Positions 1 through 64,000 of a stretch of 64,000 nucleotides of DNA are shown here, piece after piece. The position numbers and the translations under genes are program-made. The DNA comes from Candidatus Woesearchaeota archaeon (GTDB lineage: Archaea > Nanobdellota > Nanobdellia > UBA10117). How positions within the stretch are numbered: the stretch's first letter is position 1; every line of letters starts with the position of its first letter. The stretch spans positions 5,193-69,192 of the forward strand of contig CAYGXM010000004.1 of the NCBI GenBank assembly GCA_964354105.1, read 5' to 3'. Below the pieces are notes generated by a model. It saw only the letters and a program-made list of their open reading frames with translations. It had not been told where the DNA came from and searched no databases.

Positions 1-1050
1 ATCAGGAAAGATGAAAGAGCGCCAACAGGCTATGAAATGCAAGTTGATTCGCTTGAAATTATTGGCCTAGCTGAAAGATTCCCTATTACAAAAGATTTAT
101 CTGAGGAATTTCTGCGAGATGTGCGGCATTTGTGGATAAGAAGCAGAAAACTGACAACTGTATTGCGAGTTCGCAGCGAAATCCTCCAAGCGATTCGTGA
201 TTTCTACCATAAAGAAGGCTATACTGAATATCAATCGCCAATATTAACAACACAAGCCTGCGAAGGTGGCTCAACTTTGTTTGAAGTCAAAGGCTTTCCT
301 GGCAAAAAAGTTTACCTATCTCAAAGCTGGCAATTGCATGCTGAAGCAGGAATCTTTGCTTTGGAAAAGATTTACACAATTGCTCCAATGTTCAGGGCTG
401 AAAAATCAAGGACAACAAGGCACTTAGCAGAGGCCTGGCTGGCTGAAATGGAAGCTGCGTGGATGGGCTTTGATGAATTATTGAAACATGAAGAGGATTT
501 GATTATTTATGTTATACAACACGTTCTCAAAACCTGCAAGAAAGAAATGAAAGAGCTTGGCAGAGACACAACAGATTTAGAAAAACTAAAAGCACCTTTT
601 GCCAGAATAAAATATGCTGATGCTGTCAAAAAGCTGGGAAAGAAATGGGGTTATGATCTAACAGATAAAGATGAGCGCGAGTTAGTTACACAATTTGGCA
701 AGCCAGTTTTCCTGACACACTTCCCAAGAGAAATGAAAGCATTCTACATGAAGCCAGACCCAAAAGATCCCAAGACTGTTTTGGGAGCAGACTTGCTGGC
801 TCCTGGAATAGGCGAGATTACGGGCGGAAGCGAAAGAATTGCAGATGAGAAAGAGCTCCTGAAATCAATGAAAATCTACAAACTAAAGCCAGAAGACTAT
901 GGCTGGTACATGGACCTGCGCAAATTTGGTTCTATCCCTCATAGTGGAATGGGCTTAGGCATAGAACGTTTGGTGATGTGGCTGACAGGGATGCAACACA
1001 TCATGGATACCATTCCATTCCCAAGGACTATGTATAGGTTATCACCATGA
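1..1050 (+). CDS. asnS: asparaginyl-tRNA synthetase (class II), 5'-truncated at window edge
   Basis: Frame 1 is open from nt 1 (IRKDERAPTGYEMQV...), so the gene starts upstream of the window. Class II motifs 'FRAEKSRTTRHLAEAWLAEMEAAW', 'GGSERI' and the C-terminal 'YGWYMDLRKFGSIPHSGMGLGIERLVMWLTG...IPFPR' are typical of AsnRS rather than AspRS. Confidence 0.85.
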   Translation: MRKDERAPTGYEMQVDSLEIIGLAERFPITKDLSEEFLRDVRHLWIRSRKLTTVLRVRSEILQAIRDFYHKEGYTEYQSPILTTQACEGGSTLFEVKGFPGKKVYLSQSWQLHAEAGIFALEKIYTIAPMFRAEKSRTTRHLAEAWLAEMEAAWMGFDELLKHEEDLIIYVIQHVLKTCKKEMKELGRDTTDLEKLKAPFARIKYADAVKKLGKKWGYDLTDKDERELVTQFGKPVFLTHFPREMKAFYMKPDPKDPKTVLGADLLAPGIGEITGGSERIADEKELLKSMKIYKLKPEDYGWYMDLRKFGSIPHSGMGLGIERLVMWLTGMQHIMDTIPFPRTMYRLSP

Positions 1051-1511
1051 TTAACATCAGATTTGCCAAACCAGGCGAAATTAAGATAGTTAAGAAAATA
1101 TATGGAAATAGTTTTAGTGCAGATAAAGGAACAAAGCCTTTCAATTATTTCATAAAGTTCTTAACCGAAGATAGAATAAAGCAAAAAGAGATTATCTTAG
1201 CATTTGATGGGAAAAAGCCAGTAGGTTTTTGCTCATTTTATCACAAGCCAATCATTCTTACGCTCGCAGCGTATTTGGATGATATTGCGATTGTAAAAGA
1301 CTACCAACGCAAAGGTATTGGCGAACTTTTGATGAATAAACTTCTCAACGTGCTAAAAGCTAAAGGCGTACGAAGAGTCTTCTCGGATACTTGGCCTGGA
1401 AATGACGCTTCGATACAATTACACAAGAAAATGGGCTTCAAATACTGTGGTAAGATAACTAAATCTGATGGCGAAAACGCGGATTTCATCTTTTTCTCAA
1501 GAAAACCTTAG
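1047..1511 (+). CDS. GNAT-family N-acetyltransferase
   Basis: 154 aa. Acetyl-CoA binding motif A 'QRKGIGELLMNKLL'. ATGA start/stop overlap with asnS. Confidence 0.75.
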   Translation: MINIRFAKPGEIKIVKKIYGNSFSADKGTKPFNYFIKFLTEDRIKQKEIILAFDGKKPVGFCSFYHKPIILTLAAYLDDIAIVKDYQRKGIGELLMNKLLNVLKAKGVRRVFSDTWPGNDASIQLHKKMGFKYCGKITKSDGENADFIFFSRKP

Positions 1512-2326
1512 AACTTTTCAATTATTTTTTTCATCGATAGCGCATCTTGTTCTAGCAATGGAGTCTCAGAGATAAGTGTTATGTTTGTTTTTCTTTTTAC
1601 TAGCAATTTTGCCAGCTCTGCAAAATCTGGATGCTTTTCTGCTATTGGCGTATGAACATCAACCCATTGTTTTGATGCTGATGAGAACTTTACAGAATTA
1701 AAATGTGAATTTATGTGTTCTATGTGTAAAGATTTCATATGCTCTAGGATAGCTTCATAATCAATTTTGCCTTGCTCTCTTACATAAAGATGGCCCCAAT
1801 CCAGATATGGAATTACTCTTGAGCCAAACTTCTTGCGCAGGGCAGAAATCTCATCAAGGCTCCCCCATTGTGAAGCTTTTCCCATAGTTTCATATCCTAA
1901 TTTAACTTTCTTAATACCTAATTTGTCAGCTTTTTCTAAAATCTCTTTTGTAACATCTTCCATCTGCTTTTGTGCTTCCTCTTTTGATAACTTGCCGTAA
2001 TAAGCAGCATGAACAGCAATTGCATCAGCACCCATTCTCTCAGCCCTGTCTAAAGTATCAATAACTCTTTGGATAGATGCATGAACTATCGATTTCTTGT
2101 CAGAAAGCTGGTTTATGTAGTAAGGCGCATGTGCAGAAAGCCTAATTCCCAGCTCTTTGGCAACTTTGCCAACCTCTTCAGCCAGTTCTTTGCTCATATT
2201 TACACCCCTGACAAATTCAACCTCCATCGCATTCAGGCCCATTTTCTTGCAGTGTTTAATTCCGCCAATTGTAGATCTTTCAGAAGAAGTAAAGGGAACC
2301 CCGCCAGGGCCTATGAATATAGCCAT
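1508..2326 (-). CDS. endonuclease IV-like / AP endonuclease family 2 (xylose-isomerase-like TIM barrel)
   Basis: 272 aa. 'LSAHAPYYINQLS', 'AIAVHAAYYG' and 'KLGYETMG' resemble the metal-ligand blocks of Nfo-type AP endonucleases. Confidence 0.55.
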   Translation of the reverse strand: MAIFIGPGGVPFTSSERSTIGGIKHCKKMGLNAMEVEFVRGVNMSKELAEEVGKVAKELGIRLSAHAPYYINQLSDKKSIVHASIQRVIDTLDRAERMGADAIAVHAAYYGKLSKEEAQKQMEDVTKEILEKADKLGIKKVKLGYETMGKASQWGSLDEISALRKKFGSRVIPYLDWGHLYVREQGKIDYEAILEHMKSLHIEHINSHFNSVKFSSASKQWVDVHTPIAEKHPDFAELAKLLVKRKTNITLISETPLLEQDALSMKKIIEKF

Positions 2327-2359
2327 ACCAAAGATTAATAATTATAGATATTAAACTTA

Positions 2360-3043
2360 TTGCTGGCCATGGGCAAGCTCAAAGAAATAAAAACTCCGCC
2401 GCTTAGTGACCCTCTGCTTGCATATGAAACTGGCGTTCATATTGGTGATGGCACTCTTGGGCATTACAAAACCAAACACGATTACAGAATAGCATATTAT
2501 GGTAATTTAGCAACAGATTACGAGTTCTTTGCTAAAATTTTGCCCGACATAATCTATAAGTTATATGGACTCAAACCTACAATAACTAAACGATTGAATA
2601 GAACCTCTATAGAGCTAAGCATTCGCAGTAAAATGCTTTTTGAATTCAAGAAAGATCTTGGCTTACCAGTAGGAAATAAAAATATAATGCTAAATTTACC
2701 CAAAAAGTTGGTCTCTATTGGTGAAGGTAGCGTCAGAAATATTATTGCGGGTTTGTTTGATACAGATGGTTGTTTTAAAGTAACAAAACAGGCAGGTAAA
2801 CCTTACCCAAAAATAACAATTGCTAACAAAAGCGCTATTTTAACTGAGGTCAAACAACTTCTGCTAGAGCGTTGTATTGGCTGTAATTTATCTATAGATA
2901 GAATAACAAAAGTCAATAAGCTTGATATAAATGGGATTAAAAACACAGATTTATTCTTCCAGATAATACCTTCCAAGAATATTAAGCATTTAAATAGGTA
3001 TAAAAACTGGAAACTTAACGGGCGCTTAGCTCAGTCAGGATAG
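2360..3043 (+). CDS. free-standing LAGLIDADG-type homing-endonuclease-like protein
   Basis: Two LAGLIDADG-like motifs: 'GVHIGDGTLG' and 'IIAGLFDTDGCF'. The track start at 2360 is TTG; the first ATG is at 2369. The last 24 nt and the stop codon lie inside tRNA-Arg. Confidence 0.6.
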   Translation: MLAMGKLKEIKTPPLSDPLLAYETGVHIGDGTLGHYKTKHDYRIAYYGNLATDYEFFAKILPDIIYKLYGLKPTITKRLNRTSIELSIRSKMLFEFKKDLGLPVGNKNIMLNLPKKLVSIGEGSVRNIIAGLFDTDGCFKVTKQAGKPYPKITIANKSAILTEVKQLLLERCIGCNLSIDRITKVNKLDINGIKNTDLFFQIIPSKNIKHLNRYKNWKLNGRLAQSG

Positions 3044-3109
3044 AGCGGTTGGCTTCGGCTCTTCAGAGAAGACACCAACAGGTCGGGGGTTCAAATCCTT
3101 CAGCGCCCG
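3020..3109 (+). tRNA. tRNA-Arg(TCG) with 15-nt canonical (37/38) intron
   Basis: Acceptor GGGCGCT/AGCGCCC plus G73. D-arm GCTC..GAGC. Anticodon stem GTTGG/CCAAC. Loop CTTCGG|intron 3059-3073|A. T-arm GGGGG-TTCAAAT-CCTTC. Confidence 0.85.
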
Positions 3110-3148
3110 CTTGATAAATCTTAATAGCTTATTTGCTCATAAATTAAT

Positions 3149-4189
3149 ATGAACTTCGATGCTAAATACAAATCCTTAATGAAGGACGTTGAAGCCAAAA
3201 TCGTTGAATTTTTCGAGCGCGAACGACAAACCAATGTCAACAAAACCTCAATCGATAGCATTAAAGAGTTCTCCTTGCGGGGCGGCAAAAGATTAAGACC
3301 TATTGCGATCATCGAAGGCTACAAGGCTTGCGGCGGCAAAGATGTTGAAGAAGTAACAAAAGCCTCAATTTCTCTGGAGCTTTTGCATAACTATTTCTTA
3401 ATGCATGATGACGTAATGGATGAGGATCCAATTAGACGAAATAAGCCAACAGTTCATAAAAAATATGAAGAGCTATTTATTCAAAAATATAATGCTCCTA
3501 AGAAACTTGCTAAAAAAGAGGGAGAAAATTTTGCCATAACTGACGGCGATATTACTTCTGCGCTGGCCAGAAAAGCTATTCTTAATTCGCGCTTTCCAGT
3601 AGAAACAAAATGCGCTGCATTAGAGGAATTAGTAGACATTGAATTAAGAACGGCATACGGACAAACCCTTGATGAATCTTCAAAACTTAAGCCTGTTGGT
3701 GTAAATAGCGTATTAGACATACACCTATACAAAACAGCGTGGTATACTTTAGCGGGACCGCTTAGAATTGGCGCTATTTTTGCAAATGCAACTGAAAACC
3801 AAATTGCATCACTAACAGATTACGGGATTAATGCAGGATTAGCATTCCAGATTAAAGATGACATGATGGGTGTCCTGTCGCCAAAAGAATTATGCAAGGC
3901 TAAAAATGATGTTTCTGAAGGCAAAACAACAATGCCTTTGGCATTTCTTTATACTTGTGGGACCTGTAAGCAAATAGATATAGTCCAGAGCTACAGAGGC
4001 AAACCTATGACTGAGGAAGATACTGAAAAAGTCATCTCAATTCTTACTGAATCTGGTGCGTTAGAAAATTGTGAAGAATTAGCCAACAAATACACCACGA
4101 AGGCCAAAAAAGCCTTAGATAAAGCTAATCTGGCAAATAAGGAATTCTTGTATAGTTTAGCTGATTTTGCATCAAAGCGCAGTCGCTAG
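3149..4189 (+). CDS. idsA: geranylgeranyl diphosphate synthase (trans-polyprenyl synthetase)
   Basis: First Asp-rich motif 'LMHDDVMDED' and second 'FQIKDDMMG'. 346 aa. Confidence 0.85.
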   Translation: MNFDAKYKSLMKDVEAKIVEFFERERQTNVNKTSIDSIKEFSLRGGKRLRPIAIIEGYKACGGKDVEEVTKASISLELLHNYFLMHDDVMDEDPIRRNKPTVHKKYEELFIQKYNAPKKLAKKEGENFAITDGDITSALARKAILNSRFPVETKCAALEELVDIELRTAYGQTLDESSKLKPVGVNSVLDIHLYKTAWYTLAGPLRIGAIFANATENQIASLTDYGINAGLAFQIKDDMMGVLSPKELCKAKNDVSEGKTTMPLAFLYTCGTCKQIDIVQSYRGKPMTEEDTEKVISILTESGALENCEELANKYTTKAKKALDKANLANKEFLYSLADFASKRSR

Positions 4190-4276
4190 TTGCTAACTGA
4201 AAACAGCGATTTTCAGTGGCACAATTGAAAGCTCTGCTTTCAATATGTTTTTAAATCAAAATTTCAGCTTTATTTT

Positions 4277-4472
4277 GCTCCCGTCGTCTAGCCCGGTTAT
4301 CAGCAGGCAAGAGCCTGGCTCTGCTTGCGCAGACCGAGAGGATCGCGGATTCTCACGCGCTGAAACTCGGCGAGTTTCGCTGGGTTCCGCTGGAAACATC
4401 CGCTGGCACGAGTTCAAACAGAGCGAAACTAGTTTCGCTAGTTTCTCTGCTGAGGAAATCTCGTCGGGAGCA
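4277..4472 (+). tRNA. tRNA-Glu(CTC) interrupted three times (D-loop, 37/38, T-loop)
   Basis: Acceptor GCTCCCG/CGGGAGC plus A73. D-stem GTCT(4286-89)/GGAT(4340-43), giving the U13-G22 pair typical of tRNA-Glu. Anticodon stem GCGGA(4345-49)/TCCGC(4399-4403). Loop TTCTCA|...|A. T-stem ACGAG(4408-12)/CTCGT(4460-64), with TTCAAAT split. Removing about 39, 42 and 40 nt leaves 75 nt. Exact junctions are uncertain. Confidence 0.7.
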
Positions 4473-4504
4473 TTTATACTAACATTTTTAGCAGAAAATA
4501 AAAA

Positions 4505-5110
4505 CTATTGAGCTGGAGAATTTCTAATTAATTCCTTGGCTATATCTTTCTTAAGCAAAACTATTTGGTCTTCATACTTTTGCCCGGTAGGCTTCAAACC
4601 AAACTTTTCAAACAGGCGGCTCTCATAATTACTCCTGCCCATCGCCTGCGTACTTTCTAGTAACGGCGGAATAAAATCCCAAGTCGTATTATCCCATATT
4701 TGCTTCACCTTATCAGCATACATAATATCTAAAAATTTCTGTTTTTCAGGATCTGTAATAGATTGTGCATTCTTTGTGCATCGGGCATAGTCGTTAGCTA
4801 GTTCTACACATTTCTCTATAGTTTCCTGCGGCAAATTAATTGTGCCATATCCGCAAATCTCGCCTTTCTTGTAAATCTTAATCTTCCCTTCCAAATTTAA
4901 AAGAACAAAGGCCAGTTTGTCAAAATATTGTGTGTAGTATTGGGTTTTAAGCGGTTCTGCATAAGGTAATCTTGGAATCAGGCTTGCAAATCCTTCTTTT
5001 GCAATAATATCGTAATCATTCTGTCTAACAAAAATCTGCCCTACGTCTTTAAATTCGCTTAAAACGGAATCCAAAGTAGATACCTTAGCTGTCACAGCCT
5101 TCGCTTTCAT
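4505..5110 (-). CDS. hypothetical protein
   Basis: 201-aa ORF with an ATG start and no recognisable motif. Confidence 0.45.
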   Translation of the reverse strand: MKAKAVTAKVSTLDSVLSEFKDVGQIFVRQNDYDIIAKEGFASLIPRLPYAEPLKTQYYTQYFDKLAFVLLNLEGKIKIYKKGEICGYGTINLPQETIEKCVELANDYARCTKNAQSITDPEKQKFLDIMYADKVKQIWDNTTWDFIPPLLESTQAMGRSNYESRLFEKFGLKPTGQKYEDQIVLLKKDIAKELIRNSPAQ

Positions 5111-5200
5111 AATGGTAAAATTCTTGTTTGCTTTATAAGAATTTGTTCAGAAAAGCATACGGCATTTCTGGGCATCAGCTGAATTCTTTCAGCTTTATGT

Positions 5201-7378
5201 TCAGAACACTACACAATTGTAGCCTGCTGCCTGCCAAACTTCCTTGTACAAGTCTAAATCGATTTGGCCCAAGGCAGCATCGAATCTGCCTATAGTTCCT
5301 TCTCCAGCATTTTCAGGATTGGTCTTGATGAACTTTTCCAGATAGTAGGTTTTGTTAGGCTCGTTTTCGCCTAATCTGTGCCACTTTTTATCCTTGCAGT
5401 AAACAGCGTAGGCGGTCTCTCCTAATTTCAAGCCGAGCTGGCGGATTATCTGCTGCCTCAGCGTTTCTTCAGATTGTATTGATAGGTGCTCTTTATGCTT
5501 TGCAACTTTATACGCCAAATCCCTGTCAGAAACATTCCCGTTAGCAAGCTTAAGCAGTTTTTCTTTGTAGATAGCTCGAGCTTTTTCTGCCCCATAATCA
5601 AAAGCATCTAAAATTAAGCTTCGACTGGTTTCCCGCTCGAAGTCAGAGCGCAAACCATATCTGCCTTTAATGTCCACACCTTCAGAGAATAGCACGTCAT
5701 CAAGACGCCAGGCTATTTTGTTTATGCCGATAGAAAGCGCGCTGTCCGCAATCCCATAAAAAATACCAAATTCTTTGTCCAAATTGAATTGTTCCAGCGA
5801 AAGGTTATTCCTTTTAAGATAAAGGAATCTTGGCCCTATATTAATAACAGACGTATAATTGTTCATTAGGAAATCAGAAAGCTGCTTAAGTTTCGAATAA
5901 ATATTGCTACGCTCTGCTTCTGGAGTAAGTCCGTAGCGCCACTTGAAGTATTTGTCATTTTGCTGTAAATTATAGAGCTGTTCTGTGCATAAAGCATCCA
6001 AAAATTCAGCTCTTATTGTTCTTGTTTTGGGATCGCCTGTTTGAAGCATTTGCTCCAAGTTATTAATGCCTGCCAAGCCTTTAGGGGCCATTATAACTGG
6101 ATAAAATACCATTACATTTTTAATCAGACCGAACCGTGGCTCGAGTTTTAAATTGTCGCTTAGCAGCGTCATTTTTTCATCGGAGAAGCTGAAGTCTTGC
6201 CATTCTTCCCTTGTCTCCTCTTTGTGTTTGATTTGTTTTTTGAACCTCAGCGCCGGCGGACTTCTGTATGTTTTTAATACACCCCAGTACTCTACTGACC
6301 TTCTCTGCTGGGCCAAAGTCCGTTTAGAGACTGCGACCATATTGCCTAAAGATTTGCCAAAATAAATCGCGAATGGGGCGACTGCTTCGGCTTCCTTTTC
6401 CCCATTTCTCATTGCAATTTCAGAATCTACTCCGCAATAATTTCCAACAATTCTGTTGTTCTCAGGACTAGGATGGTTAATCGACCACTCTAACTCTTTC
6501 TCATGAAGAACTTTCTTCAGCTCCTCCTTCCAGAATCTTGACAAATCGTCTAAAGTATCAGATGCATTCGGCGTCAAAAGTTGGGAAAACTTGCAATTGT
6601 CTACAAAATCTATTTCTGGATGCCATACTCTCCTTACAAAACCAGAGCCGCGAACATGAGGCTCTATGCCGTCTAAACCTGTAAGTAATTTTTCAGAATT
6701 CTTTGTCTTTGTTGCCCTCAATTCAGAAACATCAAAGGGCGCATTATGTATGAAAACTGTGTTGTAAGGCTCAAGGGCTTTTGAAATTGATGTTGTTACT
6801 TCTTGTTCGCTTCCAACTTTATACACTTGAGTGCCTTCTAGATCTTCAGGTGCATTTTCTTCCAATACAAAAAGTTCCTTTTTAGAAGGTGAGGCTAATG
6901 AGCACATGGCTATTTCACCATAAATATCGCTGCCTTTTGCTTTCTTTTCGATGTCAATTGCGCAATACCTGCCTAGAATCTCCTGCGGCCTTGCCAGGCC
7001 GACTATAATTGGCTGGCTGTTATCAAACTCCAAAAGTGAATATACTGGAAAACGCAGAGCAACCATCTCCGGCTTGCTCGTGTTCAGCGATTCTTTGAAA
7101 AATTTGTGCCAGTGAACGCTAAGCCCTTTTTCAATTTCAGACCCACCCTTAACATGGAGAGTATATTTGTATTCAGACTTCTCGATTTTGCTTTCCAGAC
7201 CCAAACTCTGCAGAAGTTCTTGCTTCAGCTGGGTTATGGCTTCAAAATTGTCCCTTGCTGAAGCGAAAATATATTTTGCAGCTACAGAATGCATTTGTTT
7301 TTCGCCATTTTTCGTTGTGTAAAAATTTACAATATCCCTATGGCTGTCAACTCTAACGCCTCTAAGTATTTCAGACAT
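5201..7378 (-). CDS. family B DNA polymerase homolog with substituted polymerase catalytic residues
   Basis: Exo I 'AIDIE' (D142/E144), Exo II 'HNAPFDVSEL', Exo III 'NYCGVDSEIA'. Motif-A-like 'NVMVFYPVIM' (N where DxxSLYPSI has D). Motif-C-like 'FYGIADSAL' (YGDTDS with the first D replaced by I). Motif order and spacing fit an approximately 750-aa archaeal PolB. Confidence 0.65.
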   Translation of the reverse strand: MSEILRGVRVDSHRDIVNFYTTKNGEKQMHSVAAKYIFASARDNFEAITQLKQELLQSLGLESKIEKSEYKYTLHVKGGSEIEKGLSVHWHKFFKESLNTSKPEMVALRFPVYSLLEFDNSQPIIVGLARPQEILGRYCAIDIEKKAKGSDIYGEIAMCSLASPSKKELFVLEENAPEDLEGTQVYKVGSEQEVTTSISKALEPYNTVFIHNAPFDVSELRATKTKNSEKLLTGLDGIEPHVRGSGFVRRVWHPEIDFVDNCKFSQLLTPNASDTLDDLSRFWKEELKKVLHEKELEWSINHPSPENNRIVGNYCGVDSEIAMRNGEKEAEAVAPFAIYFGKSLGNMVAVSKRTLAQQRRSVEYWGVLKTYRSPPALRFKKQIKHKEETREEWQDFSFSDEKMTLLSDNLKLEPRFGLIKNVMVFYPVIMAPKGLAGINNLEQMLQTGDPKTRTIRAEFLDALCTEQLYNLQQNDKYFKWRYGLTPEAERSNIYSKLKQLSDFLMNNYTSVINIGPRFLYLKRNNLSLEQFNLDKEFGIFYGIADSALSIGINKIAWRLDDVLFSEGVDIKGRYGLRSDFERETSRSLILDAFDYGAEKARAIYKEKLLKLANGNVSDRDLAYKVAKHKEHLSIQSEETLRQQIIRQLGLKLGETAYAVYCKDKKWHRLGENEPNKTYYLEKFIKTNPENAGEGTIGRFDAALGQIDLDLYKEVWQAAGYNCVVF

Positions 7379-7429
7379 GACATAAAGCCAAAAGAAAGGA
7401 ATTTAAGACTTTACACGTTCTAGTGAAAA

Positions 7430-8581
7430 ATGCCGTATGTTCCAGACAAGCTAGTATCACCACTCAGCACGCCACCTACAGCATATATAACAAATACAGA
7501 TGAAAGCTGGCGCCCTGAAGGGAGGGGCAAATATTCTGCAGCTAATCTGCAGGAGATTTGGAACCGCATTAAAGTGGACTTGCATAACGCGCGAAGATTG
7601 GGCAGGGCGCACAGGCACAGCGTACATAATGCCTTCTGCTCAGAGGAAATCAAACGTAATGCTGACTTGCTTAGAACAGAGCACAAGAATGTTTTCATCA
7701 CATCATTGTCAGCTGATTTTACGCCAATAGATGAGCGCCTGAAATTTTATCCTGCGCATCCGACTGGCTGGGACCCTTTCTGTAATCTGGCAAAAGTTAA
7801 CGAAGAGATTGGCGATGCTATCCAGAAATATTCCGTCAAGTTCAAGGAAAAATATCACCAAAAACCAAAGTTAAAACATGTATTCTGGCCGATTTGTCCT
7901 TACCTTTTCGGTTATTGCTTCGAAGAGAGAGGCAATAAGATGGTTGTAAACCACATTTTCCCTGAAACAATAGACCGCACAAATGGCTTGATGACTGAAC
8001 ATGGCTACAGATGCTATGGTTCTTCAGAGAAAGAAGTTGGTTCTAACGAGCCGCAATTAGGGAATTTTGAGTGGTCTGAACTTTTAGTTTCGCCAGAAGC
8101 TGCAAAAAGGTCTAAAATCGGAATAATCCCCGGCAGAGGCTACGACTTGCGTTTTGTCTATAATTCAATTCCTTACATTTTGGATGCTGATGCAAGAGAA
8201 AAACTGGAAGTTTACAAAGCACAACACAAAATTGAACCTGGTGTTGCAAACATATTGGATATAGACTTTGCTAAAAAATTAAATTATGATAAAGTTTATG
8301 ACCAAGTCATAGACTGGTCTACTTTCATTAACAGGAATATTATTGCGAACTTTTTAGAAGACAGGATTTTGCAGCCTTTACAAATCAAAAAATTAGAAAT
8401 TATTGCGGAGAAATCCGGCTATGTAAAAGATATTACAAACTTTTACAGCTCAGGCTATTCACTTGACTGGTGGGATGTCATGGAAAATGCCGTAATGCCG
8501 CGCGATGGCATTGCCAACAAGTCTGCAATTAACAGGATAATGGGGGTGGTTTGGAATGATTGGCGAAGCTGGCTCGTCTGA
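7430..8581 (+). CDS. hypothetical protein
   Basis: 383-aa ORF, divergent from the PolB-like gene with a 51-nt intergenic spacer. No confident motif. Confidence 0.45.
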   Translation: MPYVPDKLVSPLSTPPTAYITNTDESWRPEGRGKYSAANLQEIWNRIKVDLHNARRLGRAHRHSVHNAFCSEEIKRNADLLRTEHKNVFITSLSADFTPIDERLKFYPAHPTGWDPFCNLAKVNEEIGDAIQKYSVKFKEKYHQKPKLKHVFWPICPYLFGYCFEERGNKMVVNHIFPETIDRTNGLMTEHGYRCYGSSEKEVGSNEPQLGNFEWSELLVSPEAAKRSKIGIIPGRGYDLRFVYNSIPYILDADAREKLEVYKAQHKIEPGVANILDIDFAKKLNYDKVYDQVIDWSTFINRNIIANFLEDRILQPLQIKKLEIIAEKSGYVKDITNFYSSGYSLDWWDVMENAVMPRDGIANKSAINRIMGVVWNDWRSWLV

Positions 8582-9698
8582 CAACAGATGCCCCATTAAG
8601 TTCTATTATTGCTTACGCAGAGATCAGTATGGAGATTGCCCGTTTGAGTATCCTTCGCTTCCTCCGGAATGCGAAAAACCTTGCGCCTTGGGTGTTTTTG
8701 AGACCCTCATACCTGCAGAAGACCGACGGTATCTGATGCAAGATACTTACGACAAGGGCTACAAGGCTGTTGCAATAGAATTTCATAATGTCTCGCTGAA
8801 TAAAGCCGACATGTTTATAGAATTGGAAAACGGCCTGACGCAGAGCTTGAAAAAAGAAACTAACAAGGGAAAATTTCTTCCACTTCCCTGCAAAAGCATT
8901 TCTCACAAATCTCAGCACAGGGCCAGCGAGTTCAATAAGATGCATCATTGCCAGAGAATCTTCTCTAAAATAGACCACAAAAAACTAGGCTTTCAAGATG
9001 GCATTTTATCTAGGGTTGGAACTGCGTACCATACAATATGCAACCAGCAACATCGTGATTGGATCCAGGAAAACGATCTTTTGAAGGAATTAGGCATAGG
9101 GCCTGTCAGCAGAAAGACACATTGCGAAATCGGTCTTAGATATCACTACAAAGATTTAGTGGTATCTGCACACGCAGATGAAATCCTGCAGTATTTGCCC
9201 AACACTTCCAAATTTGGCAGTGACATTGGTGCGCCTTGTGTTTTGGACATGAAGCGTAAGGCTTATTCTATCTACGAAGAATATAGCTATTTGATGCAAC
9301 TCACTGCAAATATACTTGGCGTAGAAGAAACGCACAAAACTGATTCCGAATATTTTTACTTAATCACAGCTAAAAGGCCGCGAAGAGAAGTCATAGGAAG
9401 ATACAGGCTGCCAGAATATCATATAACTAAAATAGCAAAGAATGGCTCGATTATTAAACAATTCCATTCCGAACTCATCGTAACAAATGCCGAGCAATCA
9501 GAGCTGCTAAACGACAAACTAAAATGGGAAAAGAACAAAATGCTGCTCACAGATGTTGGAGACTGTACAAGCTGTTTTGATAAAGATGTTTGCAATTACA
9601 CTACAAAAACTATGTGTGAGAAGAGAATAAATGCGCGGGAAACCCTTGAGGATGTATTAAAGGCTGTCCTGCCAAACAAGGAGCTTCCAGGAACTTAG
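8556..9698 (+). CDS. candidate Cas4/RecB-like PD-(D/E)xK nuclease with Fe-S cysteine signature
   Basis: C-terminal 'CTSCFDKDVC' (C-x2-C-x5-C, 9564-9593) plus N-terminal cysteines, as in Cas4/AddB-type 4Fe-4S nucleases. Candidate 'HADEIL ... VLDMKRK ... YLMQL' nuclease motifs. 26-nt overlap with the upstream ORF. Confidence 0.35.
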   Translation: MIGEAGSSDNRCPIKFYYCLRRDQYGDCPFEYPSLPPECEKPCALGVFETLIPAEDRRYLMQDTYDKGYKAVAIEFHNVSLNKADMFIELENGLTQSLKKETNKGKFLPLPCKSISHKSQHRASEFNKMHHCQRIFSKIDHKKLGFQDGILSRVGTAYHTICNQQHRDWIQENDLLKELGIGPVSRKTHCEIGLRYHYKDLVVSAHADEILQYLPNTSKFGSDIGAPCVLDMKRKAYSIYEEYSYLMQLTANILGVEETHKTDSEYFYLITAKRPRREVIGRYRLPEYHITKIAKNGSIIKQFHSELIVTNAEQSELLNDKLKWEKNKMLLTDVGDCTSCFDKDVCNYTTKTMCEKRINARETLEDVLKAVLPNKELPGT

Positions 9699-9733
9699 AA
9701 AACGCTTTAAAGCAAATTTTTACTCTTTTTCTA

Positions 9734-9748
9734 TGCGGGCAGCGCAAA
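9734..9748 (+). repeat. 15-nt leader repeat TGCGGGCAGCGCAAA (copy 1 of 2; second copy 9958-9972; imperfect inverted copy 10138-10148)
   Basis: The identical 15-mer occurs 79 nt upstream of tRNA-Leu(TAA) and 52 nt upstream of tRNA-Leu(CAG). Each copy is followed by a short hairpin (GCAAAAGC-TTA-GCTTTTGC, or GCAAAG..CTTTGC) and by 'GCTGGTCCGC' (9799-9808 and 9985-9994). Confidence 0.7.
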
Positions 9749-9812
9749 AGCTTAGCTTTTGCTGGTTTGCTGATGCAAGCAGCGCATAAGCAAGTTATGC
9801 TGGTCCGCTGAC

Positions 9813-9947
9813 GCGGGGATACCCAAGCGGTCAAACAACGGCTGATGCCGAAGATTGCGAATAGCAGCTTCAGACGTTGGTTCAGAGGGGATGGACTTAA
9901 GATCCATTGGCTTAGTGCCTTCAGAGGTTCGAATCCTCTTCCCCGCA
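9813..9947 (+). tRNA. tRNA-Leu(TAA) with approximately 51-nt insertion in the D-loop
   Basis: Acceptor GCGGGGA/TCCCCGC plus A73. D-stem CCC..GGG. Anticodon arm ATGGA-CTTAAGA-TCCAT. Long variable arm TGGCTTAGTGCCTTC. T-arm AGAGG-TTCGAAT-CCTCT. Relative to the 84-nt paralog at 10010, an extra approximately 9836-9886 lies between the D-loop and the 3' D-stem. Confidence 0.8.
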
Positions 9948-10009
9948 TCTACTCATTTGCGGGCAGCGCAAAGACTGGCGCTTTGCTGGTCCGCGCTCGC
10001 TTCGCTCAC

Positions 10010-10093
10010 GCGGGAGTAGCGAAGTGGTCAAACGTGCTAGACTCAGAATCTAGTGGCTTAGTGCCTTCAGAGGTTCGAATCCTCTCTCCCGCA
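10010..10093 (+). tRNA. tRNA-Leu(CAG), uninterrupted
   Basis: Acceptor GCGGGAG/CTCCCGC plus A73. Anticodon arm CTAGA-CTCAGAA-TCTAG. The variable arm and T-arm are identical to tRNA-Leu(TAA). Confidence 0.9.
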
Positions 10094-10188
10094 TTTTGCT
10101 GTGCAAAATGCGACCAGCGAAATTGCTTGTAATTTCAGCGCTGCCGCATTCGATAAACTTATATTGCTTTATTTCCAACTTTTATCAT

Positions 10189-10194
10189 AGGAGG
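10189..10194 (+). promoter_or_regulatory. Shine-Dalgarno-like AGGAGG, 5 nt before the ATG at 10200
   Basis: Direct reading of 'cataggaggcaaaaatg'. Confidence 0.55.
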
Positions 10195-10199
10195 CAAAA

Positions 10200-11096
10200 A
10201 TGAAAATGCTTGGAATTGTAATAGGAATCTTGGCATTGCTAGCCTTTGTGCCTTTGGTTCATGCAGAGGATGTAGAAAATGAAACTCCTTCCGGCGAGCC
10301 TTTGGTAATTGCTCCATTAACAAACGAGACAGTAGAAGATTTGAATGAAAGCGATGCTAGCGGCTTCAAGCCATTAATACAAGAGCTTAAGGTGTTGTTT
10401 GAGCCTAACCAGGAAAGAAAAGTGCGGCTGGAACTTGAGCTGGCCCGATTAAGATTAATACAGGCTAAAATAGCTGCAAAGCACAACAACACTGCTGCAA
10501 TGGAAAGGGCAATAGAAGCGCACAACAGGATAATGGACAGGGTCAGGGCGAGAATAGAGGCCATTTCAAATAAAGGCGGGAATCTTACTGGCTTAGACAG
10601 GGCAATACAGGTGCATGAACTAAGAATTGCCAAATTAAATGCGATATTAGCCAGTGAAAATCTGACTGCAGAGCAAAAAGCAAAGATTGAAGCCAAAATA
10701 GAGCATATAGAAAATGTAACTTGGAAGCTGCAAAATATTCAGGCAAAGCTGTTAAACAAGACAAAGGAAAACGAGCTTGAAGAAGAAGAGCTGGAATTAG
10801 AAGAGAATGAAACAGCTGAACAAAATTGTACTGATTCTGATGGTGGAAAAGATTATTATGTAAGCAGCGGATTCAGATACCCTTGTGCTGGACATGGAAC
10901 TGCAACTTGCGGTGTTTTTGGAGAATATTGTGATGGGTCAAGACTTCATGAAGAATGGTGTGAAGACGGACAATATAAGGAAGAATATTATGACTGCCCA
11001 AATGGTTGCAAAGATGGCGCATGCATTTCAAACAACACTGTAACTTCAAGCTGTGGTGCAACAGGCTGTACAAGCTGCGGATGCGGCAATAAGTAA
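10200..11096 (+). CDS. secreted coiled-coil protein with C-terminal Cys-rich 'CTDSDGG' module
   Basis: Signal peptide 'MKMLGIVIGILALLAFVPLVHA'. Helical, Ala/Lys/Glu-rich middle with several N-x-S/T sequons. The C-terminus 'CTDSDGGKDYYVSSG...EYCDGSRLHEEWC...YDCPNGCKDGAC' resembles modules in the giant proteins. Confidence 0.7.
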   Translation: MKMLGIVIGILALLAFVPLVHAEDVENETPSGEPLVIAPLTNETVEDLNESDASGFKPLIQELKVLFEPNQERKVRLELELARLRLIQAKIAAKHNNTAAMERAIEAHNRIMDRVRARIEAISNKGGNLTGLDRAIQVHELRIAKLNAILASENLTAEQKAKIEAKIEHIENVTWKLQNIQAKLLNKTKENELEEEELELEENETAEQNCTDSDGGKDYYVSSGFRYPCAGHGTATCGVFGEYCDGSRLHEEWCEDGQYKEEYYDCPNGCKDGACISNNTVTSSCGATGCTSCGCGNK

Positions 11097-11257
11097 ATTT
11101 TAATTTATTTCTTTTTTATTTTTCATTTAACTACTGGGTTTATCTCTTGGCATCAGGCTTCGCAGCGCATCATGCAGGCTCGAGAAAGTAATCTAACCTT
11201 AAGAGCTTCCCTTAGAGTTAGCTAAAACTTTTAAACCATAAAACTGCTTTCAGAATT

Positions 11258-11572
11258 ATGGCATTGAGAAAACCGACTGCACAGGATAAAATCGCATTCT
11301 TTACCCGCAGAATCCTTGGGGAGAAAGGAAAAGCAATGATTTGGCGCTTTGCGGATGAAGCTGAATTTAACATCGAATACACCTGCCCGCATTGTGGCAA
11401 GCCAGGAGAAAAGAGGATGTTGCTTGAGAGAAAGAAAGTATCTATAACAAACCCGACAACGGGCAAGAGAAAATCAAAGAAAGCATACTTAATTCCTTGC
11501 GAATCCTGCAAGCAAGACATTGTAATAGAGCAGTGGGCAAAAGCAGGCCCAGGCAAGAAGAAGGCAGCATAA
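11258..11572 (+). CDS. small zinc-ribbon protein
   Basis: 104 aa with 'CPHCG' and 'CESC' pairs. Its stop abuts the next ATG (TAAATG). Preferred over the antisense ORF 11218-11607. Confidence 0.5.
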   Translation: MALRKPTAQDKIAFFTRRILGEKGKAMIWRFADEAEFNIEYTCPHCGKPGEKRMLLERKKVSITNPTTGKRKSKKAYLIPCESCKQDIVIEQWAKAGPGKKKAA

Positions 11573-12199
11573 ATGATACCCAAAATTGAATTTGTACATT
11601 CCTTCATTTACGATAAAATTATAGTGGAGGAATTTTGGGAAGATAAATACGATTACGATAAATCCAACAAGCGCATTTCTAATTTCATCAAAAAAGTTGA
11701 GCCTAAATGGAGAAAAATCGAGGGGAAAATTTTAGCCGAACTTTCAAGGGTTTCAGGCCTAAAATGGTCTGAGCCTAAAATCAAATGCTATGTTACAACA
11801 CATCATCTGGACGCCCCTTTTTCAGATCCGCTGACGATTGGCATACTCTATGGGAAAAATGATGAGCACACAGCCCCTGCAGGTTATTTCTTAGACATAC
11901 TCGTGCATGAATTGATACATCAATTGTTCATCCAACAGGGACAGAATAAAAAATTCCAGTACGCTTATTGGAAGCAGATAAACAAACACAAAAAAGAACA
12001 TTTTAATGTGACAATTCACATTTTGCTTCACGCTTTGCTGAAGCACCTTTTGCTGAAATACTTCGGCAAAGAAATGCTAAAAAAGGAGTTTGAAGGCTCC
12101 AAAAAATTATGTGATTACAACCGTGCCTGGCAGATTGTTGAGAAAGAAGGCTATCAAAACATAATTTCCGAGTTTAGAAAATACTTAAAAAGCAAGTAA
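11573..12199 (+). CDS. hypothetical protein with HExxH motif (putative metallopeptidase)
   Basis: 'ILVHELIHQLF' in a 208-aa ORF. Confidence 0.45.
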   Translation: MIPKIEFVHSFIYDKIIVEEFWEDKYDYDKSNKRISNFIKKVEPKWRKIEGKILAELSRVSGLKWSEPKIKCYVTTHHLDAPFSDPLTIGILYGKNDEHTAPAGYFLDILVHELIHQLFIQQGQNKKFQYAYWKQINKHKKEHFNVTIHILLHALLKHLLLKYFGKEMLKKEFEGSKKLCDYNRAWQIVEKEGYQNIISEFRKYLKSK

Positions 12200-12215
12200 T
12201 TCTGCTTTAGATTAT

Positions 12216-12289
12216 GCCTCTGTAGCTCAGTTCGGTAGAGCGCTTGCCTTGTAAGCGGGAGGTCGGCGGTTCAAATCCGCCCGGGGGCA
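12216..12289 (+). tRNA. tRNA-Thr(TGT)
   Basis: Acceptor GCCTCTG/CGGGGGC (two G-U pairs) plus A73. D-arm GCTC..GAGC. Anticodon arm CTTGC-CTTGTAA-GCGGG. T-arm GGCGG-TTCAAAT-CCGCC. Confidence 0.88.
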
Positions 12290-12330
12290 TACTTTTTAAA
12301 ATCATAGTATGTGTATATTCGAGCAAACAA

Positions 12331-12750
12331 ATGGTCGTAACGCACAAAGAACTTACTAGTGTTCTGAAAGAGCGAATAGGCATGTCCGACGAAGATGCTG
12401 TAAAAACTGCTCAGGAAGTTTTGGCTAGGTTTGGTTTCAACACATACATAGTTGACAATGTGTTGGAGGCTGCAGCTCACGAGGGTGGCGAGCGCGATAT
12501 GTTCTATATGCTTGAAGAAAAGGGTATTCTAGGCACTGATCGGGAAGAAATCACATTGTATACTGGTAGACCTTGGCGCATCTTTTATTGGTTCGTTAGA
12601 ACTGATTGGAAAGAGCCTAAATCAAAGCCTGTTGAGAATCCTATTAATCAATCCGAATATGCTCCTGCCGAAAAGCTGTATAATAAGGAAATCCCTGAAG
12701 AAGCCTGGAAACAGCGCACAGCTGTTGAGGCACAGGCAATAGCTTTATAA
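12331..12750 (+). CDS. hypothetical protein
   Basis: The track ORF starts at 12244 inside tRNA-Thr. The first in-frame ATG outside the tRNA is 12331 (MVVTHKELTS...). Confidence 0.45.
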   Translation: MVVTHKELTSVLKERIGMSDEDAVKTAQEVLARFGFNTYIVDNVLEAAAHEGGERDMFYMLEEKGILGTDREEITLYTGRPWRIFYWFVRTDWKEPKSKPVENPINQSEYAPAEKLYNKEIPEEAWKQRTAVEAQAIAL

Positions 12751-12772
12751 ATATCTTTGCAATATTGAAGCT

Positions 12773-13246
12773 ATGGACGAAAACTATGATATGTCTATGC
12801 TTCATGTCTACTTAGATAGAACAAAGCAGGCCTTTGAAGATTTCAAGGAATTGGCTAAAGATGGCGGGCTTATTGCCAGCTGGAAAACCCCTGAACAACT
12901 AAAGAAACATTATAACATTGATATTGAAATTTGCAAACTGACATATGTAAGACTTGCAAATGAGGCCATATCCAATTCGTCAGAACAATCAATTCCATTC
13001 AGACCTGAGTATATTAAGCGAGAGTGTGGAAACTCTTGCGAAGCCAAAAAACCAATTTTAATTCACGGAATAGAGAGATTAGCGCATGATTCTGTTTCTT
13101 CTACTGTAGAATTTTTGTACATTTTGTCAGAGCTTTGCTTAAATCATAAAATTCCTATTTTAGTACCTATGAATAAAAGATTTTATATAGAAGAAGGACT
13201 AGAGAAGTATTTGAAAGAATACGTGGTAGAACATGACACAAATTAA
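12773..13246 (+). CDS. hypothetical protein
   Basis: 157-aa ORF with a 14-nt overlap onto the next ORF. Confidence 0.45.
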   Translation: MDENYDMSMLHVYLDRTKQAFEDFKELAKDGGLIASWKTPEQLKKHYNIDIEICKLTYVRLANEAISNSSEQSIPFRPEYIKRECGNSCEAKKPILIHGIERLAHDSVSSTVEFLYILSELCLNHKIPILVPMNKRFYIEEGLEKYLKEYVVEHDTN

Positions 13247-13574
13247 GGTCTTTGAAGTACCATCAGACAAGCTGAAAGCTGTAAAGCCAATTCTAGAAGG
13301 GCCTGACAAGAAAGATCCTGCTACAGGAAAATGGATAATTAATGAGTGGGTAACTCGCGGATACAAATTAAATGATGCCCGAGGTTTAGGTTTAGAGGGA
13401 GCAAATTATTTCCTATATGTAAAAGCAGATGATGCTTTCTTCAAGAAGAATGAGCGGGCAATTTTAGATGCCGGTGCCAAGGAATTACAAGGCCCGGAAT
13501 ATGAAAAAGTAAAAAGGAAATTTGAGGAAGCTGCAGAATCCGCAGAAGCTGGCCTTGGGGCTATTTTCGGCTGA
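13233..13574 (+). CDS. hypothetical protein with ribosomal-stalk-like C-terminal tail
   Basis: 113 aa ending 'EEAAESAEAGLGAIFG', which resembles the conserved aP1 stalk tail (...AGLSALFG). Confidence 0.5.
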   Translation: MTQIKVFEVPSDKLKAVKPILEGPDKKDPATGKWIINEWVTRGYKLNDARGLGLEGANYFLYVKADDAFFKKNERAILDAGAKELQGPEYEKVKRKFEEAAESAEAGLGAIFG

Positions 13575-13586
13575 TTATATTTTATT

Positions 13587-14096
13587 TCAAAACTTTATTT
13601 CAGGTACAACAATTAGTTCTATACCCGCTTCTCTAAGTAATTTTTCCGAAAGTTCAAAATTATATGCTTGTTTCTGCAATTTAGGCACTAATTCGTGTGT
13701 AATCTTACAAGCATAGATTTCATCAGGCGTCACTATTTTAATGATGTCTGCAGCAATTATTGATTTTGCACAATCTGCGCAGGGAAACCATTCATTCAAA
13801 TAAAGTGTGCTATTTTGAATTCCTATCCCATCCCGTGCAGCGTAAGAAATTGCTCTTCGCTCAGCATGAATTGAAGGGCAAAGATCTAAGCCTTCGCCTG
13901 AGGCGCAATTTTTTCTTAAACATTTATGGTCTTTTTCATTTGCTGGCGGGCCATTCCACCCCAAAATATAATTTTCTAAAGAATTTACAATAACTGCAGC
14001 AATCGGATGTTTACTGCAAACTGATTTTGATAATGCCTGCTGCAATAAATAGCACACATCTAATGGAGCACCTCCATCACCAGTTCCGCCACCCAT
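13587..14096 (-). CDS. dCMP (deoxycytidylate) deaminase
   Basis: Zinc-ligand motifs 'HAERRAI' and 'PCADCAKSII'. 169 aa. Confidence 0.8.
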   Translation of the reverse strand: MGGGTGDGGAPLDVCYLLQQALSKSVCSKHPIAAVIVNSLENYILGWNGPPANEKDHKCLRKNCASGEGLDLCPSIHAERRAISYAARDGIGIQNSTLYLNEWFPCADCAKSIIAADIIKIVTPDEIYACKITHELVPKLQKQAYNFELSEKLLREAGIELIVVPEIKF

Positions 14097-14120
14097 GCTT
14101 CGCCTTAAACCTAAAGTTTA

Positions 14121-14579
14121 TTAAGGCTTTTTCAAAAGCCTATTTTGGCTAATCACTTTTTTGTAGGTTTTGCGTAGCTCTTTATTTATAGAACTTAAAT
14201 AAATTCTTAATTCATCGTCATCTGCGAATGCCGACATAGCCATGAACCCAATCCCATCGATAAGTGGGTCTTTTTCGTAACTAGCGTCTCCCAAAATAAG
14301 GTGGACAGGCATATGCGAGGAACTTGTTACCTTTTTTAAATGCCCTCCATATCTAGTTGAAATTCTTTCAGCGCCATCAGGAGAATATTCGTATTCAATT
14401 TTTGTCTCCAGACACATTCGAGAACCTGTGTTTTTTGCAACTTCTTTTAAAATTTCACACAGTTGTGTTATTCGCACAGGCTTGACAAACTTATAGCCAA
14501 ATTCTTCAGCTGCAAGAACATCCCTTTTCTTTTTGGGGATTGTATTTTTGTTTTTGGCATTATAAATAAATTCAGACAT
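14121..14579 (-). CDS. hypothetical protein
   Basis: 152-aa ORF with an ATG start. Confidence 0.45.
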   Translation of the reverse strand: MSEFIYNAKNKNTIPKKKRDVLAAEEFGYKFVKPVRITQLCEILKEVAKNTGSRMCLETKIEYEYSPDGAERISTRYGGHLKKVTSSSHMPVHLILGDASYEKDPLIDGIGFMAMSAFADDDELRIYLSSINKELRKTYKKVISQNRLLKKP

Positions 14580-14629
14580 ATCTCTTTGATAACCTAAACT
14601 TTATTAAGCCTTTTCTGAAGGCTTTGTTT

Positions 14630-14715
14630 GGGCCCTTGGTCTAGCGGTATGACGTCACCCTTACACCATTAAGGAAGAAAGGTGGAGGTCGCCAGTTCGA
14701 ATCTGGCAGGGCCCA
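14630..14715 (+). tRNA. tRNA-Val(TAC) with 14-nt canonical intron
   Basis: Acceptor GGGCCCT/AGGGCCC plus A73. Anticodon stem TCACC/GGTGG. Loop CTTACA|CCATTAAGGAAGAA|A. T-arm GCCAG-TTCGAAT-CTGGC. Confidence 0.85.
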
Positions 14716-14729
14716 CTAAATTCTTAGAA

Positions 14730-15377
14730 CTATTTCATTTCTTCCAGCGGCAAGCTTCCAAGCTCAGACCACCAGACCATATCCAATTCCTGCAGAGATA
14801 TTCGCTGGAGGTTTGCAAATCTCTTTAATTGCTGTTCAATTTCCAAATAACGCTGTTTTGATATTGATTCTGGAATTTCTTTGATAATCTTATGATTTAA
14901 AGCACTTGTCAGAATGTGCCTGTCTATTATAGCAATGTCAGAGCCGTAGCCAATATTTCTCAAAAAGTGGCTGGCTTCCTTCATTCCCAGGCCTTTGACA
15001 TTATCTGCCAGCCAGTTTCTCAAACCTGTTATGTCGTCTGTGTTGAGCATTCCTTTGATTTTTATCTGGCCTGCCCTTGAAAACTGATTTCTCGCCGATA
15101 CAATAAAATTAGCCTTGTTATTATGAAAACGAACCCCTGTTTTTTCCAAAACAGGTGCTATGTCTTTGATATCTCCTGTAAACAGAATTCCTTTTTCTTG
15201 AAGCTCTTTTATGGCTTTATTGGCTGATAAAGCTCTCGTCTGTGGCGTACACAAGCAGAAGCAAAGCTCTGCAAAGATTCTCTCATTAGATTCGTATTTT
15301 ACTTTATCCAATTCCTCAAGCCTTTTTTTAATATCTGCTTTTTTGGAAGCATAAAGCAAGAATAAAGGTGATTCCAT
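14730..15377 (-). CDS. ogg: N-glycosylase/DNA lyase (archaeal Ogg2-type 8-oxoguanine glycosylase)
   Basis: HhH-GPD region 'GLGMKEASHFLRNIGYGSDIAIIDRHIL'. The track start 15383 is GTG; the ATG at 15377 is used here. Confidence 0.75.
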   Translation of the reverse strand: MESPLFLLYASKKADIKKRLEELDKVKYESNERIFAELCFCLCTPQTRALSANKAIKELQEKGILFTGDIKDIAPVLEKTGVRFHNNKANFIVSARNQFSRAGQIKIKGMLNTDDITGLRNWLADNVKGLGMKEASHFLRNIGYGSDIAIIDRHILTSALNHKIIKEIPESISKQRYLEIEQQLKRFANLQRISLQELDMVWWSELGSLPLEEMK

Positions 15378-15414
15378 CAACACAAAACAAATTGAAAGGA
15401 ATAAAAGGTTATTG

Positions 15415-15939
15415 CTAATACTGAATTCCTTTCTGCGCTTTGATGCCTGCTTTCAGCGGATGTTTTATATCTCTGATTTCGTTAACAAAATCTGCTTTCT
15501 TGATCAATTCTTTTGATGCATATCTTCCAGTTAGCACGACGACTGTCTTACTGGGTAAATCCCTAAGGGCTTTGAGAACTTCAGCTAATGTCAAGAGCTT
15601 GCAGTAAAGTGCTAAATTAATCTCATCAAGTATCAACAAATGTGGTTTTTTCTTCTTTGAGATATCAACAGCGAACTTCAGGGCGTTCCTTGCCAGCTTT
15701 TTGTCTTCATCCGTCAGATTCTTCAGGCCAATCCAGCCTTTCCTGCCGAATTGGTGGACTTCATAATAGGGCTTCAACATTTTCTGTATCTTGTATTCGC
15801 CTGTGTGCTTCCACCATTTCAAGAATTGAATTACAACAACACGATGCTTATGTCCGATAGAGCGCATAGCTAGGCCTAATGATGCTGTTGTCTTACCGGC
15901 ACCTTCACCTGTGTAGACAAAAATTTGTGGTCTAGCCAT
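15415..15939 (-). CDS. cobO: ATP:cob(I)alamin adenosyltransferase (CobA/CobO/BtuR family)
   Basis: 'VYTGEGAGKTTASLGLAMRSIGHKHRVVVIQFLK' and 'LLILDEINLAL'. The start is set at 'MARPQIF' (ATG 15939), giving an ATGGCTAG overlap with the upstream ORF. Confidence 0.75.
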   Translation of the reverse strand: MARPQIFVYTGEGAGKTTASLGLAMRSIGHKHRVVVIQFLKWWKHTGEYKIQKMLKPYYEVHQFGRKGWIGLKNLTDEDKKLARNALKFAVDISKKKKPHLLILDEINLALYCKLLTLAEVLKALRDLPSKTVVVLTGRYASKELIKKADFVNEIRDIKHPLKAGIKAQKGIQY

Positions 15940-16330
15940 GTTGCTCCCAGAACCAATCTTCAATCGGCTTTTCAAGCATGTAGTTCGGCTCTCTTTGTTC
16001 GCCTTTTGGAAAAGGCATATCTATAAGTTCTGCAAGATATGCATTAATCTCCAGTTCATAGCCTAAAGTTGGTTTTTCTTTGCCGGATCTGCAATTCTCA
16101 CAATAAGTTTTATGCCAATCATAAACTTTTTTTATTCTATCTCTAAGCTTAACATCGTCTTTGTCCTTAAGGTCGAAATGAATTATCATCTCAATTCCAT
16201 TTTCATATTTAGGAGGTCTCCTGCTATCCAGCTTAATGTAAGTATCAGTTAGCTCTATTATACGGAAAGAAGAGAAATGATGGTCTAAGGTTATTCCAGC
16301 ACCAAGATATTCCTCAATTCCTGTGGCCAT
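15932..16330 (-). CDS. hypothetical protein
   Basis: 132-aa ORF between lrp and cobO on the same strand. Confidence 0.4.
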   Translation of the reverse strand: MATGIEEYLGAGITLDHHFSSFRIIELTDTYIKLDSRRPPKYENGIEMIIHFDLKDKDDVKLRDRIKKVYDWHKTYCENCRSGKEKPTLGYELEINAYLAELIDMPFPKGEQREPNYMLEKPIEDWFWEQHG

Positions 16331-16367
16331 GCAATCAAATATAGTTTAGAATTTAAGTATCTTTTGT

Positions 16368-16874
16368 TTAGAATTTGTATACCTCATATTTATAGTATTC
16401 TGCAGTTACTGTTTCTTTCCAATCTGCAATCACATCTGGGAATTTCCCTCGGATTTCATTTTTCAGTGAGGCGAGCTCTGTAGCAGATTTCGAAAGTATG
16501 ACAAAGAAAAGATCATAATCGCCTATTACCGAAAATACAATTATGATTCTATCATGATTTTTCAAATAAGCTAGAAATCTTTTGAATGAGTCATCAGTTA
16601 TGTTCTTCAGCTTGACATAAACCTGCGAGTCAATCGGCAGGCCAAATTGTTGCGGATCTGGAATCGCGCAAAGCCTCATTATTGCGCCAGATTCAAGCAT
16701 CTTGTCCATCCTGCCCTTGACGCCATCGATGGACATACCTACTTGTCTCGCTATTTCCTTGAGTGTCGTTCGGCTGTTTTGACTCAATAAATTGAAGATT
16801 TTTTTGTCTTTCTCATCTATTTTCACTATTTTTTTGCTTTTTTTATCGGTTTTAGCTGTATTTTCTAGGGCCAT
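16368..16874 (-). CDS. Lrp/AsnC-family transcriptional regulator
   Basis: N-terminal wHTH 'IDEKDKKIFNLLSQNSRTTLKEIARQVGMSIDGVKGRMDKMLESGAI' plus a C-terminal RAM-like domain. Confidence 0.8.
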   Translation of the reverse strand: MALENTAKTDKKSKKIVKIDEKDKKIFNLLSQNSRTTLKEIARQVGMSIDGVKGRMDKMLESGAIMRLCAIPDPQQFGLPIDSQVYVKLKNITDDSFKRFLAYLKNHDRIIIVFSVIGDYDLFFVILSKSATELASLKNEIRGKFPDVIADWKETVTAEYYKYEVYKF

Positions 16875-16982
16875 ATTACCTTAAAAATACGCTGTAGTAT
16901 ATAAATTTACCGATTTAATCGTTAAATTTAGCAAAAAAGCTTATATAATATAACTGCTATATTGTAACATAAAGAATTGAAA

Positions 16983-17369
16983 ATGGGAAAACCGTTAACA
17001 CTTGAAGAAGCCTTGAAGCTGAAAGAAGGGGATGAAATATATTTCATTGAAGACCCTGCTTGGCAAAACCGACGCCTTACCGTTACTATGACTCGTACAA
17101 CTCCTGTAAGCATAGCACAAGTTACAGAACATACAAGGTCATTCGCAAAATATGCGGGAACTCCTATCGGCTCTAAGGACTACAAAAACCAGCTAAAACT
17201 CTTCATGAGCAGATTCATAGACGGCGTTGAAATAGCTGCTGACGATCTCACTAAGCCTTTACGAGAAAGAAAGGGCAAGACGGTGTACGCTGGAACAGAT
17301 TATTTTCCGCACACAAACTATTCGAAAACTCCTGGACCTGCAGAATCTGAAGAGGCGAAAAAATGGTAA
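16983..17369 (+). CDS. hypothetical protein
   Basis: The track start 16977 is TTG; the ATG is at 16983. ATGGTAA overlap with the next ORF. Confidence 0.4.
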   Translation: MGKPLTLEEALKLKEGDEIYFIEDPAWQNRRLTVTMTRTTPVSIAQVTEHTRSFAKYAGTPIGSKDYKNQLKLFMSRFIDGVEIAADDLTKPLRERKGKTVYAGTDYFPHTNYSKTPGPAESEEAKKW

Positions 17370-17935
17370 AATTCAAAGAACTGGCATGGGGCTTGGGGGA
17401 AGTGCGAAGCATAGGATTTACTCGCCATGGCCAAGATGAATATTATTTGCTAGCTGCTAGAGATATGCAAGGAGCTGCCTGGGGCGTTAACACTCCTAAA
17501 AGAATGCACTTCAATCCAAAGCGGGATGATAAATATCAGATTTATGACATTGACTTGGCCACGTTAATGAATGTCAACGTCCCTCTAGAAGATATCAAAA
17601 AAAAGAAAATTAGCATAGAAGACATTGAAATATTCGAAACTGAAGAGCTTGCAAATAAAGCAAGTGGCTGGGTAAAAGATCCAAAACTTAAGGAAATTGT
17701 ACCGCTATTCGACCCTATGGGAAAAGGAATTTACTTGCATTACAGAGAACAGCCCAAAGAGAGTTTACAATATTATTGCAACAGCTGCATAGCGAATAAC
17801 AAAGAACCTACTGGTGAAAACGACGAGCGCATTGATTGGCTAAAGAGCTACCTGAAAGCGCAGAAAATACCATTTGAAATCGAAAAGTCGACATTTAAAG
17901 ATGCACCACATCCTGATCGCATTACAGTTAAGTAA
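17363..17935 (+). CDS. hypothetical protein
   Basis: 190-aa ORF coupled to the previous one. Confidence 0.4.
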   Translation: MVKFKELAWGLGEVRSIGFTRHGQDEYYLLAARDMQGAAWGVNTPKRMHFNPKRDDKYQIYDIDLATLMNVNVPLEDIKKKKISIEDIEIFETEELANKASGWVKDPKLKEIVPLFDPMGKGIYLHYREQPKESLQYYCNSCIANNKEPTGENDERIDWLKSYLKAQKIPFEIEKSTFKDAPHPDRITVK

Positions 17936-17964
17936 AATACTGTAATTGCAAAGAATTTATTTTG

Positions 17965-20157
17965 TTAAGGAGTAGGGCAAAGTGTTGATGCACACCATCC
18001 TGCTGTTTCTGCATGAGCCACTACATATGGCTCTGCTTCTGGCTTTTCTTTCTGCTCTAACTCTCCGATGTAGAGAACTTGCTCTGCTTTGCTTCCATAA
18101 CGGTAGACTGTTATGCCCTTGCACTTTAATTTGAAGGCTAGCTCGTAAGCTTTCTTTACGTCTTCAACAGAAGCATTTGGCGGGAAATTAATTGTCTTGC
18201 TGACTGCATTGTCTGTATATTTCTGGAATGCTGCCTGCATCTTTACATGCCATTCTGGTTTTATATCAAGAGCTGTTACGAAAACATCTCTTACATCTTT
18301 TGGAATCTCCTTGAAGTTCTTTATGCTGCCTGTTTTTGCAATCTTGTTCATCAATTCTTCGCTGTAGAAGCCTCTTGCTTTGGCAACATCTTCAAAAATA
18401 TGGTTTGTTTCCAATAAACGCGTGCCTTCCAGCACATTTCTTACAAAAGAAACTGCAAATAACGGCTCAATTCCGGAACTGCAGTTTGCAATTATTGATA
18501 TTGTGCCTGTCGGAGCAATTGTTGTGCAGGTTGCATTCCTCATATTTTTGATTTTTTGCTTATCCCAGCTGCTGCCCTTGAAGTTCGGGAAACTTCCCCG
18601 ATCTCTACCGATTTTTTGTGAAGCTGCATGTGATTCATCATTTATGAATTTCATCAATCTCTCAGCTAACTTTAATGCAGCATCTGAATCATATCTGATT
18701 CCTAGCATGAGTAATAAATCAGCCCAGCCCATTATTCCTAAGCCTATTCTCCTGTTGGCTTTTGTCATCTGCTCTATCTCAGGAATAGGGAACCTGCTTG
18801 CATCAATAACATTATCCAAAAAGTGCACGGCCTTTTGTGTTATTTTCTTGAATTTCAGCCAATCAATCTCATATTTTCCATTTTTCAGCTTGTGTGTGAT
18901 CTTTGTTAGATTAATTGAACCTAAATTGCAGCTCTCATATGGATGCAGAGGCTGTTCTCCGCATGGGTTCGTTGCTTCAATTTCGCCTATTTGAGATGTT
19001 GGATTTTTTCTGTTGATTTCATCTATGAAAATAACCCCTGGATCTCCTGTTTTCCATGCATAATTTAAAATCAGCGACCAAATTTCCCTGGCTTTTACTT
19101 TCTGGACGGCTTTTCCTGTTCTCGGGTTTATCAATTCAAAGTCTTTGCCTTTTGCAACAGCTTCCATAAAAGCATCTGTTACTGCAACAGACAAATTGAA
19201 ATTAGTTAAAACATTCTGCTGGGCCTTTGCAGTTATAAATTCAACAATATCGGGATGATCAACACGCAAGATGCCCATGTTTGCGCCTCTGCGTTTTCCG
19301 CCCTGCTTGATTACATTTGTTGTCTGGTCAAAAATTGTTGCAAAAGTTACGGGCCCTGATGCTACTCCTTTTGTGCTTCTTACTAAATCTCCTTTTGGCC
19401 TCAACCTGCTGAAGCTAAAGCCTGTACCGCCAGCCTGCTGCTGGACAATTGCCATGTGCTTCAATGCAGTAAAGATGCCATCTAACGAATCTGGAATTGG
19501 AATTACATAACATGCTGATAAAAGTCCGAGATTTGTGCCTGCATTCATCAGTGTTGGAGTATTTGGCATGAATTCCCTGCTTGCAAGCATGTCATAGAAT
19601 TCTTCTTCGGCCAGCTTTGCGCCGGCAGCAGTTGCGCCATAATTCCTGTCGACATCTGATATGGCATGTGCAACTCTCTTGAAAAGCTGTGCAGGGTTTT
19701 CAATAACCTTGCCCTGCTCGTTTCTCAGCAGATATCTTCTTTGTAAAACAGTAAGGGCATTAAGGCCTAGTTTTAATTCATCTCTTATTCCAAGAAGAGA
19801 CTTTGCAGCCCTTTCCTCTGCTCTCTTTTGCCTGTAAAGAATGTAAGCTTTGGCTACTTTGGAGAAGCCTTTCTTCATCAAAGTTTCTTCAACTAAATCC
19901 TGGATATGCTCGACTGCAGGGGTTTTCCCGATAAATTTCTTCTCAAGGATTTTAACAACTTCATCAGCCACTTGCCTTGATTTAAGGCCATTTGGCTCTG
20001 CAACAGCCTCAAAAGCCTTCAAAATAGCACTTCTAATCTTCTCTGGCTGGAATTGCTCTAATTCTCCTGTTCTTTTCTTTACTTGAGAAATCGCGCTAGT
20101 TTTAGGTGCCTTGGATACGGCGACCTTAGTCGCTTTTGCCTTTTTCGGCTTCTTCAT
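17965..20157 (-). CDS. nrdJ: class II (adenosylcobalamin-dependent) ribonucleotide reductase with N-terminal ATP-cone
   Basis: ATP-cone 'VKKRTGELEQFQPEKIRSAILKAF'. 'MPNTPTLMNAG', 'LSACYV', 'NPCGEQPLHPYESCNLGSINL', 'TIAPTGTIS', and a C-terminal Cys pair 'CASTLC'. Confidence 0.9.
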   Translation of the reverse strand: MKKPKKAKATKVAVSKAPKTSAISQVKKRTGELEQFQPEKIRSAILKAFEAVAEPNGLKSRQVADEVVKILEKKFIGKTPAVEHIQDLVEETLMKKGFSKVAKAYILYRQKRAEERAAKSLLGIRDELKLGLNALTVLQRRYLLRNEQGKVIENPAQLFKRVAHAISDVDRNYGATAAGAKLAEEEFYDMLASREFMPNTPTLMNAGTNLGLLSACYVIPIPDSLDGIFTALKHMAIVQQQAGGTGFSFSRLRPKGDLVRSTKGVASGPVTFATIFDQTTNVIKQGGKRRGANMGILRVDHPDIVEFITAKAQQNVLTNFNLSVAVTDAFMEAVAKGKDFELINPRTGKAVQKVKAREIWSLILNYAWKTGDPGVIFIDEINRKNPTSQIGEIEATNPCGEQPLHPYESCNLGSINLTKITHKLKNGKYEIDWLKFKKITQKAVHFLDNVIDASRFPIPEIEQMTKANRRIGLGIMGWADLLLMLGIRYDSDAALKLAERLMKFINDESHAASQKIGRDRGSFPNFKGSSWDKQKIKNMRNATCTTIAPTGTISIIANCSSGIEPLFAVSFVRNVLEGTRLLETNHIFEDVAKARGFYSEELMNKIAKTGSIKNFKEIPKDVRDVFVTALDIKPEWHVKMQAAFQKYTDNAVSKTINFPPNASVEDVKKAYELAFKLKCKGITVYRYGSKAEQVLYIGELEQKEKPEAEPYVVAHAETAGWCASTLCPTP

Positions 20158-20273
20158 CCCTTAACTTTAAGGCAGCTTAGCGATATAAGTTTTCTGTGTT
20201 CACCTAAAGAATAGAAAACTAAAACAAGTTGCAATATTGAATTCAATATAGAATCTTTAAGCGCCAGTCAGTT

Positions 20274-20789
20274 CTATTCTCCTTCTACTTCTATGTACTG
20301 ATGAAGCTGAATATCCTTTTCTTTGAAGTTAAAGCCGTATTTGTTAATCATTTCCACAATCTTTGCTTTTTGGCTTAAGCCTTTTAGCAGCTTTTTTTCA
20401 CTGGCTTTTTCGTACCCCACCATCGTCGAATGATGCAATAAAGCTATGCCAAATAATTGATCATCGCCCAGCCAGGTATCATTGCTTATGAAACATAAGC
20501 GTTTAAGGTTGCAGTCAGCGTCAGATGCAAAAATATCACTATCTTCGAGGCTTTCAACAACATCTCCGCTAGGTAAAACATAGCCAAGCTGGAAGTCTTT
20601 ATCCATGTAGGCTTTTTCTCTATCGTCCATAGGCATGTCAGAGTATTCGTCTAATGTAGTTTTGGATAAAATATGACTTGGAATACTCTTATCCTTAAAA
20701 TCCTTCCATTTAGGATTAGATTCTATTACTTTTTGTTCTAGACTTAATTTAACGCCTAGTATCAACGTGTAGTTGGAATAGTTTCCCAT
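20274..20789 (-). CDS. hypothetical protein
   Basis: 171-aa ORF. Confidence 0.4.
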   Translation of the reverse strand: MGNYSNYTLILGVKLSLEQKVIESNPKWKDFKDKSIPSHILSKTTLDEYSDMPMDDREKAYMDKDFQLGYVLPSGDVVESLEDSDIFASDADCNLKRLCFISNDTWLGDDQLFGIALLHHSTMVGYEKASEKKLLKGLSQKAKIVEMINKYGFNFKEKDIQLHQYIEVEGE

Positions 20790-20840
20790 GTTCGTTAAGA
20801 TAAAAGATAGTGATTTAAAGCATCCGCAAAATTATTGATT

Positions 20841-21419
20841 TTATAGTTTATATTTTTTAATTACGTCTTCAGAAAGGCCAATTCCTGGCAAAAATGATGC
20901 GCACTCCCTGCTGCAAACATAATCTGTAAGCTGGACTATAAGCTCATTCGTTGTAGGTTTTAATGCCCTTTCTGCTTCTTCTGCTGGCTGGGACCACCTG
21001 CCCATATGATACCGCACACAATTACAAATAGCTTCTTTTTCAGGCTGTTTTAAAGGAAATTGCTGTAACCACACATAAGCAATAAGGCCATGAGCGCTAT
21101 GTGTTTTGTTTCCCCAGAGGATTCCATTTTTCCGAATATCGTGCAAGAGCCAACCTGAACCCACAATATCTGCATCTAATTCAGAAATATCATAAAAGCG
21201 CGCTAACTCTGGAACCACATAGGCGCCTTTTATTTTATGTCTGAGTATGCCTCCTTCGCCATTGTCCTCAGGAGGATGATGTTTCCCTGAACTGCTGCAG
21301 GGAGCTATCCAAAATTCAGGCGGCGCATTATCCAAGGCAAGTTTTGTAAATTTTTTAATGTCCGTATCATGAATCTTTTCAATTTGCTTATACAAGCTAC
21401 TAATCAAATCTCTATTCAT
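20841..21419 (-). CDS. HD-domain phosphohydrolase
   Basis: 'GKHHPPED' and 'LLHDIRK' (H...HD signature). 192 aa. Confidence 0.6.
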   Translation of the reverse strand: MNRDLISSLYKQIEKIHDTDIKKFTKLALDNAPPEFWIAPCSSSGKHHPPEDNGEGGILRHKIKGAYVVPELARFYDISELDADIVGSGWLLHDIRKNGILWGNKTHSAHGLIAYVWLQQFPLKQPEKEAICNCVRYHMGRWSQPAEEAERALKPTTNELIVQLTDYVCSRECASFLPGIGLSEDVIKKYKL

Positions 21420-21532
21420 AATTAAAATAAAAATGTTAAAGTTAAAAGAGTTGCTAAAGGAAATCTCTTAACATAGATTAAGCCTATGAACATGCGCATC
21501 CTAGGCGGCTTACAGACCTTAAGAACTTCAAA

Positions 21533-22147
21533 TCAGCCCAAGCCAATACTTCTCAAAAGCTTCTTTTTATCCCTGCCAGATACATGCTGGCCCCACATGA
21601 CAAAAACTCTGTTGATTTGGCCCCAACATTTCCTTGGGGCAATTTTCATTAATTCCCTTTCAGTTTGTTCTGGTGTCTTTGTCTTTACCAGGCCTAAAAC
21701 GTTTGAAAGCCTGTGAATGTGCGTGTCTACAGCAATAACTGATTTATTTTGAGATAGCAGGGCTATATTTGCAACTTTCCTGCCAACACCAGGAATCTTA
21801 AGCAAATCTTCGATTTTATCTGGAACTTTTCCCTTGAAATCTTTGATCAGTATCTTGGCAGCTAAAATAACATGCTTTGCTTTTGTTTTATTGTAGTTTA
21901 AACTCTTGAATGTCTTAAGGACATCAACGTATTTTGCATTCGCCAGTTTCTCGAGCGTATTGTATTTTCTAAATAGCTTTTCTGCAATTCTAATTGTTGT
22001 GGCATCCCTGCTTTGCGCAGACATTATTGTTGAAATCAAAGTCTGCCAATCGTGTTTCCAGCCTTCTGCAGCCAATCTTCTGTCCACGTGCCAGTATTTC
22101 TTTTTGGCTGCATTGAAAACATAAAGAAAATATTTTCGTTTGTCCAT
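21533..22147 (-). CDS. nth: endonuclease III-like HhH-GPD DNA glycosylase (no Fe-S cluster cysteines)
   Basis: 'LLKIPGVGRKVANIALL' and 'AVDTHIHRLSNVLGL' retain the catalytic K and D positions. The C-terminus has one Cys instead of the C-x6-C-x2-C-x5-C loop. Confidence 0.75.
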   Translation of the reverse strand: MDKRKYFLYVFNAAKKKYWHVDRRLAAEGWKHDWQTLISTIMSAQSRDATTIRIAEKLFRKYNTLEKLANAKYVDVLKTFKSLNYNKTKAKHVILAAKILIKDFKGKVPDKIEDLLKIPGVGRKVANIALLSQNKSVIAVDTHIHRLSNVLGLVKTKTPEQTERELMKIAPRKCWGQINRVFVMWGQHVSGRDKKKLLRSIGLG

Positions 22148-22251
22148 TTTCCAATTAGAACGCCTTTGTTTTTAAGTGTTAAGGCCATTAAGCTTTCTTC
22201 ACGAAACATAAGACATAAGAGCTTCCATGCGAGCAAAGCGAGCCATCCGCA

Positions 22252-22776
22252 TTATACAATCATAGGCGCTATTTGGGCAAAGCCTACGCCTACATAATAA
22301 GTTATGATTGCTGCTATCAGGCCGATTGCAGCTGTTCTAATGCCAGTCAGCATAATATTATTGCCTACAGATTTAGCCGCATAAGCGCCTACTGCGAACA
22401 AAAATATGGTGCTAAAAATAATTGATGCTGCTAAATGTGCTATGTGTGGTGTCAGGAATGGCACTAGTGGAATAAAGCCCCCACCCATTGTAGCCAGCCA
22501 GAACACTATGCCTTCGGATAGCGGTTTGTGAACTTTCTTTTTTGTGACTTCTTCCCTAAATTTGGCACCAGAATACGAAGAAAACCCCATTGAGATTGCT
22601 TCGGCCAGCATTGCAGAGAAGCCTGCAACCAATATCAGAAGATTATTATTTGTGGCGCCGTATACACCTGCTATCACAGCAAGGGTTGATATTGTTCCGT
22701 CTGTTGCGCCAAAGATTTCATCTCTAAGCCGCTCTGTCTTAACTCCTATCAATCGCTTGCTGAATAGCTTTACCAT
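22252..22776 (-). CDS. VIT1/CCC1-family Fe/Mn transporter-like membrane protein
   Basis: 'FGATDGTISTLAVIAGV' plus multiple hydrophobic helices. TAATG overlap with the upstream ZIP gene. Confidence 0.65.
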   Translation of the reverse strand: MVKLFSKRLIGVKTERLRDEIFGATDGTISTLAVIAGVYGATNNNLLILVAGFSAMLAEAISMGFSSYSGAKFREEVTKKKVHKPLSEGIVFWLATMGGGFIPLVPFLTPHIAHLAASIIFSTIFLFAVGAYAAKSVGNNIMLTGIRTAAIGLIAAIITYYVGVGFAQIAPMIV

Positions 22777-23549
22777 TATACTCCAAAGAATGCACTGAGA
22801 ATTACCATAATAGCAATGCCTAAAACCATTGTTGCTGTTTGTATAATGACGTGTTTTAGCTTGCTGGCCTCGTGCTTTAACTCTGGCATCAAGTCAGCTG
22901 CAGCAATGTAAATGAAGCCGCCTGCTGCAAAAGCTATCAATAGCGGAAGCTGCGGCTTTACGAAATCTGCGAAGAAGAACAGCCCAAGCGCGCCGACAAA
23001 TGTTGCAACTGCAGAAAGCACATTATAGCCTATAACTTGATATCTGGAATATCCTGCGCGTATTAGCACGCTGAAGTCTCCGATTTCCTGCGGTATTTCG
23101 TGGAAGAATACTGCAAGTGCTGTGATAAAGCCCAAAGGTATGCTAATGAGAAATGTTGCTGCAATAACAATGCCGTCTATAAAATTATGTATGCTGTCTC
23201 CAGCAATGACGAGCGGGCCATAGGGCTTTGTAGCTTTTGGATGCTCTTTGTAGTGATCTTCATGGTGATGGTGCCACACAAGCAAACGCTCAGTTATAGA
23301 AAATATAATTATGCTTATCAAAACCATAAGCCAGGCAGCTTGTGACGGTTCTGATAACTCCAGGGCTTCAGGCAGCAAATCAAAAAATGCAGCTCCAAGC
23401 AAAGCTCCTGCGGCAAAAGATATAAAAAAATCAGATAATCTTCTTGCCAGCTTCTCGCGCCAAAGCAAGACCACGCCGCCAATCAAGCCCAAGAAACTAC
23501 CTAATACACATAACCCTAATATGTATGGAAGTTGCGCCAAGTCAGCCAT
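22776..23549 (-). CDS. zupT: ZIP-family divalent metal (zinc) transporter
   Basis: 'HNFIDGIVIA', 'FFHEIPQEIGDFSVL' and a His-rich loop 'HHHHEDHYKEH'. Confidence 0.8.
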   Translation of the reverse strand: MADLAQLPYILGLCVLGSFLGLIGGVVLLWREKLARRLSDFFISFAAGALLGAAFFDLLPEALELSEPSQAAWLMVLISIIIFSITERLLVWHHHHEDHYKEHPKATKPYGPLVIAGDSIHNFIDGIVIAATFLISIPLGFITALAVFFHEIPQEIGDFSVLIRAGYSRYQVIGYNVLSAVATFVGALGLFFFADFVKPQLPLLIAFAAGGFIYIAAADLMPELKHEASKLKHVIIQTATMVLGIAIMVILSAFFGV

Positions 23550-23698
23550 AATTCAAACATTACATCGGCATATATAAAGTTTAAGCTAAAGGGTTATCTC
23601 TATGATTTTGTAAAGCATAGCTTGTAAGGTTTTATTGGATAACTAGCCTTAGTTCTGGCTATCATCCAATAACGATTGCAGACTTTGAGAGCTATCCC

Positions 23699-26176
23699 TT
23701 ATCCACACTTAGAGAAACCACAGTTATGGCAAATCATGCAGCCTTCACTTATTTCCAGGATGCCTTGGCATTCTGGGCATTCCGGCAGGACGCCTGCATC
23801 TGCAACTGAAATCTTATTGTTGTTAATTTCCTTTTCTTTTGCAATTAATTGCGTCTGGTTTTGCGCCTCTGCGAATTCTGTCAGCTGTGTCTGGCCAAGA
23901 TTTGCGTGGACAGTCAATATTTTTGCTATTGCATCAGGAATAGAATGCACTACTCCAAGTTTGGAGATGGTAGGCATTGGCCCTCTTATGCCCCTCAACT
24001 GTTCAATTATATTGTCCACTGGCATTCCTGCTCTCAAAGCAAGAGAAACTAATCTGGATATGGATTCGCATTTTGCTGCAAGAACTCCGCCGCTTTTCCC
24101 TATTGTGGAGAATAATTCAAATGGCTTACCTGCAGCGTCGTCATTAATTGTGACGTATAAATTGCCGTATCCTGTTTTTATTTTGTAAGTTTTCCCCTCT
24201 AGCGATTCTGGCCTGCTCTTTGGCGTAACAACTGTTGTCATTGGTTGCGGCATAACTACAGTTTGAGCGGCCGGCTCTTTTTTTACATTTATGACTTGAA
24301 TTTGCCGAGAGCCATCACGGTAAACTGTAAGGCCTTTGCAGCCTGTTTCCCAGGCCAGCCAGTATGCAGCAAGAATTTCTTCCTTGCTGGCTGAATTCGG
24401 GAAGTTTATTGTTTTTGAAACTGCATTATCAGTGTATTTCTGGAAAACTGCCTGCATTCTGATATGATCTTCAGGCGTCAAATCATGCGCAGTTACAAAA
24501 ATTTTCCTGACATCATCTGGAATTTCTTTCATCTCAGCTATACTGAACTTCTTTGACAGCTGCTGCATCAATTCTTCGCTGTAAAAACCGCGCTCCTTTG
24601 CAATTCTTTCAAAATAAGGATTGCATTCATACAATGTAAATGTCGGCGTGTGCCTCTCGTAAGCAATTGCAAAAAGTGGTTCAATTCCTTGGGATGCATT
24701 TGCAATTACAGCAATAGTGCCTGTTGGCGCAATTGTTGTGCAGGCAGCATTTCTGGTGCCATGTTTCTGCGCTTCGCTCCTTACCAAATTCCAATCTAGC
24801 TGGGAATCTTCTCTTCTGTACATGTCTTTCGCAATTTCAGGATTCTGCCAGACCGATATCTTGAAGTTCGGGAAAGGGCCGCGCTCTTTTGCCAAATCTA
24901 TAGATGCCAGATGGCTGTGATAATTGATAAACTCCATAACTCTTTCCGCTAATTTCAGAGCCTTGTCAGAGTTGTATGGTACTCCTAATAAAATAAGCAT
25001 GTCCGCCCAGCCCATTATTCCCAAGCCGATTTTTCTATTGCCTCTGGTCATGGCAGCTATCATGGAAAGAGGATAATTGTTCATGTCAACAACATTATCT
25101 AAAAATCTTGCAGCAAGATGCACTGCTTCTTTCAGCTTGTCCCAGTTAATTGTTCCATCTTCTACAAATTTTCCAAGGTTTATGCTGCCTAAATTGCATG
25201 ATTCGTATGGCTGCAAGGGCTGCTCGCCGCAAGGATTTGTGCTTTCGATAAGGCCCAAGGCAGGAACGACATTCGTTTCAGGGCAATTCATCCTGTCGAT
25301 AAAAACTATGCCGGGCTCGCCATTCAGCCATGCATTCTCAGCAAGCACCTTAAACATGGCTTTTGCCCTTCTCTTGCCAACAGCTTCTTTTGTGTGCGGT
25401 GCAATTAATTCATATTCTTCATCTTTTTCAAAAGCACCCATGAATTTGTCCGTGACTGCGACAGATAAATTAAAGTTGGAAATTTGGCCTTCTACATTCT
25501 TGCAGTGAATCCATTCCTCTACATCAGGATGGTCAATGCGTAGAATTCCCATGTTTGCTCCGCGTCTTGTTCCTCCCTGTTTAATCGATTCTGTGCCTTC
25601 ATTCAAGACTTTCAGCCATGAGACAGGTCCTGATGCTTCCCTTCCTGTTGACTTTACAACAGCTCCACGATGCCGACATCTTGAAAAACTAAAACCAGTG
25701 CCTCCTCCAGTCTTGTGTATTATCGCAGTATTTTTTACAGCATCAAAAATTGAATCCCTTGAGTGTTCATCCCCTATAGAATCTTCAATCGGAAGGACAA
25801 AGCAGGCAGAAAGCTGTTGGAGTTTGCGGCCGGCATTCATCAATGTTGGGGAATTTGGCATGAATTCTATGGATATCATCATTTTATGGAATTTATCTGC
25901 CCATTCTTTCACCAGAGTTTTCTTTTTCTCGTCTTTCTCTATTAAGCCATACAATTCTTCTTTAGAAATATCTGTAGAAATATTAAATTTATAGAAAACT
26001 TCTGCGCAGGCAGTATTCCAGGCAACGCGCCAGAACATTTCTTCAGGCGTCTCTATAACTTCGCCATTATCATTTCTCGCCAAGTATCTCTTTTCGAGAA
26101 CGGTAATAGAAGATGGGGACAATCCTAGCAGATTTTCATATGTTTCGACACTAAAGGCCAAGCCACGCACCTCCAA
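23699..26176 (-). CDS. nrdJ: class II ribonucleotide reductase, long form with C-terminal zinc-ribbon tail
   Basis: 'MPNSPTLMNAG', 'LSACFV', 'NPCGEQPLQPYESCNLGSINL', 'TIAPTGTIA', C-terminal 'CPECQG...CHNCGFSKCG'. No ATP-cone. The apparent start is TTG, with no ATG in the open frame upstream of the conserved core. Confidence 0.88.
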   Translation of the reverse strand: MEVRGLAFSVETYENLLGLSPSSITVLEKRYLARNDNGEVIETPEEMFWRVAWNTACAEVFYKFNISTDISKEELYGLIEKDEKKKTLVKEWADKFHKMMISIEFMPNSPTLMNAGRKLQQLSACFVLPIEDSIGDEHSRDSIFDAVKNTAIIHKTGGGTGFSFSRCRHRGAVVKSTGREASGPVSWLKVLNEGTESIKQGGTRRGANMGILRIDHPDVEEWIHCKNVEGQISNFNLSVAVTDKFMGAFEKDEEYELIAPHTKEAVGKRRAKAMFKVLAENAWLNGEPGIVFIDRMNCPETNVVPALGLIESTNPCGEQPLQPYESCNLGSINLGKFVEDGTINWDKLKEAVHLAARFLDNVVDMNNYPLSMIAAMTRGNRKIGLGIMGWADMLILLGVPYNSDKALKLAERVMEFINYHSHLASIDLAKERGPFPNFKISVWQNPEIAKDMYRREDSQLDWNLVRSEAQKHGTRNAACTTIAPTGTIAVIANASQGIEPLFAIAYERHTPTFTLYECNPYFERIAKERGFYSEELMQQLSKKFSIAEMKEIPDDVRKIFVTAHDLTPEDHIRMQAVFQKYTDNAVSKTINFPNSASKEEILAAYWLAWETGCKGLTVYRDGSRQIQVINVKKEPAAQTVVMPQPMTTVVTPKSRPESLEGKTYKIKTGYGNLYVTINDDAAGKPFELFSTIGKSGGVLAAKCESISRLVSLALRAGMPVDNIIEQLRGIRGPMPTISKLGVVHSIPDAIAKILTVHANLGQTQLTEFAEAQNQTQLIAKEKEINNNKISVADAGVLPECPECQGILEISEGCMICHNCGFSKCG

Positions 26177-26234
26177 AGTGCAATTACTTTGTTGAAGATT
26201 TTGTTTAACGCAAAAAATTTTATTTTTTGCGGGA

Positions 26235-26302
26235 TAGCTGAATAAATTCAGCTATAAAAACATTTATTCACTCGAGTAAATGTTTGCTTGAGTAAACATT
26301 TA
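26235..26302 (-). promoter_or_regulatory. nrdJ(long) 5' region: palindrome plus mutually exclusive hairpin arms
   Basis: TAGCTGAAT-AA-ATTCAGCTA (26235-26254). AAACATTTA occurs at 26258-66 and again at 26294-302, either side of the complementary TAAATGTTT (26277-85). Confidence 0.35.
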
Positions 26303-26319
26303 ACAAAGGCGATGTTATG

Positions 26320-26345
26320 CGATTTTATTTCCAAAAATAAAATCG
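26320..26345 (-). terminator. hairpin downstream of rps10 (CGATTTTATTT-CCAA-AAATAAAATCG)
   Basis: Perfect 11-bp inverted repeat about 40 nt after the rps10 stop, in a T-rich context on the transcribed strand. Confidence 0.35.
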
Positions 26346-26383
26346 GACAAGGGGAATCTGTTATGGCTTGTAAATCACAATAA

Positions 26384-26692
26384 CTACTCAATTATCTGTA
26401 TTTCTATATTAACATCAGCAGGTATAGGAACTCTCATCACTAGATGTAAAGCACGCTCATCAGCTGCTATATCCAACAATCTTTTATGAATGCGCATTTC
26501 CCACCTGTCGTAAGTTTCTGAGCCTTCTCCGCTGGGGGCTTTTCTTGTACTTATGACTAGTTTTTTAGTTGGCAAATGAATAGGTCCAGAAAAAGCAACG
26601 CCGACTCTTTTAGCTATGTCTGTTATCTGCTGAATTACAGAATTCAGCTGGTCTATGTTTGTGCTGTACAGTTTTATTCTTGCTTTCGGCAT
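26384..26692 (-). CDS. rps10: 30S ribosomal protein S10 (uS10)
   Basis: 102 aa. 'RIKLYSTN...[40 protein letters not shown]'. Confidence 0.9.
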
Positions 26693-26800
26693 CGTCGTTA
26701 ACTACGCGTATCCCTACACGAAGCTAAAAATAGGTTAAAAATTCGTTTTAAAAGGTTTGCTGTTAAGTAGATTTAAATAATCTTAAATGTTAAATTAGCT

Positions 26801-27232
26801 ATGGATGTAGAAATTGATTACAATCCTTCGCCTAAAAAGTCTTTCTTTATCTCTGTTGGGATTACTGCAAAAGAAGCTATCTCGTTTGATTATACCTCTA
26901 AGGGACACAGAGTTATAAAGCAAGTTTTGGTTGAAAAGAAGTCATTTCCAAAAAATAAAAGACCAACTTCAGAATGGGATACTTTGGTTATAGAAGGTGG
27001 AAAATTCAAGAAGAGATATCACGTTAAGTGGATTGATATGAATAATAAGGATTGGGTTAATAATAAAATATGGGAAACTATATGGAGAAAGCAAATATCC
27101 AAATCATTAGCAAAGAAACTATTATATTATTCACAATTTTTTTCTGATAATTATGATAAATTAGACCACCATAAAAAAGATTGGAACGAATTTGAAGAAT
27201 TGTTAAAAAAGGAAATTAGTAAGATAATTTAA
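26801..27232 (+). CDS. hypothetical protein
   Basis: 143-aa Lys/Trp-rich ORF on the opposite strand, between rps10 and tuf. Confidence 0.4.
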   Translation: MDVEIDYNPSPKKSFFISVGITAKEAISFDYTSKGHRVIKQVLVEKKSFPKNKRPTSEWDTLVIEGGKFKKRYHVKWIDMNNKDWVNNKIWETIWRKQISKSLAKKLLYYSQFFSDNYDKLDHHKKDWNEFEELLKKEISKII

Positions 27233-27274
27233 TTAGCACTAGCTTAAATAAATTAAAATAAAAGAAATAATTGC

Positions 27275-28549
27275 TTATTTCTTCACTATATCCATTACCA
27301 TGCCAGCTGCAACTGTTCTTCCCATGTCCCTAATTGCAAACTTTGCCATCTGCGGGAATTCGCTGTATTTTTCAATGCAGAAAGGCTGCAATGGTTCAAC
27401 AACAATCTCTGCCATGTCACCAGTCTTGATGAAGTCTGGCTTTTCCGCTAATGTTTGTCCAGTTCTAGGATCAAGTTTCTTCTTGATTTCCTTTATCTTG
27501 CAGGAAACTTGCGCTGTGTGGCAGTGGAATACAGGGCTGTATCCTACTGTAATAACAGTCGGATGGTTTAGAACTGCGATTTTTGCAGTGAATTCCTTTA
27601 CAACAGAAGGAGGGTTAGCTGGATGTCCAATTACATCTCCGCGTCTCATGTCTTCTTTAGTCAAACCTCTGACGTTAATGCCTACATTGTCGCCTGGCTC
27701 TGCCTGAGTCATCTGTTCGTGGTGCATTTCAATTGATTTTACTTCACCCTGCTTGCCACTTGGCATAACTATTATCTTGTCGTTAGTTTTCATGATTCCA
27801 GTTTCAATTCTTCCAACTGGAACTGTTCCAATTCCAGTTATTGTGTAAACATCCTGGACTGGCATTCTCAACGGCAAGTTTGTTGGCTTTACCGGAGGAG
27901 CCAATAAATCAAAAGCTGCCAACAGAGTTGGGCCTTTGTACCAAGGCATCTGTGTTGATGGCTTGTCTATGTTCTCGCCAAACTGTGCAGATATTGGTAT
28001 GATCGGGACTTTTGTTATGTCAAAGCCGACTGTCTTCAATAATTTCTCTACTTCTGCCTTGACTTCCAAATATCTTTTTTCCTCGTATTTTGCCATGTCC
28101 ATCTTGTTTGCAGCAACAATCAATTGTGCAACACCTAATGTCTTGGCTAGGAAAACATGCTCTCGAGTTTGCTCCATAACACCTTCACCAGGGTTAGAAC
28201 TAACTACAAGCAAAGCAGCATCTGCCTGTGATGTTCCAGTAATCATGTTTTTAACAAAATCCTTGTGGCCGGGAGCATCTATGATTGTAAAGTAATATTT
28301 TGCAGTTTCAAATTCCTGGTATGACAAATCTATTGTAACACCACGTTCCCTTTCCTCTTTAACTTTATCCATTACGAAAGCGAATTCGAAGCCTACTTTT
28401 CCATATTCAGCAGCTAATTTCTTCAAGTCAGATAGTTCCTTTTCAGTCAATTTGCCTGAGTTGAATAGAATTCGACCGACAGTGGTTGATTTTCCATGGT
28501 CTACGTGACCTATTACTACAAGATTTACGTGTGGTTTTCCTCTTGCCAT
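27275..28549 (-). CDS. tuf: translation elongation factor EF-1 alpha
   Basis: 'GHVDHGKST', 'DAPGHKDF', 'NKMD'. 424 aa. Confidence 0.95.
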
Positions 28550-28608
28550 CTTTAATCAAAAGTGGACTCAGGATGAGCTTTTTTAAGCTTTTCTGTTATA
28601 TTATTAAC

Positions 28609-28974
28609 ATGACTGACGAAAAGCACGATTTTGTAGGCAGGGAAAAAGAACTCGAGAAGCTGCTAAAAGCGTGGGAAGATGCCAAGGCAGGCAACAGCCG
28701 AATTGCCCTTATTGGCGGCGAGATAGGCATAGGCAAGACCGCTTTAATTGAAGAATTCATCAAAAAAGCAAAAGAAGGCTCTGTAGAAATTGTGGTTTTA
28801 AGGGCAAGATGCATGGAAGATTCAATACCTTATTACCCATTCAAGGAGTTTTTTGATGATTATCTGAATAAAAGACCGGATGCAAAAGAAATAGAACAAT
28901 CTGAAGATTTGCCGTTATCGATAGCAATTATTTACGGCAATAATAAAAAGGAAGAATATTCTAGTCAAAAATAG
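28609..28974 (+). CDS. short P-loop ORF resembling the N-terminal part of AAA_16/STAND ATPases (possible gene fragment)
   Basis: 'FVGREKELEKLLKAWEDAKAGNSRIALIGGEIGIGKTALIEEF...VLRARCMEDSIPYYPFKEFF'. Only 121 aa from the ATG at 28609; the track start 28486 overlaps tuf. It ends before any Walker B or TPR region. Confidence 0.45.
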   Translation: MTDEKHDFVGREKELEKLLKAWEDAKAGNSRIALIGGEIGIGKTALIEEFIKKAKEGSVEIVVLRARCMEDSIPYYPFKEFFDDYLNKRPDAKEIEQSEDLPLSIAIIYGNNKKEEYSSQK

Positions 28975-31168
28975 GTTTTGGTATTTCCTTGGACATGCCT
29001 TTTCTTTCCCTGATCCGCATTATTGTCGGCAGCTGCAAGTCTGTAGGCAGTTTCTTGTATTTTACATCTACCAAAGACTGGAATCCTCTTCCTGCAGAAG
29101 CTGACTTTAGTGCAGCTTCAAAGCCGAACATTTCAGAAACAGGAATCTCTGCTATGACTACAAAACGAGTGCCTTGCTGTGTTGTTTCCAGCAATAAGCC
29201 ACGCCTGCCTGCGATTAGGTTGGAGACTTCTGTCAGATATTCCCTAGGAGTGTCAATTCTTGTTGTCTGTACAGGCTCGAACAAAACATCTCCTGCCAAA
29301 AGCATTGCATTTGTGACTGCTTGCCTCATGCAAGGAATCATCTGCCCTGGGCCTCTGTGAATGGAATCCTCGTGCAATTTTGCATCTGTCAAAATGACTT
29401 TCAAACCATAGCAGGGCTCTTTTGCTATGGGCCCCTGGTCGCAAATTTCCTCAAAGGACTGCATTACCATCTCAATGATTTCGCCTATGTGCACTATTCC
29501 TCTTGTTGCTTCAACCAAAACATTTCCGCCATAAATTTCAACAACTTGTTTGGCTTCATCCCTGTCCATGCCAGCTGCTGCCAGGCCGTCGATTATGTCT
29601 TTCTTTACTTTCTTTATCTTGCCCGCAGGAATTTTTCCGGATTTTATTGCAGCATAGACGCCTGCTTCCAAAGGCTCTACCTTTACAAAAAGAAGATTAT
29701 GCCTGTTAGGAGATTTTCCTTCTATGTCTTCGGTTGATTTCTTTGCAACAGTCTCTACATAAACTACAACGGGCGGAGATACAATTATGTCAAGGCCTTT
29801 TTCCCGAATTTTTCTTTCAACTTTAGCATCTAAATGCAATTCTCCTAAACCCGAAACAAGAGTTTCTCCCGTGTCAGGGCTGATTTTAATCTTGAGAGTA
29901 GGGTCCTCAGCTGCCAAAATCTTGAGGATTTCAATCAATTTAGGCAGATCCTGCGGATTCTTCGGCTCAATTGCTTTTGTAACAACAGGTTCGAAGATGT
30001 GTTTTATAGACTCAAATGGCTCAATCTCTTTTCCAACTTCGCAAAGTGTTTCTCCAACTGCAACACCGCTTAGCCCGACAATTCCAACGACATTGCCAGC
30101 TACTGAACTTTGGATTGGAATTCTTCGAGATGCAATAAATGTGCTTAATTGTTGCACTTTAGAATCATGTTTTGCTTTAATCATGGAAACAATTTGGCCT
30201 TCTGATACTTTTCCAGAAAAAATTCTTGCTGTTGCAATCATACCGGCGTGCTGGTCATAAACAACTTTTGTTATTCCTATAGCCAAATCGCCCTTTGGAT
30301 CGCATTTCAACAAAGATTTCCCAATTTCGGAATCTGCATCACCACGCCACAATCTCGGAATCCTGTATTTTTGGGCTTCAAGAGGCGACGGTAAATGTTC
30401 ACCAACCATGTCGAGAACAACAACATGCAATGGAGCTTTCTTTGCAAGCTCTTCATCCCTGTCTGCTGCACAAAGGTCGATTATATCTTTAAACGTGACG
30501 CCGAATTTTTTCATGGAAGGCACAGAGATTGCCCACTTTTTCAATGCAGAGCCAAAAGCAACTGTTCCTTTTTCAACAGAGAGCATCCACTCGTCCTTGA
30601 ATTCGGGCTCGACATTTTTCAGGATGAAATTATTAATTTCTATAACTAAATCCAGTAATCTTTTCTGCAGTGCCTGCGGAGTTAATTTCAATTCTTTGAT
30701 TGCACGATCAACTTTATTTATGAAAAGTATAGGCTTGACCCTTTCTTGTAAAGCCTGAAACAGAACAGTTTCTGTCTGGGGCATCATCCCTTCAACAGCG
30801 CAGGCCATTACAACAGCGCCGTCTACCGCACGAAGGGCCTGGGTGACATCTGCGCCAAAATCAACGTGCCCGGGAGTATCCAGCAAATTAATCAGGTAAT
30901 CCTCGCCTCTATACTTGTGGCCCATTGTAACAGTTGCACCATAAATTGTCATAAGGCGTTCATGTTCCTGCTTGTCAATCCATGTCAACATTCTTTCACC
31001 AACTAATTCTGAAGACATCATGCCAGCTTCTGCCGCCAAATTATCAGTCAAAGTGGTTTTGCCGTGATGTATATGCGCAACAATTCCTATATTTCTGATG
31101 CATTTCTGATTAAGCATGAGTTTCTGCACATTTTCCGCATGCTGAATTTCCTTTCCTGTTGCTGCCAT
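28961..31168 (-). CDS. fusA: translation elongation factor EF-2
   Basis: 'IRNIGIVAHIHHGKTTLTDNL', 'DTPGHVDF', 'NKVDR'. The start is set at 'MAATGKE' (ATG 31168) by the usual distance to the G1 motif. Confidence 0.93.
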   Translation of the reverse strand: MAATGKEIQHAENVQKLMLNQKCIRNIGIVAHIHHGKTTLTDNLAAEAGMMSSELVGERMLTWIDKQEHERLMTIYGATVTMGHKYRGEDYLINLLDTPGHVDFGADVTQALRAVDGAVVMACAVEGMMPQTETVLFQALQERVKPILFINKVDRAIKELKLTPQALQKRLLDLVIEINNFILKNVEPEFKDEWMLSVEKGTVAFGSALKKWAISVPSMKKFGVTFKDIIDLCAADRDEELAKKAPLHVVVLDMVGEHLPSPLEAQKYRIPRLWRGDADSEIGKSLLKCDPKGDLAIGITKVVYDQHAGMIATARIFSGKVSEGQIVSMIKAKHDSKVQQLSTFIASRRIPIQSSVAGNVVGIVGLSGVAVGETLCEVGKEIEPFESIKHIFEPVVTKAIEPKNPQDLPKLIEILKILAAEDPTLKIKISPDTGETLVSGLGELHLDAKVERKIREKGLDIIVSPPVVVYVETVAKKSTEDIEGKSPNRHNLLFVKVEPLEAGVYAAIKSGKIPAGKIKKVKKDIIDGLAAAGMDRDEAKQVVEIYGGNVLVEATRGIVHIGEIIEMVMQSFEEICDQGPIAKEPCYGLKVILTDAKLHEDSIHRGPGQMIPCMRQAVTNAMLLAGDVLFEPVQTTRIDTPREYLTEVSNLIAGRRGLLLETTQQGTRFVVIAEIPVSEMFGFEAALKSASAGRGFQSLVDVKYKKLPTDLQLPTIMRIRERKGMSKEIPKPIFD

Positions 31169-31258
31169 AATGATGCCTTCTAAAAATGATTTATAAGTGT
31201 TTTGCAAGGTAAATCTGTTGACGTCGCAGAAAGTTTTCCAGCAGAATATTTGGCTTTT

Positions 31259-31990
31259 TCAGGCTCTTAGAGATTTTCTCTTTTTCTTAACCATGAAACT
31301 TGCAGCTACAAGCAATATGCCAACTATAGTTAAAGCTGTGAAAACCGGCTTTGCTGTTTGGTTTAGGTTTTCGACTAGCGCTGCCGCTGTTTGCGGCATA
31401 TTTTTGAACAGCAATGGCAGCACAAAAAAGCTAGCCCCTGTGATTAAAATCGGCCAGCCAAGGGATTTTAATTTATCTGAAAGGTCTTTTGCAAAAAATA
31501 GAATTCCCAATCCTGAAATTGCTGTCAACATAAGCAACGGCATAAATATGCTATTGTAAAATTTATTTGCAGTAGAACTCATCATTACCATCAATTTATC
31601 TGTGCCCTCGAGAGTTCTCAAACAAGTTATGAAATCGCAGCCATAATCTTTGTAATACATGGAGTCAAAAAGGCTTGCTGCAATTAATGTTGGGAGCTGC
31701 TCGGAGTTTGAATTTCTGATTTCATCGCAGCTTAATGTCGCAGCCTGGGGCTCTGTCGGAATTGTAATTGTATTTTGATACGTGCAATTTTGCAAATATG
31801 CTTTGTGCGCAACAGAAAGCTGCTCGCTCGTTAAATTTTCAGACATGCCTTTTGCAATCATCGGGGTAAAAAATGATTTTAGGTTCTCAGCTTTTGTCGC
31901 TTCTGCTTCCATGTATGCAAAAAGAGCCAGGCTTAATAATACGAAAAACAATCCTACAGAAATTTTTTTCAAAAATTTATTGTTTGGCAT
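31259..31990 (-). CDS. hypothetical membrane protein
   Basis: N-terminal and C-terminal hydrophobic helices. The track start 32011 is GTG; the ATG at 31990 (MPNNKF...) is used. 14-nt overlap with the glyS stop. Confidence 0.45.
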   Translation of the reverse strand: MPNNKFLKKISVGLFFVLLSLALFAYMEAEATKAENLKSFFTPMIAKGMSENLTSEQLSVAHKAYLQNCTYQNTITIPTEPQAATLSCDEIRNSNSEQLPTLIAASLFDSMYYKDYGCDFITCLRTLEGTDKLMVMMSSTANKFYNSIFMPLLMLTAISGLGILFFAKDLSDKLKSLGWPILITGASFFVLPLLFKNMPQTAAALVENLNQTAKPVFTALTIVGILLVAASFMVKKKRKSLRA

Positions 31991-33452
31991 ATTTCTTGTA
32001 CAAATAATCACACAGATCTTTTATTTTGATGCGTTCCTGTTTCATTGTATCCCTGTTTCTTACTGTAACGTCTTTCTTCTTCAATGAATCATAATCAATT
32101 GTTATGCAGAATGGCGTTCCAATCTCGTCCATTCTCCTGTATCTTTTTCCGATGCTTCCAGACTCGTCATAAAAGCATTTGTAACAGCATTTTAATTCGT
32201 CATGGACTTTTTTTGCCAGCCCAGGAATCTTATCTTTATTGACTAATGGGAAAACTGCAACATAATATGGCGCAATCTTTGGATTTAATTTCAAAACAGT
32301 TCTAGTTTCATCTTTTACTTTTTCTTCTGCATAGGCATTGTCCAAAACTGCAAACACGCTTCTGTCGACGCCAAAAGAGTCTTCCCAGACCCACGGCAAA
32401 ACTTTTTCCTCCCCGTCAATCACAGACAAATCCTGGCCGCTTCCATTTGTGTGAGATTTCAAATCATGGTCGCTTCTATAGTGGTTTGCAACTATTTCTG
32501 TCCAGCCCAGTGATGTCAGGATTTCAAAATCCCATGCTGATTTTGCATAAAATGGTTTTTCTTCAGGCCCTATTTCACGCAAACGCATGTTTTGTTTTTT
32601 AACTCCAAGCGATTCATAAAATTGCATCAACAGAGCAAGATAATATGCTTCGATTTTGCTCTTGAAAATTTTCTTCTTAACTGCTTCCTCTAATGTTAAT
32701 GTTATGGTTTTGTTTTCTTTCCCCAGCAAAGCCAAGCGGACTTTGTACTTCTTGTATTTATCATATTTTTCAAACTTGTCTTCATTCTTTGGATTGAAGA
32801 AGACCTCTGCTTCCATCTGTGTTGCCTGCCTCATTCGAAAGAGTCCCTGCCTTGGGGATATCTCATTGCGACACATCAAACCGACCTGCGCAAACCCTAT
32901 TGGAAGCTTTGCTCTCATTATATTGTAGATTTTCTGGAAATCAACAAAGATTGACTGGCAAGTTTCCGGCCTTATGTACATTAATTCATTGTCTTTTGGC
33001 CCGAAATATGTCTTTACCATCAAGTTTGACATTTTTACTTTTGCCAGCTCGCCTTTGCACTTCGTGCAGTGAATTTTATTTTGTTTTATTAATTTGTCAA
33101 ACTCCTCAGGCTTCATAGCTTCAGGAACTATTTTTTTAGTAACATCATGTATTAACTTGTCTGCCCTGTAGATTGATTTGCATTTAATGCATTCCACTAA
33201 TGGATCCTGGAAGCTTGACAAATGCCCAGATGCTTCGAAAACTTTTGGAGGCATTATTGGGGAGCCGTCTATTTCCAACATGCCATCAGCCTCAGCGAAA
33301 TTTTTCCTCCACATCTCTATAATATTTCGTTTAAGCGCTGCTCCCAGAGGGCCGTAATCATAAAAACCAGCAGGGCCCTTGTAAATTTCAGAGGAAGGGA
33401 ACCAAAAACCCTTTCTTGTCGCAAGCTCGATAATTTTTTCGTATTGTGGCAT
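31977..33452 (-). CDS. glyS: glycyl-tRNA synthetase (archaeal/eukaryotic-type class II)
   Basis: 'ATRKGFWFPSSEIYKGPAGFYDYGPLGAALKRNI', 'FRNEISPRQGLFRMRQATQME'. 491 aa. Confidence 0.9.
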   Translation of the reverse strand: MPQYEKIIELATRKGFWFPSSEIYKGPAGFYDYGPLGAALKRNIIEMWRKNFAEADGMLEIDGSPIMPPKVFEASGHLSSFQDPLVECIKCKSIYRADKLIHDVTKKIVPEAMKPEEFDKLIKQNKIHCTKCKGELAKVKMSNLMVKTYFGPKDNELMYIRPETCQSIFVDFQKIYNIMRAKLPIGFAQVGLMCRNEISPRQGLFRMRQATQMEAEVFFNPKNEDKFEKYDKYKKYKVRLALLGKENKTITLTLEEAVKKKIFKSKIEAYYLALLMQFYESLGVKKQNMRLREIGPEEKPFYAKSAWDFEILTSLGWTEIVANHYRSDHDLKSHTNGSGQDLSVIDGEEKVLPWVWEDSFGVDRSVFAVLDNAYAEEKVKDETRTVLKLNPKIAPYYVAVFPLVNKDKIPGLAKKVHDELKCCYKCFYDESGSIGKRYRRMDEIGTPFCITIDYDSLKKKDVTVRNRDTMKQERIKIKDLCDYLYKKYAKQ

Positions 33453-33796
33453 ATTAATTCCTGCATTTGGAGATTTATAACTTTAACCCGCTACTAATGG
33501 AAGCTCTTATGGCAGGCAAGCCAGAACAGCTTTCTTGGAAAATTAATACGCTCTCTAAGACATTCCACAGCTTTAAATGAGCTTCAAATAGACAATAGAA
33601 ATTAAAAATAGTGTTCCAAAGGTTAGTGTTGCCACCCAGAGCTCTTTTTCAAAATTGCTGCTTTCTTCCCCCAAGTGCCTCACCAGTTAAACAACAGAGA
33701 AAAGAGATAAAAGCCGTTTGAAAAATAGTTTTTTAAGCTTGCCTGCTAGAAACGCTCGTGAACATCTTTTAACTCTGAGACTTATCAATTTAGCAA

Positions 33797-34501
33797 TTAG
33801 CAAGTCTCGTAGTAGCCTTTTGCTGGCTTGTGGAAGTTTATTCGCAGCCAGCTGCCGACGTAATATTTGAGTGCAATCCTGTGGAAGCTTTTCCTGAATC
33901 TCCTGTCTGAGGTAGGCATTTTCAGCCTGTAGTCAAACTTCATTTTCCCGGAATGGCCTGCCCTGAGGTAGACCCTTATCCTGCTTCCAATCTCATAATC
34001 TTCCAAAAACCTGCCCTGGAAATGGAATTTCTTCAAAACCTCTTTTCTAAAAGCCATATGTGCGCCCCAAAGGTTATGATGGCCAAAAGCTGCAAAAATG
34101 GCAGGGAAAAGTTCAGCCCAAAGCTTGAACGCCATTCTTAGTTTTAGCCTGCTTTTGCCGCTTAAAATTAGAGGGCCTGACAGGGCTAAAAGCTTAGGGT
34201 CTGTGAAATGTTTTGCAATTCTAGCTGTCCAGTCCTTATTAGGAAGATTATCTGCATCGCAGTATGCAATTATATCCCCTGTGCTATGCCTCCAGCCGAT
34301 ATTTCTAGCCGCCGTTAAGCCTGTTCCGTCATCCTTAGCTATGACATCTGCATACCTTTTTGCTATCCTTACAGTATCGTCTGTTGACTTGCCGTAAACA
34401 ACGACGATTTCAGGCCTCAGGACTTGTTTTTTAAGTGCAGAGAGGCATTTTTTCAGATAGAAAGCATCGTTTTTAGCGCACACCACGACGCTGATTTTCA
34501 T
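33797..34501 (-). CDS. family 2 glycosyltransferase
   Basis: 'ISVVVCAKNDAFYLKKCLSAL', 'DADN' (DxD). Directly downstream of, and co-directional with, the giant surface-protein genes. Confidence 0.78.
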   Translation of the reverse strand: MKISVVVCAKNDAFYLKKCLSALKKQVLRPEIVVVYGKSTDDTVRIAKRYADVIAKDDGTGLTAARNIGWRHSTGDIIAYCDADNLPNKDWTARIAKHFTDPKLLALSGPLILSGKSRLKLRMAFKLWAELFPAIFAAFGHHNLWGAHMAFRKEVLKKFHFQGRFLEDYEIGSRIRVYLRAGHSGKMKFDYRLKMPTSDRRFRKSFHRIALKYYVGSWLRINFHKPAKGYYETC

Positions 34502-34552
34502 GGTAAAAATAAAGAAATAAAGTGTTTTAAGCGTTCTGCTGCCAAAAGGTCT

Positions 34553-37500
34553 TTACTGCCTTTTCCGCCTTTCTAGGTATATGAACAGCGCTGCTATTCC
34601 TATCAGTATGAATGCTGCAACTACTGTGTTCTGCACGCCTGCAGCTCCGAATACAGCTGGCAATTTGCCTGTTGCTGCCTGTTGCTGTTTCTTCAGGATT
34701 ACTGCTGCAGCCTTCTGCTTCTCTTCCGCTATCTTTGCCTGGATTTCTGCAACCTTGGCGTTTACAGGAGCTTCCAATGCAGGCTCATTTACAGCCCTCA
34801 AGCCGCCAACTTCCTGCTTTATTTCAGTGGTCTGGCCTTCGTGCTCTGCTGTCAGTGTAAAGCTCATGTTTGGTTCTGGGCTACCCGTTTCAAGCACTCT
34901 GAATAGAATGACTTTATCTTCGCCTGCAATAATTGCCTGCACGCAATCAGATGTAGCCAATACATTGCCGTCTGCATCTAATATGCCTGCTATTTCATAG
35001 CCTTCTGGCACTTGTACGCAGACATCAACTGTCCAGTTTTCTGTGGAGCTAAATACAAATGGGTACAGCTCTTCATTTTCTTCCCATAAGACATAATCAG
35101 CAGATACGACATTTAACTCAGAGCCGATAATGATTTGCCTGTTGCCTGCTTCATACTTCACAGAGCCATACTTGTTGATTATCTTTACAATTCTGAGGTT
35201 CTTTGTCTTGACTATTTCATTTTCTCCTAATGTTACTGAGTCTGAATCATCTTCTTCCTCGTCCTTGCAGCTTCCTTCGCAGCCCCACTCATCGCGGTTG
35301 CAGTCTTTTACCTTGAAGTTCTTCAATCTTCCCTGATAGATTGTTATGCCATTTACAGTGTCAGCATATTTGCCAATTACGAGGAACTTGCCTCCGTATG
35401 CTTCCGGAGCCAAGCAGGCGCCGTCTGCTGCTGTTGTGCATCCGCCGACTAAACCAATGTCTGCTTCAAAGATATTATCATACAAATTCTTTGAAGGATT
35501 GCTTCCATATGTAGATTTGAATAAAGCATCGTTTCTGTCATAGATTTTTACATCCATACCCTCTATTGGAACAGTGCACGTCTCTTTTGCCCTTCCATTC
35601 GAGCCGTAACCGCATATGCCAGATTTCTTCTGGTCCACAATATGCATTACTGCATTTGTTATATCTCCGTATGGGCATCCCTGCAAGTCATAGAATGTTA
35701 TCTTCATGTAATCTGATGAAGGCCTTACACTTGCTTCTGCAAGTATTGACATCACATTAGTTCCTTCTGTTGCAACTGTAAATTCATCCTGGTTGATATT
35801 GCCTTTTACAGCTATGCCATCGCCCTGTTTCTCAAATTTGGCGTTAGCTGTGTTTCTTACCACAACATCTCCATCCAGAGTGGCTTTTGTCTTGTAATAT
35901 ACATATGTGTTTGATGGCAGGCCGTCTCCTTTTACACCAACAACAATTACGCCTGCATTCTTCATGTTGTCATAGCAGCCACCATGTCCGTCATGTCCGC
36001 CACCAGCACATGAAGTGCCTATGCCTGTTGCTTCAACAGCGCCCTGCCTGTCAACTACCCAGACGCCTTTCGGCAATGTGTTGTAGTTTGTATTGTCATC
36101 TATGAAATTGCCTGATGAGTCTTTCAATGGTATGTGGTATTTGCCATCAGCTGATGCAAATACTTCTGTATTTCCAGCGAAGACTCTTTGTGTTGTAACA
36201 GTTGAAGCTGTGCTTGCAAAGTCAAGTATTTCAAGCACGTATTCTGTTGGAGCTGTGAATCCAGGCACGCCTGGGCAATAATCTCCAGTGTCAGTTTGTG
36301 ATTTGGCAATTTCTGTATTGCCTACATTATCAACACTGTAATAATTAATTGTGTGAATTCCTTCAGGTATTGTAACCTGCCCGGTATACGCAACATAAGC
36401 TCCACTGTCAATTGAATAGTAAGTTATATTTACGCCGGATAATGCATCAGTAGCAGCAAGCGTAAATGCATCTGCAAACCCATCATTATCTGAATCAATT
36501 AGAGTCTTTGTTGTAGTTGGAGCGGTAGCATCAACAATAAATATGCCAGAGGCTGTTGCACTATTTCCTGCCTTATCGGTTGCTGCTACAGTTTCAGTGT
36601 GATTGCCTTCTGGCAGAGCAGTTGTCTGGCTGAATGTCCAAGTTCCGGTTTCTCCTGGCAATAGTGAGCCTGTGAATGATGTTAGTGTTGCAGGTATTCC
36701 GGCTGTTCCGTCTTTAGCAATAACAGAATCCTGGCTTGCAAATCCGCTCGTTGCATCACTTGCTTCAGTTATGATTGTAACAGTTCCGCTTGGCGCTACA
36801 TAATTTGGCGTGATTGAAGTTATCATAACTAATGGGCCTGTCCTGTCCAACAGGACTGAGCCGTCTGTATACATTGCAGCATTACCAGCTGCATCTTTAG
36901 CTATATCATAAATAGTGTAAGTGCCGTCTGCAGTACTGCTATCAAATGTGAATGTGCCTTGCCACACGCCGTTATAAGCGTCTCCAGATATCAATGTTAG
37001 CGGTATTTTTCCTACTCCACCTCCTGAGCTATCTTGGACTCCAGCGTCAACACTAGCAACTCCTGCAAGGTTGTCTGTTACAGTCTTTGTAATAGTAATT
37101 GTTGCAGTCTGGCCAACTAAGTCAGGTGTTACAGTTGCATCTACTATAGTTGGAACAGATTTATCTACGCTAATAGTGTCGCATTTTGCAGGAGTTTCTG
37201 TATTGCCTGCCGCATCAATGGAATAATAGCAGATTGTTGTTGCTCCTTCGCTTGATACTGTAAATGGCGTTGATGCTATTTCAAAAGTGCCGCCATTTAT
37301 GTTATAATATGTTGTTGCACAGCCACTGATATCATCTGTGCAAGATAATGTAACTTGAACATCTGAAGTGTACCAATTATTATTGCCCATTGTTCCTACA
37401 TAGGTTGCAGTTGTTACTGGAGGAGTTGTATCGCAGTATGGGCTAGTCAAACAGGCAGAATCATCGCAGTCTGTATAGCCGTCACAGCTGTCATCTATGC

Positions 37501-39979
37501 CGTTATTGCAGATTTCAGTTATTGGGAAAACCGTCTGGCTGCAGCTTAATGAGCCGCTAGAGCAGATGTACTCGCCAATTGCACAAGCACCAGGCAGGCC
37601 AGTATCACAAGCAGTGCCTTGCTCTGGGAATGTTTCATCTATTTGAATATCACAATCATCATCTACACCATTGCAAACTTCTGTTGCACCTGGATAAATG
37701 CTTGGATTATTATCATTACAATCAGTTGTTCCGCAGGCAAGTGTTGCCTGTGGTTTAAACGTGGCTGCACCTGAGACTGAACTTATTGGAAGCCCGCAAG
37801 CATTATTTCTGCAGATTGTGCGTGGATCATCGGAATTTTGGCAGTTGTACTGCGTAGAAAGCATTGTAGTGCCTGAGCAATAATATTCAGTTAGCATGTA
37901 ATTTGATGTGCAGATATCGCATTTTGTTGTCCCACTCGCTGTGGTACAACCGGCGACAGGATAATCAATACCGAGATCAGTTTCTGTACAAGTTGGTGCT
38001 ATGCAAACACCATTTGAGCAAGTCCATCCAGGGCCAAATTCGACATCACAGTCGATATCCTGGTATAGCCTGCTTCCCCCGCTGCAGTAATATTCTCTCA
38101 AGTCTATGTTGCCATCGACGATGCAGCCATCACCCAAACAGTCCCCATCGATGCAAGTTTTTCCTTTAACAATATAATTAAGACCGCCATCTGTATCTGT
38201 ACAAGTTACTGGGCAGTCGCTTGGGCAAGTTGCATAAGTTTCATATGGAGAATTGCAGATGCCGTCTCCGCAATATGCGCTTATGTTGCTGCCATTATAA
38301 CTATCTCCATCGTTATCGATGCAGGCAGCTCCGCATAAGTCATCATACTCGCAGTTAGGATCGTTGCAATCATACAAGCCATCACAGTCATTATCTATAT
38401 GATCGCCGCAATTGTTAGTTTCTATGCCTGGTGGCAATGGCGTGCAGTGGTCAACATATGTTCCGCCTTCGCATGCCTTGTATCCAGTATTTTCACAAGC
38501 GCCAATTCCGCAAGTGATTGTTTGTGTTGGTATGCCTTCATCAATCTCTGCAGGTACATCGCAATCATCATCTATTCCATTACAGGTTTCTGAAGTTGGC
38601 GCGCATGACAAACTAGGAATCCAGGCAACATTTTGACTATCTATTCCTCTACATGATGTTCCAGGATCGCAAGTCATGCTGCAGTCTGTTGGTGTTTGTG
38701 CTGGACAGGTATCACTATAACCAGTGCAATATGCTGTAGGCAGGTAAGTTCCCACTAAAGTACACAGATTCTGGCAGAAAGTATATGCACAATCAGTAGA
38801 TGAAGCACATATTACATCTGAATTTTGATAAGCATCTGTCGGGCAATATGCGTTTGAGCCCGTACATGTTTCAGCTATGTCACAAGCGCCTGCAGCTGCT
38901 CTGCAAACATTGCCTGTGCTGAAAGTACATTCATTTGGCTGGCCTGCAGGTATACAACAAACCTCGCCATCACACTGCTCTGTTCCTTCAACTAGGTCGT
39001 TTCCGCAGACTTGTGCAGGTGGTGTAGTGTAAAATGGAAGGTAAGCATTAGTTGTTGCCAGGGAGCTGTGCAATCCGCGAACGAAATTATACAGGCCCTG
39101 CGCATTTACATTTGCAAAAACAGCTGTTGGCAGTCTGCCCCATGATGATGCAGATACAGTAGGGTTAATGCTCGTCCAGAAGCTATTGGTTCTTACGGAT
39201 GCACGCTGAAATTGACTTACAGTGCTGAAAGAGTATGTATCCCAGCAGTTACCGGAGAATGTTACGCCTGTAAACTTCAGTTCATTTTCGTTGTAAGTGG
39301 TTAATACCAACTTATTCTTGACGCCAGCCTGGCTTCCTGCAACAATATCATCTGCCGGCGGTGTTGCATCTGGGTTTATTGAAGAGCCTGCATATAACCG
39401 CGGGTAATCGATGCCTTGTACAATAGAAGGGGAATTGGAAACATAAAGCTGATTTGGAACTCCAGGAATATAATCTGTTCCGAGCTTCAGCTTGCCTTCA
39501 TTTGGTATTGTGCCCTGGAAATTGGCAAAATAAATTGTTGGCGCATACGAGCCTGTTACGCCATCTGCTGTCTTGAACCATGCGTTTCCGAGCAGATAGT
39601 CCCAAGCTTTAAGAGATTCATCTTCCGGATTAATTGCTGCGCAAATTATATACCCTGGCTTGTTTGGTATAAGCTCGCTGATGTCTGCTATGTTCTTTGG
39701 CGTATTTGGCATTAAATTATAATCAACACTATTTTGCATGCACTGTGTGCCATCACTATAGATAAAGACGCATCTTACTGTTACGGAATCTGTCAAATGT
39801 GTATTATGCAGCACTATCTTTGTATTTTGTATTGCGAGATTATTGGAGTCTGTTGTGAATATAGGAAATAGCAATCCGCTACCCGGCCTGTCAAAAGGAG
39901 CGGCGGTTGCGGCTGGCATGAATGCGAGGGCTGCAGCTAACAAAACGAAGACTGCCAGTAATAATATTTTGGTTTTCAT
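34553..39979 (-). CDS. 1808-aa secreted, C-terminally anchored Cys-rich surface protein (N-terminal 'Y' domain)
   Basis: Signal peptide 'MKTKILLLAVFVLLAAALAFMPAATA'. Y domain at approximately aa 27-320. Cys-rich modules include 'CNGIDDDCD' and 'CNGVDDDCD', plus 'CTDTDGG' modules. Ig-like repeats ('T.YYSID..GN.E'). C-terminal TM 'VVAAFILIGIAALFIYLERRKRQ'. Confidence 0.85.
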   Translation of the reverse strand: MKTKILLLAVFVLLAAALAFMPAATAAPFDRPGSGLLFPIFTTDSNNLAIQNTKIVLHNTHLTDSVTVRCVFIYSDGTQCMQNSVDYNLMPNTPKNIADISELIPNKPGYIICAAINPEDESLKAWDYLLGNAWFKTADGVTGSYAPTIYFANFQGTIPNEGKLKLGTDYIPGVPNQLYVSNSPSIVQGIDYPRLYAGSSINPDATPPADDIVAGSQAGVKNKLVLTTYNENELKFTGVTFSGNCWDTYSFSTVSQFQRASVRTNSFWTSINPTVSASSWGRLPTAVFANVNAQGLYNFVRGLHSSLATTNAYLPFYTTPPAQVCGNDLVEGTEQCDGEVCCIPAGQPNECTFSTGNVCRAAAGACDIAETCTGSNAYCPTDAYQNSDVICASSTDCAYTFCQNLCTLVGTYLPTAYCTGYSDTCPAQTPTDCSMTCDPGTSCRGIDSQNVAWIPSLSCAPTSETCNGIDDDCDVPAEIDEGIPTQTITCGIGACENTGYKACEGGTYVDHCTPLPPGIETNNCGDHIDNDCDGLYDCNDPNCEYDDLCGAACIDNDGDSYNGSNISAYCGDGICNSPYETYATCPSDCPVTCTDTDGGLNYIVKGKTCIDGDCLGDGCIVDGNIDLREYYCSGGSRLYQDIDCDVEFGPGWTCSNGVCIAPTCTETDLGIDYPVAGCTTASGTTKCDICTSNYMLTEYYCSGTTMLSTQYNCQNSDDPRTICRNNACGLPISSVSGAATFKPQATLACGTTDCNDNNPSIYPGATEVCNGVDDDCDIQIDETFPEQGTACDTGLPGACAIGEYICSSGSLSCSQTVFPITEICNNGIDDSCDGYTDCDDSACLTSPYCDTTPPVTTATYVGTMGNNNWYTSDVQVTLSCTDDISGCATTYYNINGGTFEIASTPFTVSSEGATTICYYSIDAAGNTETPAKCDTISVDKSVPTIVDATVTPDLVGQTATITITKTVTDNLAGVASVDAGVQDSSGGGVGKIPLTLISGDAYNGVWQGTFTFDSSTADGTYTIYDIAKDAAGNAAMYTDGSVLLDRTGPLVMITSITPNYVAPSGTVTIITEASDATSGFASQDSVIAKDGTAGIPATLTSFTGSLLPGETGTWTFSQTTALPEGNHTETVAATDKAGNSATASGIFIVDATAPTTTKTLIDSDNDGFADAFTLAATDALSGVNITYYSIDSGAYVAYTGQVTIPEGIHTINYYSVDNVGNTEIAKSQTDTGDYCPGVPGFTAPTEYVLEILDFASTASTVTTQRVFAGNTEVFASADGKYHIPLKDSSGNFIDDNTNYNTLPKGVWVVDRQGAVEATGIGTSCAGGGHDGHGGCYDNMKNAGVIVVGVKGDGLPSNTYVYYKTKATLDGDVVVRNTANAKFEKQGDGIAVKGNINQDEFTVATEGTNVMSILAEASVRPSSDYMKITFYDLQGCPYGDITNAVMHIVDQKKSGICGYGSNGRAKETCTVPIEGMDVKIYDRNDALFKSTYGSNPSKNLYDNIFEADIGLVGGCTTAADGACLAPEAYGGKFLVIGKYADTVNGITIYQGRLKNFKVKDCNRDEWGCEGSCKDEEEDDSDSVTLGENEIVKTKNLRIVKIINKYGSVKYEAGNRQIIIGSELNVVSADYVLWEENEELYPFVFSSTENWTVDVCVQVPEGYEIAGILDADGNVLATSDCVQAIIAGEDKVILFRVLETGSPEPNMSFTLTAEHEGQTTEIKQEVGGLRAVNEPALEAPVNAKVAEIQAKIAEEKQKAAAVILKKQQQAATGKLPAVFGAAGVQNTVVAAFILIGIAALFIYLERRKRQ
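37994..38203 (-). repeat. 'CTDTDGG...' Cys-rich module, approximately 90% nt identity to 42153-42362 in the neighbouring gene
   Basis: A by-eye alignment shows identical runs of 23, 66, 40 and 14 nt, e.g. 'atatcctggtatagcctgcttcccccgctgcagtaatattctctcaagtctatgttgccatcgac' in both copies. Confidence 0.85.
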
Positions 39980-39980
39980 C

Positions 39981-42900
39981 TTAAGCCTCCTCTCCTGGAT
40001 AGTTGATGATTACGGTTGGACATCCTCCGGTGCAAGTGCCTGCCAGCACATTGACTCCGCTGTATGCATTCGGCAAGCTGCGTTCATTTACATCATAGTG
40101 CACATACGCGCCTAAGATTGCCGGCGTAGTCCCTGAAGCCTGAATCTTGATTGTTCCTGTTTCAGAACCTAGGTCGTTGCGCGAGAATGCAGAAGATATG
40201 CTGTTGAGCGGCGTGTACAGGTAACAGGAGTTAAGAGTTTGGGCTATAGATTGCCCACTTCCACTTTCGCTGTATGCTGTGAAAACATTTGTAACTGGCG
40301 TAAAGCTTGAACCGTCAGCCAAATTTGTAAGCGGGGACATGAGCGCAAGATTGTTGTCTGAGTCTGTGTCTGATGCTAGATAGCCTGGCATGAGCAGTGT
40401 GTTTGGCCATTTTTCAAGATATACTCCATCAAATCGCAAGCTTCCTGTCGGGCCTGCCAGGCCGTTCAGTGACCTGAAGCCAATCATATTATAGCTGCCA
40501 TAATGTCCTGTGTCTTCTTCCTTGAATTCTACACTTCCAATCAAAGTGTTGTGGCCTAGTGCATTTCCATTCATATCACTTGTATAAGCAATCATGTAGC
40601 CTGTTGTTCCTGGCGCTATGTCTGAAACTAAGAAAGGAGGATATGGCTGATTCCTTGTGAGAGTAAATGACATATCAGATACAAAACAGCCGTCAGCGCT
40701 AATGAAATATGCTTTTACATATTCCGTAATTGTACCAGTGTTAGTTAGTATGATTGTCGTGTCTCCAGCGCTTGTTGTATAGAAAGGTGCAATCAGCACT
40801 GCAGCTGGGAGGTTTGTTGCGTCTCTTGAAGGTATTGTAACAGCGCATACAGGATCTTGTGCACAATCACTGTCTGCACAGTCAATTAGGTCATCTCTAT
40901 CATCATCCTTGTTATTATTGCATACTTCAGGCACAGGCGGACAGCTTTGTGAGCAAGTCAGGCCTGTATTTGCATCGTCATCCCGCAAGTAATCGCAAGT
41001 ATTGTCACTTCCGGAATTGCCAGTTGAGTCTTGAGTTAGGAATATATCATTATTGCGATTCGCGCAAGCTATATTATCTGTTAGGTTATTATTGTTAGAC
41101 CCGGCCATAACGATTATGCCGTCGAGATTATAACTAATGTTATTGTTATAAATGGAATTCAGCCCAGACTGCATACCAATAGAAAGGCCACCTCCAACAT
41201 TCGAGCTTATAGTATTGCCGTCTATTGTGTTATAAGAAGACGATTGATCAAACCTAATACCTTGCTGATTATCGTATATGTTATTATTAGTCAGCCTGCT
41301 ATTGCTGATATGCCTTAGAGAAATTGCAGTTCCCCAATCTCGTATTACGCAATTCTTTATCAAGACATTATTTCTTGATTGTGCCATTATGCCTGTCCAG
41401 CCGGTGCTCACACCTGGTCCTATTAACGACTGGTCGTTGCAGTCTAAAACAACATTATCTGCTAGTATGGTAATGCAAGGCTCCCTAGATGGTTGTGTTA
41501 TGTCAGTCTGCAATTGGTACGTCTTTCCTGCTTGGTCTAGGGACTGGCATTCCGTTATGATAATAGGCAGGCAATATGGATCTTGTGCACAATCGCTGTC
41601 TGCACAGTCAATTAATTGATCACCATCATCATCAATTTGGTTGTTGCAGATTTCTGGAACTGGGCAGGGCGTGCAGGTCAATTGCGGATTATCACCTGTG
41701 TCGCCTGATGGACCATTACAGATATTGACTCCTATGTTTGACGCACTTCCTTCTATAACGATGTTGTTATCATATTCATTATTGCAGACATGGTTATTAC
41801 TCACCAGGTTGTCGTTTGAGTTGTAATAAAGGAAAATGCCAGCCTGCCAATTGTCATGGACTGTGTTATTGATCAGATTGCTGTTCTGCACAGAGTTGAA
41901 TTGGATGCCGTTATCGAAATTAGTTATGATGCAATTCTTTACTGTGATTCCATTTACGGACTCAGCATATATGCCATTACCACTGCCATAGCCTGTGCCT
42001 GCTATTGTATGCCCACCACAATCTAAAATGATATTACTTGCGTAGAAGCTGAAGCACTGGTCATATCCATCATCAATGTTATTCTGCAGGATGTACGTAG
42101 CTCCTGCTTGGTCTAGGGACTGGCAGCCATAAACTGGGATCTCTGTTGGCTGAGGTGCTACGCAGGCACCATTTAAGCAAGTCCATCCAGGGCCAAATTC
42201 GACTTCGCAGAGGATATCCTGGTATAGCCTGCTTCCCCCGCTGCAGTAATATTCTCTCAAGTCTATGTTGCCATCGACTATGCAACCATCTGCCATGCAG
42301 TCCCCATCGATGCAAGTTTTTCCTTTAACAATATAATTAATACCGCCGTCTGTATCTGTACAAGCTGTTGGAGTTATGCAGGCAGTGCAGTCAGCATTGC
42401 AAACAAGATTTGGCTCATATGATGGGCTGAATGAATTTCCATTAAAGCAGCCATTTGTTCCGCCTGGAGGATCGCAAAGCTCTCCAGCTTCAATGATTTC
42501 GTTTCCGCAGAATGCTGCTTGCACATTTACATTAACAGTCCTTGTTGCAGACATGCCTGTTCTGCTGTATGAGTCTGTTGCTGTCGCGTAATAGCTATGC
42601 CAGCCATTTGCTATGTTATTTATTGTAACTGTACAGTCTGCTGTTGTCGGATCTATCTGCGTGCAAGGCATTGTATAAGGATTGCTGTCAAAGTATAATG
42701 TTGCGGATGTTATGGAAGATGCACCAAAAGTCTTTGTTGCAGAGCCTGAGGTTGAAATCCCCTGACCTCCTACACAAGCTCCTTCGTCGCAAACATATCC
42801 CTTTGGACAATAAGTGTCATAATAAACTGCAGTGCTGCCACTGCAAATTGCCTCGCGGATAGGACTTGGGCCTGTTGCGCTTACACCCATATAATTTAGC

Positions 42901-45900
42901 CCGCAGTCATCACACAACTGTTGGCCTTCTGATGTGCTTACACAAGTAGCAGTATACAAATTAGTTCCATCAGGGTCTGTACAAGTTGGTGCTGGAGGCG
43001 TGCAAGAAGTGCAGTCCGTGCAAGTGTAGCCAGATGGACATCCATTTGGTGTTGCACTTTGGTCGCAGACTTCTCCTGCATCCACTATTTGATTGCCGCA
43101 TACTGGCGGAGGAGGAGCCTGTTCAGTTACTTGGATTTGGAAAGTTATGGAATCAGTTGCTACAGTTGCTCCATCAAAAGGTGTTGGAGGTTCTGTGAAT
43201 GTGATAGCAGGGACTATTGGTGCACAAATAGGGTTTTGTGCACAGTCAGGGTCTGCGCAGTCAATTAATTGATCAGCATCATTATCTATCAAGTCATTAC
43301 ACATAAATTCTACCGGCGGTACTTGCTGGAAGCTGTTGTTGTGTATGGAATTGACTTCTCCGCATATGCCTTGTGAATAATCGCATACAAACGGAGTTAC
43401 TACGTAATAAACTGTGTTGTACGTAACCGTATTATCAATAGATTCTGAAAGCACAATTCCTGTGTTGACATTATTCAAGATGTTGTTTGTAATGTCTGTT
43501 GCATCTGTACTATCAAGGGTTATGCCGACATCTGCATAATTTATGACGTTGTCTTCAATCGGGTCGGTCCCGCTGACACTGCCATATACTGCGTATGTTG
43601 TATAAGAGATGGCATTGCCTTTCTTGGTTGCGCCGTATGTATTATATGAATAAATTCCATAATAGCTGTTTGTTATATTGTTATAGTCGATTTTAATATT
43701 GTTCGAGGACATTGCAGAAATGCCTTTGCCGTCGCTAATACCAAGTCCATTGAGCTCTACATCGTTGAACATGACTGAAGCATTGTCTGAATAAGTTCCC
43801 AAGTTGATTCCAGTCCAATTGTTGTAAGCAATGGTGTTGCTAATTATGTTATTATAATCTGAGTCAAGCGTCGTAATGCCTGATTGCGAATTGTATTCGA
43901 TATAATTATTAATTAAATTATTCCCGGGGCTGCTATTAAGGTATATGCCGTCCTGGCTATTCTGGACGACTGAGTTGCCTATTAAGTTTGTTAGCCCACC
44001 ATTTTCCAGGATAATTCCATTGTTCTTGTTATTCTCTGCATGGTTGTTTGTTATATTCGCATTGGCAATGCTATAATTAGCGGCAGCTCCAAAATAAAGC
44101 CCGCTCAAGTTATTATTGTTAAACACATTGTTGTCTATTGTGCCAGTTATACCTCCGGTTACGCCACTAAAGGAAGCGCCGTATTGATTGTTGTAGCTGA
44201 CAATGTTATTTGTAAAGTTGCCCATCCATGGTGTTGCATTAAAGCCGCTTAGGCCATTGTAATTAATATTATTATTGCTGATGTTGTCCAGGAAGCCCTT
44301 GAATATATATACACCATAGCCTTTGTTATAGCTTGCATTGTTGTTCAATAAAATGTTTTGAGGGTGCGGATATGCGAGGTAATAGATGTCAAAGTTTATG
44401 CCTGATTGATTGTTATAAACTGCTGTATTGTCCTGAAGATAGCAATTGGTATATGCAGAGCGATAACAATATATTCCATTCTTATTGTTGTACTCTACAA
44501 TATTATTGGAGAGGTATGTGTTAAGTAAACTACCAGTGTCTGTGCCCGCCCAGTTAAAGAAAATGCCGTGCTCTCCGTTGTTAAATGCGCTATTGCCTGT
44601 AAAGATATTATTAACGCTTTTCGCGGTTACGAAGCCGCTGAGGCCGTTATAGCTGGCATTGTTGTTATTCAAAGTATTATTATTAGAGCCAGCTGATAAG
44701 ATATAGCTAGGAGTGTTAGGATATATGATTATACCCCAGTAATTATACAGCCATATTCCATACTGTGCATTGTTGTTGAATGTGTTGAATGCTATGTTGC
44801 TATACGAAACATTAATGAGCAATGCTCCTTGCTGGTAATTGTTGCTGAATGTATTGTAAAGAATTTGATCGGATGTGCTGTCATTGATGGCCAGGCCATA
44901 CAGTTGTGCATTGCGGGCATCATTAAACGATATATTGTTGTTCGAAGAGATGTCGTACGACCCTATGCCTATCCGGCCATATCTGATGGTATTATTGTAG
45001 ATTGTGCTTGAGCTGACTTTTGAGAGCGCAAGGCCATAATCACCATAAGGACTCGCATCTATGTAATTGCCTGCCACATAATCATTCACGCCGTTAAGCA
45101 CAATGCCGTGGCCGTAGCCTCCACTTCTTGTAATACCTAATACTTTGTTATTTGTTATGCTGCTGCCGTTTATGTTTGACGCATAAATGCCATGAGCATT
45201 TTGGCCTGCTGCATTAGCTTTGAATGTATTGTTGTTAAACGTACAGGCATTTGCATTTAGAACGTATATGCCATGCTCCATGCCTGTGATAAAGCAATTA
45301 TTGACAGTGATATTTGCCCTGTTAGCTATGTTTACGCCTTTGTCTGCATAAATGTAATCTTTGTTGATTGCATAACCCACGCAGTCAAGCTCTACATTAT
45401 CTGCCTGTATATCAATGCAACTGCCGCTGCCAGTCGCAGTCAGGTTATTTGCCAAAATATAATAGTCCGGCACTGTTATTATGCCGCAGCTGTATAAGGG
45501 CTTGCCGCATCTCTTGCTGCAAGTCACTGAGTTGCTGTCGAGGTCCTGCAGGTTCTTGCAGGTATTGTCTCCTGAATTGCCATTTGAGTCTGCTGATAAT
45601 AAAATATCTTTAACTATATTCTTGCAGGCAGTGTTGTTTAAAATTACGCCGTTATCGCTGTTGCTGAATTTAATGCCATAATACCATTCTGTTACAGCGC
45701 AGTTCTTTATGGTGACATTATTTCTGTTTTCTGCATAAACTCCTATCGAGTCGAGTTTGGTAATGCCGTCAATCATATAGTTCTGGCAGTTCAGTTCGAC
45801 ATTGCTAGTCTGTACATTTATGCAAATGTCTGCTGTTGAATTAGCTATATTATTAGCCAGCACGTAACTGCCTGGCATAGTTATGTTCTTGCAGCCTGTT

Positions 45901-48900
45901 ATTGCTGATAATGCAACATAAACAGTCCTCTGCTCCGTATAGCCCATATTTCCTGCGGTGTCATCAGCCTTTACCTTGAACGTGTATGTGCCGTCTGCCA
46001 GGCTTGTTTTTGACTTCTCGCAGACCACGGAGCTTGTTCCTGCTCCTGAAGTTATTGTCATTGACTCGTCGATGCCATTCCAGGTTAAAGTGCATGAAGA
46101 AATGGCCAGCCTTGCATCATTTGCAGTTACATTTACAGCTATTGTTGCAGTTCTTATTATTGCGCCGTCTGAAGGTGTTGGAGGTACAAATGAAACTGTC
46201 GGGATTGTTGTATCTGCTGTAACAGTTATTGTCCTCTGTTCCGTATAGCCTATATTCCCTGAATTATCATTAGCCTTTGCCTTGAATGTGTACGTACCTG
46301 GTAACAGGCCTGTCTTTGTCTTCCCACACATAACGTGGCTTGTTCCATCGCCCATAGTTATTGGCAACGGCTCTTCTATGCCATTCCATATCAAAGTGCA
46401 TGAAGTTACTATTCCTGAATTTATTGCATCAACATTTATGTCAATTGTTGCCGGGGGCAGGAAGTCGGCGCCATTTGCAGGTGTAGGCGGTGTTACAAAC
46501 GTAACAATTGGGGCTGTTACATCCGGACAGCTTCCTATTGTGCAAGTCAACCCAGTATTTGCATCGTCATCCTGCTTATTTGTACAGGTATTATCTCCTG
46601 AATTGCCTGTTGAATCTGAAGTAAGATAAATATCTTTATTTTTATTTGCGCAGGCAGTGTTGCTTGTTAGCGTGTTGCTATCAGCATTATCGATAACGAT
46701 GCCACGATCCGTATTATTAGTTGCTGTATTTCCTGTTAGTATGTTATTAGTAGTAGATTGGATTCGAATGCCCTCCTGGCGGTTGTTGTTAGCTGTGTTG
46801 TTTGTTAATCTACTGTTAGCAGAGTCGTAGATGTAAATACCAAACAAATTACTGTCAGCTGTATTGTTGATTATTTTGCCATTTGGAGAAAACTGAAAAT
46901 ATATTCCACGAGTAAAGTCTGTAATTATGCAATTCCTTACTGTTACGCCTGTTTTACCATTCGCAAAAATACCATGCTCCCCGCCCGCAATGCTTGCTAT
47001 GGTATGACCATTGCAGTCCAAAACAACACCATCAGCTTTTATGTTAAAGCAAACCGAACCTGCGCCGCTACCACTATACGCAATATCATTTTGCAGGCTA
47101 TATGTGCCTGGTGTTGTTATATTCATGCAGTTTGTTATTAGCACTGGAGCTGTTACTAATGGAGCATAATCTCCGCCAACAGTTATTCCTCCTAGAGAAG
47201 TGAAAGGCAAGTCTGTATCGCCGATTAAGTCGCCATTCAAGTCTTCGCCACCATAGGTTGGCCAGTAATTGCCTGCAATATATGGCCCGCCGATTATATT
47301 CGGGCCTGATGTCTTTGTCGTGTTCCATGAATTTGTGGCTGTGCTTGTCACGCCGTACATGAATTTATTATCATAAATCGAATTGCCGCTTCCACCGCCG
47401 AGTTTTAATTGCGTGTTGAAAATATTATGCGCTATTGTACTGCTTGATGGGTTGAACCACTGCGTGCCGTAGATCGTGCCGCAGTTCGTTATATTGTTGC
47501 GCTCGAAAATTACATTTGAACCACTGCCTTCCAAGCAGCGGCCGTCACTATCTACTACATTATTTCTTACTATGGTATTGCTCGGAATATAAATATCCTG
47601 GCCTCCATTGCCATCATTAGGGTTGCTGTTATGGAAGTAATTGTCCAATATCATATTGCCAGTTCCAAGATTATTTATGCCTGCATAGCTGTGGTATTCG
47701 AAAGTATTGCCCACAATGACGCTTCCGGTCATGCCGCCTGCTTCTATGGCAGTGCCGCCAATAGCGCCACCTATGGCCGCGCCGTTGTTGTAGAAATAGT
47801 TGCTGTAAATTGAAATATAAGTGCCATAAACTGACATGCCTGCAGCCTCAGCGCCACCTTCCGTAGTTATTCTTTGCCCATTATTGGATATATTATTTCC
47901 ACGTACTACAATACCTGTGCTTGGATAGCCGCCTTCAAAGCCTATCGCAATACCAAGTCCGCTATTATTCCAGATTGTATTTGTTTCGAAGAAATTATTT
48001 GACCCGCCGTTTTCCAGGGTAATTCCTCGTACACCATTCGAATTAAACGTATTATTAGTTACATTATTATTCGAAGCTGCTGTAAGATATATGCCATGCT
48101 GATTGTTACTTGCAACGTTGTTGATTATGGTATTGTTGTTTGAATAAATCGCAATGCCATAATAATTATTGCTTGCGGTATTCGAAGTTAAGGTATTTAG
48201 ATTGCAATTTGCATCAATGGTAAATCCGTTGTCTGAATTTATGGCTGTGTTTCCTGTCAAGACATTGCCGCTGCTGATTAATACAGGATAGATTTGTCCA
48301 TAAATGTTGAAGCCGCCATTATTTGCAGTGTTCTGTATCAGCATATTATTGGAGCTGTTGAAGAGGCCGAAAGAGTTGGCTGTGTTTCCTGTCAATGTGT
48401 TGTGTGATGAATAAGCTAACTCCATGCCAACATCATTATCAGCTGTTACTAGATTGTTTGTTATGGTAAGATAAATGCTGTTGTAAGCTGAAAAACCAAC
48501 AAAATTGCTGCTAAACGTATTATTTATTATTTCACTGCTAGCACTATTGGCGTTGATATACATGCCATATCTCCAGTCAGAAGTGACGCAGTTCTTTATT
48601 GTTATGTACTGGCGCCCGTCTGCAACAATGCCTTTTGCAGCCCCCGAATCAATACCATCAATAGTGTGGCCCCCGCAATCAAGGGTAACATCATTTGCCC
48701 GTATATCAATGCAAGAAGAAGTTACAGGGGAATTGATTATGTTCTGTGTTAATCTATACACTCCAGGTGACGTGATATTTTGGCAGCCAGAGATTGGCGT
48801 CGCACAGATTCTTGAGCAGGTTAAGAGGTATTCACCAGATTCGTCATTCAAAGTTGTACAAATATTATCGCCTGAGTTGCCATATGAACCGCCAAAAATG

Positions 48901-51425
48901 TAAATATCCCAGCCATTGCCGCAGGCTGTGTTGTTTACTAATATATTATTAGAACCCACGACAAGGTATATGCCCGCATTATTATTATTGAATGTGTTTC
49001 CATACAGAGCGTTGTAGTCTGAGTTGGAGGCGAAGTAGATGCCATCATTCGAATTGTTGCTGGCTGTGTTGTTTCTTAAATCGTTGTGCGAGCTTGTCTT
49101 GAGATGGATGCCATGATTTAAATTGTTATTAAATGTGTTTCCTGCCACCCAATTATTAGAGCTGGAGTTGAGCAAGATGCCATACTGATTATTGCTGGCT
49201 GTGTTGGAGGATATATTATTATAGGTACCAGAGTGGAGGGAGACGCCATAGTAAAAGTTGTTTAATATGCAATTTTTGACTGTTGCCCCGCCATAATTTA
49301 CCAGCTTGACGCCGCTATAAGGGCTTCCTATATGAGCGCCGGTTATTGTATGGCCAGTGCAGTCTATTGTAGTGTCATTTGCAGCTATTGTGAAGCAATC
49401 TCCTGGTACACCAGTTATATTATTTGTTAAAGCGTAATAGCCCCCTTCGGTGTTTAAAGTCTGGCAGTCAGAGATTAAAGTTGCTGTGATAGGCACGCAA
49501 ATCAATTGCGGACTGTAGCTTAACAGCTTTTCACATCTGTTAATTCCCGTATTATTCCCATATAGTGTATCTGAGATATCATGACCATAACCTCCGTAGG
49601 CCAGGTTATTGTTTAGTACATTGTTATATGAGCTTTCGAGCCAGATGTTGCCGTTCGAATTGTTAGTGACTGTGTTACCTGTCAACAAATTATTATCGCT
49701 GGAGTCGAGCATGACGCCGTATCTGCCGTTGCTGACTATATTATTAATAATACTATTACTGCTGGAATCCATGCCCATGTAGAGGCCGTAAGTAAAGTTG
49801 TATACGCCGCAATTTTTGATTGTCGCGCCACTAACAGCGTTTCCCACCTTGATGCCTTCAGTATAGTAGTCACCACCTGTTATTGAATGGCCCATGCAGT
49901 CTAGTGTGATATCATTTGCGGATATTGTGAAACAATCTCCTGTTATGCCAGTTATGTCATTCATTAAAGTGTAATAGGCTCCTGTAGTGTTTAAATCCTG
50001 GCAATTGGTTAGGTTAAAAGGATTGTAAGGGGTTAAGGTGAGGGCAGTTCTAGTTTCTGAATGGCCTATGTTGCCTGCAGCATCATCGGCGTATGCAGTA
50101 TAGGTGTGCGTGCCCAAAGACAAGCTAGTTGTGTAATCGCAGGTTACAGAATTTCCAGTGCCTATTTTTGTCATTGAATAAGTTGAACCATCGATGTCGA
50201 GCCAGCAGGAATTTATTGATGAATTGGCGTCTACTGCAGAAACATTAACAGTTATTGTATATGGAGGCAATACAAATGTACCATTAGCAGGCGTAGGGTC
50301 TATAAAATATACTGTAGGAATAATCATGTCAGAGCTATTGTAATAAGGCGTGACATCTGCTACAGTCAGGCCGCTGAGCTTTACAGGATCCGGTGCTCCG
50401 CCCCAATAATTGTAAGTCAGGTCATTGTTTGTGCTGCCGGTGCTTTGGGCATTGTATAATACATTGTCGTATATGAGGTTTTGCTTTGCACTATTATTAT
50501 AAGAATTGTTAAGTGTAAGGCCATATTGATTGTACTGTATCCTATTTGTGATAATATTATTATACCTGCTTTCGTTAAAATAAATGCCCCGGGTATTATT
50601 TTGAATTGTGTTATCAGTAATGTTAGAGGCGTCTACACCCATAAATTTGATTCCGTATGCCCCAAACTTTATCGTGTTTCCTGCTATGCTGAAATCATGA
50701 ACCGGGTGAACAAATTCGTGGTCGATAAGAATATTTTCATTGGTGGCTCCGCCTAATATGTCATTGTAGTCTATTATGACGTATGAAGAATCATATGTAT
50801 AAATGTTTTTACCGTTATTGGCAAAGGTATTATGGGTTATACTGCTATTGGCGCTAAAAAGACTTTGAAAGAAAACGCCTTGCTGGCTCCAAGAAATTGT
50901 GTTATCAGAGATTCTTATATTTGACGCTCCGTATGCGTGAATACCATCATACCACTTTGTTATGTTGCAGTTTTTAATTTCGATATTTTGTATTTCAGTT
51001 GTAAGTGGCCATATGAGTATCGCAACTTGCTGCGGATCGGCTGTATCCAATCTATATCTGCCTTCGATTGCAAATCCATTACAATCGAAAGTAACATCGC
51101 TTGCTTGAATAGTAATGCAATAGCCAGCTGAGCTGTTAAGTATGTTCCCACTTAACGAATAAGAACCGGAAGAAGAAATTGTTTGGCAGCTTGAAACTTC
51201 TACACCGCCGCCGCCAGGCAAGCCGCCGATGCCTAAACTTTGCGGCGCAGGTTCTGGAGGCTGCATCTGTGGCTGCTCAGGAGCAGAATTTTCCGGTGCA
51301 TTTGCATCCGGCAGATCAACGCTGAAAAGCCCTGTGAGATTTGCACTTGACGCTACTACAACTAGCGCACCTACTGCAACTAGCACTAGGACTAGAATAC
51401 TAACTTGGCCTTGCCTCCTACACAT
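39981..51425 (-). CDS. 3814-aa surface protein with nine parallel-beta-helix (PbH1/NosD-like) modules and C-terminal 'X' domain
   Basis: N-terminal anchor or signal 'VSILVLVLVAVGALVVVASSA'. Nine caps of the form 'C..I...G.Y.L..NI....C..I.A..V.LDC.GH.I.G', each followed by runs of approximately 22-aa 'NNTA.NN..GI.L..S..N.L' repeats. Interspersed Ig-like and Cys-rich modules. X domain in the last 284 aa. Confidence 0.85.
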   Translation of the reverse strand: MCRRQGQVSILVLVLVAVGALVVVASSANLTGLFSVDLPDANAPENSAPEQPQMQPPEPAPQSLGIGGLPGGGGVEVSSCQTISSSGSYSLSGNILNSSAGYCITIQASDVTFDCNGFAIEGRYRLDTADPQQVAILIWPLTTEIQNIEIKNCNITKWYDGIHAYGASNIRISDNTISWSQQGVFFQSLFSANSSITHNTFANNGKNIYTYDSSYVIIDYNDILGGATNENILIDHEFVHPVHDFSIAGNTIKFGAYGIKFMGVDASNITDNTIQNNTRGIYFNESRYNNIITNRIQYNQYGLTLNNSYNNSAKQNLIYDNVLYNAQSTGSTNNDLTYNYWGGAPDPVKLSGLTVADVTPYYNSSDMIIPTVYFIDPTPANGTFVLPPYTITVNVSAVDANSSINSCWLDIDGSTYSMTKIGTGNSVTCDYTTSLSLGTHTYTAYADDAAGNIGHSETRTALTLTPYNPFNLTNCQDLNTTGAYYTLMNDITGITGDCFTISANDITLDCMGHSITGGDYYTEGIKVGNAVSGATIKNCGVYNFTYGLYMGMDSSSNSIINNIVSNGRYGVMLDSSDNNLLTGNTVTNNSNGNIWLESSYNNVLNNNLAYGGYGHDISDTLYGNNTGINRCEKLLSYSPQLICVPITATLISDCQTLNTEGGYYALTNNITGVPGDCFTIAANDTTIDCTGHTITGAHIGSPYSGVKLVNYGGATVKNCILNNFYYGVSLHSGTYNNISSNTASNNQYGILLNSSSNNWVAGNTFNNNLNHGIHLKTSSHNDLRNNTASNNSNDGIYFASNSDYNALYGNTFNNNNAGIYLVVGSNNILVNNTACGNGWDIYIFGGSYGNSGDNICTTLNDESGEYLLTCSRICATPISGCQNITSPGVYRLTQNIINSPVTSSCIDIRANDVTLDCGGHTIDGIDSGAAKGIVADGRQYITIKNCVTSDWRYGMYINANSASSEIINNTFSSNFVGFSAYNSIYLTITNNLVTADNDVGMELAYSSHNTLTGNTANSFGLFNSSNNMLIQNTANNGGFNIYGQIYPVLISSGNVLTGNTAINSDNGFTIDANCNLNTLTSNTASNNYYGIAIYSNNNTIINNVASNNQHGIYLTAASNNNVTNNTFNSNGVRGITLENGGSNNFFETNTIWNNSGLGIAIGFEGGYPSTGIVVRGNNISNNGQRITTEGGAEAAGMSVYGTYISIYSNYFYNNGAAIGGAIGGTAIEAGGMTGSVIVGNTFEYHSYAGINNLGTGNMILDNYFHNSNPNDGNGGQDIYIPSNTIVRNNVVDSDGRCLEGSGSNVIFERNNITNCGTIYGTQWFNPSSSTIAHNIFNTQLKLGGGSGNSIYDNKFMYGVTSTATNSWNTTKTSGPNIIGGPYIAGNYWPTYGGEDLNGDLIGDTDLPFTSLGGITVGGDYAPLVTAPVLITNCMNITTPGTYSLQNDIAYSGSGAGSVCFNIKADGVVLDCNGHTIASIAGGEHGIFANGKTGVTVRNCIITDFTRGIYFQFSPNGKIINNTADSNLFGIYIYDSANSRLTNNTANNNRQEGIRIQSTTNNILTGNTATNNTDRGIVIDNADSNTLTSNTACANKNKDIYLTSDSTGNSGDNTCTNKQDDDANTGLTCTIGSCPDVTAPIVTFVTPPTPANGADFLPPATIDINVDAINSGIVTSCTLIWNGIEEPLPITMGDGTSHVMCGKTKTGLLPGTYTFKAKANDNSGNIGYTEQRTITVTADTTIPTVSFVPPTPSDGAIIRTATIAVNVTANDARLAISSCTLTWNGIDESMTITSGAGTSSVVCEKSKTSLADGTYTFKVKADDTAGNMGYTEQRTVYVALSAITGCKNITMPGSYVLANNIANSTADICINVQTSNVELNCQNYMIDGITKLDSIGVYAENRNNVTIKNCAVTEWYYGIKFSNSDNGVILNNTACKNIVKDILLSADSNGNSGDNTCKNLQDLDSNSVTCSKRCGKPLYSCGIITVPDYYILANNLTATGSGSCIDIQADNVELDCVGYAINKDYIYADKGVNIANRANITVNNCFITGMEHGIYVLNANACTFNNNTFKANAAGQNAHGIYASNINGSSITNNKVLGITRSGGYGHGIVLNGVNDYVAGNYIDASPYGDYGLALSKVSSSTIYNNTIRYGRIGIGSYDISSNNNISFNDARNAQLYGLAINDSTSDQILYNTFSNNYQQGALLINVSYSNIAFNTFNNNAQYGIWLYNYWGIIIYPNTPSYILSAGSNNNTLNNNNASYNGLSGFVTAKSVNNIFTGNSAFNNGEHGIFFNWAGTDTGSLLNTYLSNNIVEYNNKNGIYCYRSAYTNCYLQDNTAVYNNQSGINFDIYYLAYPHPQNILLNNNASYNKGYGVYIFKGFLDNISNNNINYNGLSGFNATPWMGNFTNNIVSYNNQYGASFSGVTGGITGTIDNNVFNNNNLSGLYFGAAANYSIANANITNNHAENNKNNGIILENGGLTNLIGNSVVQNSQDGIYLNSSPGNNLINNYIEYNSQSGITTLDSDYNNIISNTIAYNNWTGINLGTYSDNASVMFNDVELNGLGISDGKGISAMSSNNIKIDYNNITNSYYGIYSYNTYGATKKGNAISYTTYAVYGSVSGTDPIEDNVINYADVGITLDSTDATDITNNILNNVNTGIVLSESIDNTVTYNTVYYVVTPFVCDYSQGICGEVNSIHNNSFQQVPPVEFMCNDLIDNDADQLIDCADPDCAQNPICAPIVPAITFTEPPTPFDGATVATDSITFQIQVTEQAPPPPVCGNQIVDAGEVCDQSATPNGCPSGYTCTDCTSCTPPAPTCTDPDGTNLYTATCVSTSEGQQLCDDCGLNYMGVSATGPSPIREAICSGSTAVYYDTYCPKGYVCDEGACVGGQGISTSGSATKTFGASSITSATLYFDSNPYTMPCTQIDPTTADCTVTINNIANGWHSYYATATDSYSRTGMSATRTVNVNVQAAFCGNEIIEAGELCDPPGGTNGCFNGNSFSPSYEPNLVCNADCTACITPTACTDTDGGINYIVKGKTCIDGDCMADGCIVDGNIDLREYYCSGGSRLYQDILCEVEFGPGWTCLNGACVAPQPTEIPVYGCQSLDQAGATYILQNNIDDGYDQCFSFYASNIILDCGGHTIAGTGYGSGNGIYAESVNGITVKNCIITNFDNGIQFNSVQNSNLINNTVHDNWQAGIFLYYNSNDNLVSNNHVCNNEYDNNIVIEGSASNIGVNICNGPSGDTGDNPQLTCTPCPVPEICNNQIDDDGDQLIDCADSDCAQDPYCLPIIITECQSLDQAGKTYQLQTDITQPSREPCITILADNVVLDCNDQSLIGPGVSTGWTGIMAQSRNNVLIKNCVIRDWGTAISLRHISNSRLTNNNIYDNQQGIRFDQSSSYNTIDGNTISSNVGGGLSIGMQSGLNSIYNNNISYNLDGIIVMAGSNNNNLTDNIACANRNNDIFLTQDSTGNSGSDNTCDYLRDDDANTGLTCSQSCPPVPEVCNNNKDDDRDDLIDCADSDCAQDPVCAVTIPSRDATNLPAAVLIAPFYTTSAGDTTIILTNTGTITEYVKAYFISADGCFVSDMSFTLTRNQPYPPFLVSDIAPGTTGYMIAYTSDMNGNALGHNTLIGSVEFKEEDTGHYGSYNMIGFRSLNGLAGPTGSLRFDGVYLEKWPNTLLMPGYLASDTDSDNNLALMSPLTNLADGSSFTPVTNVFTAYSESGSGQSIAQTLNSCYLYTPLNSISSAFSRNDLGSETGTIKIQASGTTPAILGAYVHYDVNERSLPNAYSGVNVLAGTCTGGCPTVIINYPGEEA
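39986..39990 (-). promoter_or_regulatory. GGAGG Shine-Dalgarno inside the last codons of the 3814-aa ORF, 6 nt before the ATG of the 1808-aa ORF
   Basis: The minus strand reads ...GGAGAGGAGGCTTAAGATGAAAACC. The TAA stop (39981-83) and the ATG (39977-79) are separated by 1 nt. Confidence 0.55.
45925..46530 (-). repeat. tandem duplication of an approximately 100-aa Ig-like domain inside the 3814-aa ORF
   Basis: 'TAPIVTFVTPPTPANGADF...SCTLIWNGIEE...GTYTFKAKANDNSGNIGYTEQRTITV' is followed by 'TIPTVSFVPPTPSDGAII...SCTLTWNGIDE...GTYTFKVKADDTAGNMGYTEQRTVYV'. Confidence 0.8.
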
Positions 51426-51449
51426 ATCTCTTATTTAGCTAATATGTAA

Positions 51450-51457
51450 TATATAAA
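51450..51457 (-). promoter_or_regulatory. TATA-box-like TTTATATA about 27 nt upstream of the giant-gene ATG (suggests a leaderless or short-leader mRNA)
   Basis: The reverse complement of 'tatataaa' at 51450-51457 matches the archaeal TTTAWATA consensus. The ATG is at 51425. Confidence 0.4.
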
Positions 51458-51537
51458 TCTTTGCAAAATTAAGAATTAGTGAAAATCTCAGTTTTGTTGT
51501 CCATTTAATTTTGGGGACAATCAAAACTGCTTGGCCA

Positions 51538-51569
51538 AATTAATTCCTCAACTAAAATGGAATTAATTT
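51538..51569 (-). terminator. 11-bp perfect inverted repeat (AAATTAATTCC-N10-GGAATTAATTT) just downstream of the TPR gene stop
   Basis: Read directly from the sequence. It lies between the stop at 51609 and the giant-gene promoter region. Confidence 0.3.
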
Positions 51570-51608
51570 GACAGATTTTCACCGAGCAAAAATTATTTTT
51601 AAAGAAAA

Positions 51609-54038
51609 TTAGTTATTTTTAGATAAATCTTCAATTATGGCTTTAATTTTCTCTTCACAGTTTAAATTTTTAGCGAAAGCCAGCCATCTTTTAATATCTT
51701 CTGTTACTTCTTCCTCGACAGATTTTGTTAAAGGCGCTGCCTCGTTGCTTTTTAAAGGATGCTTTTGTAATATTTCTGCAGTTTCCTCAAAAAATTTTCC
51801 CCTTTCCTTCCCGCCGCTATACACGCCTTGAGAATATTTGGCAAATGCGGCTATTTTTGTATTGCCTATACGTGTCGCATACTCATCTGCACGAACAAAT
51901 GTTTCTTTGGCTTTTAAAGAATTGCCCAACTCTTCATACGCTGCGCCTAATGTCTGCAACAATGCAGGTACGGGCAGCAAATAGTTTACTTCAGAAAGTT
52001 TTCTAAATCCTTCCTCTCCAATTTCAATTGCCTTTTTAAAATTTTTAGTGTTCATGTGCAAACTCGCCAGATTATTCAGAATTTTTCCTACATCTGCAAA
52101 GTCTTTTATTTCTTCAAAAGTCTCTTTGGCAGCAAGAAATGTTTTTTCTGCCTCTGCATAGTTTTTTTCAGATTTGTATATGAGTCCGCGCTGGTTCAAG
52201 ACATTTCCAAGCATTTTTTTGCTGTTTGTTTCTCTGGCAAAATACTCTGCTTTTTCTAGCTCTCTGGTGGCTTCGCTGTTTTTGCCAATGTGTGTAAAAC
52301 TGCCTGCTCTGTGATAATGAGCTTCGGCTAAGCCATTTTTTTGATTTAGTTCCGTTAAAAGTATGATTGCTTCATCTAGTTTAGGAAATGCAGAATCGTT
52401 GCGGTATTTGTCCTTTATTGCCTTACCCCATACCAAAAGAGCTTTTGCTTGCAGCCTTTTGTCTTGAAGTTCTTTTGCCAGATTGTATGCTTTTTCTCCG
52501 TCTTCCTCGAGCAAGTTTGAATTGCCGTGCGCGCTTTCGACATCCAGTTTTTTCTCCAGGGTTTCGAGCTGCGCGGACTTGTCTTTCAAAAGATCAAGGA
52601 CCTGCTGGTATTTCCTTATGGCGCTTTCAAAGTTTGATGTATCCGTGAACTGTTCTGCAGCAACCTTTGCCCAGTCTATAACTTTTGCTTCATCTTTTGC
52701 AGATTCGTAAAGTTCTGCCAGCAACGGGCTGAACTGCTTGGCTCGTCCTTTGTAAACAAATTCTATTGCTTCCGCAATGGTTTTGTAAAACTCCGGCTGG
52801 TCTTTATAAGATTCCAGGGCTTTCTTGGCAATTTTGGAATTTGCGGGCTTCAAGTCTTTCAAAAGCTTGTTCTCGATAAGATAAGACATGCAGTTCATTA
52901 TTGTTTTTCCATCAATGCCGAGGGTCTCTGCTGCCTTGCTTAGAACTTCGCTGTCTGCTGCAGATTTTGCTGCAGCAGCTATGGCAAGAAATTGCGCGGC
53001 AGATTCGGGCGCATCCTTAAATTTATTTTGCAAATCTTTTTCAAAGCCTTCTGGAGAATATAAAGGCAGATACTGAATCTTATCTTGGTGTTCATCTCTG
53101 ATTTCGCGTAAATTATCGTTTCCGAGCTCTTCTTCCAAGCCTAATTTATCAACTTCATATGACCCAACAATAAATATTTTGGATTTTGGCGCGCTTCTGA
53201 TTATGTGCTCCAGGGCTGCAGCGTTTGTCTCGTCAAGCTGCTCTAGATTCTCTAAATACAATACAATTGGCTTGCCTGCAGACCTTTTTTCCAATATCTG
53301 CAAGGTCTTGTCGTTTCGCCTGGCTTGCTCATACTTGAAGCTGTCGAGGTCGCGCTCTCCGCTGTATCTTTTATCAGAAGTTATCTCCTGGAGTTTCCCG
53401 TTCAGGTAATTGATAAGAGGGTGTGTCTCATCAACAGTATTGTCCCACTCCACTATCTCCTGTTTTTTCTCGCTTTCAATGTCGCCTGTAATCTTGTACA
53501 AAATTTCTTTTATACTATTATCTTCAGTGGGAGATTCGTACATTATGGACGCTGCAATATGCGGTCTTGCCACAACTGCAAATTTTAAATCGCCGTCTCC
53601 TAAAATGTTGTCTGCGCTGCCTTCGCGGCCCAGTTTTTGTACAGTGTCCTTTATGAAAGATACAACCGCCTGCGTCATGCCGGTGTGCAATTCAGAGTCT
53701 AATGTGCTCTCTAAGCCCAGGCGCTCATATTTAGCCATAAGCACTCCCGAAGTATCGCTTATATAACCGCCCAGGATCTTTGAGGGCCTTTCTATCCTCA
53801 AATGTTTTGCATCTTCTGGCAAAATCTGCTCGCCGAAATGGCCCGGCTTTGCAACATCTGCAGTTCTGAAATCATAACCTAGAGCCTCTGCTTGTTTCTT
53901 CAAATATGCTAAAGGTTCTTTATTTGCGCCTGCTTCTATAGGAATAAACAAGGTGGCTTTTCTGTCCTTTTCACCCAGGCTTGAAAGATAGCTATCTAAA
54001 GTGCTTTCATAATCCTTCTTTGCTTCAGGAGTTGCCAT
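51609..54038 (-). CDS. TPR-repeat protein with degenerate STAND/AAA_16-like N-terminal region
   Basis: C-terminal approximately 350 aa of TPR-like repeats ('AEAHYHRAGSF...', 'GNVLNQRGLIYKSEKNYAEAEKTF', 'LNNLASLHMNTKNFKKAIEI'). P-loop-like 'LFIPIEAGANKEPL' (GxxK kept, S/T lost). Walker-B-like 'PIVLYLENLEQLDE'. Confidence 0.65.
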   Translation of the reverse strand: MATPEAKKDYESTLDSYLSSLGEKDRKATLFIPIEAGANKEPLAYLKKQAEALGYDFRTADVAKPGHFGEQILPEDAKHLRIERPSKILGGYISDTSGVLMAKYERLGLESTLDSELHTGMTQAVVSFIKDTVQKLGREGSADNILGDGDLKFAVVARPHIAASIMYESPTEDNSIKEILYKITGDIESEKKQEIVEWDNTVDETHPLINYLNGKLQEITSDKRYSGERDLDSFKYEQARRNDKTLQILEKRSAGKPIVLYLENLEQLDETNAAALEHIIRSAPKSKIFIVGSYEVDKLGLEEELGNDNLREIRDEHQDKIQYLPLYSPEGFEKDLQNKFKDAPESAAQFLAIAAAAKSAADSEVLSKAAETLGIDGKTIMNCMSYLIENKLLKDLKPANSKIAKKALESYKDQPEFYKTIAEAIEFVYKGRAKQFSPLLAELYESAKDEAKVIDWAKVAAEQFTDTSNFESAIRKYQQVLDLLKDKSAQLETLEKKLDVESAHGNSNLLEEDGEKAYNLAKELQDKRLQAKALLVWGKAIKDKYRNDSAFPKLDEAIILLTELNQKNGLAEAHYHRAGSFTHIGKNSEATRELEKAEYFARETNSKKMLGNVLNQRGLIYKSEKNYAEAEKTFLAAKETFEEIKDFADVGKILNNLASLHMNTKNFKKAIEIGEEGFRKLSEVNYLLPVPALLQTLGAAYEELGNSLKAKETFVRADEYATRIGNTKIAAFAKYSQGVYSGGKERGKFFEETAEILQKHPLKSNEAAPLTKSVEEEVTEDIKRWLAFAKNLNCEEKIKAIIEDLSKNN

Positions 54039-54040
54039 TA

Positions 54041-54280
54041 TTATCTCTCCAGGAATAATGTATTAAGAGTAATTTTAACTACCTTTTCGTCCCCGCTTTT
54101 CTTGGCATCTGCAAGCCTTTCTTCAGGAGGTAATTTGTTATATGTATTTACCAAAGCTTCAGCATCTCCAAACTTAAAGAATTGGGCAAACCTTTGTTCA
54201 AGCTCTTTGGGCGTATAATCTGGCCTAGATTTGAAGTATTCAGGTATATCCACGCCTTCATAGATTTGTCCAGTTACCAT
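54041..54280 (-). CDS. small hypothetical protein (79 aa)
   Basis: ATG start. Its stop lies 2 nt before the ATG of the TPR gene. TATA-like box upstream. Confidence 0.45.
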   Translation of the reverse strand: MVTGQIYEGVDIPEYFKSRPDYTPKELEQRFAQFFKFGDAEALVNTYNKLPPEERLADAKKSGDEKVVKITLNTLFLER

Positions 54281-54303
54281 ATAGATAGAATATGTTTTAG
54301 CTA

Positions 54304-54311
54304 TATATAAA
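54304..54311 (-). promoter_or_regulatory. TATA-box-like TTTATATA about 27 nt upstream of the ATG at 54280
   Basis: Reverse complement of 'tatataaa'. Flanked by palindromes TAGCGAAC-AATA-GTTCGCTA and GTCAAATTA-GGCT-TAATTTGAC (54322-54371). Confidence 0.4.
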
Positions 54312-54383
54312 GCTTACTATATAGCGAACAATAGTTCGCTATCGTCAAATTAGGCTTAATTTGACATATAGCATTTAAGGGCT

Positions 54384-55223
54384 TTATAAATATCTTTTCT
54401 TATGCACGGTTAAATATCGCCTTATGAAATAATCCACAAAGCCCTTCTCTTTCCTGTGAAATGCCCTGTAATAAGACTTTCTTTTTGCATATTCAATAAT
54501 CAACATTGGATAACAATTATGCCAAAGGATGTAATTCATTATCAGCCGCCCTACTCTGCCATTTCCATCCCCAAAGGGATGTACTGTTTCAAATCGATAG
54601 TGCGCCCTTGCGGCTAATTCTACAGGGTTCATACCACTATCATTAACGAATTCTATAAAACCTGTCATAAGCCACTCTACATCCTGCCAGTCCGGAGCAA
54701 TATAAGTTCCAACTCTGACTAGAAAATCCCGAAAACGGCCTGCAATATCGGGCTTAGTTTCACTAAATATCTCTTTGTGCCATTTTAACAGTAAATCTTT
54801 TGATATTTTCTCTTTTGTTGCCAACATTTCTAAAAATACTTTAAAATGCGCTTCAGTCTCTCTAATGTCTTTTAATGGCTTGTTCGGTGCTGTCTTGTCA
54901 ACTATTATCCCCCTAGTTTCATCTAAAGTAATGGTTGAGCCTTCAATAGCATTTGTGTTATAAGTAAACGCTATCGCTATCTCTTCATTTTCCCTTTGCT
55001 TGGCGCTTTCGGGAGATCTTTTCCATTCTTTCTGAAAATTATCATGTATCTTTTGCAGCTTATCATATAGTGCCTTTTGCCCTTCTTTTCTCAGTTCTTG
55101 TTTTATTTCCTCGATGTTCTTAGGGACGCTCTTTCCAAGGTACTTCTCTCGCGTCACTATTTTGCCGTCTTCTCTAAATGAGTGCTTTAGGTAAAAATAA
55201 CCATTCCTCTCGACGATTCTCAT
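54384..55223 (-). CDS. Fic/DOC-family protein (probable AMPylase) with intramolecular inhibitory motif
   Basis: Fic motif 'HPFGDGNGRVGR' (HxFx[D/E]GNGRxxR). Upstream 'TNAIEG' matches the [S/T]xxxE[G/N] inhibitory-helix motif. Confidence 0.85.
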   Translation of the reverse strand: MRIVERNGYFYLKHSFREDGKIVTREKYLGKSVPKNIEEIKQELRKEGQKALYDKLQKIHDNFQKEWKRSPESAKQRENEEIAIAFTYNTNAIEGSTITLDETRGIIVDKTAPNKPLKDIRETEAHFKVFLEMLATKEKISKDLLLKWHKEIFSETKPDIAGRFRDFLVRVGTYIAPDWQDVEWLMTGFIEFVNDSGMNPVELAARAHYRFETVHPFGDGNGRVGRLIMNYILWHNCYPMLIIEYAKRKSYYRAFHRKEKGFVDYFIRRYLTVHKKRYL

Positions 55224-55302
55224 AAGAATCTATACCCTTACAAGTATTTAAATATTTCGCTTCTATTGTATTTTGTAAGGGTAAGCCTAATAAGCTGCAT
55301 AA

Positions 55303-55500
55303 TTATTCAACATCAGCATTCGGCAGCTTGCCTTCGAATCTTTTCTGTTCCTGCAGGTAATGTCTTCTGCAGAGATAACTCCACCCTCTATCTTCATACT
55401 TTTTCCCTTTTAATAAGCAAGGATAAACTTCTCTGTAAGCTTTATTCTTGCATTTTCTGTCAGAGTCACATTTAGGCATTTCGGTTAGGGCTTCTTCCAC
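55303..55500 (-). CDS. small Cys-containing ORF (65 aa), uncertain
   Basis: Overlaps the endA stop by 16 nt. 'CDSDRKC...C...CRRH'. No recognisable family. Confidence 0.25.
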   Translation of the reverse strand: MEEALTEMPKCDSDRKCKNKAYREVYPCLLKGKKYEDRGWSYLCRRHYLQEQKRFEGKLPNADVE

Positions 55501-56162
55501 CTTATTTCATAATAAGTTACTTCGCCTTCAGCGTCTACTATTCCAACCAGAAGCCTTTTCCTTGTGCTATGCGCTACCCTGTTCATGGCTGCAAACTGCC
55601 TCCATGTCAAGGAATCGCCTTCGGCTGTCGCGAAAATCACCCATTTGGCGTGATCCTGGCCGGGCTTAATGCCCCTTGGATAAATCCTGTAATCTGCTCC
55701 AAACTTCAATGCAGTTTTAGTGATGTATCCGCGAGTCCTGATATCCTTATAAACCTGATAACGAGTCCAGAAGTTCTTTTCTGCCTTCTCTGCCTTCTTG
55801 CAGAACTGCTCAAAGTTCAGCTGTTTCTTGTTGTCAAAAACAATAAGCTTTCCCCTTTCTATCAGATAAAGAGCTTCATCCAGGGCCAGCTCAAGCCTCT
55901 TTTCCTTTATTCCATGAAGTTCTCCAAAAGAGCTCCTGTCATAGAACTGCTGGGCCAGCTGGAAATCCTCAGTAATAGCAACCCGGTTTCCAATAAGATG
56001 CCCTCTTATTGGCTCTTTAAGCTTGATTTCCTCAATAACAGTATTTGCAGATTCGGGCTTGTGCTGTTCTAAATCTATTTTTTCTACTTCTGCATCCTCT
56101 TCAGATTCTGCTATCTCTTTAAATGTTTCAGGCTTTTCTTTATGCTTATGCTTTTTTCCCAT
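55485..56162 (-). CDS. endA: tRNA-splicing endonuclease (EndA)
   Basis: Catalytic C-terminal domain 'ALKFGADYRIYPRG...DHAKWVIFA...AHSTRKRLLVGIVD' (Y/H/K triad context). N-terminal approximately 50-aa Lys/Glu-rich extension. Confidence 0.8.
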   Translation of the reverse strand: MGKKHKHKEKPETFKEIAESEEDAEVEKIDLEQHKPESANTVIEEIKLKEPIRGHLIGNRVAITEDFQLAQQFYDRSSFGELHGIKEKRLELALDEALYLIERGKLIVFDNKKQLNFEQFCKKAEKAEKNFWTRYQVYKDIRTRGYITKTALKFGADYRIYPRGIKPGQDHAKWVIFATAEGDSLTWRQFAAMNRVAHSTRKRLLVGIVDAEGEVTYYEIRWKKP

Positions 56163-56329
56163 TTTTTAGCTCCTGTATACTATACCGCTTGCGCAGCTGT
56201 ATTTTGCTCATCCGTATGCGAAGCATATGTGCTTGGTTTGTTGTAGAACTACGCGCCTTCCTCAAAATTGAGAAAGACAATGCGTGTTCCTACACAAAGA
56301 CTTTAATATTGGTTTAAATATCTTTTGTT

Positions 56330-57226
56330 ATGAGAGTTATAATTTTGGGAACTGCATCAGCATTCCCAACAAAAGAAAGAGCCCATTCGGCAGCATTGCT
56401 AGATATAGGACCAGAAAGCATTTTGTTTGATTGTGGAGAATCAGTACAGAGGCAGATTCAGATAGCTGGTGCTAAGCCTTTCAAAATTTCAAAAATCTTC
56501 ATAACGCACTGGCATGGAGACCATGTTCTAGGATTAGGCGGACTGCTTCAGAGTTTTGGCATGCTGAAACGCAAAACTCCTGTTGAAATCTACGGCCCTA
56601 AAGGAACTTTTGAAAGATTCCAGCATCTGAGAAAAGCGTTCGAGCTTAGAATGAGCTTTCCTGTCAAGATTATAGAGATTCCACTAAAAACAATCAGAGT
56701 CATAGATGCAGAAAAATATGAAATCTGGGCTGCAAAGGCAAAACATGACATAGATTGTTTGGCTTTGTCATATATAGAAAAGCCGAAACGAAGAATCAAC
56801 ATAAAATATCTGAAGAAATTCAATCTAATTAACAATCCAATAATCGGAAAACTCGCTGAAGGCAAAGATATTACCTGGAAAAATAAAAAAATCAAAGCAA
56901 AAGATGCAACCTACATCCAACCTGGAAAGAAATTAACATACATAATTGATTCTGCATATTCAGACGAGCTTGTAAAGTTTGCAAAAGACTCTGATATTTT
57001 AATCTGCGAGGCAACTTTCACATCAGAATTAAAATCAGAAGCAAAAGAATATGGCCATATGACCGCAGCTGATGCCGCAATGCTGGCAAAGAAAGCTCAC
57101 GTGCAGAAATTGGTAATAACGCACTTCAGCCAGAGATATAAAACCTCTGATGACTTGCTGACAGAAGCAAAAAAGATTTTCAAAAACACGACTGCTGCGA
57201 AGGATTTCTTAGAACTACAACTTTAG
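56330..57226 (+). CDS. rnz: ribonuclease Z (tRNA 3' endonuclease, metallo-beta-lactamase fold)
   Basis: 'ITHWHGDHVLGLGGLL' (HxHxDH), C-terminal 'ITHFSQRY'. 298 aa. Confidence 0.85.
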   Translation: MRVIILGTASAFPTKERAHSAALLDIGPESILFDCGESVQRQIQIAGAKPFKISKIFITHWHGDHVLGLGGLLQSFGMLKRKTPVEIYGPKGTFERFQHLRKAFELRMSFPVKIIEIPLKTIRVIDAEKYEIWAAKAKHDIDCLALSYIEKPKRRINIKYLKKFNLINNPIIGKLAEGKDITWKNKKIKAKDATYIQPGKKLTYIIDSAYSDELVKFAKDSDILICEATFTSELKSEAKEYGHMTAADAAMLAKKAHVQKLVITHFSQRYKTSDDLLTEAKKIFKNTTAAKDFLELQL

Positions 57227-57331
57227 ATGACGAGGGGAAGCTCCTAACATCAGATAAAACTTCTCACTGCAAAGAAGGCTCTACAAACCTTAAGAGATAA
57301 CCCTTGATTAAAATAAAAATAAAGAAAGAGT

Positions 57332-59779
57332 TTATTTCTTCTTTGCTTTTCTTCTGGCAGGCTTTTTCTTTTCCTTGCTTACTTCATCTAAGATGTCTTG
57401 TGCCTCTGGTTTCTTCTCTTCTTTTACTTCTGTATCTTCCTCGAGGAATTCATTGAACTTCTTTGCAAAATCTTTCTTTCTTAACACATAACTCAAGATT
57501 GCTACAATCACTATTACAACTATGATGAAAAGCCAGTTAGGAACATAGTATGTGCTCTCCATTAGGAAATCTTTTGCAAATCCCAGAGAGGGCATTGAAA
57601 CTGATGGTATGGAAAGCTTTGGCAGATTTAATTTTGGTATCTTGCTTTCTTTTCCTGTTTCTTCAATTTCTTCTTCAGTTTCGTTTCCTGATAGTTTTGC
57701 TGCAGCTTCTGGCGATAAGAATTGTGAAATGTTCTCTGGAGCTTCTGTAAGGTTTTCTGTTAAGTTCTGCTCTTCTGTCTGATTTTCTTCTATAGTTATG
57801 TTTTCTTCAGTTGTGGCGTTTTCTTCTGGGAAAACTGTCTCGTTAGTTTTCCATTCTGTCTCGTTGGTTTCATTTAGGATTATCTCTTCTGTTTGGTTTT
57901 CTTCTTCAGCTACTGTGATGTTCTCCTCAGTAGTCTCGTTTCCAGTTTCATTAACTTCTGCTGCTTCTTCTTTTTCAGCTCCGAATTTTGGCAGTGAAAT
58001 TGATGGAATATTCAGTTTTGGAGCTTCCAATTTCGGCATTTGGATTGATTTAATTTTCTCAGGGATTGATTTGAAGAATGCAACAATCCTGTCCTTAGCC
58101 GCGATTAATTTTTCCCGCGGAGTTTCTGCTGTTATTTTTTCTTCAGCTTGCTGTTCTTCAGCAGCCCCAAGTACTATATCAAAAGTTGTTGTTGATGAAA
58201 CAGTGCCGTCAGCTAATCTTGCAGACACAGTTACTTTATAGGAATTTTCAGCAGTTTGTTCTGGAACTGCTACATATGCATAAATTGTCTTTGCAGATTT
58301 CCCGTTTAATTCCAGGGATGCGGGATTCAGCTGTACAAATTGCGCTCCTGTTCCGCTTACATCTAAGTTGTAAGTTGAATTTTCAAGGCCCTTGTTTTCG
58401 ATTACAACTGGAACAACTGCAGGCTCTCCTGCTGCAACATGAACTTTTGTTATCGCTGCTGTTGCCTGAACGCCGTAGCAATCAGTCATAGGCGCTATGT
58501 TTAATTTTAATTCAGAAGTTGCAGATGCCTTGCTTGTGCCCTGCGCTTCTGCCCTTATTACAATAGTCTTAGTTTCTGCAGGAGAATCTTTCGGCTCTAA
58601 TAGAAGATTGAATTCAGTTGAATTTCCAGGTTCCAGCTCTACAAAATCTTTATCCAGGGATGCAAAGTCAGCTCCTGTCACAGTTACTGAATATTTTTCT
58701 GTAAACTCTCCATTATTTACTAAAGAAACTGCATATACTTTGGACGTGTGCGGGCATATGGTATCTTCTACAGATGCCAATTCCAGGGATATGTCATGAC
58801 AGCTTCTTACATTTGCCAGGATTGTCTGCTCCTGTGATTCTCCAGTCTTGGGGTTTGTTATGACATTAATCTTGAAATCGCCGGCCACCCCGTAGCCTGG
58901 GAATAAAACTACATTTGTAAATTTTGCTTGTCCTGCAGGTATTTCCAGATTTTTATTTTCAATTGTTGACCACACAGGGCCTTCAACATTTATTTCATAA
59001 GAATTGTCAACAGAACCTCTGTTCTCTACGGCAAGAGGAATCTTTGCTTCTGAATTTTCGCAGAAGCTGACATAATTGGTATCCGCAGCTGCAGAAAAGT
59101 CATAGCAGCCTTTTGATGTTAATTTAAGATCCGCAGATGCCAATGCTCTTGAGTTCTGCGATGCAGCTGTAATTGTCAGTGCGAAGTTTCCGGTTTGGTC
59201 AGCAGGCGGCGTGCTGTATGCTATAATATTTTTGACCTGGCCAGCTTCCAATCTTACAAGCTCTTCTGACAATGTTGTCCATTTTGCTGGCACGCCAGAT
59301 ACTGATAGCGCGAAATTTTCTGTATACTTTCCTGTATTTTGTAACGTCAGGGGATAAAGTGCTTCAGTTGCAGAGCAGACTTCTGCTGTAGAAGCATTCG
59401 TTATTAAAGAAGCAGAATGGCAGTCTTTCACAGTTACCTTTGCAGTTGTTGTTTCCGTGCCTGCCAAAGAGCTCAAAGTGATTTTTAAAGAATAAATTCC
59501 TGGATTTGCAGAAATGCTCGGGGTTACATAGACATAAACTGTTTCAGATTCGCCTTTTTTTAGATTAAAGCCTGCAGGGGCAGCAATTGCCCACTTTCCT
59601 GCAGAATCAGACATGCTTACGGTATAAGAATTTTCATAGTTTTCATTGTTTGCTACAGAAAAGATGAAAACTGACGTGTCTGTAGCGCAAGTTTCAGTGC
59701 CATTTTCGTTCAACGTCAGTGCGTTTACACCTGCAAATGCAAACAGAAAAACTAGCAAGATTATTATCTTTTTTACCAT
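57332..59779 (-). CDS. S-layer-like / surface protein with about 5 beta-sandwich repeats, sequon-rich acidic stalk and TM anchor
   Basis: Signal peptide 'MVKKIIILLVFLFAFAGVNA' (ATG 59779; the track start 59785 is GTG). Approximately 100-aa repeats with '..L.L.N.G...E.Y.V.V.G' strands, each opening with Cys. Sequon-rich region at aa 611-702. TM 'WLFIIVVIVIVAILSYVL'. Lys/Glu-rich tail. Confidence 0.7.
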   Translation of the reverse strand: MVKKIIILLVFLFAFAGVNALTLNENGTETCATDTSVFIFSVANNENYENSYTVSMSDSAGKWAIAAPAGFNLKKGESETVYVYVTPSISANPGIYSLKITLSSLAGTETTTAKVTVKDCHSASLITNASTAEVCSATEALYPLTLQNTGKYTENFALSVSGVPAKWTTLSEELVRLEAGQVKNIIAYSTPPADQTGNFALTITAASQNSRALASADLKLTSKGCYDFSAAADTNYVSFCENSEAKIPLAVENRGSVDNSYEINVEGPVWSTIENKNLEIPAGQAKFTNVVLFPGYGVAGDFKINVITNPKTGESQEQTILANVRSCHDISLELASVEDTICPHTSKVYAVSLVNNGEFTEKYSVTVTGADFASLDKDFVELEPGNSTEFNLLLEPKDSPAETKTIVIRAEAQGTSKASATSELKLNIAPMTDCYGVQATAAITKVHVAAGEPAVVPVVIENKGLENSTYNLDVSGTGAQFVQLNPASLELNGKSAKTIYAYVAVPEQTAENSYKVTVSARLADGTVSSTTTFDIVLGAAEEQQAEEKITAETPREKLIAAKDRIVAFFKSIPEKIKSIQMPKLEAPKLNIPSISLPKFGAEKEEAAEVNETGNETTEENITVAEEENQTEEIILNETNETEWKTNETVFPEENATTEENITIEENQTEEQNLTENLTEAPENISQFLSPEAAAKLSGNETEEEIEETGKESKIPKLNLPKLSIPSVSMPSLGFAKDFLMESTYYVPNWLFIIVVIVIVAILSYVLRKKDFAKKFNEFLEEDTEVKEEKKPEAQDILDEVSKEKKKPARRKAKKK

Positions 59780-59887
59780 GTGCACCTCTATTTACTACTT
59801 CTCACGGACATCAGCATATAAGCATTTCTTTACTGGAATGTATATATTAAAAGAAACAGGATTTTCCCAACTTTTTGAATCTCCAAA

Positions 59888-62176
59888 TTATTTCTTTTTT
59901 ATCCTTCTATGCAAATGTTTGCTTTCCTGCCAGATTACATAAATAATTGAAGCAATTAGCATAATAACTACCAAAGTAACCAAAGATCCACCTTGCCTGT
60001 TGAACATAGCTGTCGGGCTTGTATATCTGATTGCTTCTGCGCAGTCAGCAGAACAGCTTATAGCAGTCTCGCCATTTGCACAGGTTCCATCACCGCAGTA
60101 AGTATAAATTGCAGGTGTTGGAGCAGCTGGCAAAGATTCCTGCAATGGTGTCAGCTTTATTCTGGCGCCATCAGGCAACAATATCTGCAGCAATTCAACT
60201 CTCAAATCATTCAAATCATTTCCATTTGTATCAATGTCTTTTGACTCGCCCTCTCTTAAGGTTAAAGTAATTGGCGATGAATAAATCTCAATAGTCGCGT
60301 AGCCGGATGTTACTGTTTTTAATTTTGCTGAGTGGCATTCGCCTTGAGATACAAAATTAATTGTGCCACCAACAAATAGGTTAAATGTTCCTCCTCCAAA
60401 TGCTTCTGTAATCGTTGTGGCTGCTGAAGGAGCCCCTCTTAGTGTCGGCGGGCCTGGCACTTGTATAGCAAAAAACCATGTGCCATTTCTGCCCATATTT
60501 CCAAGAGTATCATTTGCATAAACTGTGAAGTTATGCAATGTTCTGTCAAGCAATGTCTTTGTTGCTTTGCATAACACAGACTTTCCAGAACCATCTTTAG
60601 TCATTGTTTCATTTACGCCGTCAAACTCCAAGATGCAGACATTTACATTAGACGTACTGTCTGTTACATTAGCGTGCAGCTCCAATGTCTTTGATGTCTG
60701 TACGGAATTATTCTCCGGAGAAGGCGGGATTAGAATTCTTATTGTTGGGGGTCTTGCATCATAAACTGTAAAGTCTACTCCAGATGCATTATTTAATGAG
60801 CCATCTGAACAGTTTACATTCCAAATGTAATCGCCAACTAAATCTGAACGGTATATGCTTGAAAGGGGAATGAACCAAGGCGTATTATTTTGCAAGGATA
60901 AATTAAAGCCCGTTGAGGCGCGACCATTAAGATAAAATGCAAAATGGCAATCAAGCGGCGAAGTTTGGTCATCTGTTACTGTAACGTTGAGTATGATGTT
61001 TTGTGCATTGCCTAATTGCGAGCCGTTTGCAGGCGAGGTTATGTTTATCTGAGGAGGCAGATTACTAATGCAGTCACCCGTATCAAATGCGTCGCAAACT
61101 AGGTTGCAAGCAAGTGTTCCGCCAGTATAACCTTGCGTTATGCAAGTCTCTCCTGCTAAATCAGTCCCATCGCAGACTTCACTTGGCTGGTTAACAATAT
61201 TATCACCACAGAGCGGGCTAAGTGGTTCTGCTGAGAATGGCAAATATACGTTAAAAGTATTAATAGGTCTGTGAGTTTCGCGCACTGAAATAAAGGAATC
61301 TGCATCTGTTGTCGTATTAGGATTAAAATTAGTAAAGATGCCTCCAATTAAATTGCCAAATGACGTTCCTACTGGTGCGCCAGATCTTTTGGCAATATTT
61401 GCCCATATAAGATCACCCGACCGTGCAAACGTATCGTTAATAAAATACTTATCAACGCAATTTCCCAATAGGTCTTTTGAAAACATTAGTTCATCTTGAT
61501 TAGTTAAACGTAAAGTTAGGTCGTTCTTGACACCGTTCTGGCTTGCATTTATTATGTCTGTTGCAGGCCAGATCGCATCTGTTGCTATTGATGAGCTAAA
61601 ATAAGTAATTGGGACATTTCCATAGGAAGAAGCTACAGAAAAAATACTTGCAACATAAACTTGCTGGGGCGCTCCAGGAGTGTAATCTGTCCCTAATTTA
61701 AGCTGACCATTGTTGGAAATATTGCCTGAAAAGTTTGCTTGGTATATTAGAGGCATGTACGAACCCTTTGCGCCATCTGCTGCCTTAAACCAAGCAGTGC
61801 CGAGAAGATAATTCCAATTCATAAGATATCCGCCCATATTAACTGCTGCGCAAATTAAGTATCCTTGTTTGTCTGGTGCAAGGTCGCTCGTGTTTAAAGG
61901 TATTGGAGCAAACCCTGGCAATACCACATCTGTATAATTTTGGGCACATTGTGAATCATTTTCATATATAAGAGTGCATCTCACAATAACATTAGAATTG
62001 TAAGTATTAAGCAGTACAATTTTTGTGTTCTCTGCTGACAAATTGCTTGAGTTGCTTGCAAATACAGGAAAGACCAAAGCGCTGCCTGGCCGCGTGTATG
62101 GCAGGGCGCTTGCGATAGGAATAGCTACGAGAAACAATACAAAGAATGCCAGTAAAAATTTACAAGGGTACGCCAT
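59888..62176 (-). CDS. surface protein with N-terminal 'Y' domain, Ig-like domains and C-terminal TM anchor
   Basis: The start is taken at 'MAYPCKFLLAFFVLFLVAIPIASA' (ATG 62176; the track ORF extends to 62290). Y domain 61235-62104, paralogous to the 1808-aa N-terminus. C-terminal 'CGDGTCANGE...SCSADC' plus TM 'LVTLVVIMLIASIIYVIW'. Confidence 0.75.
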   Translation of the reverse strand: MAYPCKFLLAFFVLFLVAIPIASALPYTRPGSALVFPVFASNSSNLSAENTKIVLLNTYNSNVIVRCTLIYENDSQCAQNYTDVVLPGFAPIPLNTSDLAPDKQGYLICAAVNMGGYLMNWNYLLGTAWFKAADGAKGSYMPLIYQANFSGNISNNGQLKLGTDYTPGAPQQVYVASIFSVASSYGNVPITYFSSSIATDAIWPATDIINASQNGVKNDLTLRLTNQDELMFSKDLLGNCVDKYFINDTFARSGDLIWANIAKRSGAPVGTSFGNLIGGIFTNFNPNTTTDADSFISVRETHRPINTFNVYLPFSAEPLSPLCGDNIVNQPSEVCDGTDLAGETCITQGYTGGTLACNLVCDAFDTGDCISNLPPQINITSPANGSQLGNAQNIILNVTVTDDQTSPLDCHFAFYLNGRASTGFNLSLQNNTPWFIPLSSIYRSDLVGDYIWNVNCSDGSLNNASGVDFTVYDARPPTIRILIPPSPENNSVQTSKTLELHANVTDSTSNVNVCILEFDGVNETMTKDGSGKSVLCKATKTLLDRTLHNFTVYANDTLGNMGRNGTWFFAIQVPGPPTLRGAPSAATTITEAFGGGTFNLFVGGTINFVSQGECHSAKLKTVTSGYATIEIYSSPITLTLREGESKDIDTNGNDLNDLRVELLQILLPDGARIKLTPLQESLPAAPTPAIYTYCGDGTCANGETAISCSADCAEAIRYTSPTAMFNRQGGSLVTLVVIMLIASIIYVIWQESKHLHRRIKKK

Positions 62177-63230
62177 AGGTAATATTAAAAGATGCGCAGC
62201 TTGTCTGGCATTTAGCAGCTGCCAATTGAACTCCGCTGTAGGCATTTGCATCAGTGCCCTCATTTGAATCATAGCGCATATATAATCCAATAATCGGACA
62301 GTTTGGACAATCGCCGCCGACAGGACTTATGAGAGCGTCGCCAAATTCTGTGCCAGTTATGTTGCGTGAAAATATCGACTCTGCGGGGTTATCTGTGTCT
62401 ATTCTGTTAAGAGAAGATTCAAAATAACAAGAACTCATTGGTTCAGATGTGGAGAAATTTTGTGCATAGCTGTTATAGACTAATATTTGATTTGTAAATC
62501 CTGTAAATGTTCCTGCCCAAACATCAGATGGCGGAGATACAAATATTATTCTATTTGAATCATCATCTGCAGTTAGGAATTGGGGCATCATATAGTTTGG
62601 CCATTGCTCAAGATTCACGCCATCAAATGTTAAAGTTCCTGCTGGACCGGTATTTCCATTTAGCGATCGAAAGCCAGCCATGTTGTAACCGCCATAATGG
62701 CCTGTTGATGCCTTGAATTCCACACTTCCAAGCAGAGTGTTATGGCCAATTGCATTTTCATCTCCGTCAATTGTAAAGGCCAACATCCATCCCCTGCCAC
62801 TGCTAAGGCCGGGGTTTGCAGGTGTAAAAGAAAATATTTGATCGCGGCTGAGCACTATAGCGCAATCCATCATTTTTACGCAAGAATCGTTTGTAAAGAA
62901 AAACAATTTTACGGTTTCACTACTGCGGCCAGTATTTGTTATGGTAAAGCGGGTATTTTCAGTTTCAGGAACAGTATCATCATATACCCAAAATGGCGCG
63001 ATAAGAACTGCTGCTGGAAGATTTGTTGCATCCGATGGAACTTCTGAGATTTGAAAATTTTGTGGCTGGGCTTGAAATGCTAGTTGTTCAATCGGCATTT
63101 GCTCTTCAACTGGCTGAATGTTAAAGCTTGAAAATCCTGACAAAGATGTCAGGGCTGCCAAAACAAGGACTGATACAGCTACAACTAACGCTATTGATAA
63201 TGCACTTGCCTGGCCAGACTGCCCCTTCAT
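62160..63230 (-). CDS. 356-aa membrane-anchored or secreted protein consisting essentially of the 'X' domain
   Basis: N-terminal TM 'ALSIALVVAVSVLVLAALTSL'. Residues approximately 66-356 are paralogous to the last 284 aa of the 3814-aa protein. 17-nt overlap with the downstream Y-gene ATG. Confidence 0.7.
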   Translation of the reverse strand: MKGQSGQASALSIALVVAVSVLVLAALTSLSGFSSFNIQPVEEQMPIEQLAFQAQPQNFQISEVPSDATNLPAAVLIAPFWVYDDTVPETENTRFTITNTGRSSETVKLFFFTNDSCVKMMDCAIVLSRDQIFSFTPANPGLSSGRGWMLAFTIDGDENAIGHNTLLGSVEFKASTGHYGGYNMAGFRSLNGNTGPAGTLTFDGVNLEQWPNYMMPQFLTADDDSNRIIFVSPPSDVWAGTFTGFTNQILVYNSYAQNFSTSEPMSSCYFESSLNRIDTDNPAESIFSRNITGTEFGDALISPVGGDCPNCPIIGLYMRYDSNEGTDANAYSGVQLAAAKCQTSCASFNITYGVPL

Positions 63231-63286
63231 GAGTGAGATTAAACTGTTTTGGCTTAAAAATGTTTGTAGAAGAGAATCTCTCAGAA

Positions 63287-64000
63287 TTACTTCCGAAGTT
63301 CTTTCTTTAATCTTGCCAGTCTCCTGGAAAGCTCCTTTGACTCCCTTTCCAGAGATTTATGGCCTTTTTCTTTTTTGACCCTGAAATCCCTTGCGCCTTT
63401 TTTGACTTTGAACTCCTTTATTGGAGGTGGCAGTTTTATCGGTTTTACTGCTTTTACTTTCCTCTTTTCTGGCCTTGGAATTTCTTTAATTGCAGATACA
63501 GCCATTGCGGGTTTTCTCTTGGCCAGCGGTGCCCTCAGCTGATAACGCAGGTACACTTTATGCCATGCCACATAAGCTATTGCAGCTAAAAGCATAATTA
63601 TCAAGAATGTTATGATTGAACCGCTTTGTTTTGTGAACAATGCCAGTGGAGCTGCATAGGCAATTGTTTCTTTGCAGTCATCAGGGCAGTTCTCGGCATT
63701 TTCAGAATTCTCGCAGACGCCGTCTCCGCATACAGATATTTTTATAGGCGCAGGAGCCGCTGGGAGCCTTTCTGGCAAGACAGTAAACTTGATTACTGCG
63801 CCATTAGGCGGGATTATTTCCATTAATTCAACGCGCAAATCATTTATGTCGTTTCCAGTTACGTCAACTTCTTTTACTTCACCTTTCCCCAAAGTCAATG
63901 TGAGAGGAGACATTATATCAATCGTGACAAAACCAGATGTCACTGTTGTAAGCTTGATTTTATGGACCTCCCCTATTATTACAAGTTCTATAGTGTCTCC
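63287..64000 (-). CDS. C-terminal part of a further surface protein (paralog of the 59888-62176 product), 5'-truncated at window edge
   Basis: The frame is open to nt 64000 (GDTIELVIIGEVHKIKLTTV...). The track 'start' at 63943 is an internal GTG. The module 'GNDINDLRVELMEIIPPNGAVIKF...CGDGVCENSE...CPDDC' plus TM and Lys-rich tail matches the C-terminus of the 800-aa protein. Confidence 0.65.
   Translation of the reverse strand, partial: GDTIELVIIGEVHKIKLTTVTSGFVTIDIMSPLTLTLGKGEVKEVDVTGNDINDLRVELMEIIPPNGAVIKFTVLPERLPAAPAPIKISVCGDGVCENSENAENCPDDCKETIAYAAPLALFTKQSGSIITFLIIMLLAAIAYVAWHKVYLRYQLRAPLAKRKPAMAVSAIKEIPRPEKRKVKAVKPIKLPPPIKEFKVKKGARDFRVKKEKGHKSLERESKELSRRLARLKKELRK

Follow-up and report, generated by a model that had tools for sequence, protein, structure and literature searches.

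Nucleotides 4277-4472 (+) of the window, by which we mean the whole 64,000-nt stretch of DNA that was analysed, very probably constitute a functional, single-copy tRNA-Glu(CTC) gene whose three introns would be spliced from one precursor. The gene is 196 nt long and is split by the introns into four exons; a polyprenyl synthetase gene (3149-4189, +) lies upstream and a 201-aa ORF (4505-5110, -) downstream, the interval between these two measuring 315 nt. The window represents contig C4 of a Woesearchaeal assembly of 723 kb in 14 contigs, which is 87% complete and has a GC content of 40%. The original prediction, that this tRNA gene is split in the D-loop, at the canonical position 37/38 and in the T-loop, was borne out by a perfect spliced tRNA, by orthologues that have no inserts at these sites and by the bulge-helix-bulge (BHB) geometry of the junctions.

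To describe the product, we joined exon 1 (4277-4299, +; positions 1-20b, with the acceptor 5' strand, the D-stem 5' strand and most of the D-loop), exon 2 (4339-4355, +; positions 21-37, with A21, the D-stem 3' strand, the anticodon stem 5' strand, CTC and A37), exon 3 (4398-4418, +; positions 38-59, with the anticodon stem 3' strand, a 4-nt variable loop, the T-stem 5' strand and TTCAAA of the T-loop) and exon 4 (4459-4472, +; positions 60-73, with T60, the T-stem 3' strand, the acceptor 3' strand and A73). Removal of 39, 42 and 40 nt leaves 75 nt, as had been proposed from the unspliced sequence, and ARAGORN folds this 75-mer into a flawless tRNA-Glu(CTC) with the anticodon loop UUCUCAA and the T-loop UUCAAAU that the proposal contained. 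The acceptor strands GCTCCCG (4277-4283) and CGGGAGC (4465-4471), followed by A73, are present as well, and so are the two hairpins on which the prediction had drawn. In the ARAGORN fold all stem positions are paired (7-bp acceptor; D-stem GUCU/GGAU; anticodon stem GCGGA/UCCGC; T-stem ACGAG/CUCGU), the D-loop reads AGCCCGGUUAA and the variable loop has 4 nt. The conserved tRNA nucleotides T8, A14, G18G19, A21, T33, the T-loop TTCAAAT and A73 are found in the spliced sequence, and exon 1 is the same as the relatives' exon sequence GCTCCCGTCGTCTAGCCCGGTTA. Removing the inserts therefore restores a canonical cloverleaf, as is characteristic of archaeal BHB tRNA introns. The 3' end of the gene does not encode CCA.

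The gene was not called by ARAGORN or by the Rfam tRNA model, both of which find the same four other tRNAs in the window, and a permissive Rfam scan of 4200-4550 returned no family match, neither tRNA nor box C/D RNA. In the ARAGORN check that the original prediction had proposed, the unspliced gene is not called even when introns are allowed, and the spliced 75-mer is identified as tRNA-Glu(CTC). An 88-aa ORF that overlaps the tRNA gene (4245-4511) was regarded as spurious. In the whole assembly, ARAGORN with introns allowed reports 30 tRNAs; 20 contain an intron, several are clearly mis-parsed multi-intron genes, and none is assigned to Asp, Glu, Ile or Tyr. At 14630-14716 (+) of the window, default ARAGORN reports a tRNA with no anticodon assigned, which becomes tRNA-Ser(TGA) with a 14-nt intron when introns are allowed; its Rfam score is 56 bits. 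A 227-aa ORF at 2360-3043 (+) of the window, with a LAGLIDADG_3 match (PF14528, E = 2e-6), overlaps the first 24 nt of an intron-containing tRNA-Arg(TCG) gene (3020-3110, +). The assembly (87% complete) contains no archaeal SSU rRNA match.

To compare the intron content of orthologous genes, we gathered the tRNA-Glu genes of 16 other genomes of the same family and of one metagenome contig (L059 = Ga0187892_10000001). Their exons are nearly invariant, and the inserts differ in presence, length and sequence. The Glu(CTC) gene of G005 is intron-free, with 75 nt; those of G010 and G006 have one intron each, at 15/16, and that of G004 has one at 37/38. Two introns are found in G003 (37/38 and 59/60), G008 (20b/21 and 59/60), G014 (15/16 and 59/60) and L059 (20b/21 and 37/38), and the gene in the window carries three, at 20b/21, 37/38 and 59/60. 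The Glu(TTC) genes show the same range of intron numbers, with three introns in two of them (G014 and G016). For each of the three introns there are orthologues that have no insert at the exact site, as is expected of BHB introns: the site of intron 1 is uninterrupted (GGTTAAGGAT) in G003, G004 and G005, that of intron 2 in G005, G008 and G010, and that of intron 3 (TTCAAAT) in G004, G005, G010 and L059.

The spliced product is identical to the spliced Glu(CTC) of G003 at 73 of 75 positions. Both differences belong to one compensatory T-stem pair, A49:T65 in the window and G49:C65 in G003; this compensatory pair is also seen in G004 and speaks for ongoing selection to maintain the tRNA fold. 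In the same-genus genome G001 we found no Glu(CTC) gene, and the match on its C16 is a tRNA-Lys with an intron of the family to which intron 1 belongs. We also observed that a tRNA-Leu(CAG) gene follows tRNA-Glu(CTC) by 9-50 nt in two relatives (L059, 2800-3130, -; and L049, located on C6 of G006). In the window these two genes are 5.5 kb apart (4472-10093), and between them lie the 201-aa ORF, a 725-aa gene without a Pfam match and an intron-bearing tRNA-Leu(UAA) gene (9813-9948); judging from this gene order, the block looks like an insertion beside the tRNA gene.

According to the published BHB rule, a 4-bp helix lies between two 3-nt bulges, with positions 34 and 35 within the helix in the case of a 37/38 intron (PMC4090602), and it follows that each cut falls two bases 3' of each helix strand. 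Intron 1 (4300-4338, +; 39 nt) lies in the D-loop between 20b and 21; its central helix pairs CGGT (4294-4297) with ACCG (4333-4336), four of four pairs being Watson-Crick, with the bulges TA-T and AG-A (here and below the hyphen in a bulge marks the cut). Intron 2 (4356-4397, +; 42 nt) is at the canonical 37/38 site and pairs TTCT (4350-4353) with GGAA (4392-4395), again four of four, including one G-U pair, with the bulges CA-C and AC-A; it has an inner helix GCG/CGC, one additional unpaired U facing the 5' bulge and the hairpin GAAACTC-GGC-GAGTTTC at 4363-4379. Intron 3 (4419-4458, +; 40 nt) lies in the T-loop between 59 and 60, and its central helix consists of three pairs, TTC (4413-4415) with GGA (4454-4456), and an A4416/A4453 mismatch. 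Its 3' bulge, AA-T, is canonical; the 5' site is relaxed, the cut being at the edge of an internal loop without a clean 3-nt bulge. The intron has an inner helix CAGAG/CTCTG and a hairpin CGAAAC/GTTTCG, which is AGCGAAAC-TA-GTTTCGCT at 4422-4439. The folding of the junctions into BHB motifs, which the original prediction had named as a check, was therefore obtained at all three introns, with four of four pairs at introns 1 and 2 and three of four plus the A/A mismatch at intron 3.

The same central helices recur at these sites of the Glu genes despite unrelated intron bodies. CGGT/[AG]CCG with the cut 2 nt later was found in all six introns at 20b/21 of the Glu genes of the family, and TTCA/AG[AG]A, always with the A/A mismatch, in five of the nine introns placed at the T-loop of Glu genes, the remaining four, including intron 3 of the window, having been assigned another register by the spliced-alignment script. 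This script is off by 1-3 nt at repeated sequence, and the divergent genes of G004 and G001 were parsed by eye. The 196-nt segment is more stable than its shuffles (z = -3.7): its MFE is -87.0 kcal/mol and the shuffles average -69.6, and a structure constrained to form all three BHBs reaches -80.9. The unconstrained MFE structure contains the helix of intron 1, but at introns 2 and 3 the pairing is slipped out of the canonical register, so that family comparison and a constrained fold were needed. A naive BHB scan of the 196 nt returned dozens of helices with four of four pairs and is thus non-specific; the weight rests on the coincidence of the BHBs with the junctions defined by the orthologues.

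Upstream of the gene we detected an archaeal promoter-like TATA/BRE element, tttttaaatcaaa (4248-4260, +), whose centre lies about 25 nt before the tRNA begins. The motif ctttttaaatcaaattttt is found at an equal distance upstream of tRNA-Gln and tRNA-Arg(CCT) in the same genome and of the L059 orthologue, and from this recurrence the element is presumed to act as a promoter. No second Glu(CTC) gene was found in the assembly (87% complete). GAG represents 28.6% of the Glu codons. A tRNA-Glu(UUC) could in principle read GAG, and Glu(CTC) is therefore not strictly indispensable. The tRNA-Glu(TTC) gene of the same genome (C1:193-306, +) was also not called by ARAGORN or Rfam. Of its two introns, the one at 20b/21 measures 27 nt and forms a textbook, perfect hBHBh' motif at the same site as intron 1, and the one at 37/38 measures 12 nt.

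The genome encodes both a splicing endonuclease and a ligase. EndA, the tRNA-splicing endonuclease (55485-56162, -), is an alpha-type protein of 225 aa whose N-terminal and catalytic domains (PF02778 and PF01974) are each matched end to end at model length, preceded by a Lys/Glu-rich N-terminal tail of 50 aa; its relatives are labelled Candidatus Woesearchaeota or Nanoarchaeia, which places the genome among the DPANN archaea. Self-search of the 87%-complete assembly at E<=10 revealed no paralogue, and with one PF01974 match and one full PF02778 match in the assembly neither a beta subunit nor a three-unit fusion was found. The alignment with the strict alpha4 enzyme of M. jannaschii (1A79) contains a gap of only one residue, and by alignment and Pfam model lengths the protein has neither a Lys-bearing CSL or ASL loop in its N-terminal domain nor an L3 (Nanoarchaeum/ARMAN-type) loop in its C-terminal domain. 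The broad-specificity forms of EndA are (alpha-beta)2, epsilon2 and alpha4 with a CSL, ASL or L3 loop. The CSL, ASL and Nanoarchaeum-type loops have been linked to the cutting of relaxed motifs (PMC5829648, PMC3239211). The alpha subunit of N. equitans has a 6-residue Lys-rich insertion that is absent from the EndA of the window; this insertion is the C-terminal-domain loop L3 (PMC3239211) and has been tied to relaxed-motif cleavage in DPANN (PMC5829648). The EndA proteins of six relatives are built alike, their sole extra being the variable Lys/Glu-rich N-terminal tail. The original prediction that a broad-specificity endonuclease would be needed is at odds with these data, which reveal one plain alpha-type EndA with neither a beta subunit nor inserted loops. 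Introns 1 and 2 are near-strict BHBs for which no special enzyme is needed; intron 3 may need one. The ligase RtcB is encoded at C6:4341-5585. At C6:4341-5677 (-), a separate short ORF upstream of the main 415-aa ORF matches residues 1-26 of the RtcB profile, and one TAA separates the two ORFs; a frameshift, a small intervening sequence or an error of assembly may account for this.

Analysis of the intron sequences indicates that the three introns are members of three sequence families. The family of intron 1 has the core TCAGCA.GC..AGC.TGGCTCTGCTT and is also present in the D-loops of Glu(TTC) of G003, of Lys(TTT) of G001 and of four further tRNAs of G010 and G013. The L059 orthologue keeps the ends of intron 1 (T...GACCGAG) around a different interior, which suggests that the core is an insertable module. 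The family of intron 2 (CGCGCTGAAA..GTTTCGCTGG) occurs at 37/38 in Glu(CTC) of G004 and L059, as orthologous introns, and in Gln of G006. It also occupies a D-loop of G008, and its 59/60 members belong to Ile of G010, a tRNA of G011 and the tRNA-Gly(GCC) of the window's genome. Every one of these introns has a 3' tail that fits the loop in which it sits. The family of intron 3 (CA.AGCGAAAC..GTTTCGCTAGTTTC) is found at 59/60 in Glu(TTC), Ala (three genomes), Arg(CCT) and Lys(CTT). All its relatives have the geometry of three pairs plus A/A, and compensatory changes were detected in the inner helix (CAGAG/CTCTG, CAAGA/TCTTG) and in the hairpin; these helices were parsed manually, the MAFFT alignment not being structure-true at the 3' end.

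Introns 2 and 3 have GTTTCGCT.G.TTC in common, which explains the likeness of the two hairpins noticed in the original prediction. That likeness is real, the two introns having descended from related intron families. At the same sites of Glu(CTC), other orthologues have unrelated introns or none. Homologous introns are thus present in non-orthologous tRNAs and at other positions, the pattern by which transposed families of the type described by Fujishima 2010 are recognised. Since the families occupy other tRNAs and other loops in related genomes, the introns were most likely gained by the spread of hairpin modules between tRNA genes. In the 41 genomes searched, none of the three families was found outside one Woesearchaeal family. 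When the three introns were compared with their own genome by BLAST, no further long copies emerged, and a motif search of this genome detected one member of the intron 2 family, in tRNA-Gly(GCC). The tRNA-Gly(GCC) gene (C12:2024-2148, -) is interrupted twice, by 12 nt at 37/38 and, in the T-loop, by a 42-nt member of the intron 2 family; it was missed by ARAGORN and Rfam and was verified by splicing followed by ARAGORN. Its neighbour at C12:1506-1614 (+) is a tRNA with a D-loop intron and a match to Rfam that is only sub-threshold. On another contig, a 352-aa ORF (C6:430-1485, -), which by its N-terminal sequence only is likely to encode ribosomal protein L3, includes at C6:1050-1115 an in-frame insert-like segment rich in hairpins, about 54 nt long (CCCAAGCGAAACTTCTTGTTTCGCTGGGCCCCGCTGAGCTTCGCTCAGCTTGGG), that resembles the core of the intron 2 family, and the frame is open through it.

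Three other explanations were considered. That the segment resembles a tRNA by chance, or is a chimera of tRNA fragments produced by the assembly, is effectively refuted by the orthologue series. The failure of standard tools to call the gene and the many chance matches in the naive BHB scan would fit such an origin, whereas four ordered exons identical to an orthologue at 73 of 75 positions, the same architecture in independent assemblies and in a metagenome contig, and a fold far better than that of shuffles all speak against it. It is very unlikely, though less so, that the gene is real and has other junctions or another number of introns, for example with 4301-4339 and 4416-4455 removed, or with a T-loop cut at 58/59. 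In favour of such boundaries, intron 3 has AAA at either end, so that four junctions would yield an identical mature sequence, and the 58/59 register also scores three of four pairs. Of the three insert positions in the original prediction, 4356-4397 stands; the first, 4301-4339, proved to be 1 nt off. Its removal gives a sequence that folds too, but it places T (U in the transcript) at position 21 and leaves no central helix, whereas removal of 4300-4338 gives A21, which the tRNA-Glu of every relative also has, and four of four CGGT/ACCG pairs; D-loops of relatives that carry no intron there read GGTTAAGGAT, which fixes intron 1 at 4300-4338. For the third insert the prediction had offered two options, of which 4419-4458 was retained and 4416-4455 dropped: relatives of the same and of other families have a G before T60, which permits a cut at 59/60 only, and the conserved AG[AG]A tail pairs solely in the 59/60 register.

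The third explanation, a disabled gene, is improbable too, and it is the least improbable of the three. It holds that mobile hairpin inserts landed in the DNA and that at least one of them, most plausibly that in the T-loop with its imperfect BHB, is unremovable, so that the locus would be a young pseudogene and GAG would be read by tRNA-Glu(UUC). The relaxed 5' site of intron 3, an EndA without the loops associated with relaxed-motif cleavage and the origin of the inserts from families that look mobile are all compatible with it. On the other hand, the exons are intact and the sole differences to an orthologue are compensatory, the promoter is intact and the assembly revealed no second Glu(CTC) gene. 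In addition, the T-loop family persists with the same geometry in Ala, Arg(CCT), Lys(CTT) and Glu(TTC) of relatives, which would be unlikely if its members could not be spliced.

For a functional, three-intron tRNA-Glu(CTC) gene, which remains by far the most probable reading, we propose the following route. From the TATA-like box about 25 nt upstream, a single 196-nt precursor would be transcribed, in which the 3' tail of each insert would pair with the four exon bases before its 5' splice site (CGGU/ACCG in the D-loop, UUCU/GGAA in the anticodon loop and UUC(A)/(A)GGA in the T-loop). EndA, for which 55485-56162 is the only gene found, would presumably cut the six splice sites, two bases 3' of each helix strand; RtcB would ligate the four exons into the 75-nt tRNA, and CCA would be added later. 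As a broader proposal, which we put forward tentatively and at rather less than even confidence, the three introns may be copies of insertable hairpin modules, each with a conserved core and a host-matched tail, that move between D-, anticodon and T-loops within a Woesearchaeal family and are removed, relaxed T-loop sites included, by a plain alpha4-type EndA without loops.

The layout is a rare one, but multi-intron tRNA genes are known from the Thermoproteales, where a gene may contain up to three introns (Sugahara et al. 2007, 2008, as cited in PMC4090602). As in those genes, we found up to three BHB-type introns per gene that standard finders miss. The combination of 37/38 with non-canonical sites is also alike, 20/21 and 59/60 being on the published list of positions (PMC4090602). 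In contrast to the Thermoproteales, the host belongs to the Woesearchaeota of DPANN, its genome has 0.7 Mb and 40% GC, and it has a single alpha-type EndA instead of an (alpha-beta)2 enzyme with a Crenarchaea-specific loop. Families of transposed tRNA introns have been described in the Thermoproteales (Fujishima et al. 2010, as summarised in PMC4090602). Our families resemble them in that homologous introns in different tRNAs and positions show the pattern of intron transposition, and differ from them in their sequences and in joining a conserved core to a short 3' tail that fits the respective host loop. Kaneta et al. 2018 reported that tRNA genes are disrupted to an increased degree, by multiple introns among other things, in those DPANN lineages whose EndA is of the alpha4 type, and predicted undetected disrupted tRNA genes in Woesearchaeota (PMC5829648). 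They tied the trait to the Lys-rich L3 insertion of the Nanoarchaeum/ARMAN-2 type (PMC5829648), which the EndA of the window does not have. The loop-less EndA and the modular intron families are the mildly novel aspects of our results, none of which is new in kind.

ARAGORN and Rfam are blind to this gene, so automatic annotation would list the genome as being without tRNA-Glu(CTC), and 'missing' DPANN tRNAs of this sort would be hidden rather than absent. The orthologue series, which runs from none to three introns at fixed sites, provides a clean natural experiment on intron gain and loss, and the intron families common to several tRNAs carry the 'intron transposition' pattern of the Thermoproteales over to Woesearchaeota. 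A loop-less alpha-type EndA amid many non-canonical introns also puts to the test the rule that inserted loops mean broad specificity. If the proposal of mobile hairpin modules removed by a plain enzyme is true, loop insertions would not be required to process non-canonical or relaxed BHB introns, and DPANN genomes would have an active mechanism of intron gain.

Follow-up and report, generated by a model that had tools for sequence, protein, structure and literature searches.

A DPANN family B DNA polymerase homologue that appears to have kept its exonuclease site and lost its polymerase catalytic residues

One gene on the reverse strand of the analysed window (the whole 64-kb stretch of DNA from a Candidatus Woesearchaeota archaeon) raises the question whether a family B DNA polymerase (PolB) may lose the capacity for DNA synthesis while its 3'-5' exonuclease site is maintained, and which function such a protein could fulfil.

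5201..7378, reverse strand: gene of the PolB-derived protein (725 aa) with N-terminal, exonuclease, palm, fingers and thumb domains

Fold and family of the 725-aa protein

The open reading frame is real and encodes 725 aa, and a re-check of its translation recovered all motif strings quoted in a sequence-only reading of this DNA where that reading had placed them. Using the single sequence as query, no match was obtained in Pfam, NCBIfam, PHROG or, by phmmer, the PDB, and in hmmscan the protein reached the gathering threshold of neither PF03104 nor PF00136, with no Pfam match even at E<=10. A profile built from 29 distant relatives, in contrast, matched the PolB of Pyrococcus and Thermococcus in the PDB over the exonuclease and thumb domains (E 2.5e-38). 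The PolB homology thus becomes visible only with the family profile and not with the single sequence.

According to hhalign the homology extends over the full length of the protein, residues 8-717 being aligned with residues 8-775 of the Pyrococcus furiosus (Pfu) polymerase (Prob 99.5, E 2.8e-22; the Pfu sequence used for the residue mapping was PDB-verified), and a full-length alignment was likewise obtained with E. coli Pol II (Prob 95.6). The AlphaFold2 (AF2) model reached a pLDDT of 89.9 and a pTM of 0.88 when an alignment of 36 sequences was supplied, while an input of three sequences resulted in a pLDDT of 33 only. In a Foldseek comparison the model matched archaeal PolB structures with an E-value of 2e-23 and TM-scores of up to 0.67, the highest scores (0.62-0.67) being those of the “edition mode” complexes of the P. 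abyssi PolB. Matches in a library of viral structures were weaker than those to cellular archaeal PolBs, so that a viral origin is not favoured. Taken together, hhalign, AF2 and Foldseek recovered the complete architecture of the PolB superfamily, consisting of the N-terminal, exonuclease, palm, fingers and thumb domains.

All named members of the family belong to DPANN archaea. The 26 relatives that span the exonuclease domain are highly divergent, with about 20-27% identity. PF03104 recognises five of the 29 family members at E<=0.01, PF00136 not a single one. Word-indexed homologue searches returned two to three close relatives only, also when alignments were used as input, and a locus search with the alignment of the close relatives led to a single GTDB genome. 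The members are annotated as “hypothetical”, “RNase H-like” or “3'-5' exonuclease”. The family is therefore missed by current annotation, as it escapes the Pfam PolB models as well as surveys seeded with polymerase domains, and no published description of it was found. No second DNA polymerase, neither PolB nor PolD, was detected among the open reading frames of at least 120 aa in the window.

Divergent neighbouring genes and the question of a mobile or defence origin

The PolB-like gene is part of a divergent gene arrangement.

7379..7429, no strand: divergent intergenic spacer of 51 bp with a central TTAAAT element
7430..8581, forward strand: partner A (383 aa), invariably the gene next to the PolB-like gene on its divergent side
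8556..9698, forward strand: partner B (380 aa), a PD-(D/E)xK nuclease (RecB/Cas4/Dna2-like) gene that overlaps partner A by 26 nt
4505..5110, reverse strand: downstream open reading frame (201 aa), following the PolB-like gene also in the loci L001 and L002

The divergent pairing of the PolB-like gene with partners A and B was observed in all loci with enough flanking sequence (9/9). In eight loci the spacer measures 50-55 bp and carries a central TTTAAA-like element, with the encoded proteins being about 20-30% identical; it may putatively represent a shared bidirectional archaeal promoter. The adjacency of the three genes is, of course, no proof of a physical interaction of their products.

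Partner A, with a size of about 370 aa across the family, has orthologues in L005, L010, L011, L012/13, L014, L015, L016 and L003, and all its homologues are labelled “hypothetical”. No matches were obtained in Pfam (six orthologues), PHROG or PADLOC, and a profile search against the PDB was also negative. The idea that partner A is a degenerate paralogue of partner B was rejected based on a negative hhalign comparison of the two, and hhalign against the PolB-like family was negative as well.

Partner B shares 34% identity (E 1e-66) with its orthologue in L005. The copy in the window has no direct Pfam match, remaining below the detection of PF12705, and the profile search against the PDB was negative by sequence. 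The orthologues of L005 (33.2 bits, E 6.9e-8) and L010 (23.5 bits), however, exceed the PF12705 cutoff of 22 bits. The motifs expected of a Cas4/RecB-like nuclease (D...(D/E)xK...QxxxY and C...CX2CX5C) were identified in the window protein as HAD206, D231-x-K233 and Q248, with the tyrosine of QxxxY replaced by N252, and as an Fe-S cluster signature (C337-x2-C340-x5-C346).

The 201-aa open reading frame was considered as a further member and rejected, since it has no homologue in the distant loci (none at the matching position in L011 or L012); it is conserved in close relatives only, probably does not belong to the core module, and yielded no family matches. In the window the region is flanked by tRNA genes at 3020-3110 and 10010-10093.

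The three-gene module could also be a defence system or the remnant of a mobile element, resembling casposons or prespacer processing, instead of serving housekeeping repair. The whole three-gene set evolves at a much higher rate than the housekeeping genes around it, which would fit a conflict or defence system. Between the window and L012, whose genomes are syntenic, identity amounts to 52% in the aspartyl-tRNA synthetase and 83% in the AP endonuclease, but only 23% in the PolB-like protein. Cas4-like nucleases and DEDD exonucleases act in CRISPR adaptation, PolB is paired with Cas4-like genes in casposons (PMC4046053), and tRNA genes are situated on both sides. However, a scan of the window revealed no CRISPR array or tandem repeat, neither Cas1 nor an integrase was present among the Pfam-scanned neighbours, and a known defence system was rejected because PADLOC gave insignificant matches only (E 0.02-0.04) for the PolB-like protein and both partners. 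Moreover, the chromosomal position is syntenic between the window and the distant L012, and in L005, L010, L014 and L015 the PolB-like gene adjoins ribosomal-protein or EF operons. Considering in addition that RNA-primed cellular B3 polymerases match most closely, rather than protein-primed, casposon or viral ones, a mobile or defence origin seems improbable.

Exonuclease site, polymerase motifs and C-terminus

The exonuclease motifs are located as follows.

6947..6961, reverse strand: Exo I AIDIE, residues 140-144 (D142, E144), aligned with Pfu D141/E143 (posterior 0.99/0.98)
6731..6745, reverse strand: Exo II NAPFD, residues 212-216 (N212, D216), aligned with Pfu N210/D215
6425..6439, reverse strand: Exo III YCGVD, residues 314-318 (Y314, D318), aligned with Pfu Y311/D315 (posterior 0.999)

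The sequence-only reading had recognised the three motifs by eye as intact and had pointed to an almost identical numbering of Exo I in the Pfu polymerase. The profile alignments agree on both points (D142 corresponding to D141 and E144 to E143), the posterior probabilities of all six residue mappings ranging from 0.91 to 0.999, so that the residues of the PolB signatures DxE, NxxxFD and YxxxD are all accounted for. Among the 26 family members spanning the exonuclease domain D142, E144, D216, Y314 and D318 are invariant, and N212 is an asparagine in 24. Y314 and D318 are the sole two invariant columns across the alignment of 29 sequences, and the exonuclease residues belong to only about 20 columns which are conserved in at least 80% of the family. 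Judged by these alignments, the family is a fast-evolving one with a fixed exonuclease active site.

The polymerase part presents a different picture.

6092..6130, reverse strand: remnant of motif A GLIKNVMVFYPVI (residues 417-429), with the Y426-P427 anchor kept and the Asp segment deleted
5966..6001, reverse strand: fingers helices with the acidic family motif LDALCTEQLYNL (family consensus LDAxCEEPLxDL)
5810..5854, reverse strand: beta-hairpin remnant of motif C TSVINIGPRFLYLKR (residues 509-523), with N513-I-G-P516 at the position of Y-x-D-T-D
5741..5758, reverse strand: YGIADS (residues 541-546), a palm strand ahead of the KKRY-equivalent region
5630..5686, reverse strand: thumb base SEGVDIKGRYGLRSDFERE (family consensus GxDxxGxxGxRxxFE)

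In motif A, hhalign pairs Y426-P427 with Y410-P411 of the Pfu polymerase and Y424-P425 of E. coli Pol II. The metal-binding aspartate of DxxSLYPS (Pfu D405, E. coli D419) falls with both templates into a gap of five residues in the 725-aa protein, the Asp-bearing segments “VYLDF” and “LDYKS” of the templates being placed in this deletion. The alignments to both templates pair “EPRFGLIKNV” with “EPEKGLWENI”, by which N421 corresponds to Pfu N399. The string “NVMVFYPVI” does stand at residues 421-429 as quoted, but the earlier assignment of N421 as counterpart of the aspartate is probably wrong according to the two-template alignments. The AF2 strand formed by residues 417-427 represents the motif A strand, and it contains no Asp or Glu in any register.

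Motif B (KxxxNSxYG), which supplies the lysine and asparagine for dNTP binding, had been reported as missing, and the alignments to both templates confirm its absence. Depending on the template, the counterparts of this Lys and Asn (K488/N492 in Pfu, K493/N497 in E. coli) are A462/K476 or D475/K479, and Y482-G483 alone survives of the motif. It is situated downstream of the acidic fingers motif, which stands where the basic motif B region would be expected; the fingers helices in the AF2 model comprise residues 450-463 and 465-472.

For motif C the sequence-only reading had chosen YGIADS, a register that has to be corrected. Based on hhalign and AF2 the place of motif C is held by the hairpin 509-523 (strands 509-514 and 519-523), and YGIADS was rejected as a candidate: it aligns with “EYEGFYKRG” of Pfu, lies in the AF2 strand 538-551 and corresponds to a column which is variable in the family. 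Pfu D541 and D543 map to N513 and G515, and in E. coli Pol II D545 falls into a gap and D547 maps to G515. N513 is near-invariant in the family, and the hairpin contains no Asp or Glu, so that YxDTDS has no counterpart. The family pattern S-[N/D]-R within the hairpin may put an Arg at the two-metal site. The YxGG region of the Pfu polymerase aligns to a gap as well. Family-wide, the positions of motifs A, B and C are variable or non-acidic and no acidic palm column is conserved; the posterior probabilities of the palm alignment are modest (0.3-0.7).

The thumb base, by comparison, is well preserved. HMMER aligned the family positions 562-700 with Pfu 596-732 (E 1.6e-5), the hhalign posterior reaches 0.98 at S565, and G575 and E581 are conserved in at least 86%; the motif is likely a DNA-binding element retained from PolB.

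None of the profile alignments placed intact aspartates at motifs A and C, the outcome which the sequence-only reading had itself named as speaking against its proposal. Its central idea, a PolB with an exonuclease site but without the polymerase carboxylates, was borne out by profile searches, hhalign, AF2 and family conservation. Sequence comparison and structure prediction hence support the classification of the 725-aa protein as a PolB homologue that has kept the exonuclease site and lost the polymerase catalytic residues.

A further feature was detected at the C-terminus.

5246..5266, reverse strand: PIP-like motif QIDLDLY (residues 705-711), to which the family consensus “Q..L..f” aligns, followed by a tail of 14 residues

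A relaxed form of the motif is present in 24 of 32 family C-termini compared with 16% of control ORF tails, and the strict form Qxx[LIVM]xx[FWY] in 10/32 compared with 8%. The motif of the window protein is not terminal but lies internally, 14 residues before the end, and the closest relative (P0002) carries K in place of its Q. From its sequence we infer that the motif may bind PCNA.

A remaining function as DNA polymerase, for instance as a specialised translesion (TLS) enzyme with a rearranged, non-canonical active site, deserves consideration in view of PolB2/Dpo2, for which inactivity had been predicted before TLS activity was demonstrated (PMC7544198, PMC8764526). PolB2 and piPolB polymerise despite lacking the first aspartate of motif C, and a non-canonical site has been proposed for PolB2/Dpo2 (PMC7544198) and is seen in piPolB; the loss of this aspartate alone is therefore no proof of inactivity. 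In addition, the whole palm, fingers and thumb scaffold is kept at high model confidence, the fingers motif holds conserved acidic residues, and in some family members a D precedes the YP anchor by five residues. However, the absence of any Asp or Glu from the motif A strand and the motif C hairpin, the replacement of the dNTP-binding Lys and Asn, partly by acidic residues, and the lack of both a family-conserved acidic palm column and the YxGG region argue against such an activity. Missing both motif C aspartates together with that of motif A makes a stronger case for polymerase loss than the one made before. Since PolB2 furthermore displays the opposite pattern, keeping one motif C aspartate and having lost exonuclease motifs, a polymerase function appears very unlikely.

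Equally implausible is a pseudoenzyme that uses neither activity and serves the replisome purely as a structural scaffold, in the manner of the Pol epsilon C-terminal half, poxvirus F12 or herpesvirus UL8. Such a reading could draw on the structural functions well established for other inactivated PolB derivatives (PMC2669801, PMC4304020), on the evident loss of the polymerase site and on the PIP-like tails, which suggest an association with the replisome. Against it stands the selective retention of the five invariant DEDDy residues while the remainder of the protein has drifted to about 20% identity, a pattern that a scaffold would not be expected to show, and known derivatives of this type have degraded exonuclease sites.

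Proposed role and comparison with known systems

The explanation that we consider fairly probable on the basis of the sequence comparisons and the structural model is that the protein derives from an archaeal, B3-like PolB and became a dedicated 3'-5' exonuclease in a DNA end-editing or repair module. It would most likely act as a PCNA-tethered exonuclease in the editing or repair of 3' ends. The catalytically dead palm, fingers and thumb may still hold a primer-template junction or a DNA end, as does PolB in editing mode, and the held 3' end would be fed into the exonuclease site, with the PIP-like C-terminus tethering the protein to PCNA. Together with partner A and the Cas4/Dna2-like partner B, whose class typically comprises 5'-end or flap nucleases, it could form a housekeeping module for the editing or repair of DNA ends, which strips mismatched or blocked 3' termini, either as proofreading in trans for a polymerase lacking an exonuclease or as clean-up of gaps and ends. 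As partner A has no recognisable fold, the composition and function proposed for the complex are conjectural. The proposal nevertheless provides a concrete candidate complex composed of the exonuclease, the Cas4/Dna2-like nuclease, partner A and possibly PCNA.

A more far-reaching version is doubtful. In it, DPANN archaea would possess a previously unrecognised, near-universal three-protein machine for DNA maintenance, in which a PCNA-bound, polymerase-dead PolB proofreads in trans and is coupled to an Fe-S nuclease of the Dna2/Cas4 type and to a third, novel subunit, with one bidirectional TATA box driving all three genes. If true, its PolB would be an archaeal analogue of DnaQ made from a whole polymerase, serving the replicase or gap-filling polymerases.

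The best match of the 725-aa protein in both sequence profile and structure is the B3 PolB (Pfu, KOD, Tgo and P. abyssi polymerases). Both have the same domain order and length as well as a near-identical DEDDy numbering; the 725-aa protein also retains the thumb base motif and, from motif A, the YP anchor, and the C-terminal PIP of Pfu (“QVGLTSWL”) is paralleled by the PIP-like motif. Unlike the B3 PolB, the 725-aa protein lacks the motif A Asp, the K/N of motif B, both motif C Asp and the YxGG region, and it features an acidic family-specific fingers motif and its own conserved gene neighbourhood. It also differs from casposon and protein-primed PolB, given that no Cas1 or integrase gene lies nearby and its best matches are RNA-primed cellular enzymes. 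Partner B shares the PD-(D/E)xK motifs and the C...CX2CX5C Fe-S signature with Cas4, RecB, AddB and Dna2 but has neither a CRISPR-cas context nor a helicase domain.

DnaQ, the epsilon subunit of bacterial Pol III, is a separate DEDD-type 3'-5' exonuclease serving synthesis and repair at the sliding clamp. By analogy the 725-aa protein might likewise act in trans. However, DnaQ is a small single-domain exonuclease of the DEDDh type, whereas the predicted DEDDy site resides inside a complete, catalytically dead polymerase scaffold, and DnaQ-type chains matched the family profile with E-values of 0.009-0.02 only.

PolB2/Dpo2 (Rogozin 2008; Makarova 2014) resembles the family as a diverged archaeal PolB paralogue whose catalytic motifs carry substitutions, with a suspected role in repair and a conserved operon partnership. 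In PolB2 Exo I is not conserved, Exo III is missing, and a single motif C Asp is accompanied by a D(K/R) motif (PMC7544198), whereas the 725-aa protein has intact exonuclease motifs and a motif C hairpin free of Asp. The operon partners of PolB2 are arCOG07300 (about 90 aa) and an inactivated RadA (PMC4104785); the neighbours here, partner A, the PD-(D/E)xK nuclease and the 201-aa open reading frame, include no RadA-like match.

The C-terminal module of Pol epsilon, poxvirus F12 and herpesvirus UL8 share with the 725-aa protein a PolB fold without polymerase catalysis. Their exonuclease site is degraded or absent too (PMC2669801, PMC4304020, PMC5499653), in contrast to the PolB-like family in which this site is the most conserved part. 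With the proposed exonuclease, the replication and repair repertoire of the genome-reduced DPANN archaea, itself poorly understood, would gain a hitherto unrecognised component, and the protein would offer a natural experiment on the contribution of the PolB scaffold to proofreading apart from synthesis. Among the known inactivated PolB derivatives (PolB2, the C-terminal half of Pol epsilon, F12 and UL8) the exonuclease site or both sites were lost, whereas the PolB-like family of DPANN archaea appears to have taken the reverse direction, with the exonuclease strictly conserved and the polymerase erased.

Homology and fold of the PolB-like protein

The gene under study was confirmed as follows:
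5201..7378, minus strand, PolB-like ORF of 725 aa

Translation verified its nucleotide coordinates, and every motif string quoted in the sequence-only reading was found at the residue number assigned to it. As a single sequence the protein gave no match to Pfam even at E<=10, none to NCBIfam or PHROG and none to the PDB by phmmer. Motifs recognised by eye were therefore the sole basis of the earlier claim of a polymerase-dead PolB, which needed testing. A word-indexed search of 5.8 billion proteins returned two relatives only (94% and 62% identity), whereas 33 distant relatives sharing about 19-30% identity were recovered when 1.84 billion cluster representatives were searched exhaustively with HMMER.

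A family profile built from 29 of these 33 relatives matched PDB entries for family B polymerases of Pyrococcus and Thermococcus (E 2.5e-38) over the exonuclease domain (query 140-376 on 135-366 of the P. furiosus polymerase, Pfu Pol) and the thumb (562-700 on 596-732), with Pol delta, E. coli Pol II, herpesvirus and Pol epsilon polymerases scoring lower. Using hhalign the family aligned with Pfu Pol (template 775/775 identical to PDB 3a2f_A) in a single full-length alignment (8-717 on 8-775, Prob 99.5, E 2.8e-22) and with E. coli Pol II (template from NC_000913) over 3-711 on 6-783 (Prob 95.6). The AlphaFold2 (AF2) model reached a pLDDT of 89.9 and a pTM of 0.88 with a 36-sequence alignment, compared with a pLDDT of 33 with three sequences. 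Foldseek matched this model to archaeal B3 polymerases (E 2e-23 across about 830 columns), the top TM-scores of 0.62-0.67 belonging to P. abyssi PolB on DNA "in edition mode", and viral PolBs were the poorer structural match. Based on these concordant profile and model comparisons the protein is judged to be a complete PolB-fold protein, nearest to group B3.

A divergent three-gene module in DPANN archaea

All organism-named family members belong to DPANN archaea (Aenigmatarchaeota, Nanoarchaeia/Nanoarchaeota, "DPANN group"), and their annotations read hypothetical, "ribonuclease H-like" or "3'-5' exonuclease". In every locus with sufficient upstream sequence (the window and, in other genomes, L003, L005, L010, L011, L012/13, L014, L015 and L016) the gene is paired divergently with two partners, which in the window are:
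7430..8581, plus strand, partner A, 383 aa
8556..9698, plus strand, partner B, nuclease of 380 aa

Across loci partner A measures 330-383 aa and partner B 340-394 aa, the latter often overlapping the former. In eight loci the PolB-like gene and partner A are separated by a spacer of 50-55 bp despite a protein identity of only about 20-30%:
window, 7379-7429
L005, 3873-3924
L010, 5950-6000
L011, 2537-2591
L013, 2208-2257
L014, 1485-1534
L015, 4950-5000
L016, 4951-5000

Each of these spacers contains a central TTTAAA/TTAAAT/TTTAAG element. The element would be consistent with one TATA box used in both directions at about 25 bp from either start codon, and may be palindromic, serving two leaderless transcripts.

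Partner B belongs to the PD-(D/E)xK nucleases, and two of its orthologues pass the threshold of Pfam PF12705; the window copy carries HAD206, D231-x-K233, Q248 and the Fe-S signature C337-x2-C340-x5-C346 (Cas4/AddB/Dna2-type). In L011 partner B (343-1461, minus strand) is seemingly circularly permuted, the LIGTALH, QH, CE and GHAD segments, central in other orthologues, lying C-terminally past the CxxC region; this could be real or an assembly or gene-call artefact. For partner A no match was found in Pfam, PADLOC, a PDB profile search or by hhalign against partner B and the PolB-like family. A 201-aa ORF downstream of the PolB-like gene is conserved in close relatives only.

The module frequently adjoins ribosomal-protein or elongation-factor operons, and searches for Cas1, integrase, CRISPR and PADLOC signatures found none for it; a role in defence or mobility appears unlikely. 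The window as a whole is part of an archaeal chromosome and encodes aEF1A, aEF2, aminoacyl-tRNA synthetases, ribonucleotide reductases (RNRs), tRNAs and base-excision repair genes. Further features observed in it are:
1508-2326, minus strand, AP endonuclease (AP_endonuc_2 / Nfo-like), 83% identical to L012 9027-9845
1508-2326, 13587-14096, 14730-15383 and 21533-22147, abundant base-damage repair genes: the Nfo-like AP endonuclease, a dCMP/cytidine deaminase, an Ogg-HhH (AGOG-type) glycosylase and an HhH-GPD EndoIII-like glycosylase, a neighbourhood partly syntenic in L012
2360-3043, free-standing LAGLIDADG-domain ORF overlapping the 5' end of the following tRNA
3020-3110, tRNA-Arg(TCG), unusually long at 91 nt and probably containing an intron
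14630-14716, tRNA with an anticodon unassignable by ARAGORN (Rfam 56 bits)
17965-20157, 23699-26176 and 15415-15975, minus strand, two RNR large-subunit paralogues (an ATP-cone in one, a C-terminal TSCPD domain in the other) and, nearby, a corrinoid adenosyltransferase (BtuR/CobO)
34553-39979 and 39981-51425, minus strand, giant neighbouring ORFs of 1808 and 3814 aa, the latter with at least 13 NosD / right-handed beta-helix repeats and Ig-like domains; both are probably surface proteins of a type common in DPANN episymbionts
54384-55223 and 51609-54038, minus strand, Fic/DOC-domain protein beside an 809-aa TPR/AAA_16-like protein, which may form a toxin or signalling pair

Exonuclease and polymerase sites

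The Exo I, II and III motifs, read by eye as intact, proved to be so: D142, E144, N212, D216, Y314 and D318 map onto Pfu D141, E143, N210, D215, Y311 and D315 in the profile alignment (posterior probabilities 0.91-0.999). Five of them are unchanged in all members covering the position (26/26 or 29/29), and N212 is Asn in 24/26 and His in the other two. Only about 20 columns of the family alignment are at least 80% conserved, the catalytic exonuclease residues among them, and only Y314 and D318 are fully invariant. The window and L012 genomes share synteny in the neighbourhood of the PolB-like gene (GNAT-AspRS, AP endonuclease, DUF6015, Ogg), yet the PolB-like orthologues share only 23% identity compared with 52% for AspRS and 83% for the AP endonuclease, the last value reflecting either unusually strong conservation or recent transfer. 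The selective retention of the DEDDy residues despite rapid drift argues strongly for a functional exonuclease, and a pure scaffold seems quite improbable.

The polymerase site required a different register from the one proposed by eye. In both template alignments "EPRFGLIKNV" pairs with Pfu "EPEKGLWENI", the next five template residues, which include the catalytic Asp (VYLDF in Pfu, LDYKS in E. coli), are left opposite a gap, and the alignment resumes at the Tyr-Pro anchor Y426-P427. N421, earlier taken for the motif A Asp position, is thus more likely the equivalent of Pfu N399 than of D405. Likewise, both alignments place the Y-x-D-T-D hairpin of motif C not on "YGIADS" but on V511-I512-N513-I514-G515-P516, where the AF2 model has the expected beta-hairpin (strands 509-514 and 519-523, turn GPRF); "YGIADS" lies in the subsequent long strand 538-551, matching Pfu "EYEGFYKRG" ahead of the KKRY motif. 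The distance to the well-anchored thumb motif (54 residues versus 68 in Pfu) supports 509-523 as the motif C register. Confidence in the palm alignment is moderate (0.3-0.7), but residues 417-427 and 509-523 contain neither Asp nor Glu, so that the loss of the polymerase site holds whichever register is correct. The reported absence of motif B was borne out, its Lys and Asn being substituted and Y482-G483 the sole remnant. No family member matches Pfam DNA_pol_B, and 5/29 match DNA_pol_B_exo1.

In PolB2 and piPolB the loss of the first motif C Asp alone is compatible with activity (PMC7544198), and firmer grounds than those of the sequence-only reading therefore matter. With the motif A Asp deleted, the motif C hairpin free of acids and motif B replaced, the predicted polymerase-dead PolB with retained exonuclease motifs holds, and a non-canonical polymerase is rather improbable.

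In place of the basic dNTP-binding helix of active PolBs, the fingers (residues 460-471) carry a strongly conserved family-specific acidic motif, LDAxCEEPLxDL, which might form a metal site or an interface with other proteins.

Proposed function and comparison with known systems

Most members end in a PIP-like motif (e.g. QSSISGWF, QRDLWEYV, QPTLLDF or the short form QxxLF-COOH). The relaxed pattern occurs in 24/32 family tails (16% in control ORF tails) and the strict one in 10/32 (8% in the controls); because the sequences are related, p-values are only indicative. In the window protein the motif is QIDLDLY (705-711), and the chain continues for 14 residues beyond it.

As judged from sequence and model, the protein combines a PolB fold, an intact, selectively kept DEDDy site, an erased polymerase site and a conserved thumb base, and belongs to a conserved three-gene module including a predicted active Fe-S PD-(D/E)xK nuclease. 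The dead polymerase scaffold may serve as a platform which binds DNA junctions, separates strands and passes 3' ends into the exonuclease site, similar to PolB in editing mode, and the protein may be tethered to PCNA. The protein, partner A and the Cas4/Dna2-like nuclease would together form a housekeeping end-editing or repair machine, acting either in proofreading in trans or in the removal of blocked 3' ends and flap processing.

In our full-text literature search, limited in coverage, no description came up either of this gene module or of a PolB family that is polymerase-dead but exonuclease-proficient. Because its searches were seeded with polymerase domains, the 2020 PolB diversity survey (PMC7544198) would miss such a family. 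PolB2/Dpo2 shows the opposite pattern, having lost the exonuclease motifs while retaining one motif C Asp; its operon partners differ, and it is active as a TLS polymerase (PMC7544198, PMC4104785, PMC8764526). Unlike in the window family, the exonuclease is also lost or degraded in the C-terminal half of Pol epsilon, in poxvirus F12 and in Tlr1-like helicase fusions (PMC2669801, PMC4304020, PMC5499653). We regard the family as derived from the PolB superfamily, with a conserved gene partnership and a predicted functional polarity that are both new.

Follow-up and report, generated by a model that had tools for sequence, protein, structure and literature searches.

Two loci in the 64,000-nucleotide stretch of archaeal DNA analysed here (below, the window) carry the same arrangement: a gene ending in one domain, X, is directly followed by a gene that begins with a second domain, Y. 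The question is what X and Y do at these junctions. The preliminary description proposed that they are either a docking or assembly pair joining separately exported surface proteins or a shared export or anchoring module. The archaeal markers aEF-2, EF-1alpha and EndA are present in the window.

The four genes of the two loci, A to D, are all located on the minus strand (Table 1). The protein encoded by gene A starts with MCRRQGQ and a single hydrophobic helix (residues 8-26). Its middle part is composed of many right-handed beta-helix modules (NosD, 517 bits in 13 stretches; Beta_helix, 490 bits in 16 stretches) and Ig-like domains, and repeated Cys/Asp-rich knots stand between this part and the C-terminal X. 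In the product of gene B, a Sec-type signal peptide and Y are followed by a Cys-rich region with weak disintegrin-like and MopE-like matches, Ig-like domains, and a C-terminal membrane helix with the basic tail RRKRQ. Gene C encodes MKGQSGQ with a hydrophobic helix (residues 10-28), a linker of about 35 aa and X2; gene D encodes a signal peptide, Y2, Ig-like domains and a C-terminal membrane helix with a basic tail. The C-terminal anchor module of gene D recurs in a third large beta-helix surface protein at the end of the window.

Table 1. Location of the genes, junctions and domains of the two loci in the window.
Feature	Position	Strand	Remarks
Gene A	39981..51425	-	3814 aa; ends in X1
Gene B	34553..39979	-	1808 aa; starts with signal peptide and Y1
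Gene C	62160..63230	-	356 aa
Gene D	59888..62176	-	762 aa from ATG 62176
Third large beta-helix surface protein, 3' end	63287..64000	-	continues beyond the window; at least 1137 aa in L087
X1 domain	39984..40835	-	last 284 aa of gene A; X-HMM 471 bits
X2 domain	62163..63035	-	in gene C; X-HMM 452 bits
Y1 domain	39020..39901	-	gene B residues ~27-320, straight after the signal peptide; Y-HMM 560 bits
Y2 domain	61235..62104	-	N-terminus of gene D; Y-HMM 474 bits
Junction 1	39977..39990	-	GGAGG(39990-39986)-CT-TAA(39983-39981)-G-ATG(39979-39977)
Junction 2	62160..62176	-	ATGGCGTACCCTTGTAA; 17-nt overlap, stop of C / ATG of D
Conserved cassette	39030..40928	-	Cys/Asp knot, X, junction, signal peptide, Y; 1.9 kb

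Both junctions read as previously described, with TAA-N-ATG at the first and a 17-nt overlap at the second. The first has a 1-nt spacer, and a Shine-Dalgarno-like GGAGG lies 6 nt ahead of the ATG of gene B. The ATG of gene D was also chosen by an independent gene call (762 aa) on L087, a second assembly of the same region. The suggestion that the junction links two giant proteins applies to the first pair but not to the second locus, nor to most related loci, where the X protein is only 356-379 aa long.

Comparison of the domains revealed that X1 (taken as positions 39981-40835) is 44% identical to the 356-aa ORF of the second locus (62160-63230; 297 columns, E 7e-68), and that Y1, at the N-terminus of the 1808-aa ORF, is 43% identical to Y2, at the N-terminus of the ORF ending at 59888 (328 columns, E 2e-77). 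Thus, the paralogs reported for X and for Y are both real, and all motifs quoted for them were recovered in the alignments. The resemblance between X and Y was also reproduced (X1 versus Y1, 29% identity over 150 residues) and has an E value of 8e-10; it therefore represents true homology. A six-frame HMM scan of the window detected two copies of X and two of Y and none further, and a combined XY HMM scored 322-391 bits on these four. Two cysteines, Cys50 and Cys204, are conserved without exception in X and Y; the positions L14, T26, N32, C50, L59, G79, L98, G100, K105, G110, P144 and C204 are invariant in X, Y and one bacterial member (see below). Invariant residues specific to one subfamily cluster at positions 92-141, near the boundary between the two sandwiches of the fold. 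A single double beta-sandwich domain of about 290 residues, not described before, is present here as two specialised paralogs, X and Y.

As stated at the outset, neither domain could be assigned to a named family: archaeal X and Y had no match in Pfam (at E<=1) or NCBIfam, and PDB sequence-profile searches gave no relevant match at E<=10. Models curated in Pfam and NCBIfam for the C-terminal sorting tags known so far (T9SS CTD, PEP-CTERM, PGF-CTERM and similar) and for the autotransporter barrel likewise matched neither archaeal X and Y nor seven bacterial members of the family. Literature searches found no published description of the domain or of the two-gene module.

The AlphaFold2 model of X1 is a double beta-sandwich with no barrel (pLDDT 82.7, pTM 0.85), while in the model of Y1 the N-terminal sandwich (residues 9-128) is confident and the second half is poor. 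In both models the N-terminal sandwich has a single convincing Foldseek neighbour, TM1070 of T. maritima (PDB 1nc7), with probability 1.0 and a target-normalised TM-score of 0.66-0.68 over about 125 aligned columns, all in the N-terminal half. Weak PDB matches to arrestin, vicilin and antibodies, with TM-scores of 0.1-0.2, were dismissed, and comparison with viral structures returned only noise (TM-scores <0.3). TM1070 belongs to ASRT/ASRAH (ASRT, Anabaena sensory rhodopsin transducer), a superfamily that was compared with CBM4-2 and for which binding of sugars or small molecules is predicted (PMC2739507). The eight-stranded beta-sandwich is common to TM1070 and the N-terminal half of X and Y, but sequence identity is just 11-13%, and ASRT/ASRAH (Pfam DUF1362) gave no sequence-level match to X or Y in Pfam (E<=1) or PDB (E<=10). 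ASRAH domains are marked by a conserved Trp where strand 1 begins and by His/Cys residues in the ligand pocket (PMC2739507); X and Y lack this Trp, and their first strand reads LPAAVLIAPF in X and RPGSxLxFPxF in Y. Moreover, X and Y carry an additional second sandwich of about 150 aa that is without a match, and they cap giant surface proteins, whereas ASRT occurs as small single-domain proteins of the cytoplasm or within secreted enzymes. PMC2739507 depicts TM1070/ASRT as a tetramer, so this type of sandwich can oligomerise.

The structural match bears on a different explanation, namely that X and Y are independent ligand-binding heads of a lectin- or CBM-like kind on two adhesins, which never touch each other. 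Each at the distal end of its adhesin, they would recognise a ligand, for example a glycan, on a host cell, on a substrate or on the envelope of the cell itself, and their genes would adjoin only because the adhesins are co-expressed. TM1070 being the only match of the N-terminal sandwich, together with the binding function predicted for its superfamily, agrees with this explanation, and several conserved cysteines would suit a stable extracellular binding module; the missing strand-1 Trp and the absence of a Pfam match do not.

To reveal how widely the gene order is kept, we defined the module as an X gene followed by a Y gene on the same strand, at most 8 nt apart or overlapping. The preliminary description had made the docking idea depend on conservation of this adjacency, and it was found in all eight informative archaeal loci, that is, the two in the window and L001, L002, L004, L005, L008 and L009. 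The contig P0017 stops within X and was left out of the count. Among 1.84 billion representative proteins there were four cluster representatives of the Y type, each with an X gene directly upstream (4/4). No further archaeal loci were detected in the species-representative genomes scanned with the X alignment, in JGI metagenome contigs (X and Y alignments) or in viral contigs. The uncultured archaea bearing X and Y form a rare group. Several of the eight loci are short contigs.

The genes are separated by spacers of 1, 1, 3, 4, 7 and 8 nt or overlap by 4 and 17 nt. Such tight spacing is the sole point in favour of an artefact, in which genes A and B would be one gene split by a sequencing frameshift or by programmed recoding, and X-Y an internal tandem repeat. 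This is hardly credible and can be regarded as effectively refuted, because in all loci every Y has its own Met, basic stretch and hydrophobic signal peptide (MKTK-ILLLAV...) and because the junctions differ in length and frame (+1, +1, +3, +4, +7, +8, -4, -17 nt). In addition, a ribosome-binding site precedes the ATG, and the second locus was reproduced exactly by the independent assembly.

Only the cassette from the Cys/Asp knot to the end of Y (Table 1) can be aligned between the first locus and L001 (nucleotide identity 86.6%) or L004 (77%). The nucleotide homology ends where Y ends, and the flanking protein parts are replaced on both sides. In the tree, X and Y fall into clades of their own whose internal branching is nearly congruent, and they co-diverge (pairwise identities correlate with r = 0.94); the cross identity between X and Y is 16-23%, i.e., they have not been homogenised. 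All testable genomic predictions of the docking idea thus agree with the data, from the adjacency in 8/8 loci, the correlated divergence and the near-congruent trees to the inheritance of a 1.9-kb block and the lack of a characterised family.

The position of the domains is equally strict. Archaeal X is always the extreme C-terminus of the upstream protein and archaeal Y always directly follows the signal peptide of the downstream one. Complete Y proteins have a C-terminal membrane helix, and most X proteins have an N-terminal hydrophobic anchor, so that X and Y stand at the protein ends opposite the membrane anchors. The export or anchoring module proposed earlier is unlikely for the archaeal proteins, because each of them already has an N-terminal signal or anchor of its own, and the complete Y proteins also the C-terminal helix. 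The X protein of L002 is apparently different: it seems to lack a membrane helix and to have just a cleavable signal (MNRPSALALLVLFASCAQA|ILS). This protein appears to be simply secreted and would depend on a partner to remain at the cell.

Placement opposite the anchors would also suit independent ligand-binding heads. This explanation nevertheless does not account for the strict C-terminal position in the upstream gene and N-terminal position in the downstream gene, for the preservation of X, junction and Y as a block amid a swapped remainder, or for the 1:1 upkeep of two distinct subfamilies. The short X proteins, moreover, tether the domain about 35-90 residues from the membrane, a poor reach to an external ligand. 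The independent heads are the chief alternative to docking; we consider them possible but rather doubtful.

We next consider relatives outside the Archaea. A profile search with the X/Y domain yielded 1992 cluster representatives at E<=1e-3 and 632 at E<=1e-30 (clusters at 50% identity, among the 1.84 billion representative proteins). The bacterial copies among them are true homologs of X and Y, and the large family thus formed consists mainly of C-terminal domains of Acidobacteriota (Blastocatellia-type) surface proteins. These are annotated just as 'Ig domain-containing protein', 'Ig-like domain repeat protein' or 'hypothetical protein' (e.g., MFN7948286.1; MEO6724306.1), and for seven of them no Pfam or NCBIfam model covered the domain. 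The bacterial domain resembles X and Y in its length (about 290-300 aa) and in a common core consisting of NT-x-[ILVF]-x-[LIM]-TN[TV], GY, L-x-G-x-x-x-x-K, G, P and the two invariant Cys; it resembles X in normally occupying the extreme C-terminus. The bacterial copies form one clade apart from both X and Y and have a fixed tail, ...IP[IV]FPP[NSG]C. An HMM of the bacterial domain scored 46-185 bits on archaeal X and Y, with 146-185 bits for the X proteins of L009, L005 and L008, and the X of L009 ends with ...YPIFPVFC, close to the bacterial tail. In 77/77 top-ranked bacterial loci the domain runs right up to the stop codon; over the best matching segment its identity to the query is 63-76%, while the rest of the protein differs (Calx-beta, He_PIG, Big_3_5, DUF11). 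One 9.5-Mb genome contains at least 14 copies, on unrelated proteins.

Such a distribution recalls the T9SS CTD of Bacteroidota, a C-terminal beta-sandwich found on many unrelated surface or secreted proteins of one genome. It can be supposed, then, that X corresponds, in the archaea, to a C-terminal domain for sorting or attachment that is read by a putative surface-assembly machinery or a common receptor, with Y as a derived copy of different role and any contact between X and Y incidental. The many copies per genome, the invariable end at the stop codon with differing remainders, and the scores and tail of the closest archaeal X domains are all in line with this supposition. The T9SS CTD, though, does not match X/Y in sequence, and the X/Y domain is also found in archaea, at N-termini and in mid-chain. 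The T9SS CTD is a single, much shorter sandwich, and archaea have no outer membrane. With about 300 residues, X/Y is to our knowledge far above the size of any known sorting tag. The N-terminal and mid-chain copies of some bacterial proteins are unlike what a C-terminal sorting tag should show. The archaeal X and Y proteins already have ordinary export signals and anchors, and no conserved machinery gene was found near the 77 bacterial loci or among the scanned ORFs of the window. No neighbour gene recurred around the 77 loci, where clustered flanking ORFs were mostly spurious antisense. The T9SS CTD is, moreover, cleaved off during sorting (PMC4804311). A sorting role thus seems improbable.

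Taken together, these data are best explained if X and Y are a cognate docking pair that would form a heterodimeric 'clasp', to which we assign a probability of about 0.45. We infer the physical binding of X to Y and the geometry of the assembly from the homology, domain positions, adjacency, coupling, cassette inheritance and fold class described above. X would cap the C-terminal end of the upstream chain, mostly held by its N-terminal hydrophobic anchor and in one locus apparently secreted, and Y would cap the N-terminal end of the downstream chain, held in the membrane by its C-terminal helix. Translational coupling would ensure that both chains are made at the same time and in equal amounts; once exported, they would be joined in one surface assembly by the docking of X on Y, and the variable middles (beta-helix, Ig-like and Cys-rich modules) would be its exchangeable working parts. 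Some bacterial relatives have two or three copies of the domain per chain, and some adjoin domain-only genes, which is a hint, of the Rosetta-stone type, that copies work together.

Several points weigh against docking. Any two neighbouring genes that are inherited together can be expected to co-diverge and to give congruent trees, and the archaeal sample consists of eight loci only, some of them on short contigs. Most bacterial relatives have a single C-terminal copy and no Y-like partner, and of the 77 top-ranked bacterial loci, which were inspected together with their flanks, none showed a tightly coupled X-then-Y junction. The nearest fold is ASRT/ASRAH, for which sugars or small molecules were proposed as ligands (PMC2739507); this favours a ligand-binding role. 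Finally, docking of two chains anchored in one membrane would bend them into a loop, a geometry for which we know of no described precedent.

Docking of end domains is well known in other modular proteins made separately: cohesin-dockerin pairs assemble the cellulosome, and C-to-N docking domains assemble modular polyketide synthases. In both systems an end domain binds a cognate domain on another chain, as proposed here for X and Y, and in polyketide synthases the C-terminal partner is likewise encoded just upstream of the N-terminal one. The analogy is one of function only: X and Y have no sequence or fold relation to these docking domains, and the Pfam cohesin and dockerin models were not found in A, B, C or D. 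Unlike the partners in either system, X and Y are paralogs of each other, of about 290 aa each.

Little is understood about how giant surface proteins are assembled and displayed in archaea, including small-genome cell-attached ones, and the cell-surface biology of Acidobacteriota, which are abundant soil bacteria, is poorly understood as well. If the two-gene clasp is true, it provides a concrete assembly rule, X docks on Y, and would explain the swapping of modules around a fixed connector. In any case, a large uncatalogued family has been exposed, which comprises about 2000 clusters at 50% identity and is absent from Pfam, NCBIfam and PDB; many surface proteins of Acidobacteriota end in this domain, and it offers an entry point for both groups. 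Quite tentatively, X and Y could be a new type of clasp made of paralogous double beta-sandwiches, which ties a secreted or N-anchored chain to a C-anchored one and would let small-genome archaea build very long modular fibres or arches, with the Acidobacteriota domain as the docking element of an undescribed surface-assembly system serving dozens of proteins per genome.

It may be added that the N-termini of the X proteins were compared with the archaeal class III (type IV pilin-like) signal peptide, in which a basic residue and Gly/Ala at -1 precede a hydrophobic helix. The Pfam model Class_IIIsignal did not match them even at E<=10, and neither a prepilin peptidase nor a pilus ATPase was found in the subset of window ORFs scanned. 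Five begin with M[RK]R.GQ[AV]S[AI]L and continue with 18-20 hydrophobic residues; compared with the class III signal QxSxExxxL, they would have Gln at +1 and Ser at +3 but have no Glu at +5. The X proteins of the clade comprising L008, L009 and P0017 start with MGFGKTD instead.

Each of the two loci in the window carries a pair of adjacent genes (A and B at locus 1, C and D at locus 2). The upstream protein ends in a domain of about 290 residues, here called X, and the downstream one begins with its diverged paralog Y. The paralogy between the loci, proposed in the preliminary description, was borne out by alignment: identity is 44% (E 7e-68) between C and the C-terminal 284 residues of A, and 43% (E 2e-77) between the start of D and the first ~330 residues of B. 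The likeness noticed between X and Y likewise reflects true homology (29% identity across 150 residues, E 8e-10); the X/Y alignment spans the full ~290 residues and contains 12 invariant columns, two of them cysteines. A six-frame HMM scan of the window detected two copies each of X and Y and no more. The description of two giant proteins linked by the junction holds for the A/B pair only, since C has 356 aa, in which X follows a hydrophobic N-terminus and a short linker.

Features of the window and of related contigs (L-numbers denote contigs or loci of relatives; L087 is a second assembly of the locus 2 region)
Feature	Position	Strand	Remark
Gene A	39981-51425	minus	3814 aa
Gene B	34553-39979	minus	1808 aa
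Gene C	62160-63230	minus	356 aa
Gene D	59888-62176	minus	762 aa from ATG at 62176
X gene/Y gene junction	window locus 1		1-nt spacer
X gene/Y gene junction	window locus 2		17-nt overlap
X gene/Y gene junction	L001		1-nt spacer
X gene/Y gene junction	L002		3-nt spacer
X gene/Y gene junction	L004		7-nt spacer
X gene/Y gene junction	L008		8-nt spacer
X gene/Y gene junction	L009		4-nt spacer
X gene/Y gene junction	L005		ATGA overlap; downstream ORF starts MKTKQIVLAV, contig stops there
L001 mosaic matches	L001 9893-10589 vs L087 1048-1744; L001 3101-4985 vs window 40928-39032		
Conserved GQ-type N-terminus	window 51330-51425, 63120-63230; L001 2894-3010; L005 42-150; L006 1539-1650		
Third large beta-helix surface protein	window 63287-64000, on into L087 2-3415		at least 1137 aa; its end lies immediately upstream of C
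Predicted surface protein	57332-59785	minus	817 aa; just downstream of D
Ribonucleotide reductase large-subunit genes	17965-20157 and 23699-26176	minus	<6 kb apart
Fic/DOC-family protein	54384-55223	minus	between the two X-Y loci
TPR-containing protein	51609-54038	minus	809 aa; between the two X-Y loci
Over-long tRNA genes	3020-3110 and 14630-14716	plus	91 and 87 nt; two of four tRNAs
tRNA-splicing endonuclease gene	55485-56162		

Both junctions proved as tight as had been described: the first reads GGAGG-CT-TAA-G-ATG, and the gene call behind the overlap at the second is the same in the independent assembly (L087). Close relatives were sought by word-indexed searches of 5.8 billion protein clusters, which yielded very few, and neighbouring ORFs on their contigs were compared by BLASTP. 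The expected adjacency was found in all eight archaeal-type loci with readable downstream sequence, where an X-ending gene is followed by a gene encoding a signal peptide and Y (L088, whose X contig terminates within X, was left out of this count). Conversely, an X gene lies immediately upstream in four of four Y-type cluster representatives. That each pair is a single gene, broken or recoded, is highly improbable and was rejected: each Y comes with a signal peptide of its own, and the frame of the junction varies.

Without exception, X occupies the extreme C-terminus of its protein and Y lies directly behind a Sec-type signal peptide. The N-terminus of the X proteins is one long hydrophobic stretch, and the complete Y proteins (B, D and P0006, from a relative) end in a single membrane helix and a basic tail. 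The middle parts vary by locus, with beta-helix (NosD-type) modules, Ig-like domains and Cys-rich knots among their components. X proteins of the window clade begin with M[RK]R.GQ[AV]S[AI]L, 18-20 hydrophobic residues and N[FL]TGFS[ST]F..QPL. The Gly-Gln that opens the hydrophobic stretch is invariant and reminiscent of the site where archaeal class III (pilin-like) signal peptides are cleaved; the Pfam model Class_IIIsignal gave no match to the X-protein N-termini. The same GQ-type N-terminus is also present on P0004, a related beta-helix protein without X. For the X protein of L002, the most probable start is GTG 8162, which gives it a cleavable signal, MNRPSALALLVLFASCAQA, cut before ILS; no membrane helix was predicted in this protein, and its FASC stretch could be a lipid-attachment site. 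In the MGFGK-type clade (L008 2053-2835, L088 1-753), X is directly preceded by a gene for a conserved ~260-aa protein, which matches no family and has two hydrophobic helices at its N-terminal end; in L008 this gene is in turn preceded by one for a 367-aa unmatched membrane protein. Both proteins may serve the module of this clade as accessory components.

Comparison of L001 with the window by blastn revealed a single block of 1897 bp (window 40928-39032, 86.6% identity), which runs from ~90 nt ahead of X to the end of Y. L004 aligned with window positions 40626-39029 at 77% identity and with the same stopping point; outside the aligned block both contigs are unrelated to the window locus. 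The tail of the L001 Y protein is 94% identical to the third giant protein of the window genome, encoded upstream of C. The working parts have thus been exchanged around a fixed connector. The L001 Y protein is a mosaic of a B-like Y and the beta-helix part of that third protein, which indicates recent recombination among surface-protein loci. The L001 X protein has 373-388 aa, depending on the start codon, versus 3814 aa for A.

In a rough neighbour-joining tree, archaeal X, archaeal Y and all bacterial copies formed three clades, and the X and Y subtrees were nearly congruent. Pairwise identities within X and within Y are strongly correlated (r = 0.94, five complete pairs), and X-against-Y identity is flat at 16-23%. 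The X/Y split is therefore old, and the two pairs of the window arose by whole-pair duplication. Such co-divergence is normal for any linked genes and is no proof of binding.

The best-supported reading, to which we assign a probability of roughly 0.45, is that X would dock on its cognate Y and thereby form a clasp between the upstream and downstream surface proteins. It is suggested by the strict adjacency and translational coupling, the location of X and Y at chain ends opposite the membrane anchors, the maintenance of two subfamilies at a 1:1 ratio, the inheritance of X-junction-Y as a cassette, the clustering of subfamily-specific invariant residues at 92-141, and the occurrence of one X protein (L002) apparently without its own membrane helix. 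X and Y would then represent a terminal docking pair, a known kind, whose building blocks here come from a domain family not yet catalogued. This family is large and lacks annotation, and the pattern seen in the genomes is unusually clean.

An AlphaFold2 model of X, built with only 11 aligned sequences, is confident and all-beta, with ~20 strands in two sandwiches (pLDDT 82.7, pTM 0.85); the Y model is confident for the first sandwich only. As had been stated earlier, no named family could be assigned by sequence: Pfam, NCBIfam and PDB sequence searches gave no match for X or Y. At the structural level a relationship was found for the N-terminal sandwich only, where Foldseek against the PDB gave a single convincing neighbour for both models, TM1070 of T. 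maritima (1nc7; probability 1.0, target-normalised TM-score 0.66-0.68, 11-13% identity). This Thermotoga protein, orthologous to the Anabaena sensory rhodopsin transducer, is depicted as a tetramer; its family, ASRAH (DUF1362), has an eight-stranded sandwich and is predicted to bind small molecules or sugars (PMC2739507). X and Y lack the tryptophan that is conserved in strand 1 of ASRAH, and there is no sequence match; therefore, the kinship is at the level of the fold only. The ASRT-like fold would suit X and Y being independent glycan- or ligand-binding tip domains, which we consider possible but rather unlikely, as this leaves the fixed C-terminus-to-N-terminus order and the cassette unexplained.

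When 1.84 billion representative proteins were searched exhaustively with a profile, 1992 clusters of the family passed E<=1e-3 and 632 passed E<=1e-30. Among the best 150 hits and earlier finds, the domain is confined to the extreme C-terminal end of a larger protein in 128 of 157 cases, and 15 of 157 carry 2-3 copies per chain. Named members belong to metagenome-assembled genomes of Blastocatellia and other Acidobacteriota. The best 80 records are mostly titled Acidobacteriota or Blastocatellia, with a sizeable minority of 'Heliomicrobium' or 'Heliobacteriaceae', labels that we suspect to be mis-assigned. A scan of species-representative genomes gave at least 560 matches, at least 14 of these in one 9.5-Mb genome. 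In the top-ranked bacterial loci fetched with flanks, the domain is always flush with the stop codon (77/77) and two such genes stand in tandem in 17; a tightly coupled X-then-Y junction was found in none of the 77. Conservation of the bacterial domain is high (63-76% identity to the query, with a fixed tail ...IP[IV]FPP[NSG]C), and it is joined to unrelated parts (Calx-beta, He_PIG, Big_3_5, DUF11); no Pfam or NCBIfam model spans it. This expanded bacterial version of the domain, on Acidobacteriota MAG contigs (L010-L086, L091), looks like an uncatalogued C-terminal surface-protein domain system. No account of the X/Y domain or module was found in the literature searched.

The bacterial HMM scored the X proteins of L009, L005 and L008 at 146-185 bits and the window X and Y copies at ~46-63. 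By these scores X appears to be the archaeal equivalent of the bacterial C-terminal domain, with Y as the derived paralog. X could be a tag for sorting or attachment, comparable to its bacterial relatives with their many copies. We regard this as less likely still: no machinery gene was found near the bacterial loci, and the domain is present at N-termini too. In bacterial L091, two domain-only genes precede a protein with N-terminal, middle and C-terminal copies, a loose version of the archaeal arrangement which hints that copies act together.

The window is ordinary archaeal chromosome, for which a DPANN-type affiliation is plausible; it has genes for aEF-2 (942 bits, cut-off 738), EF-1alpha, Gly- and Asn-tRNA ligases, a tRNA-splicing endonuclease, two ribonucleotide reductases and four tRNAs. 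An ATP-cone domain is present in one reductase, a C-terminal TSCPD domain in the other. The third beta-helix protein ends in a CGDG.C...C..DC module, followed by a membrane helix and a basic tail; the module is shared with D and a 404-aa ORF of L006. The protein encoded downstream of D combines repeats of Ig-like modules (FixG_C, NPCBM_assoc) with an acidic region that is rich in Asn, Glu and Thr and in N-x-T sequons, and it ends in a membrane helix. ORFs that match NPCBM_assoc or have the same C-terminal tail lie upstream of the L001 X gene and of the related beta-helix gene of L006. NCBIfam gave no match for four ORFs at 5201-7378 (minus, 725 aa), 7430-8581 (plus, 383 aa), 8556-9698 (plus, 380 aa) and 10200-11096 (plus, 298 aa), nor did Pfam for the first, the only one scanned there. 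Two tRNA genes are over-long, which is consistent with archaeal tRNA introns; the anticodon of one was unreadable by ARAGORN.
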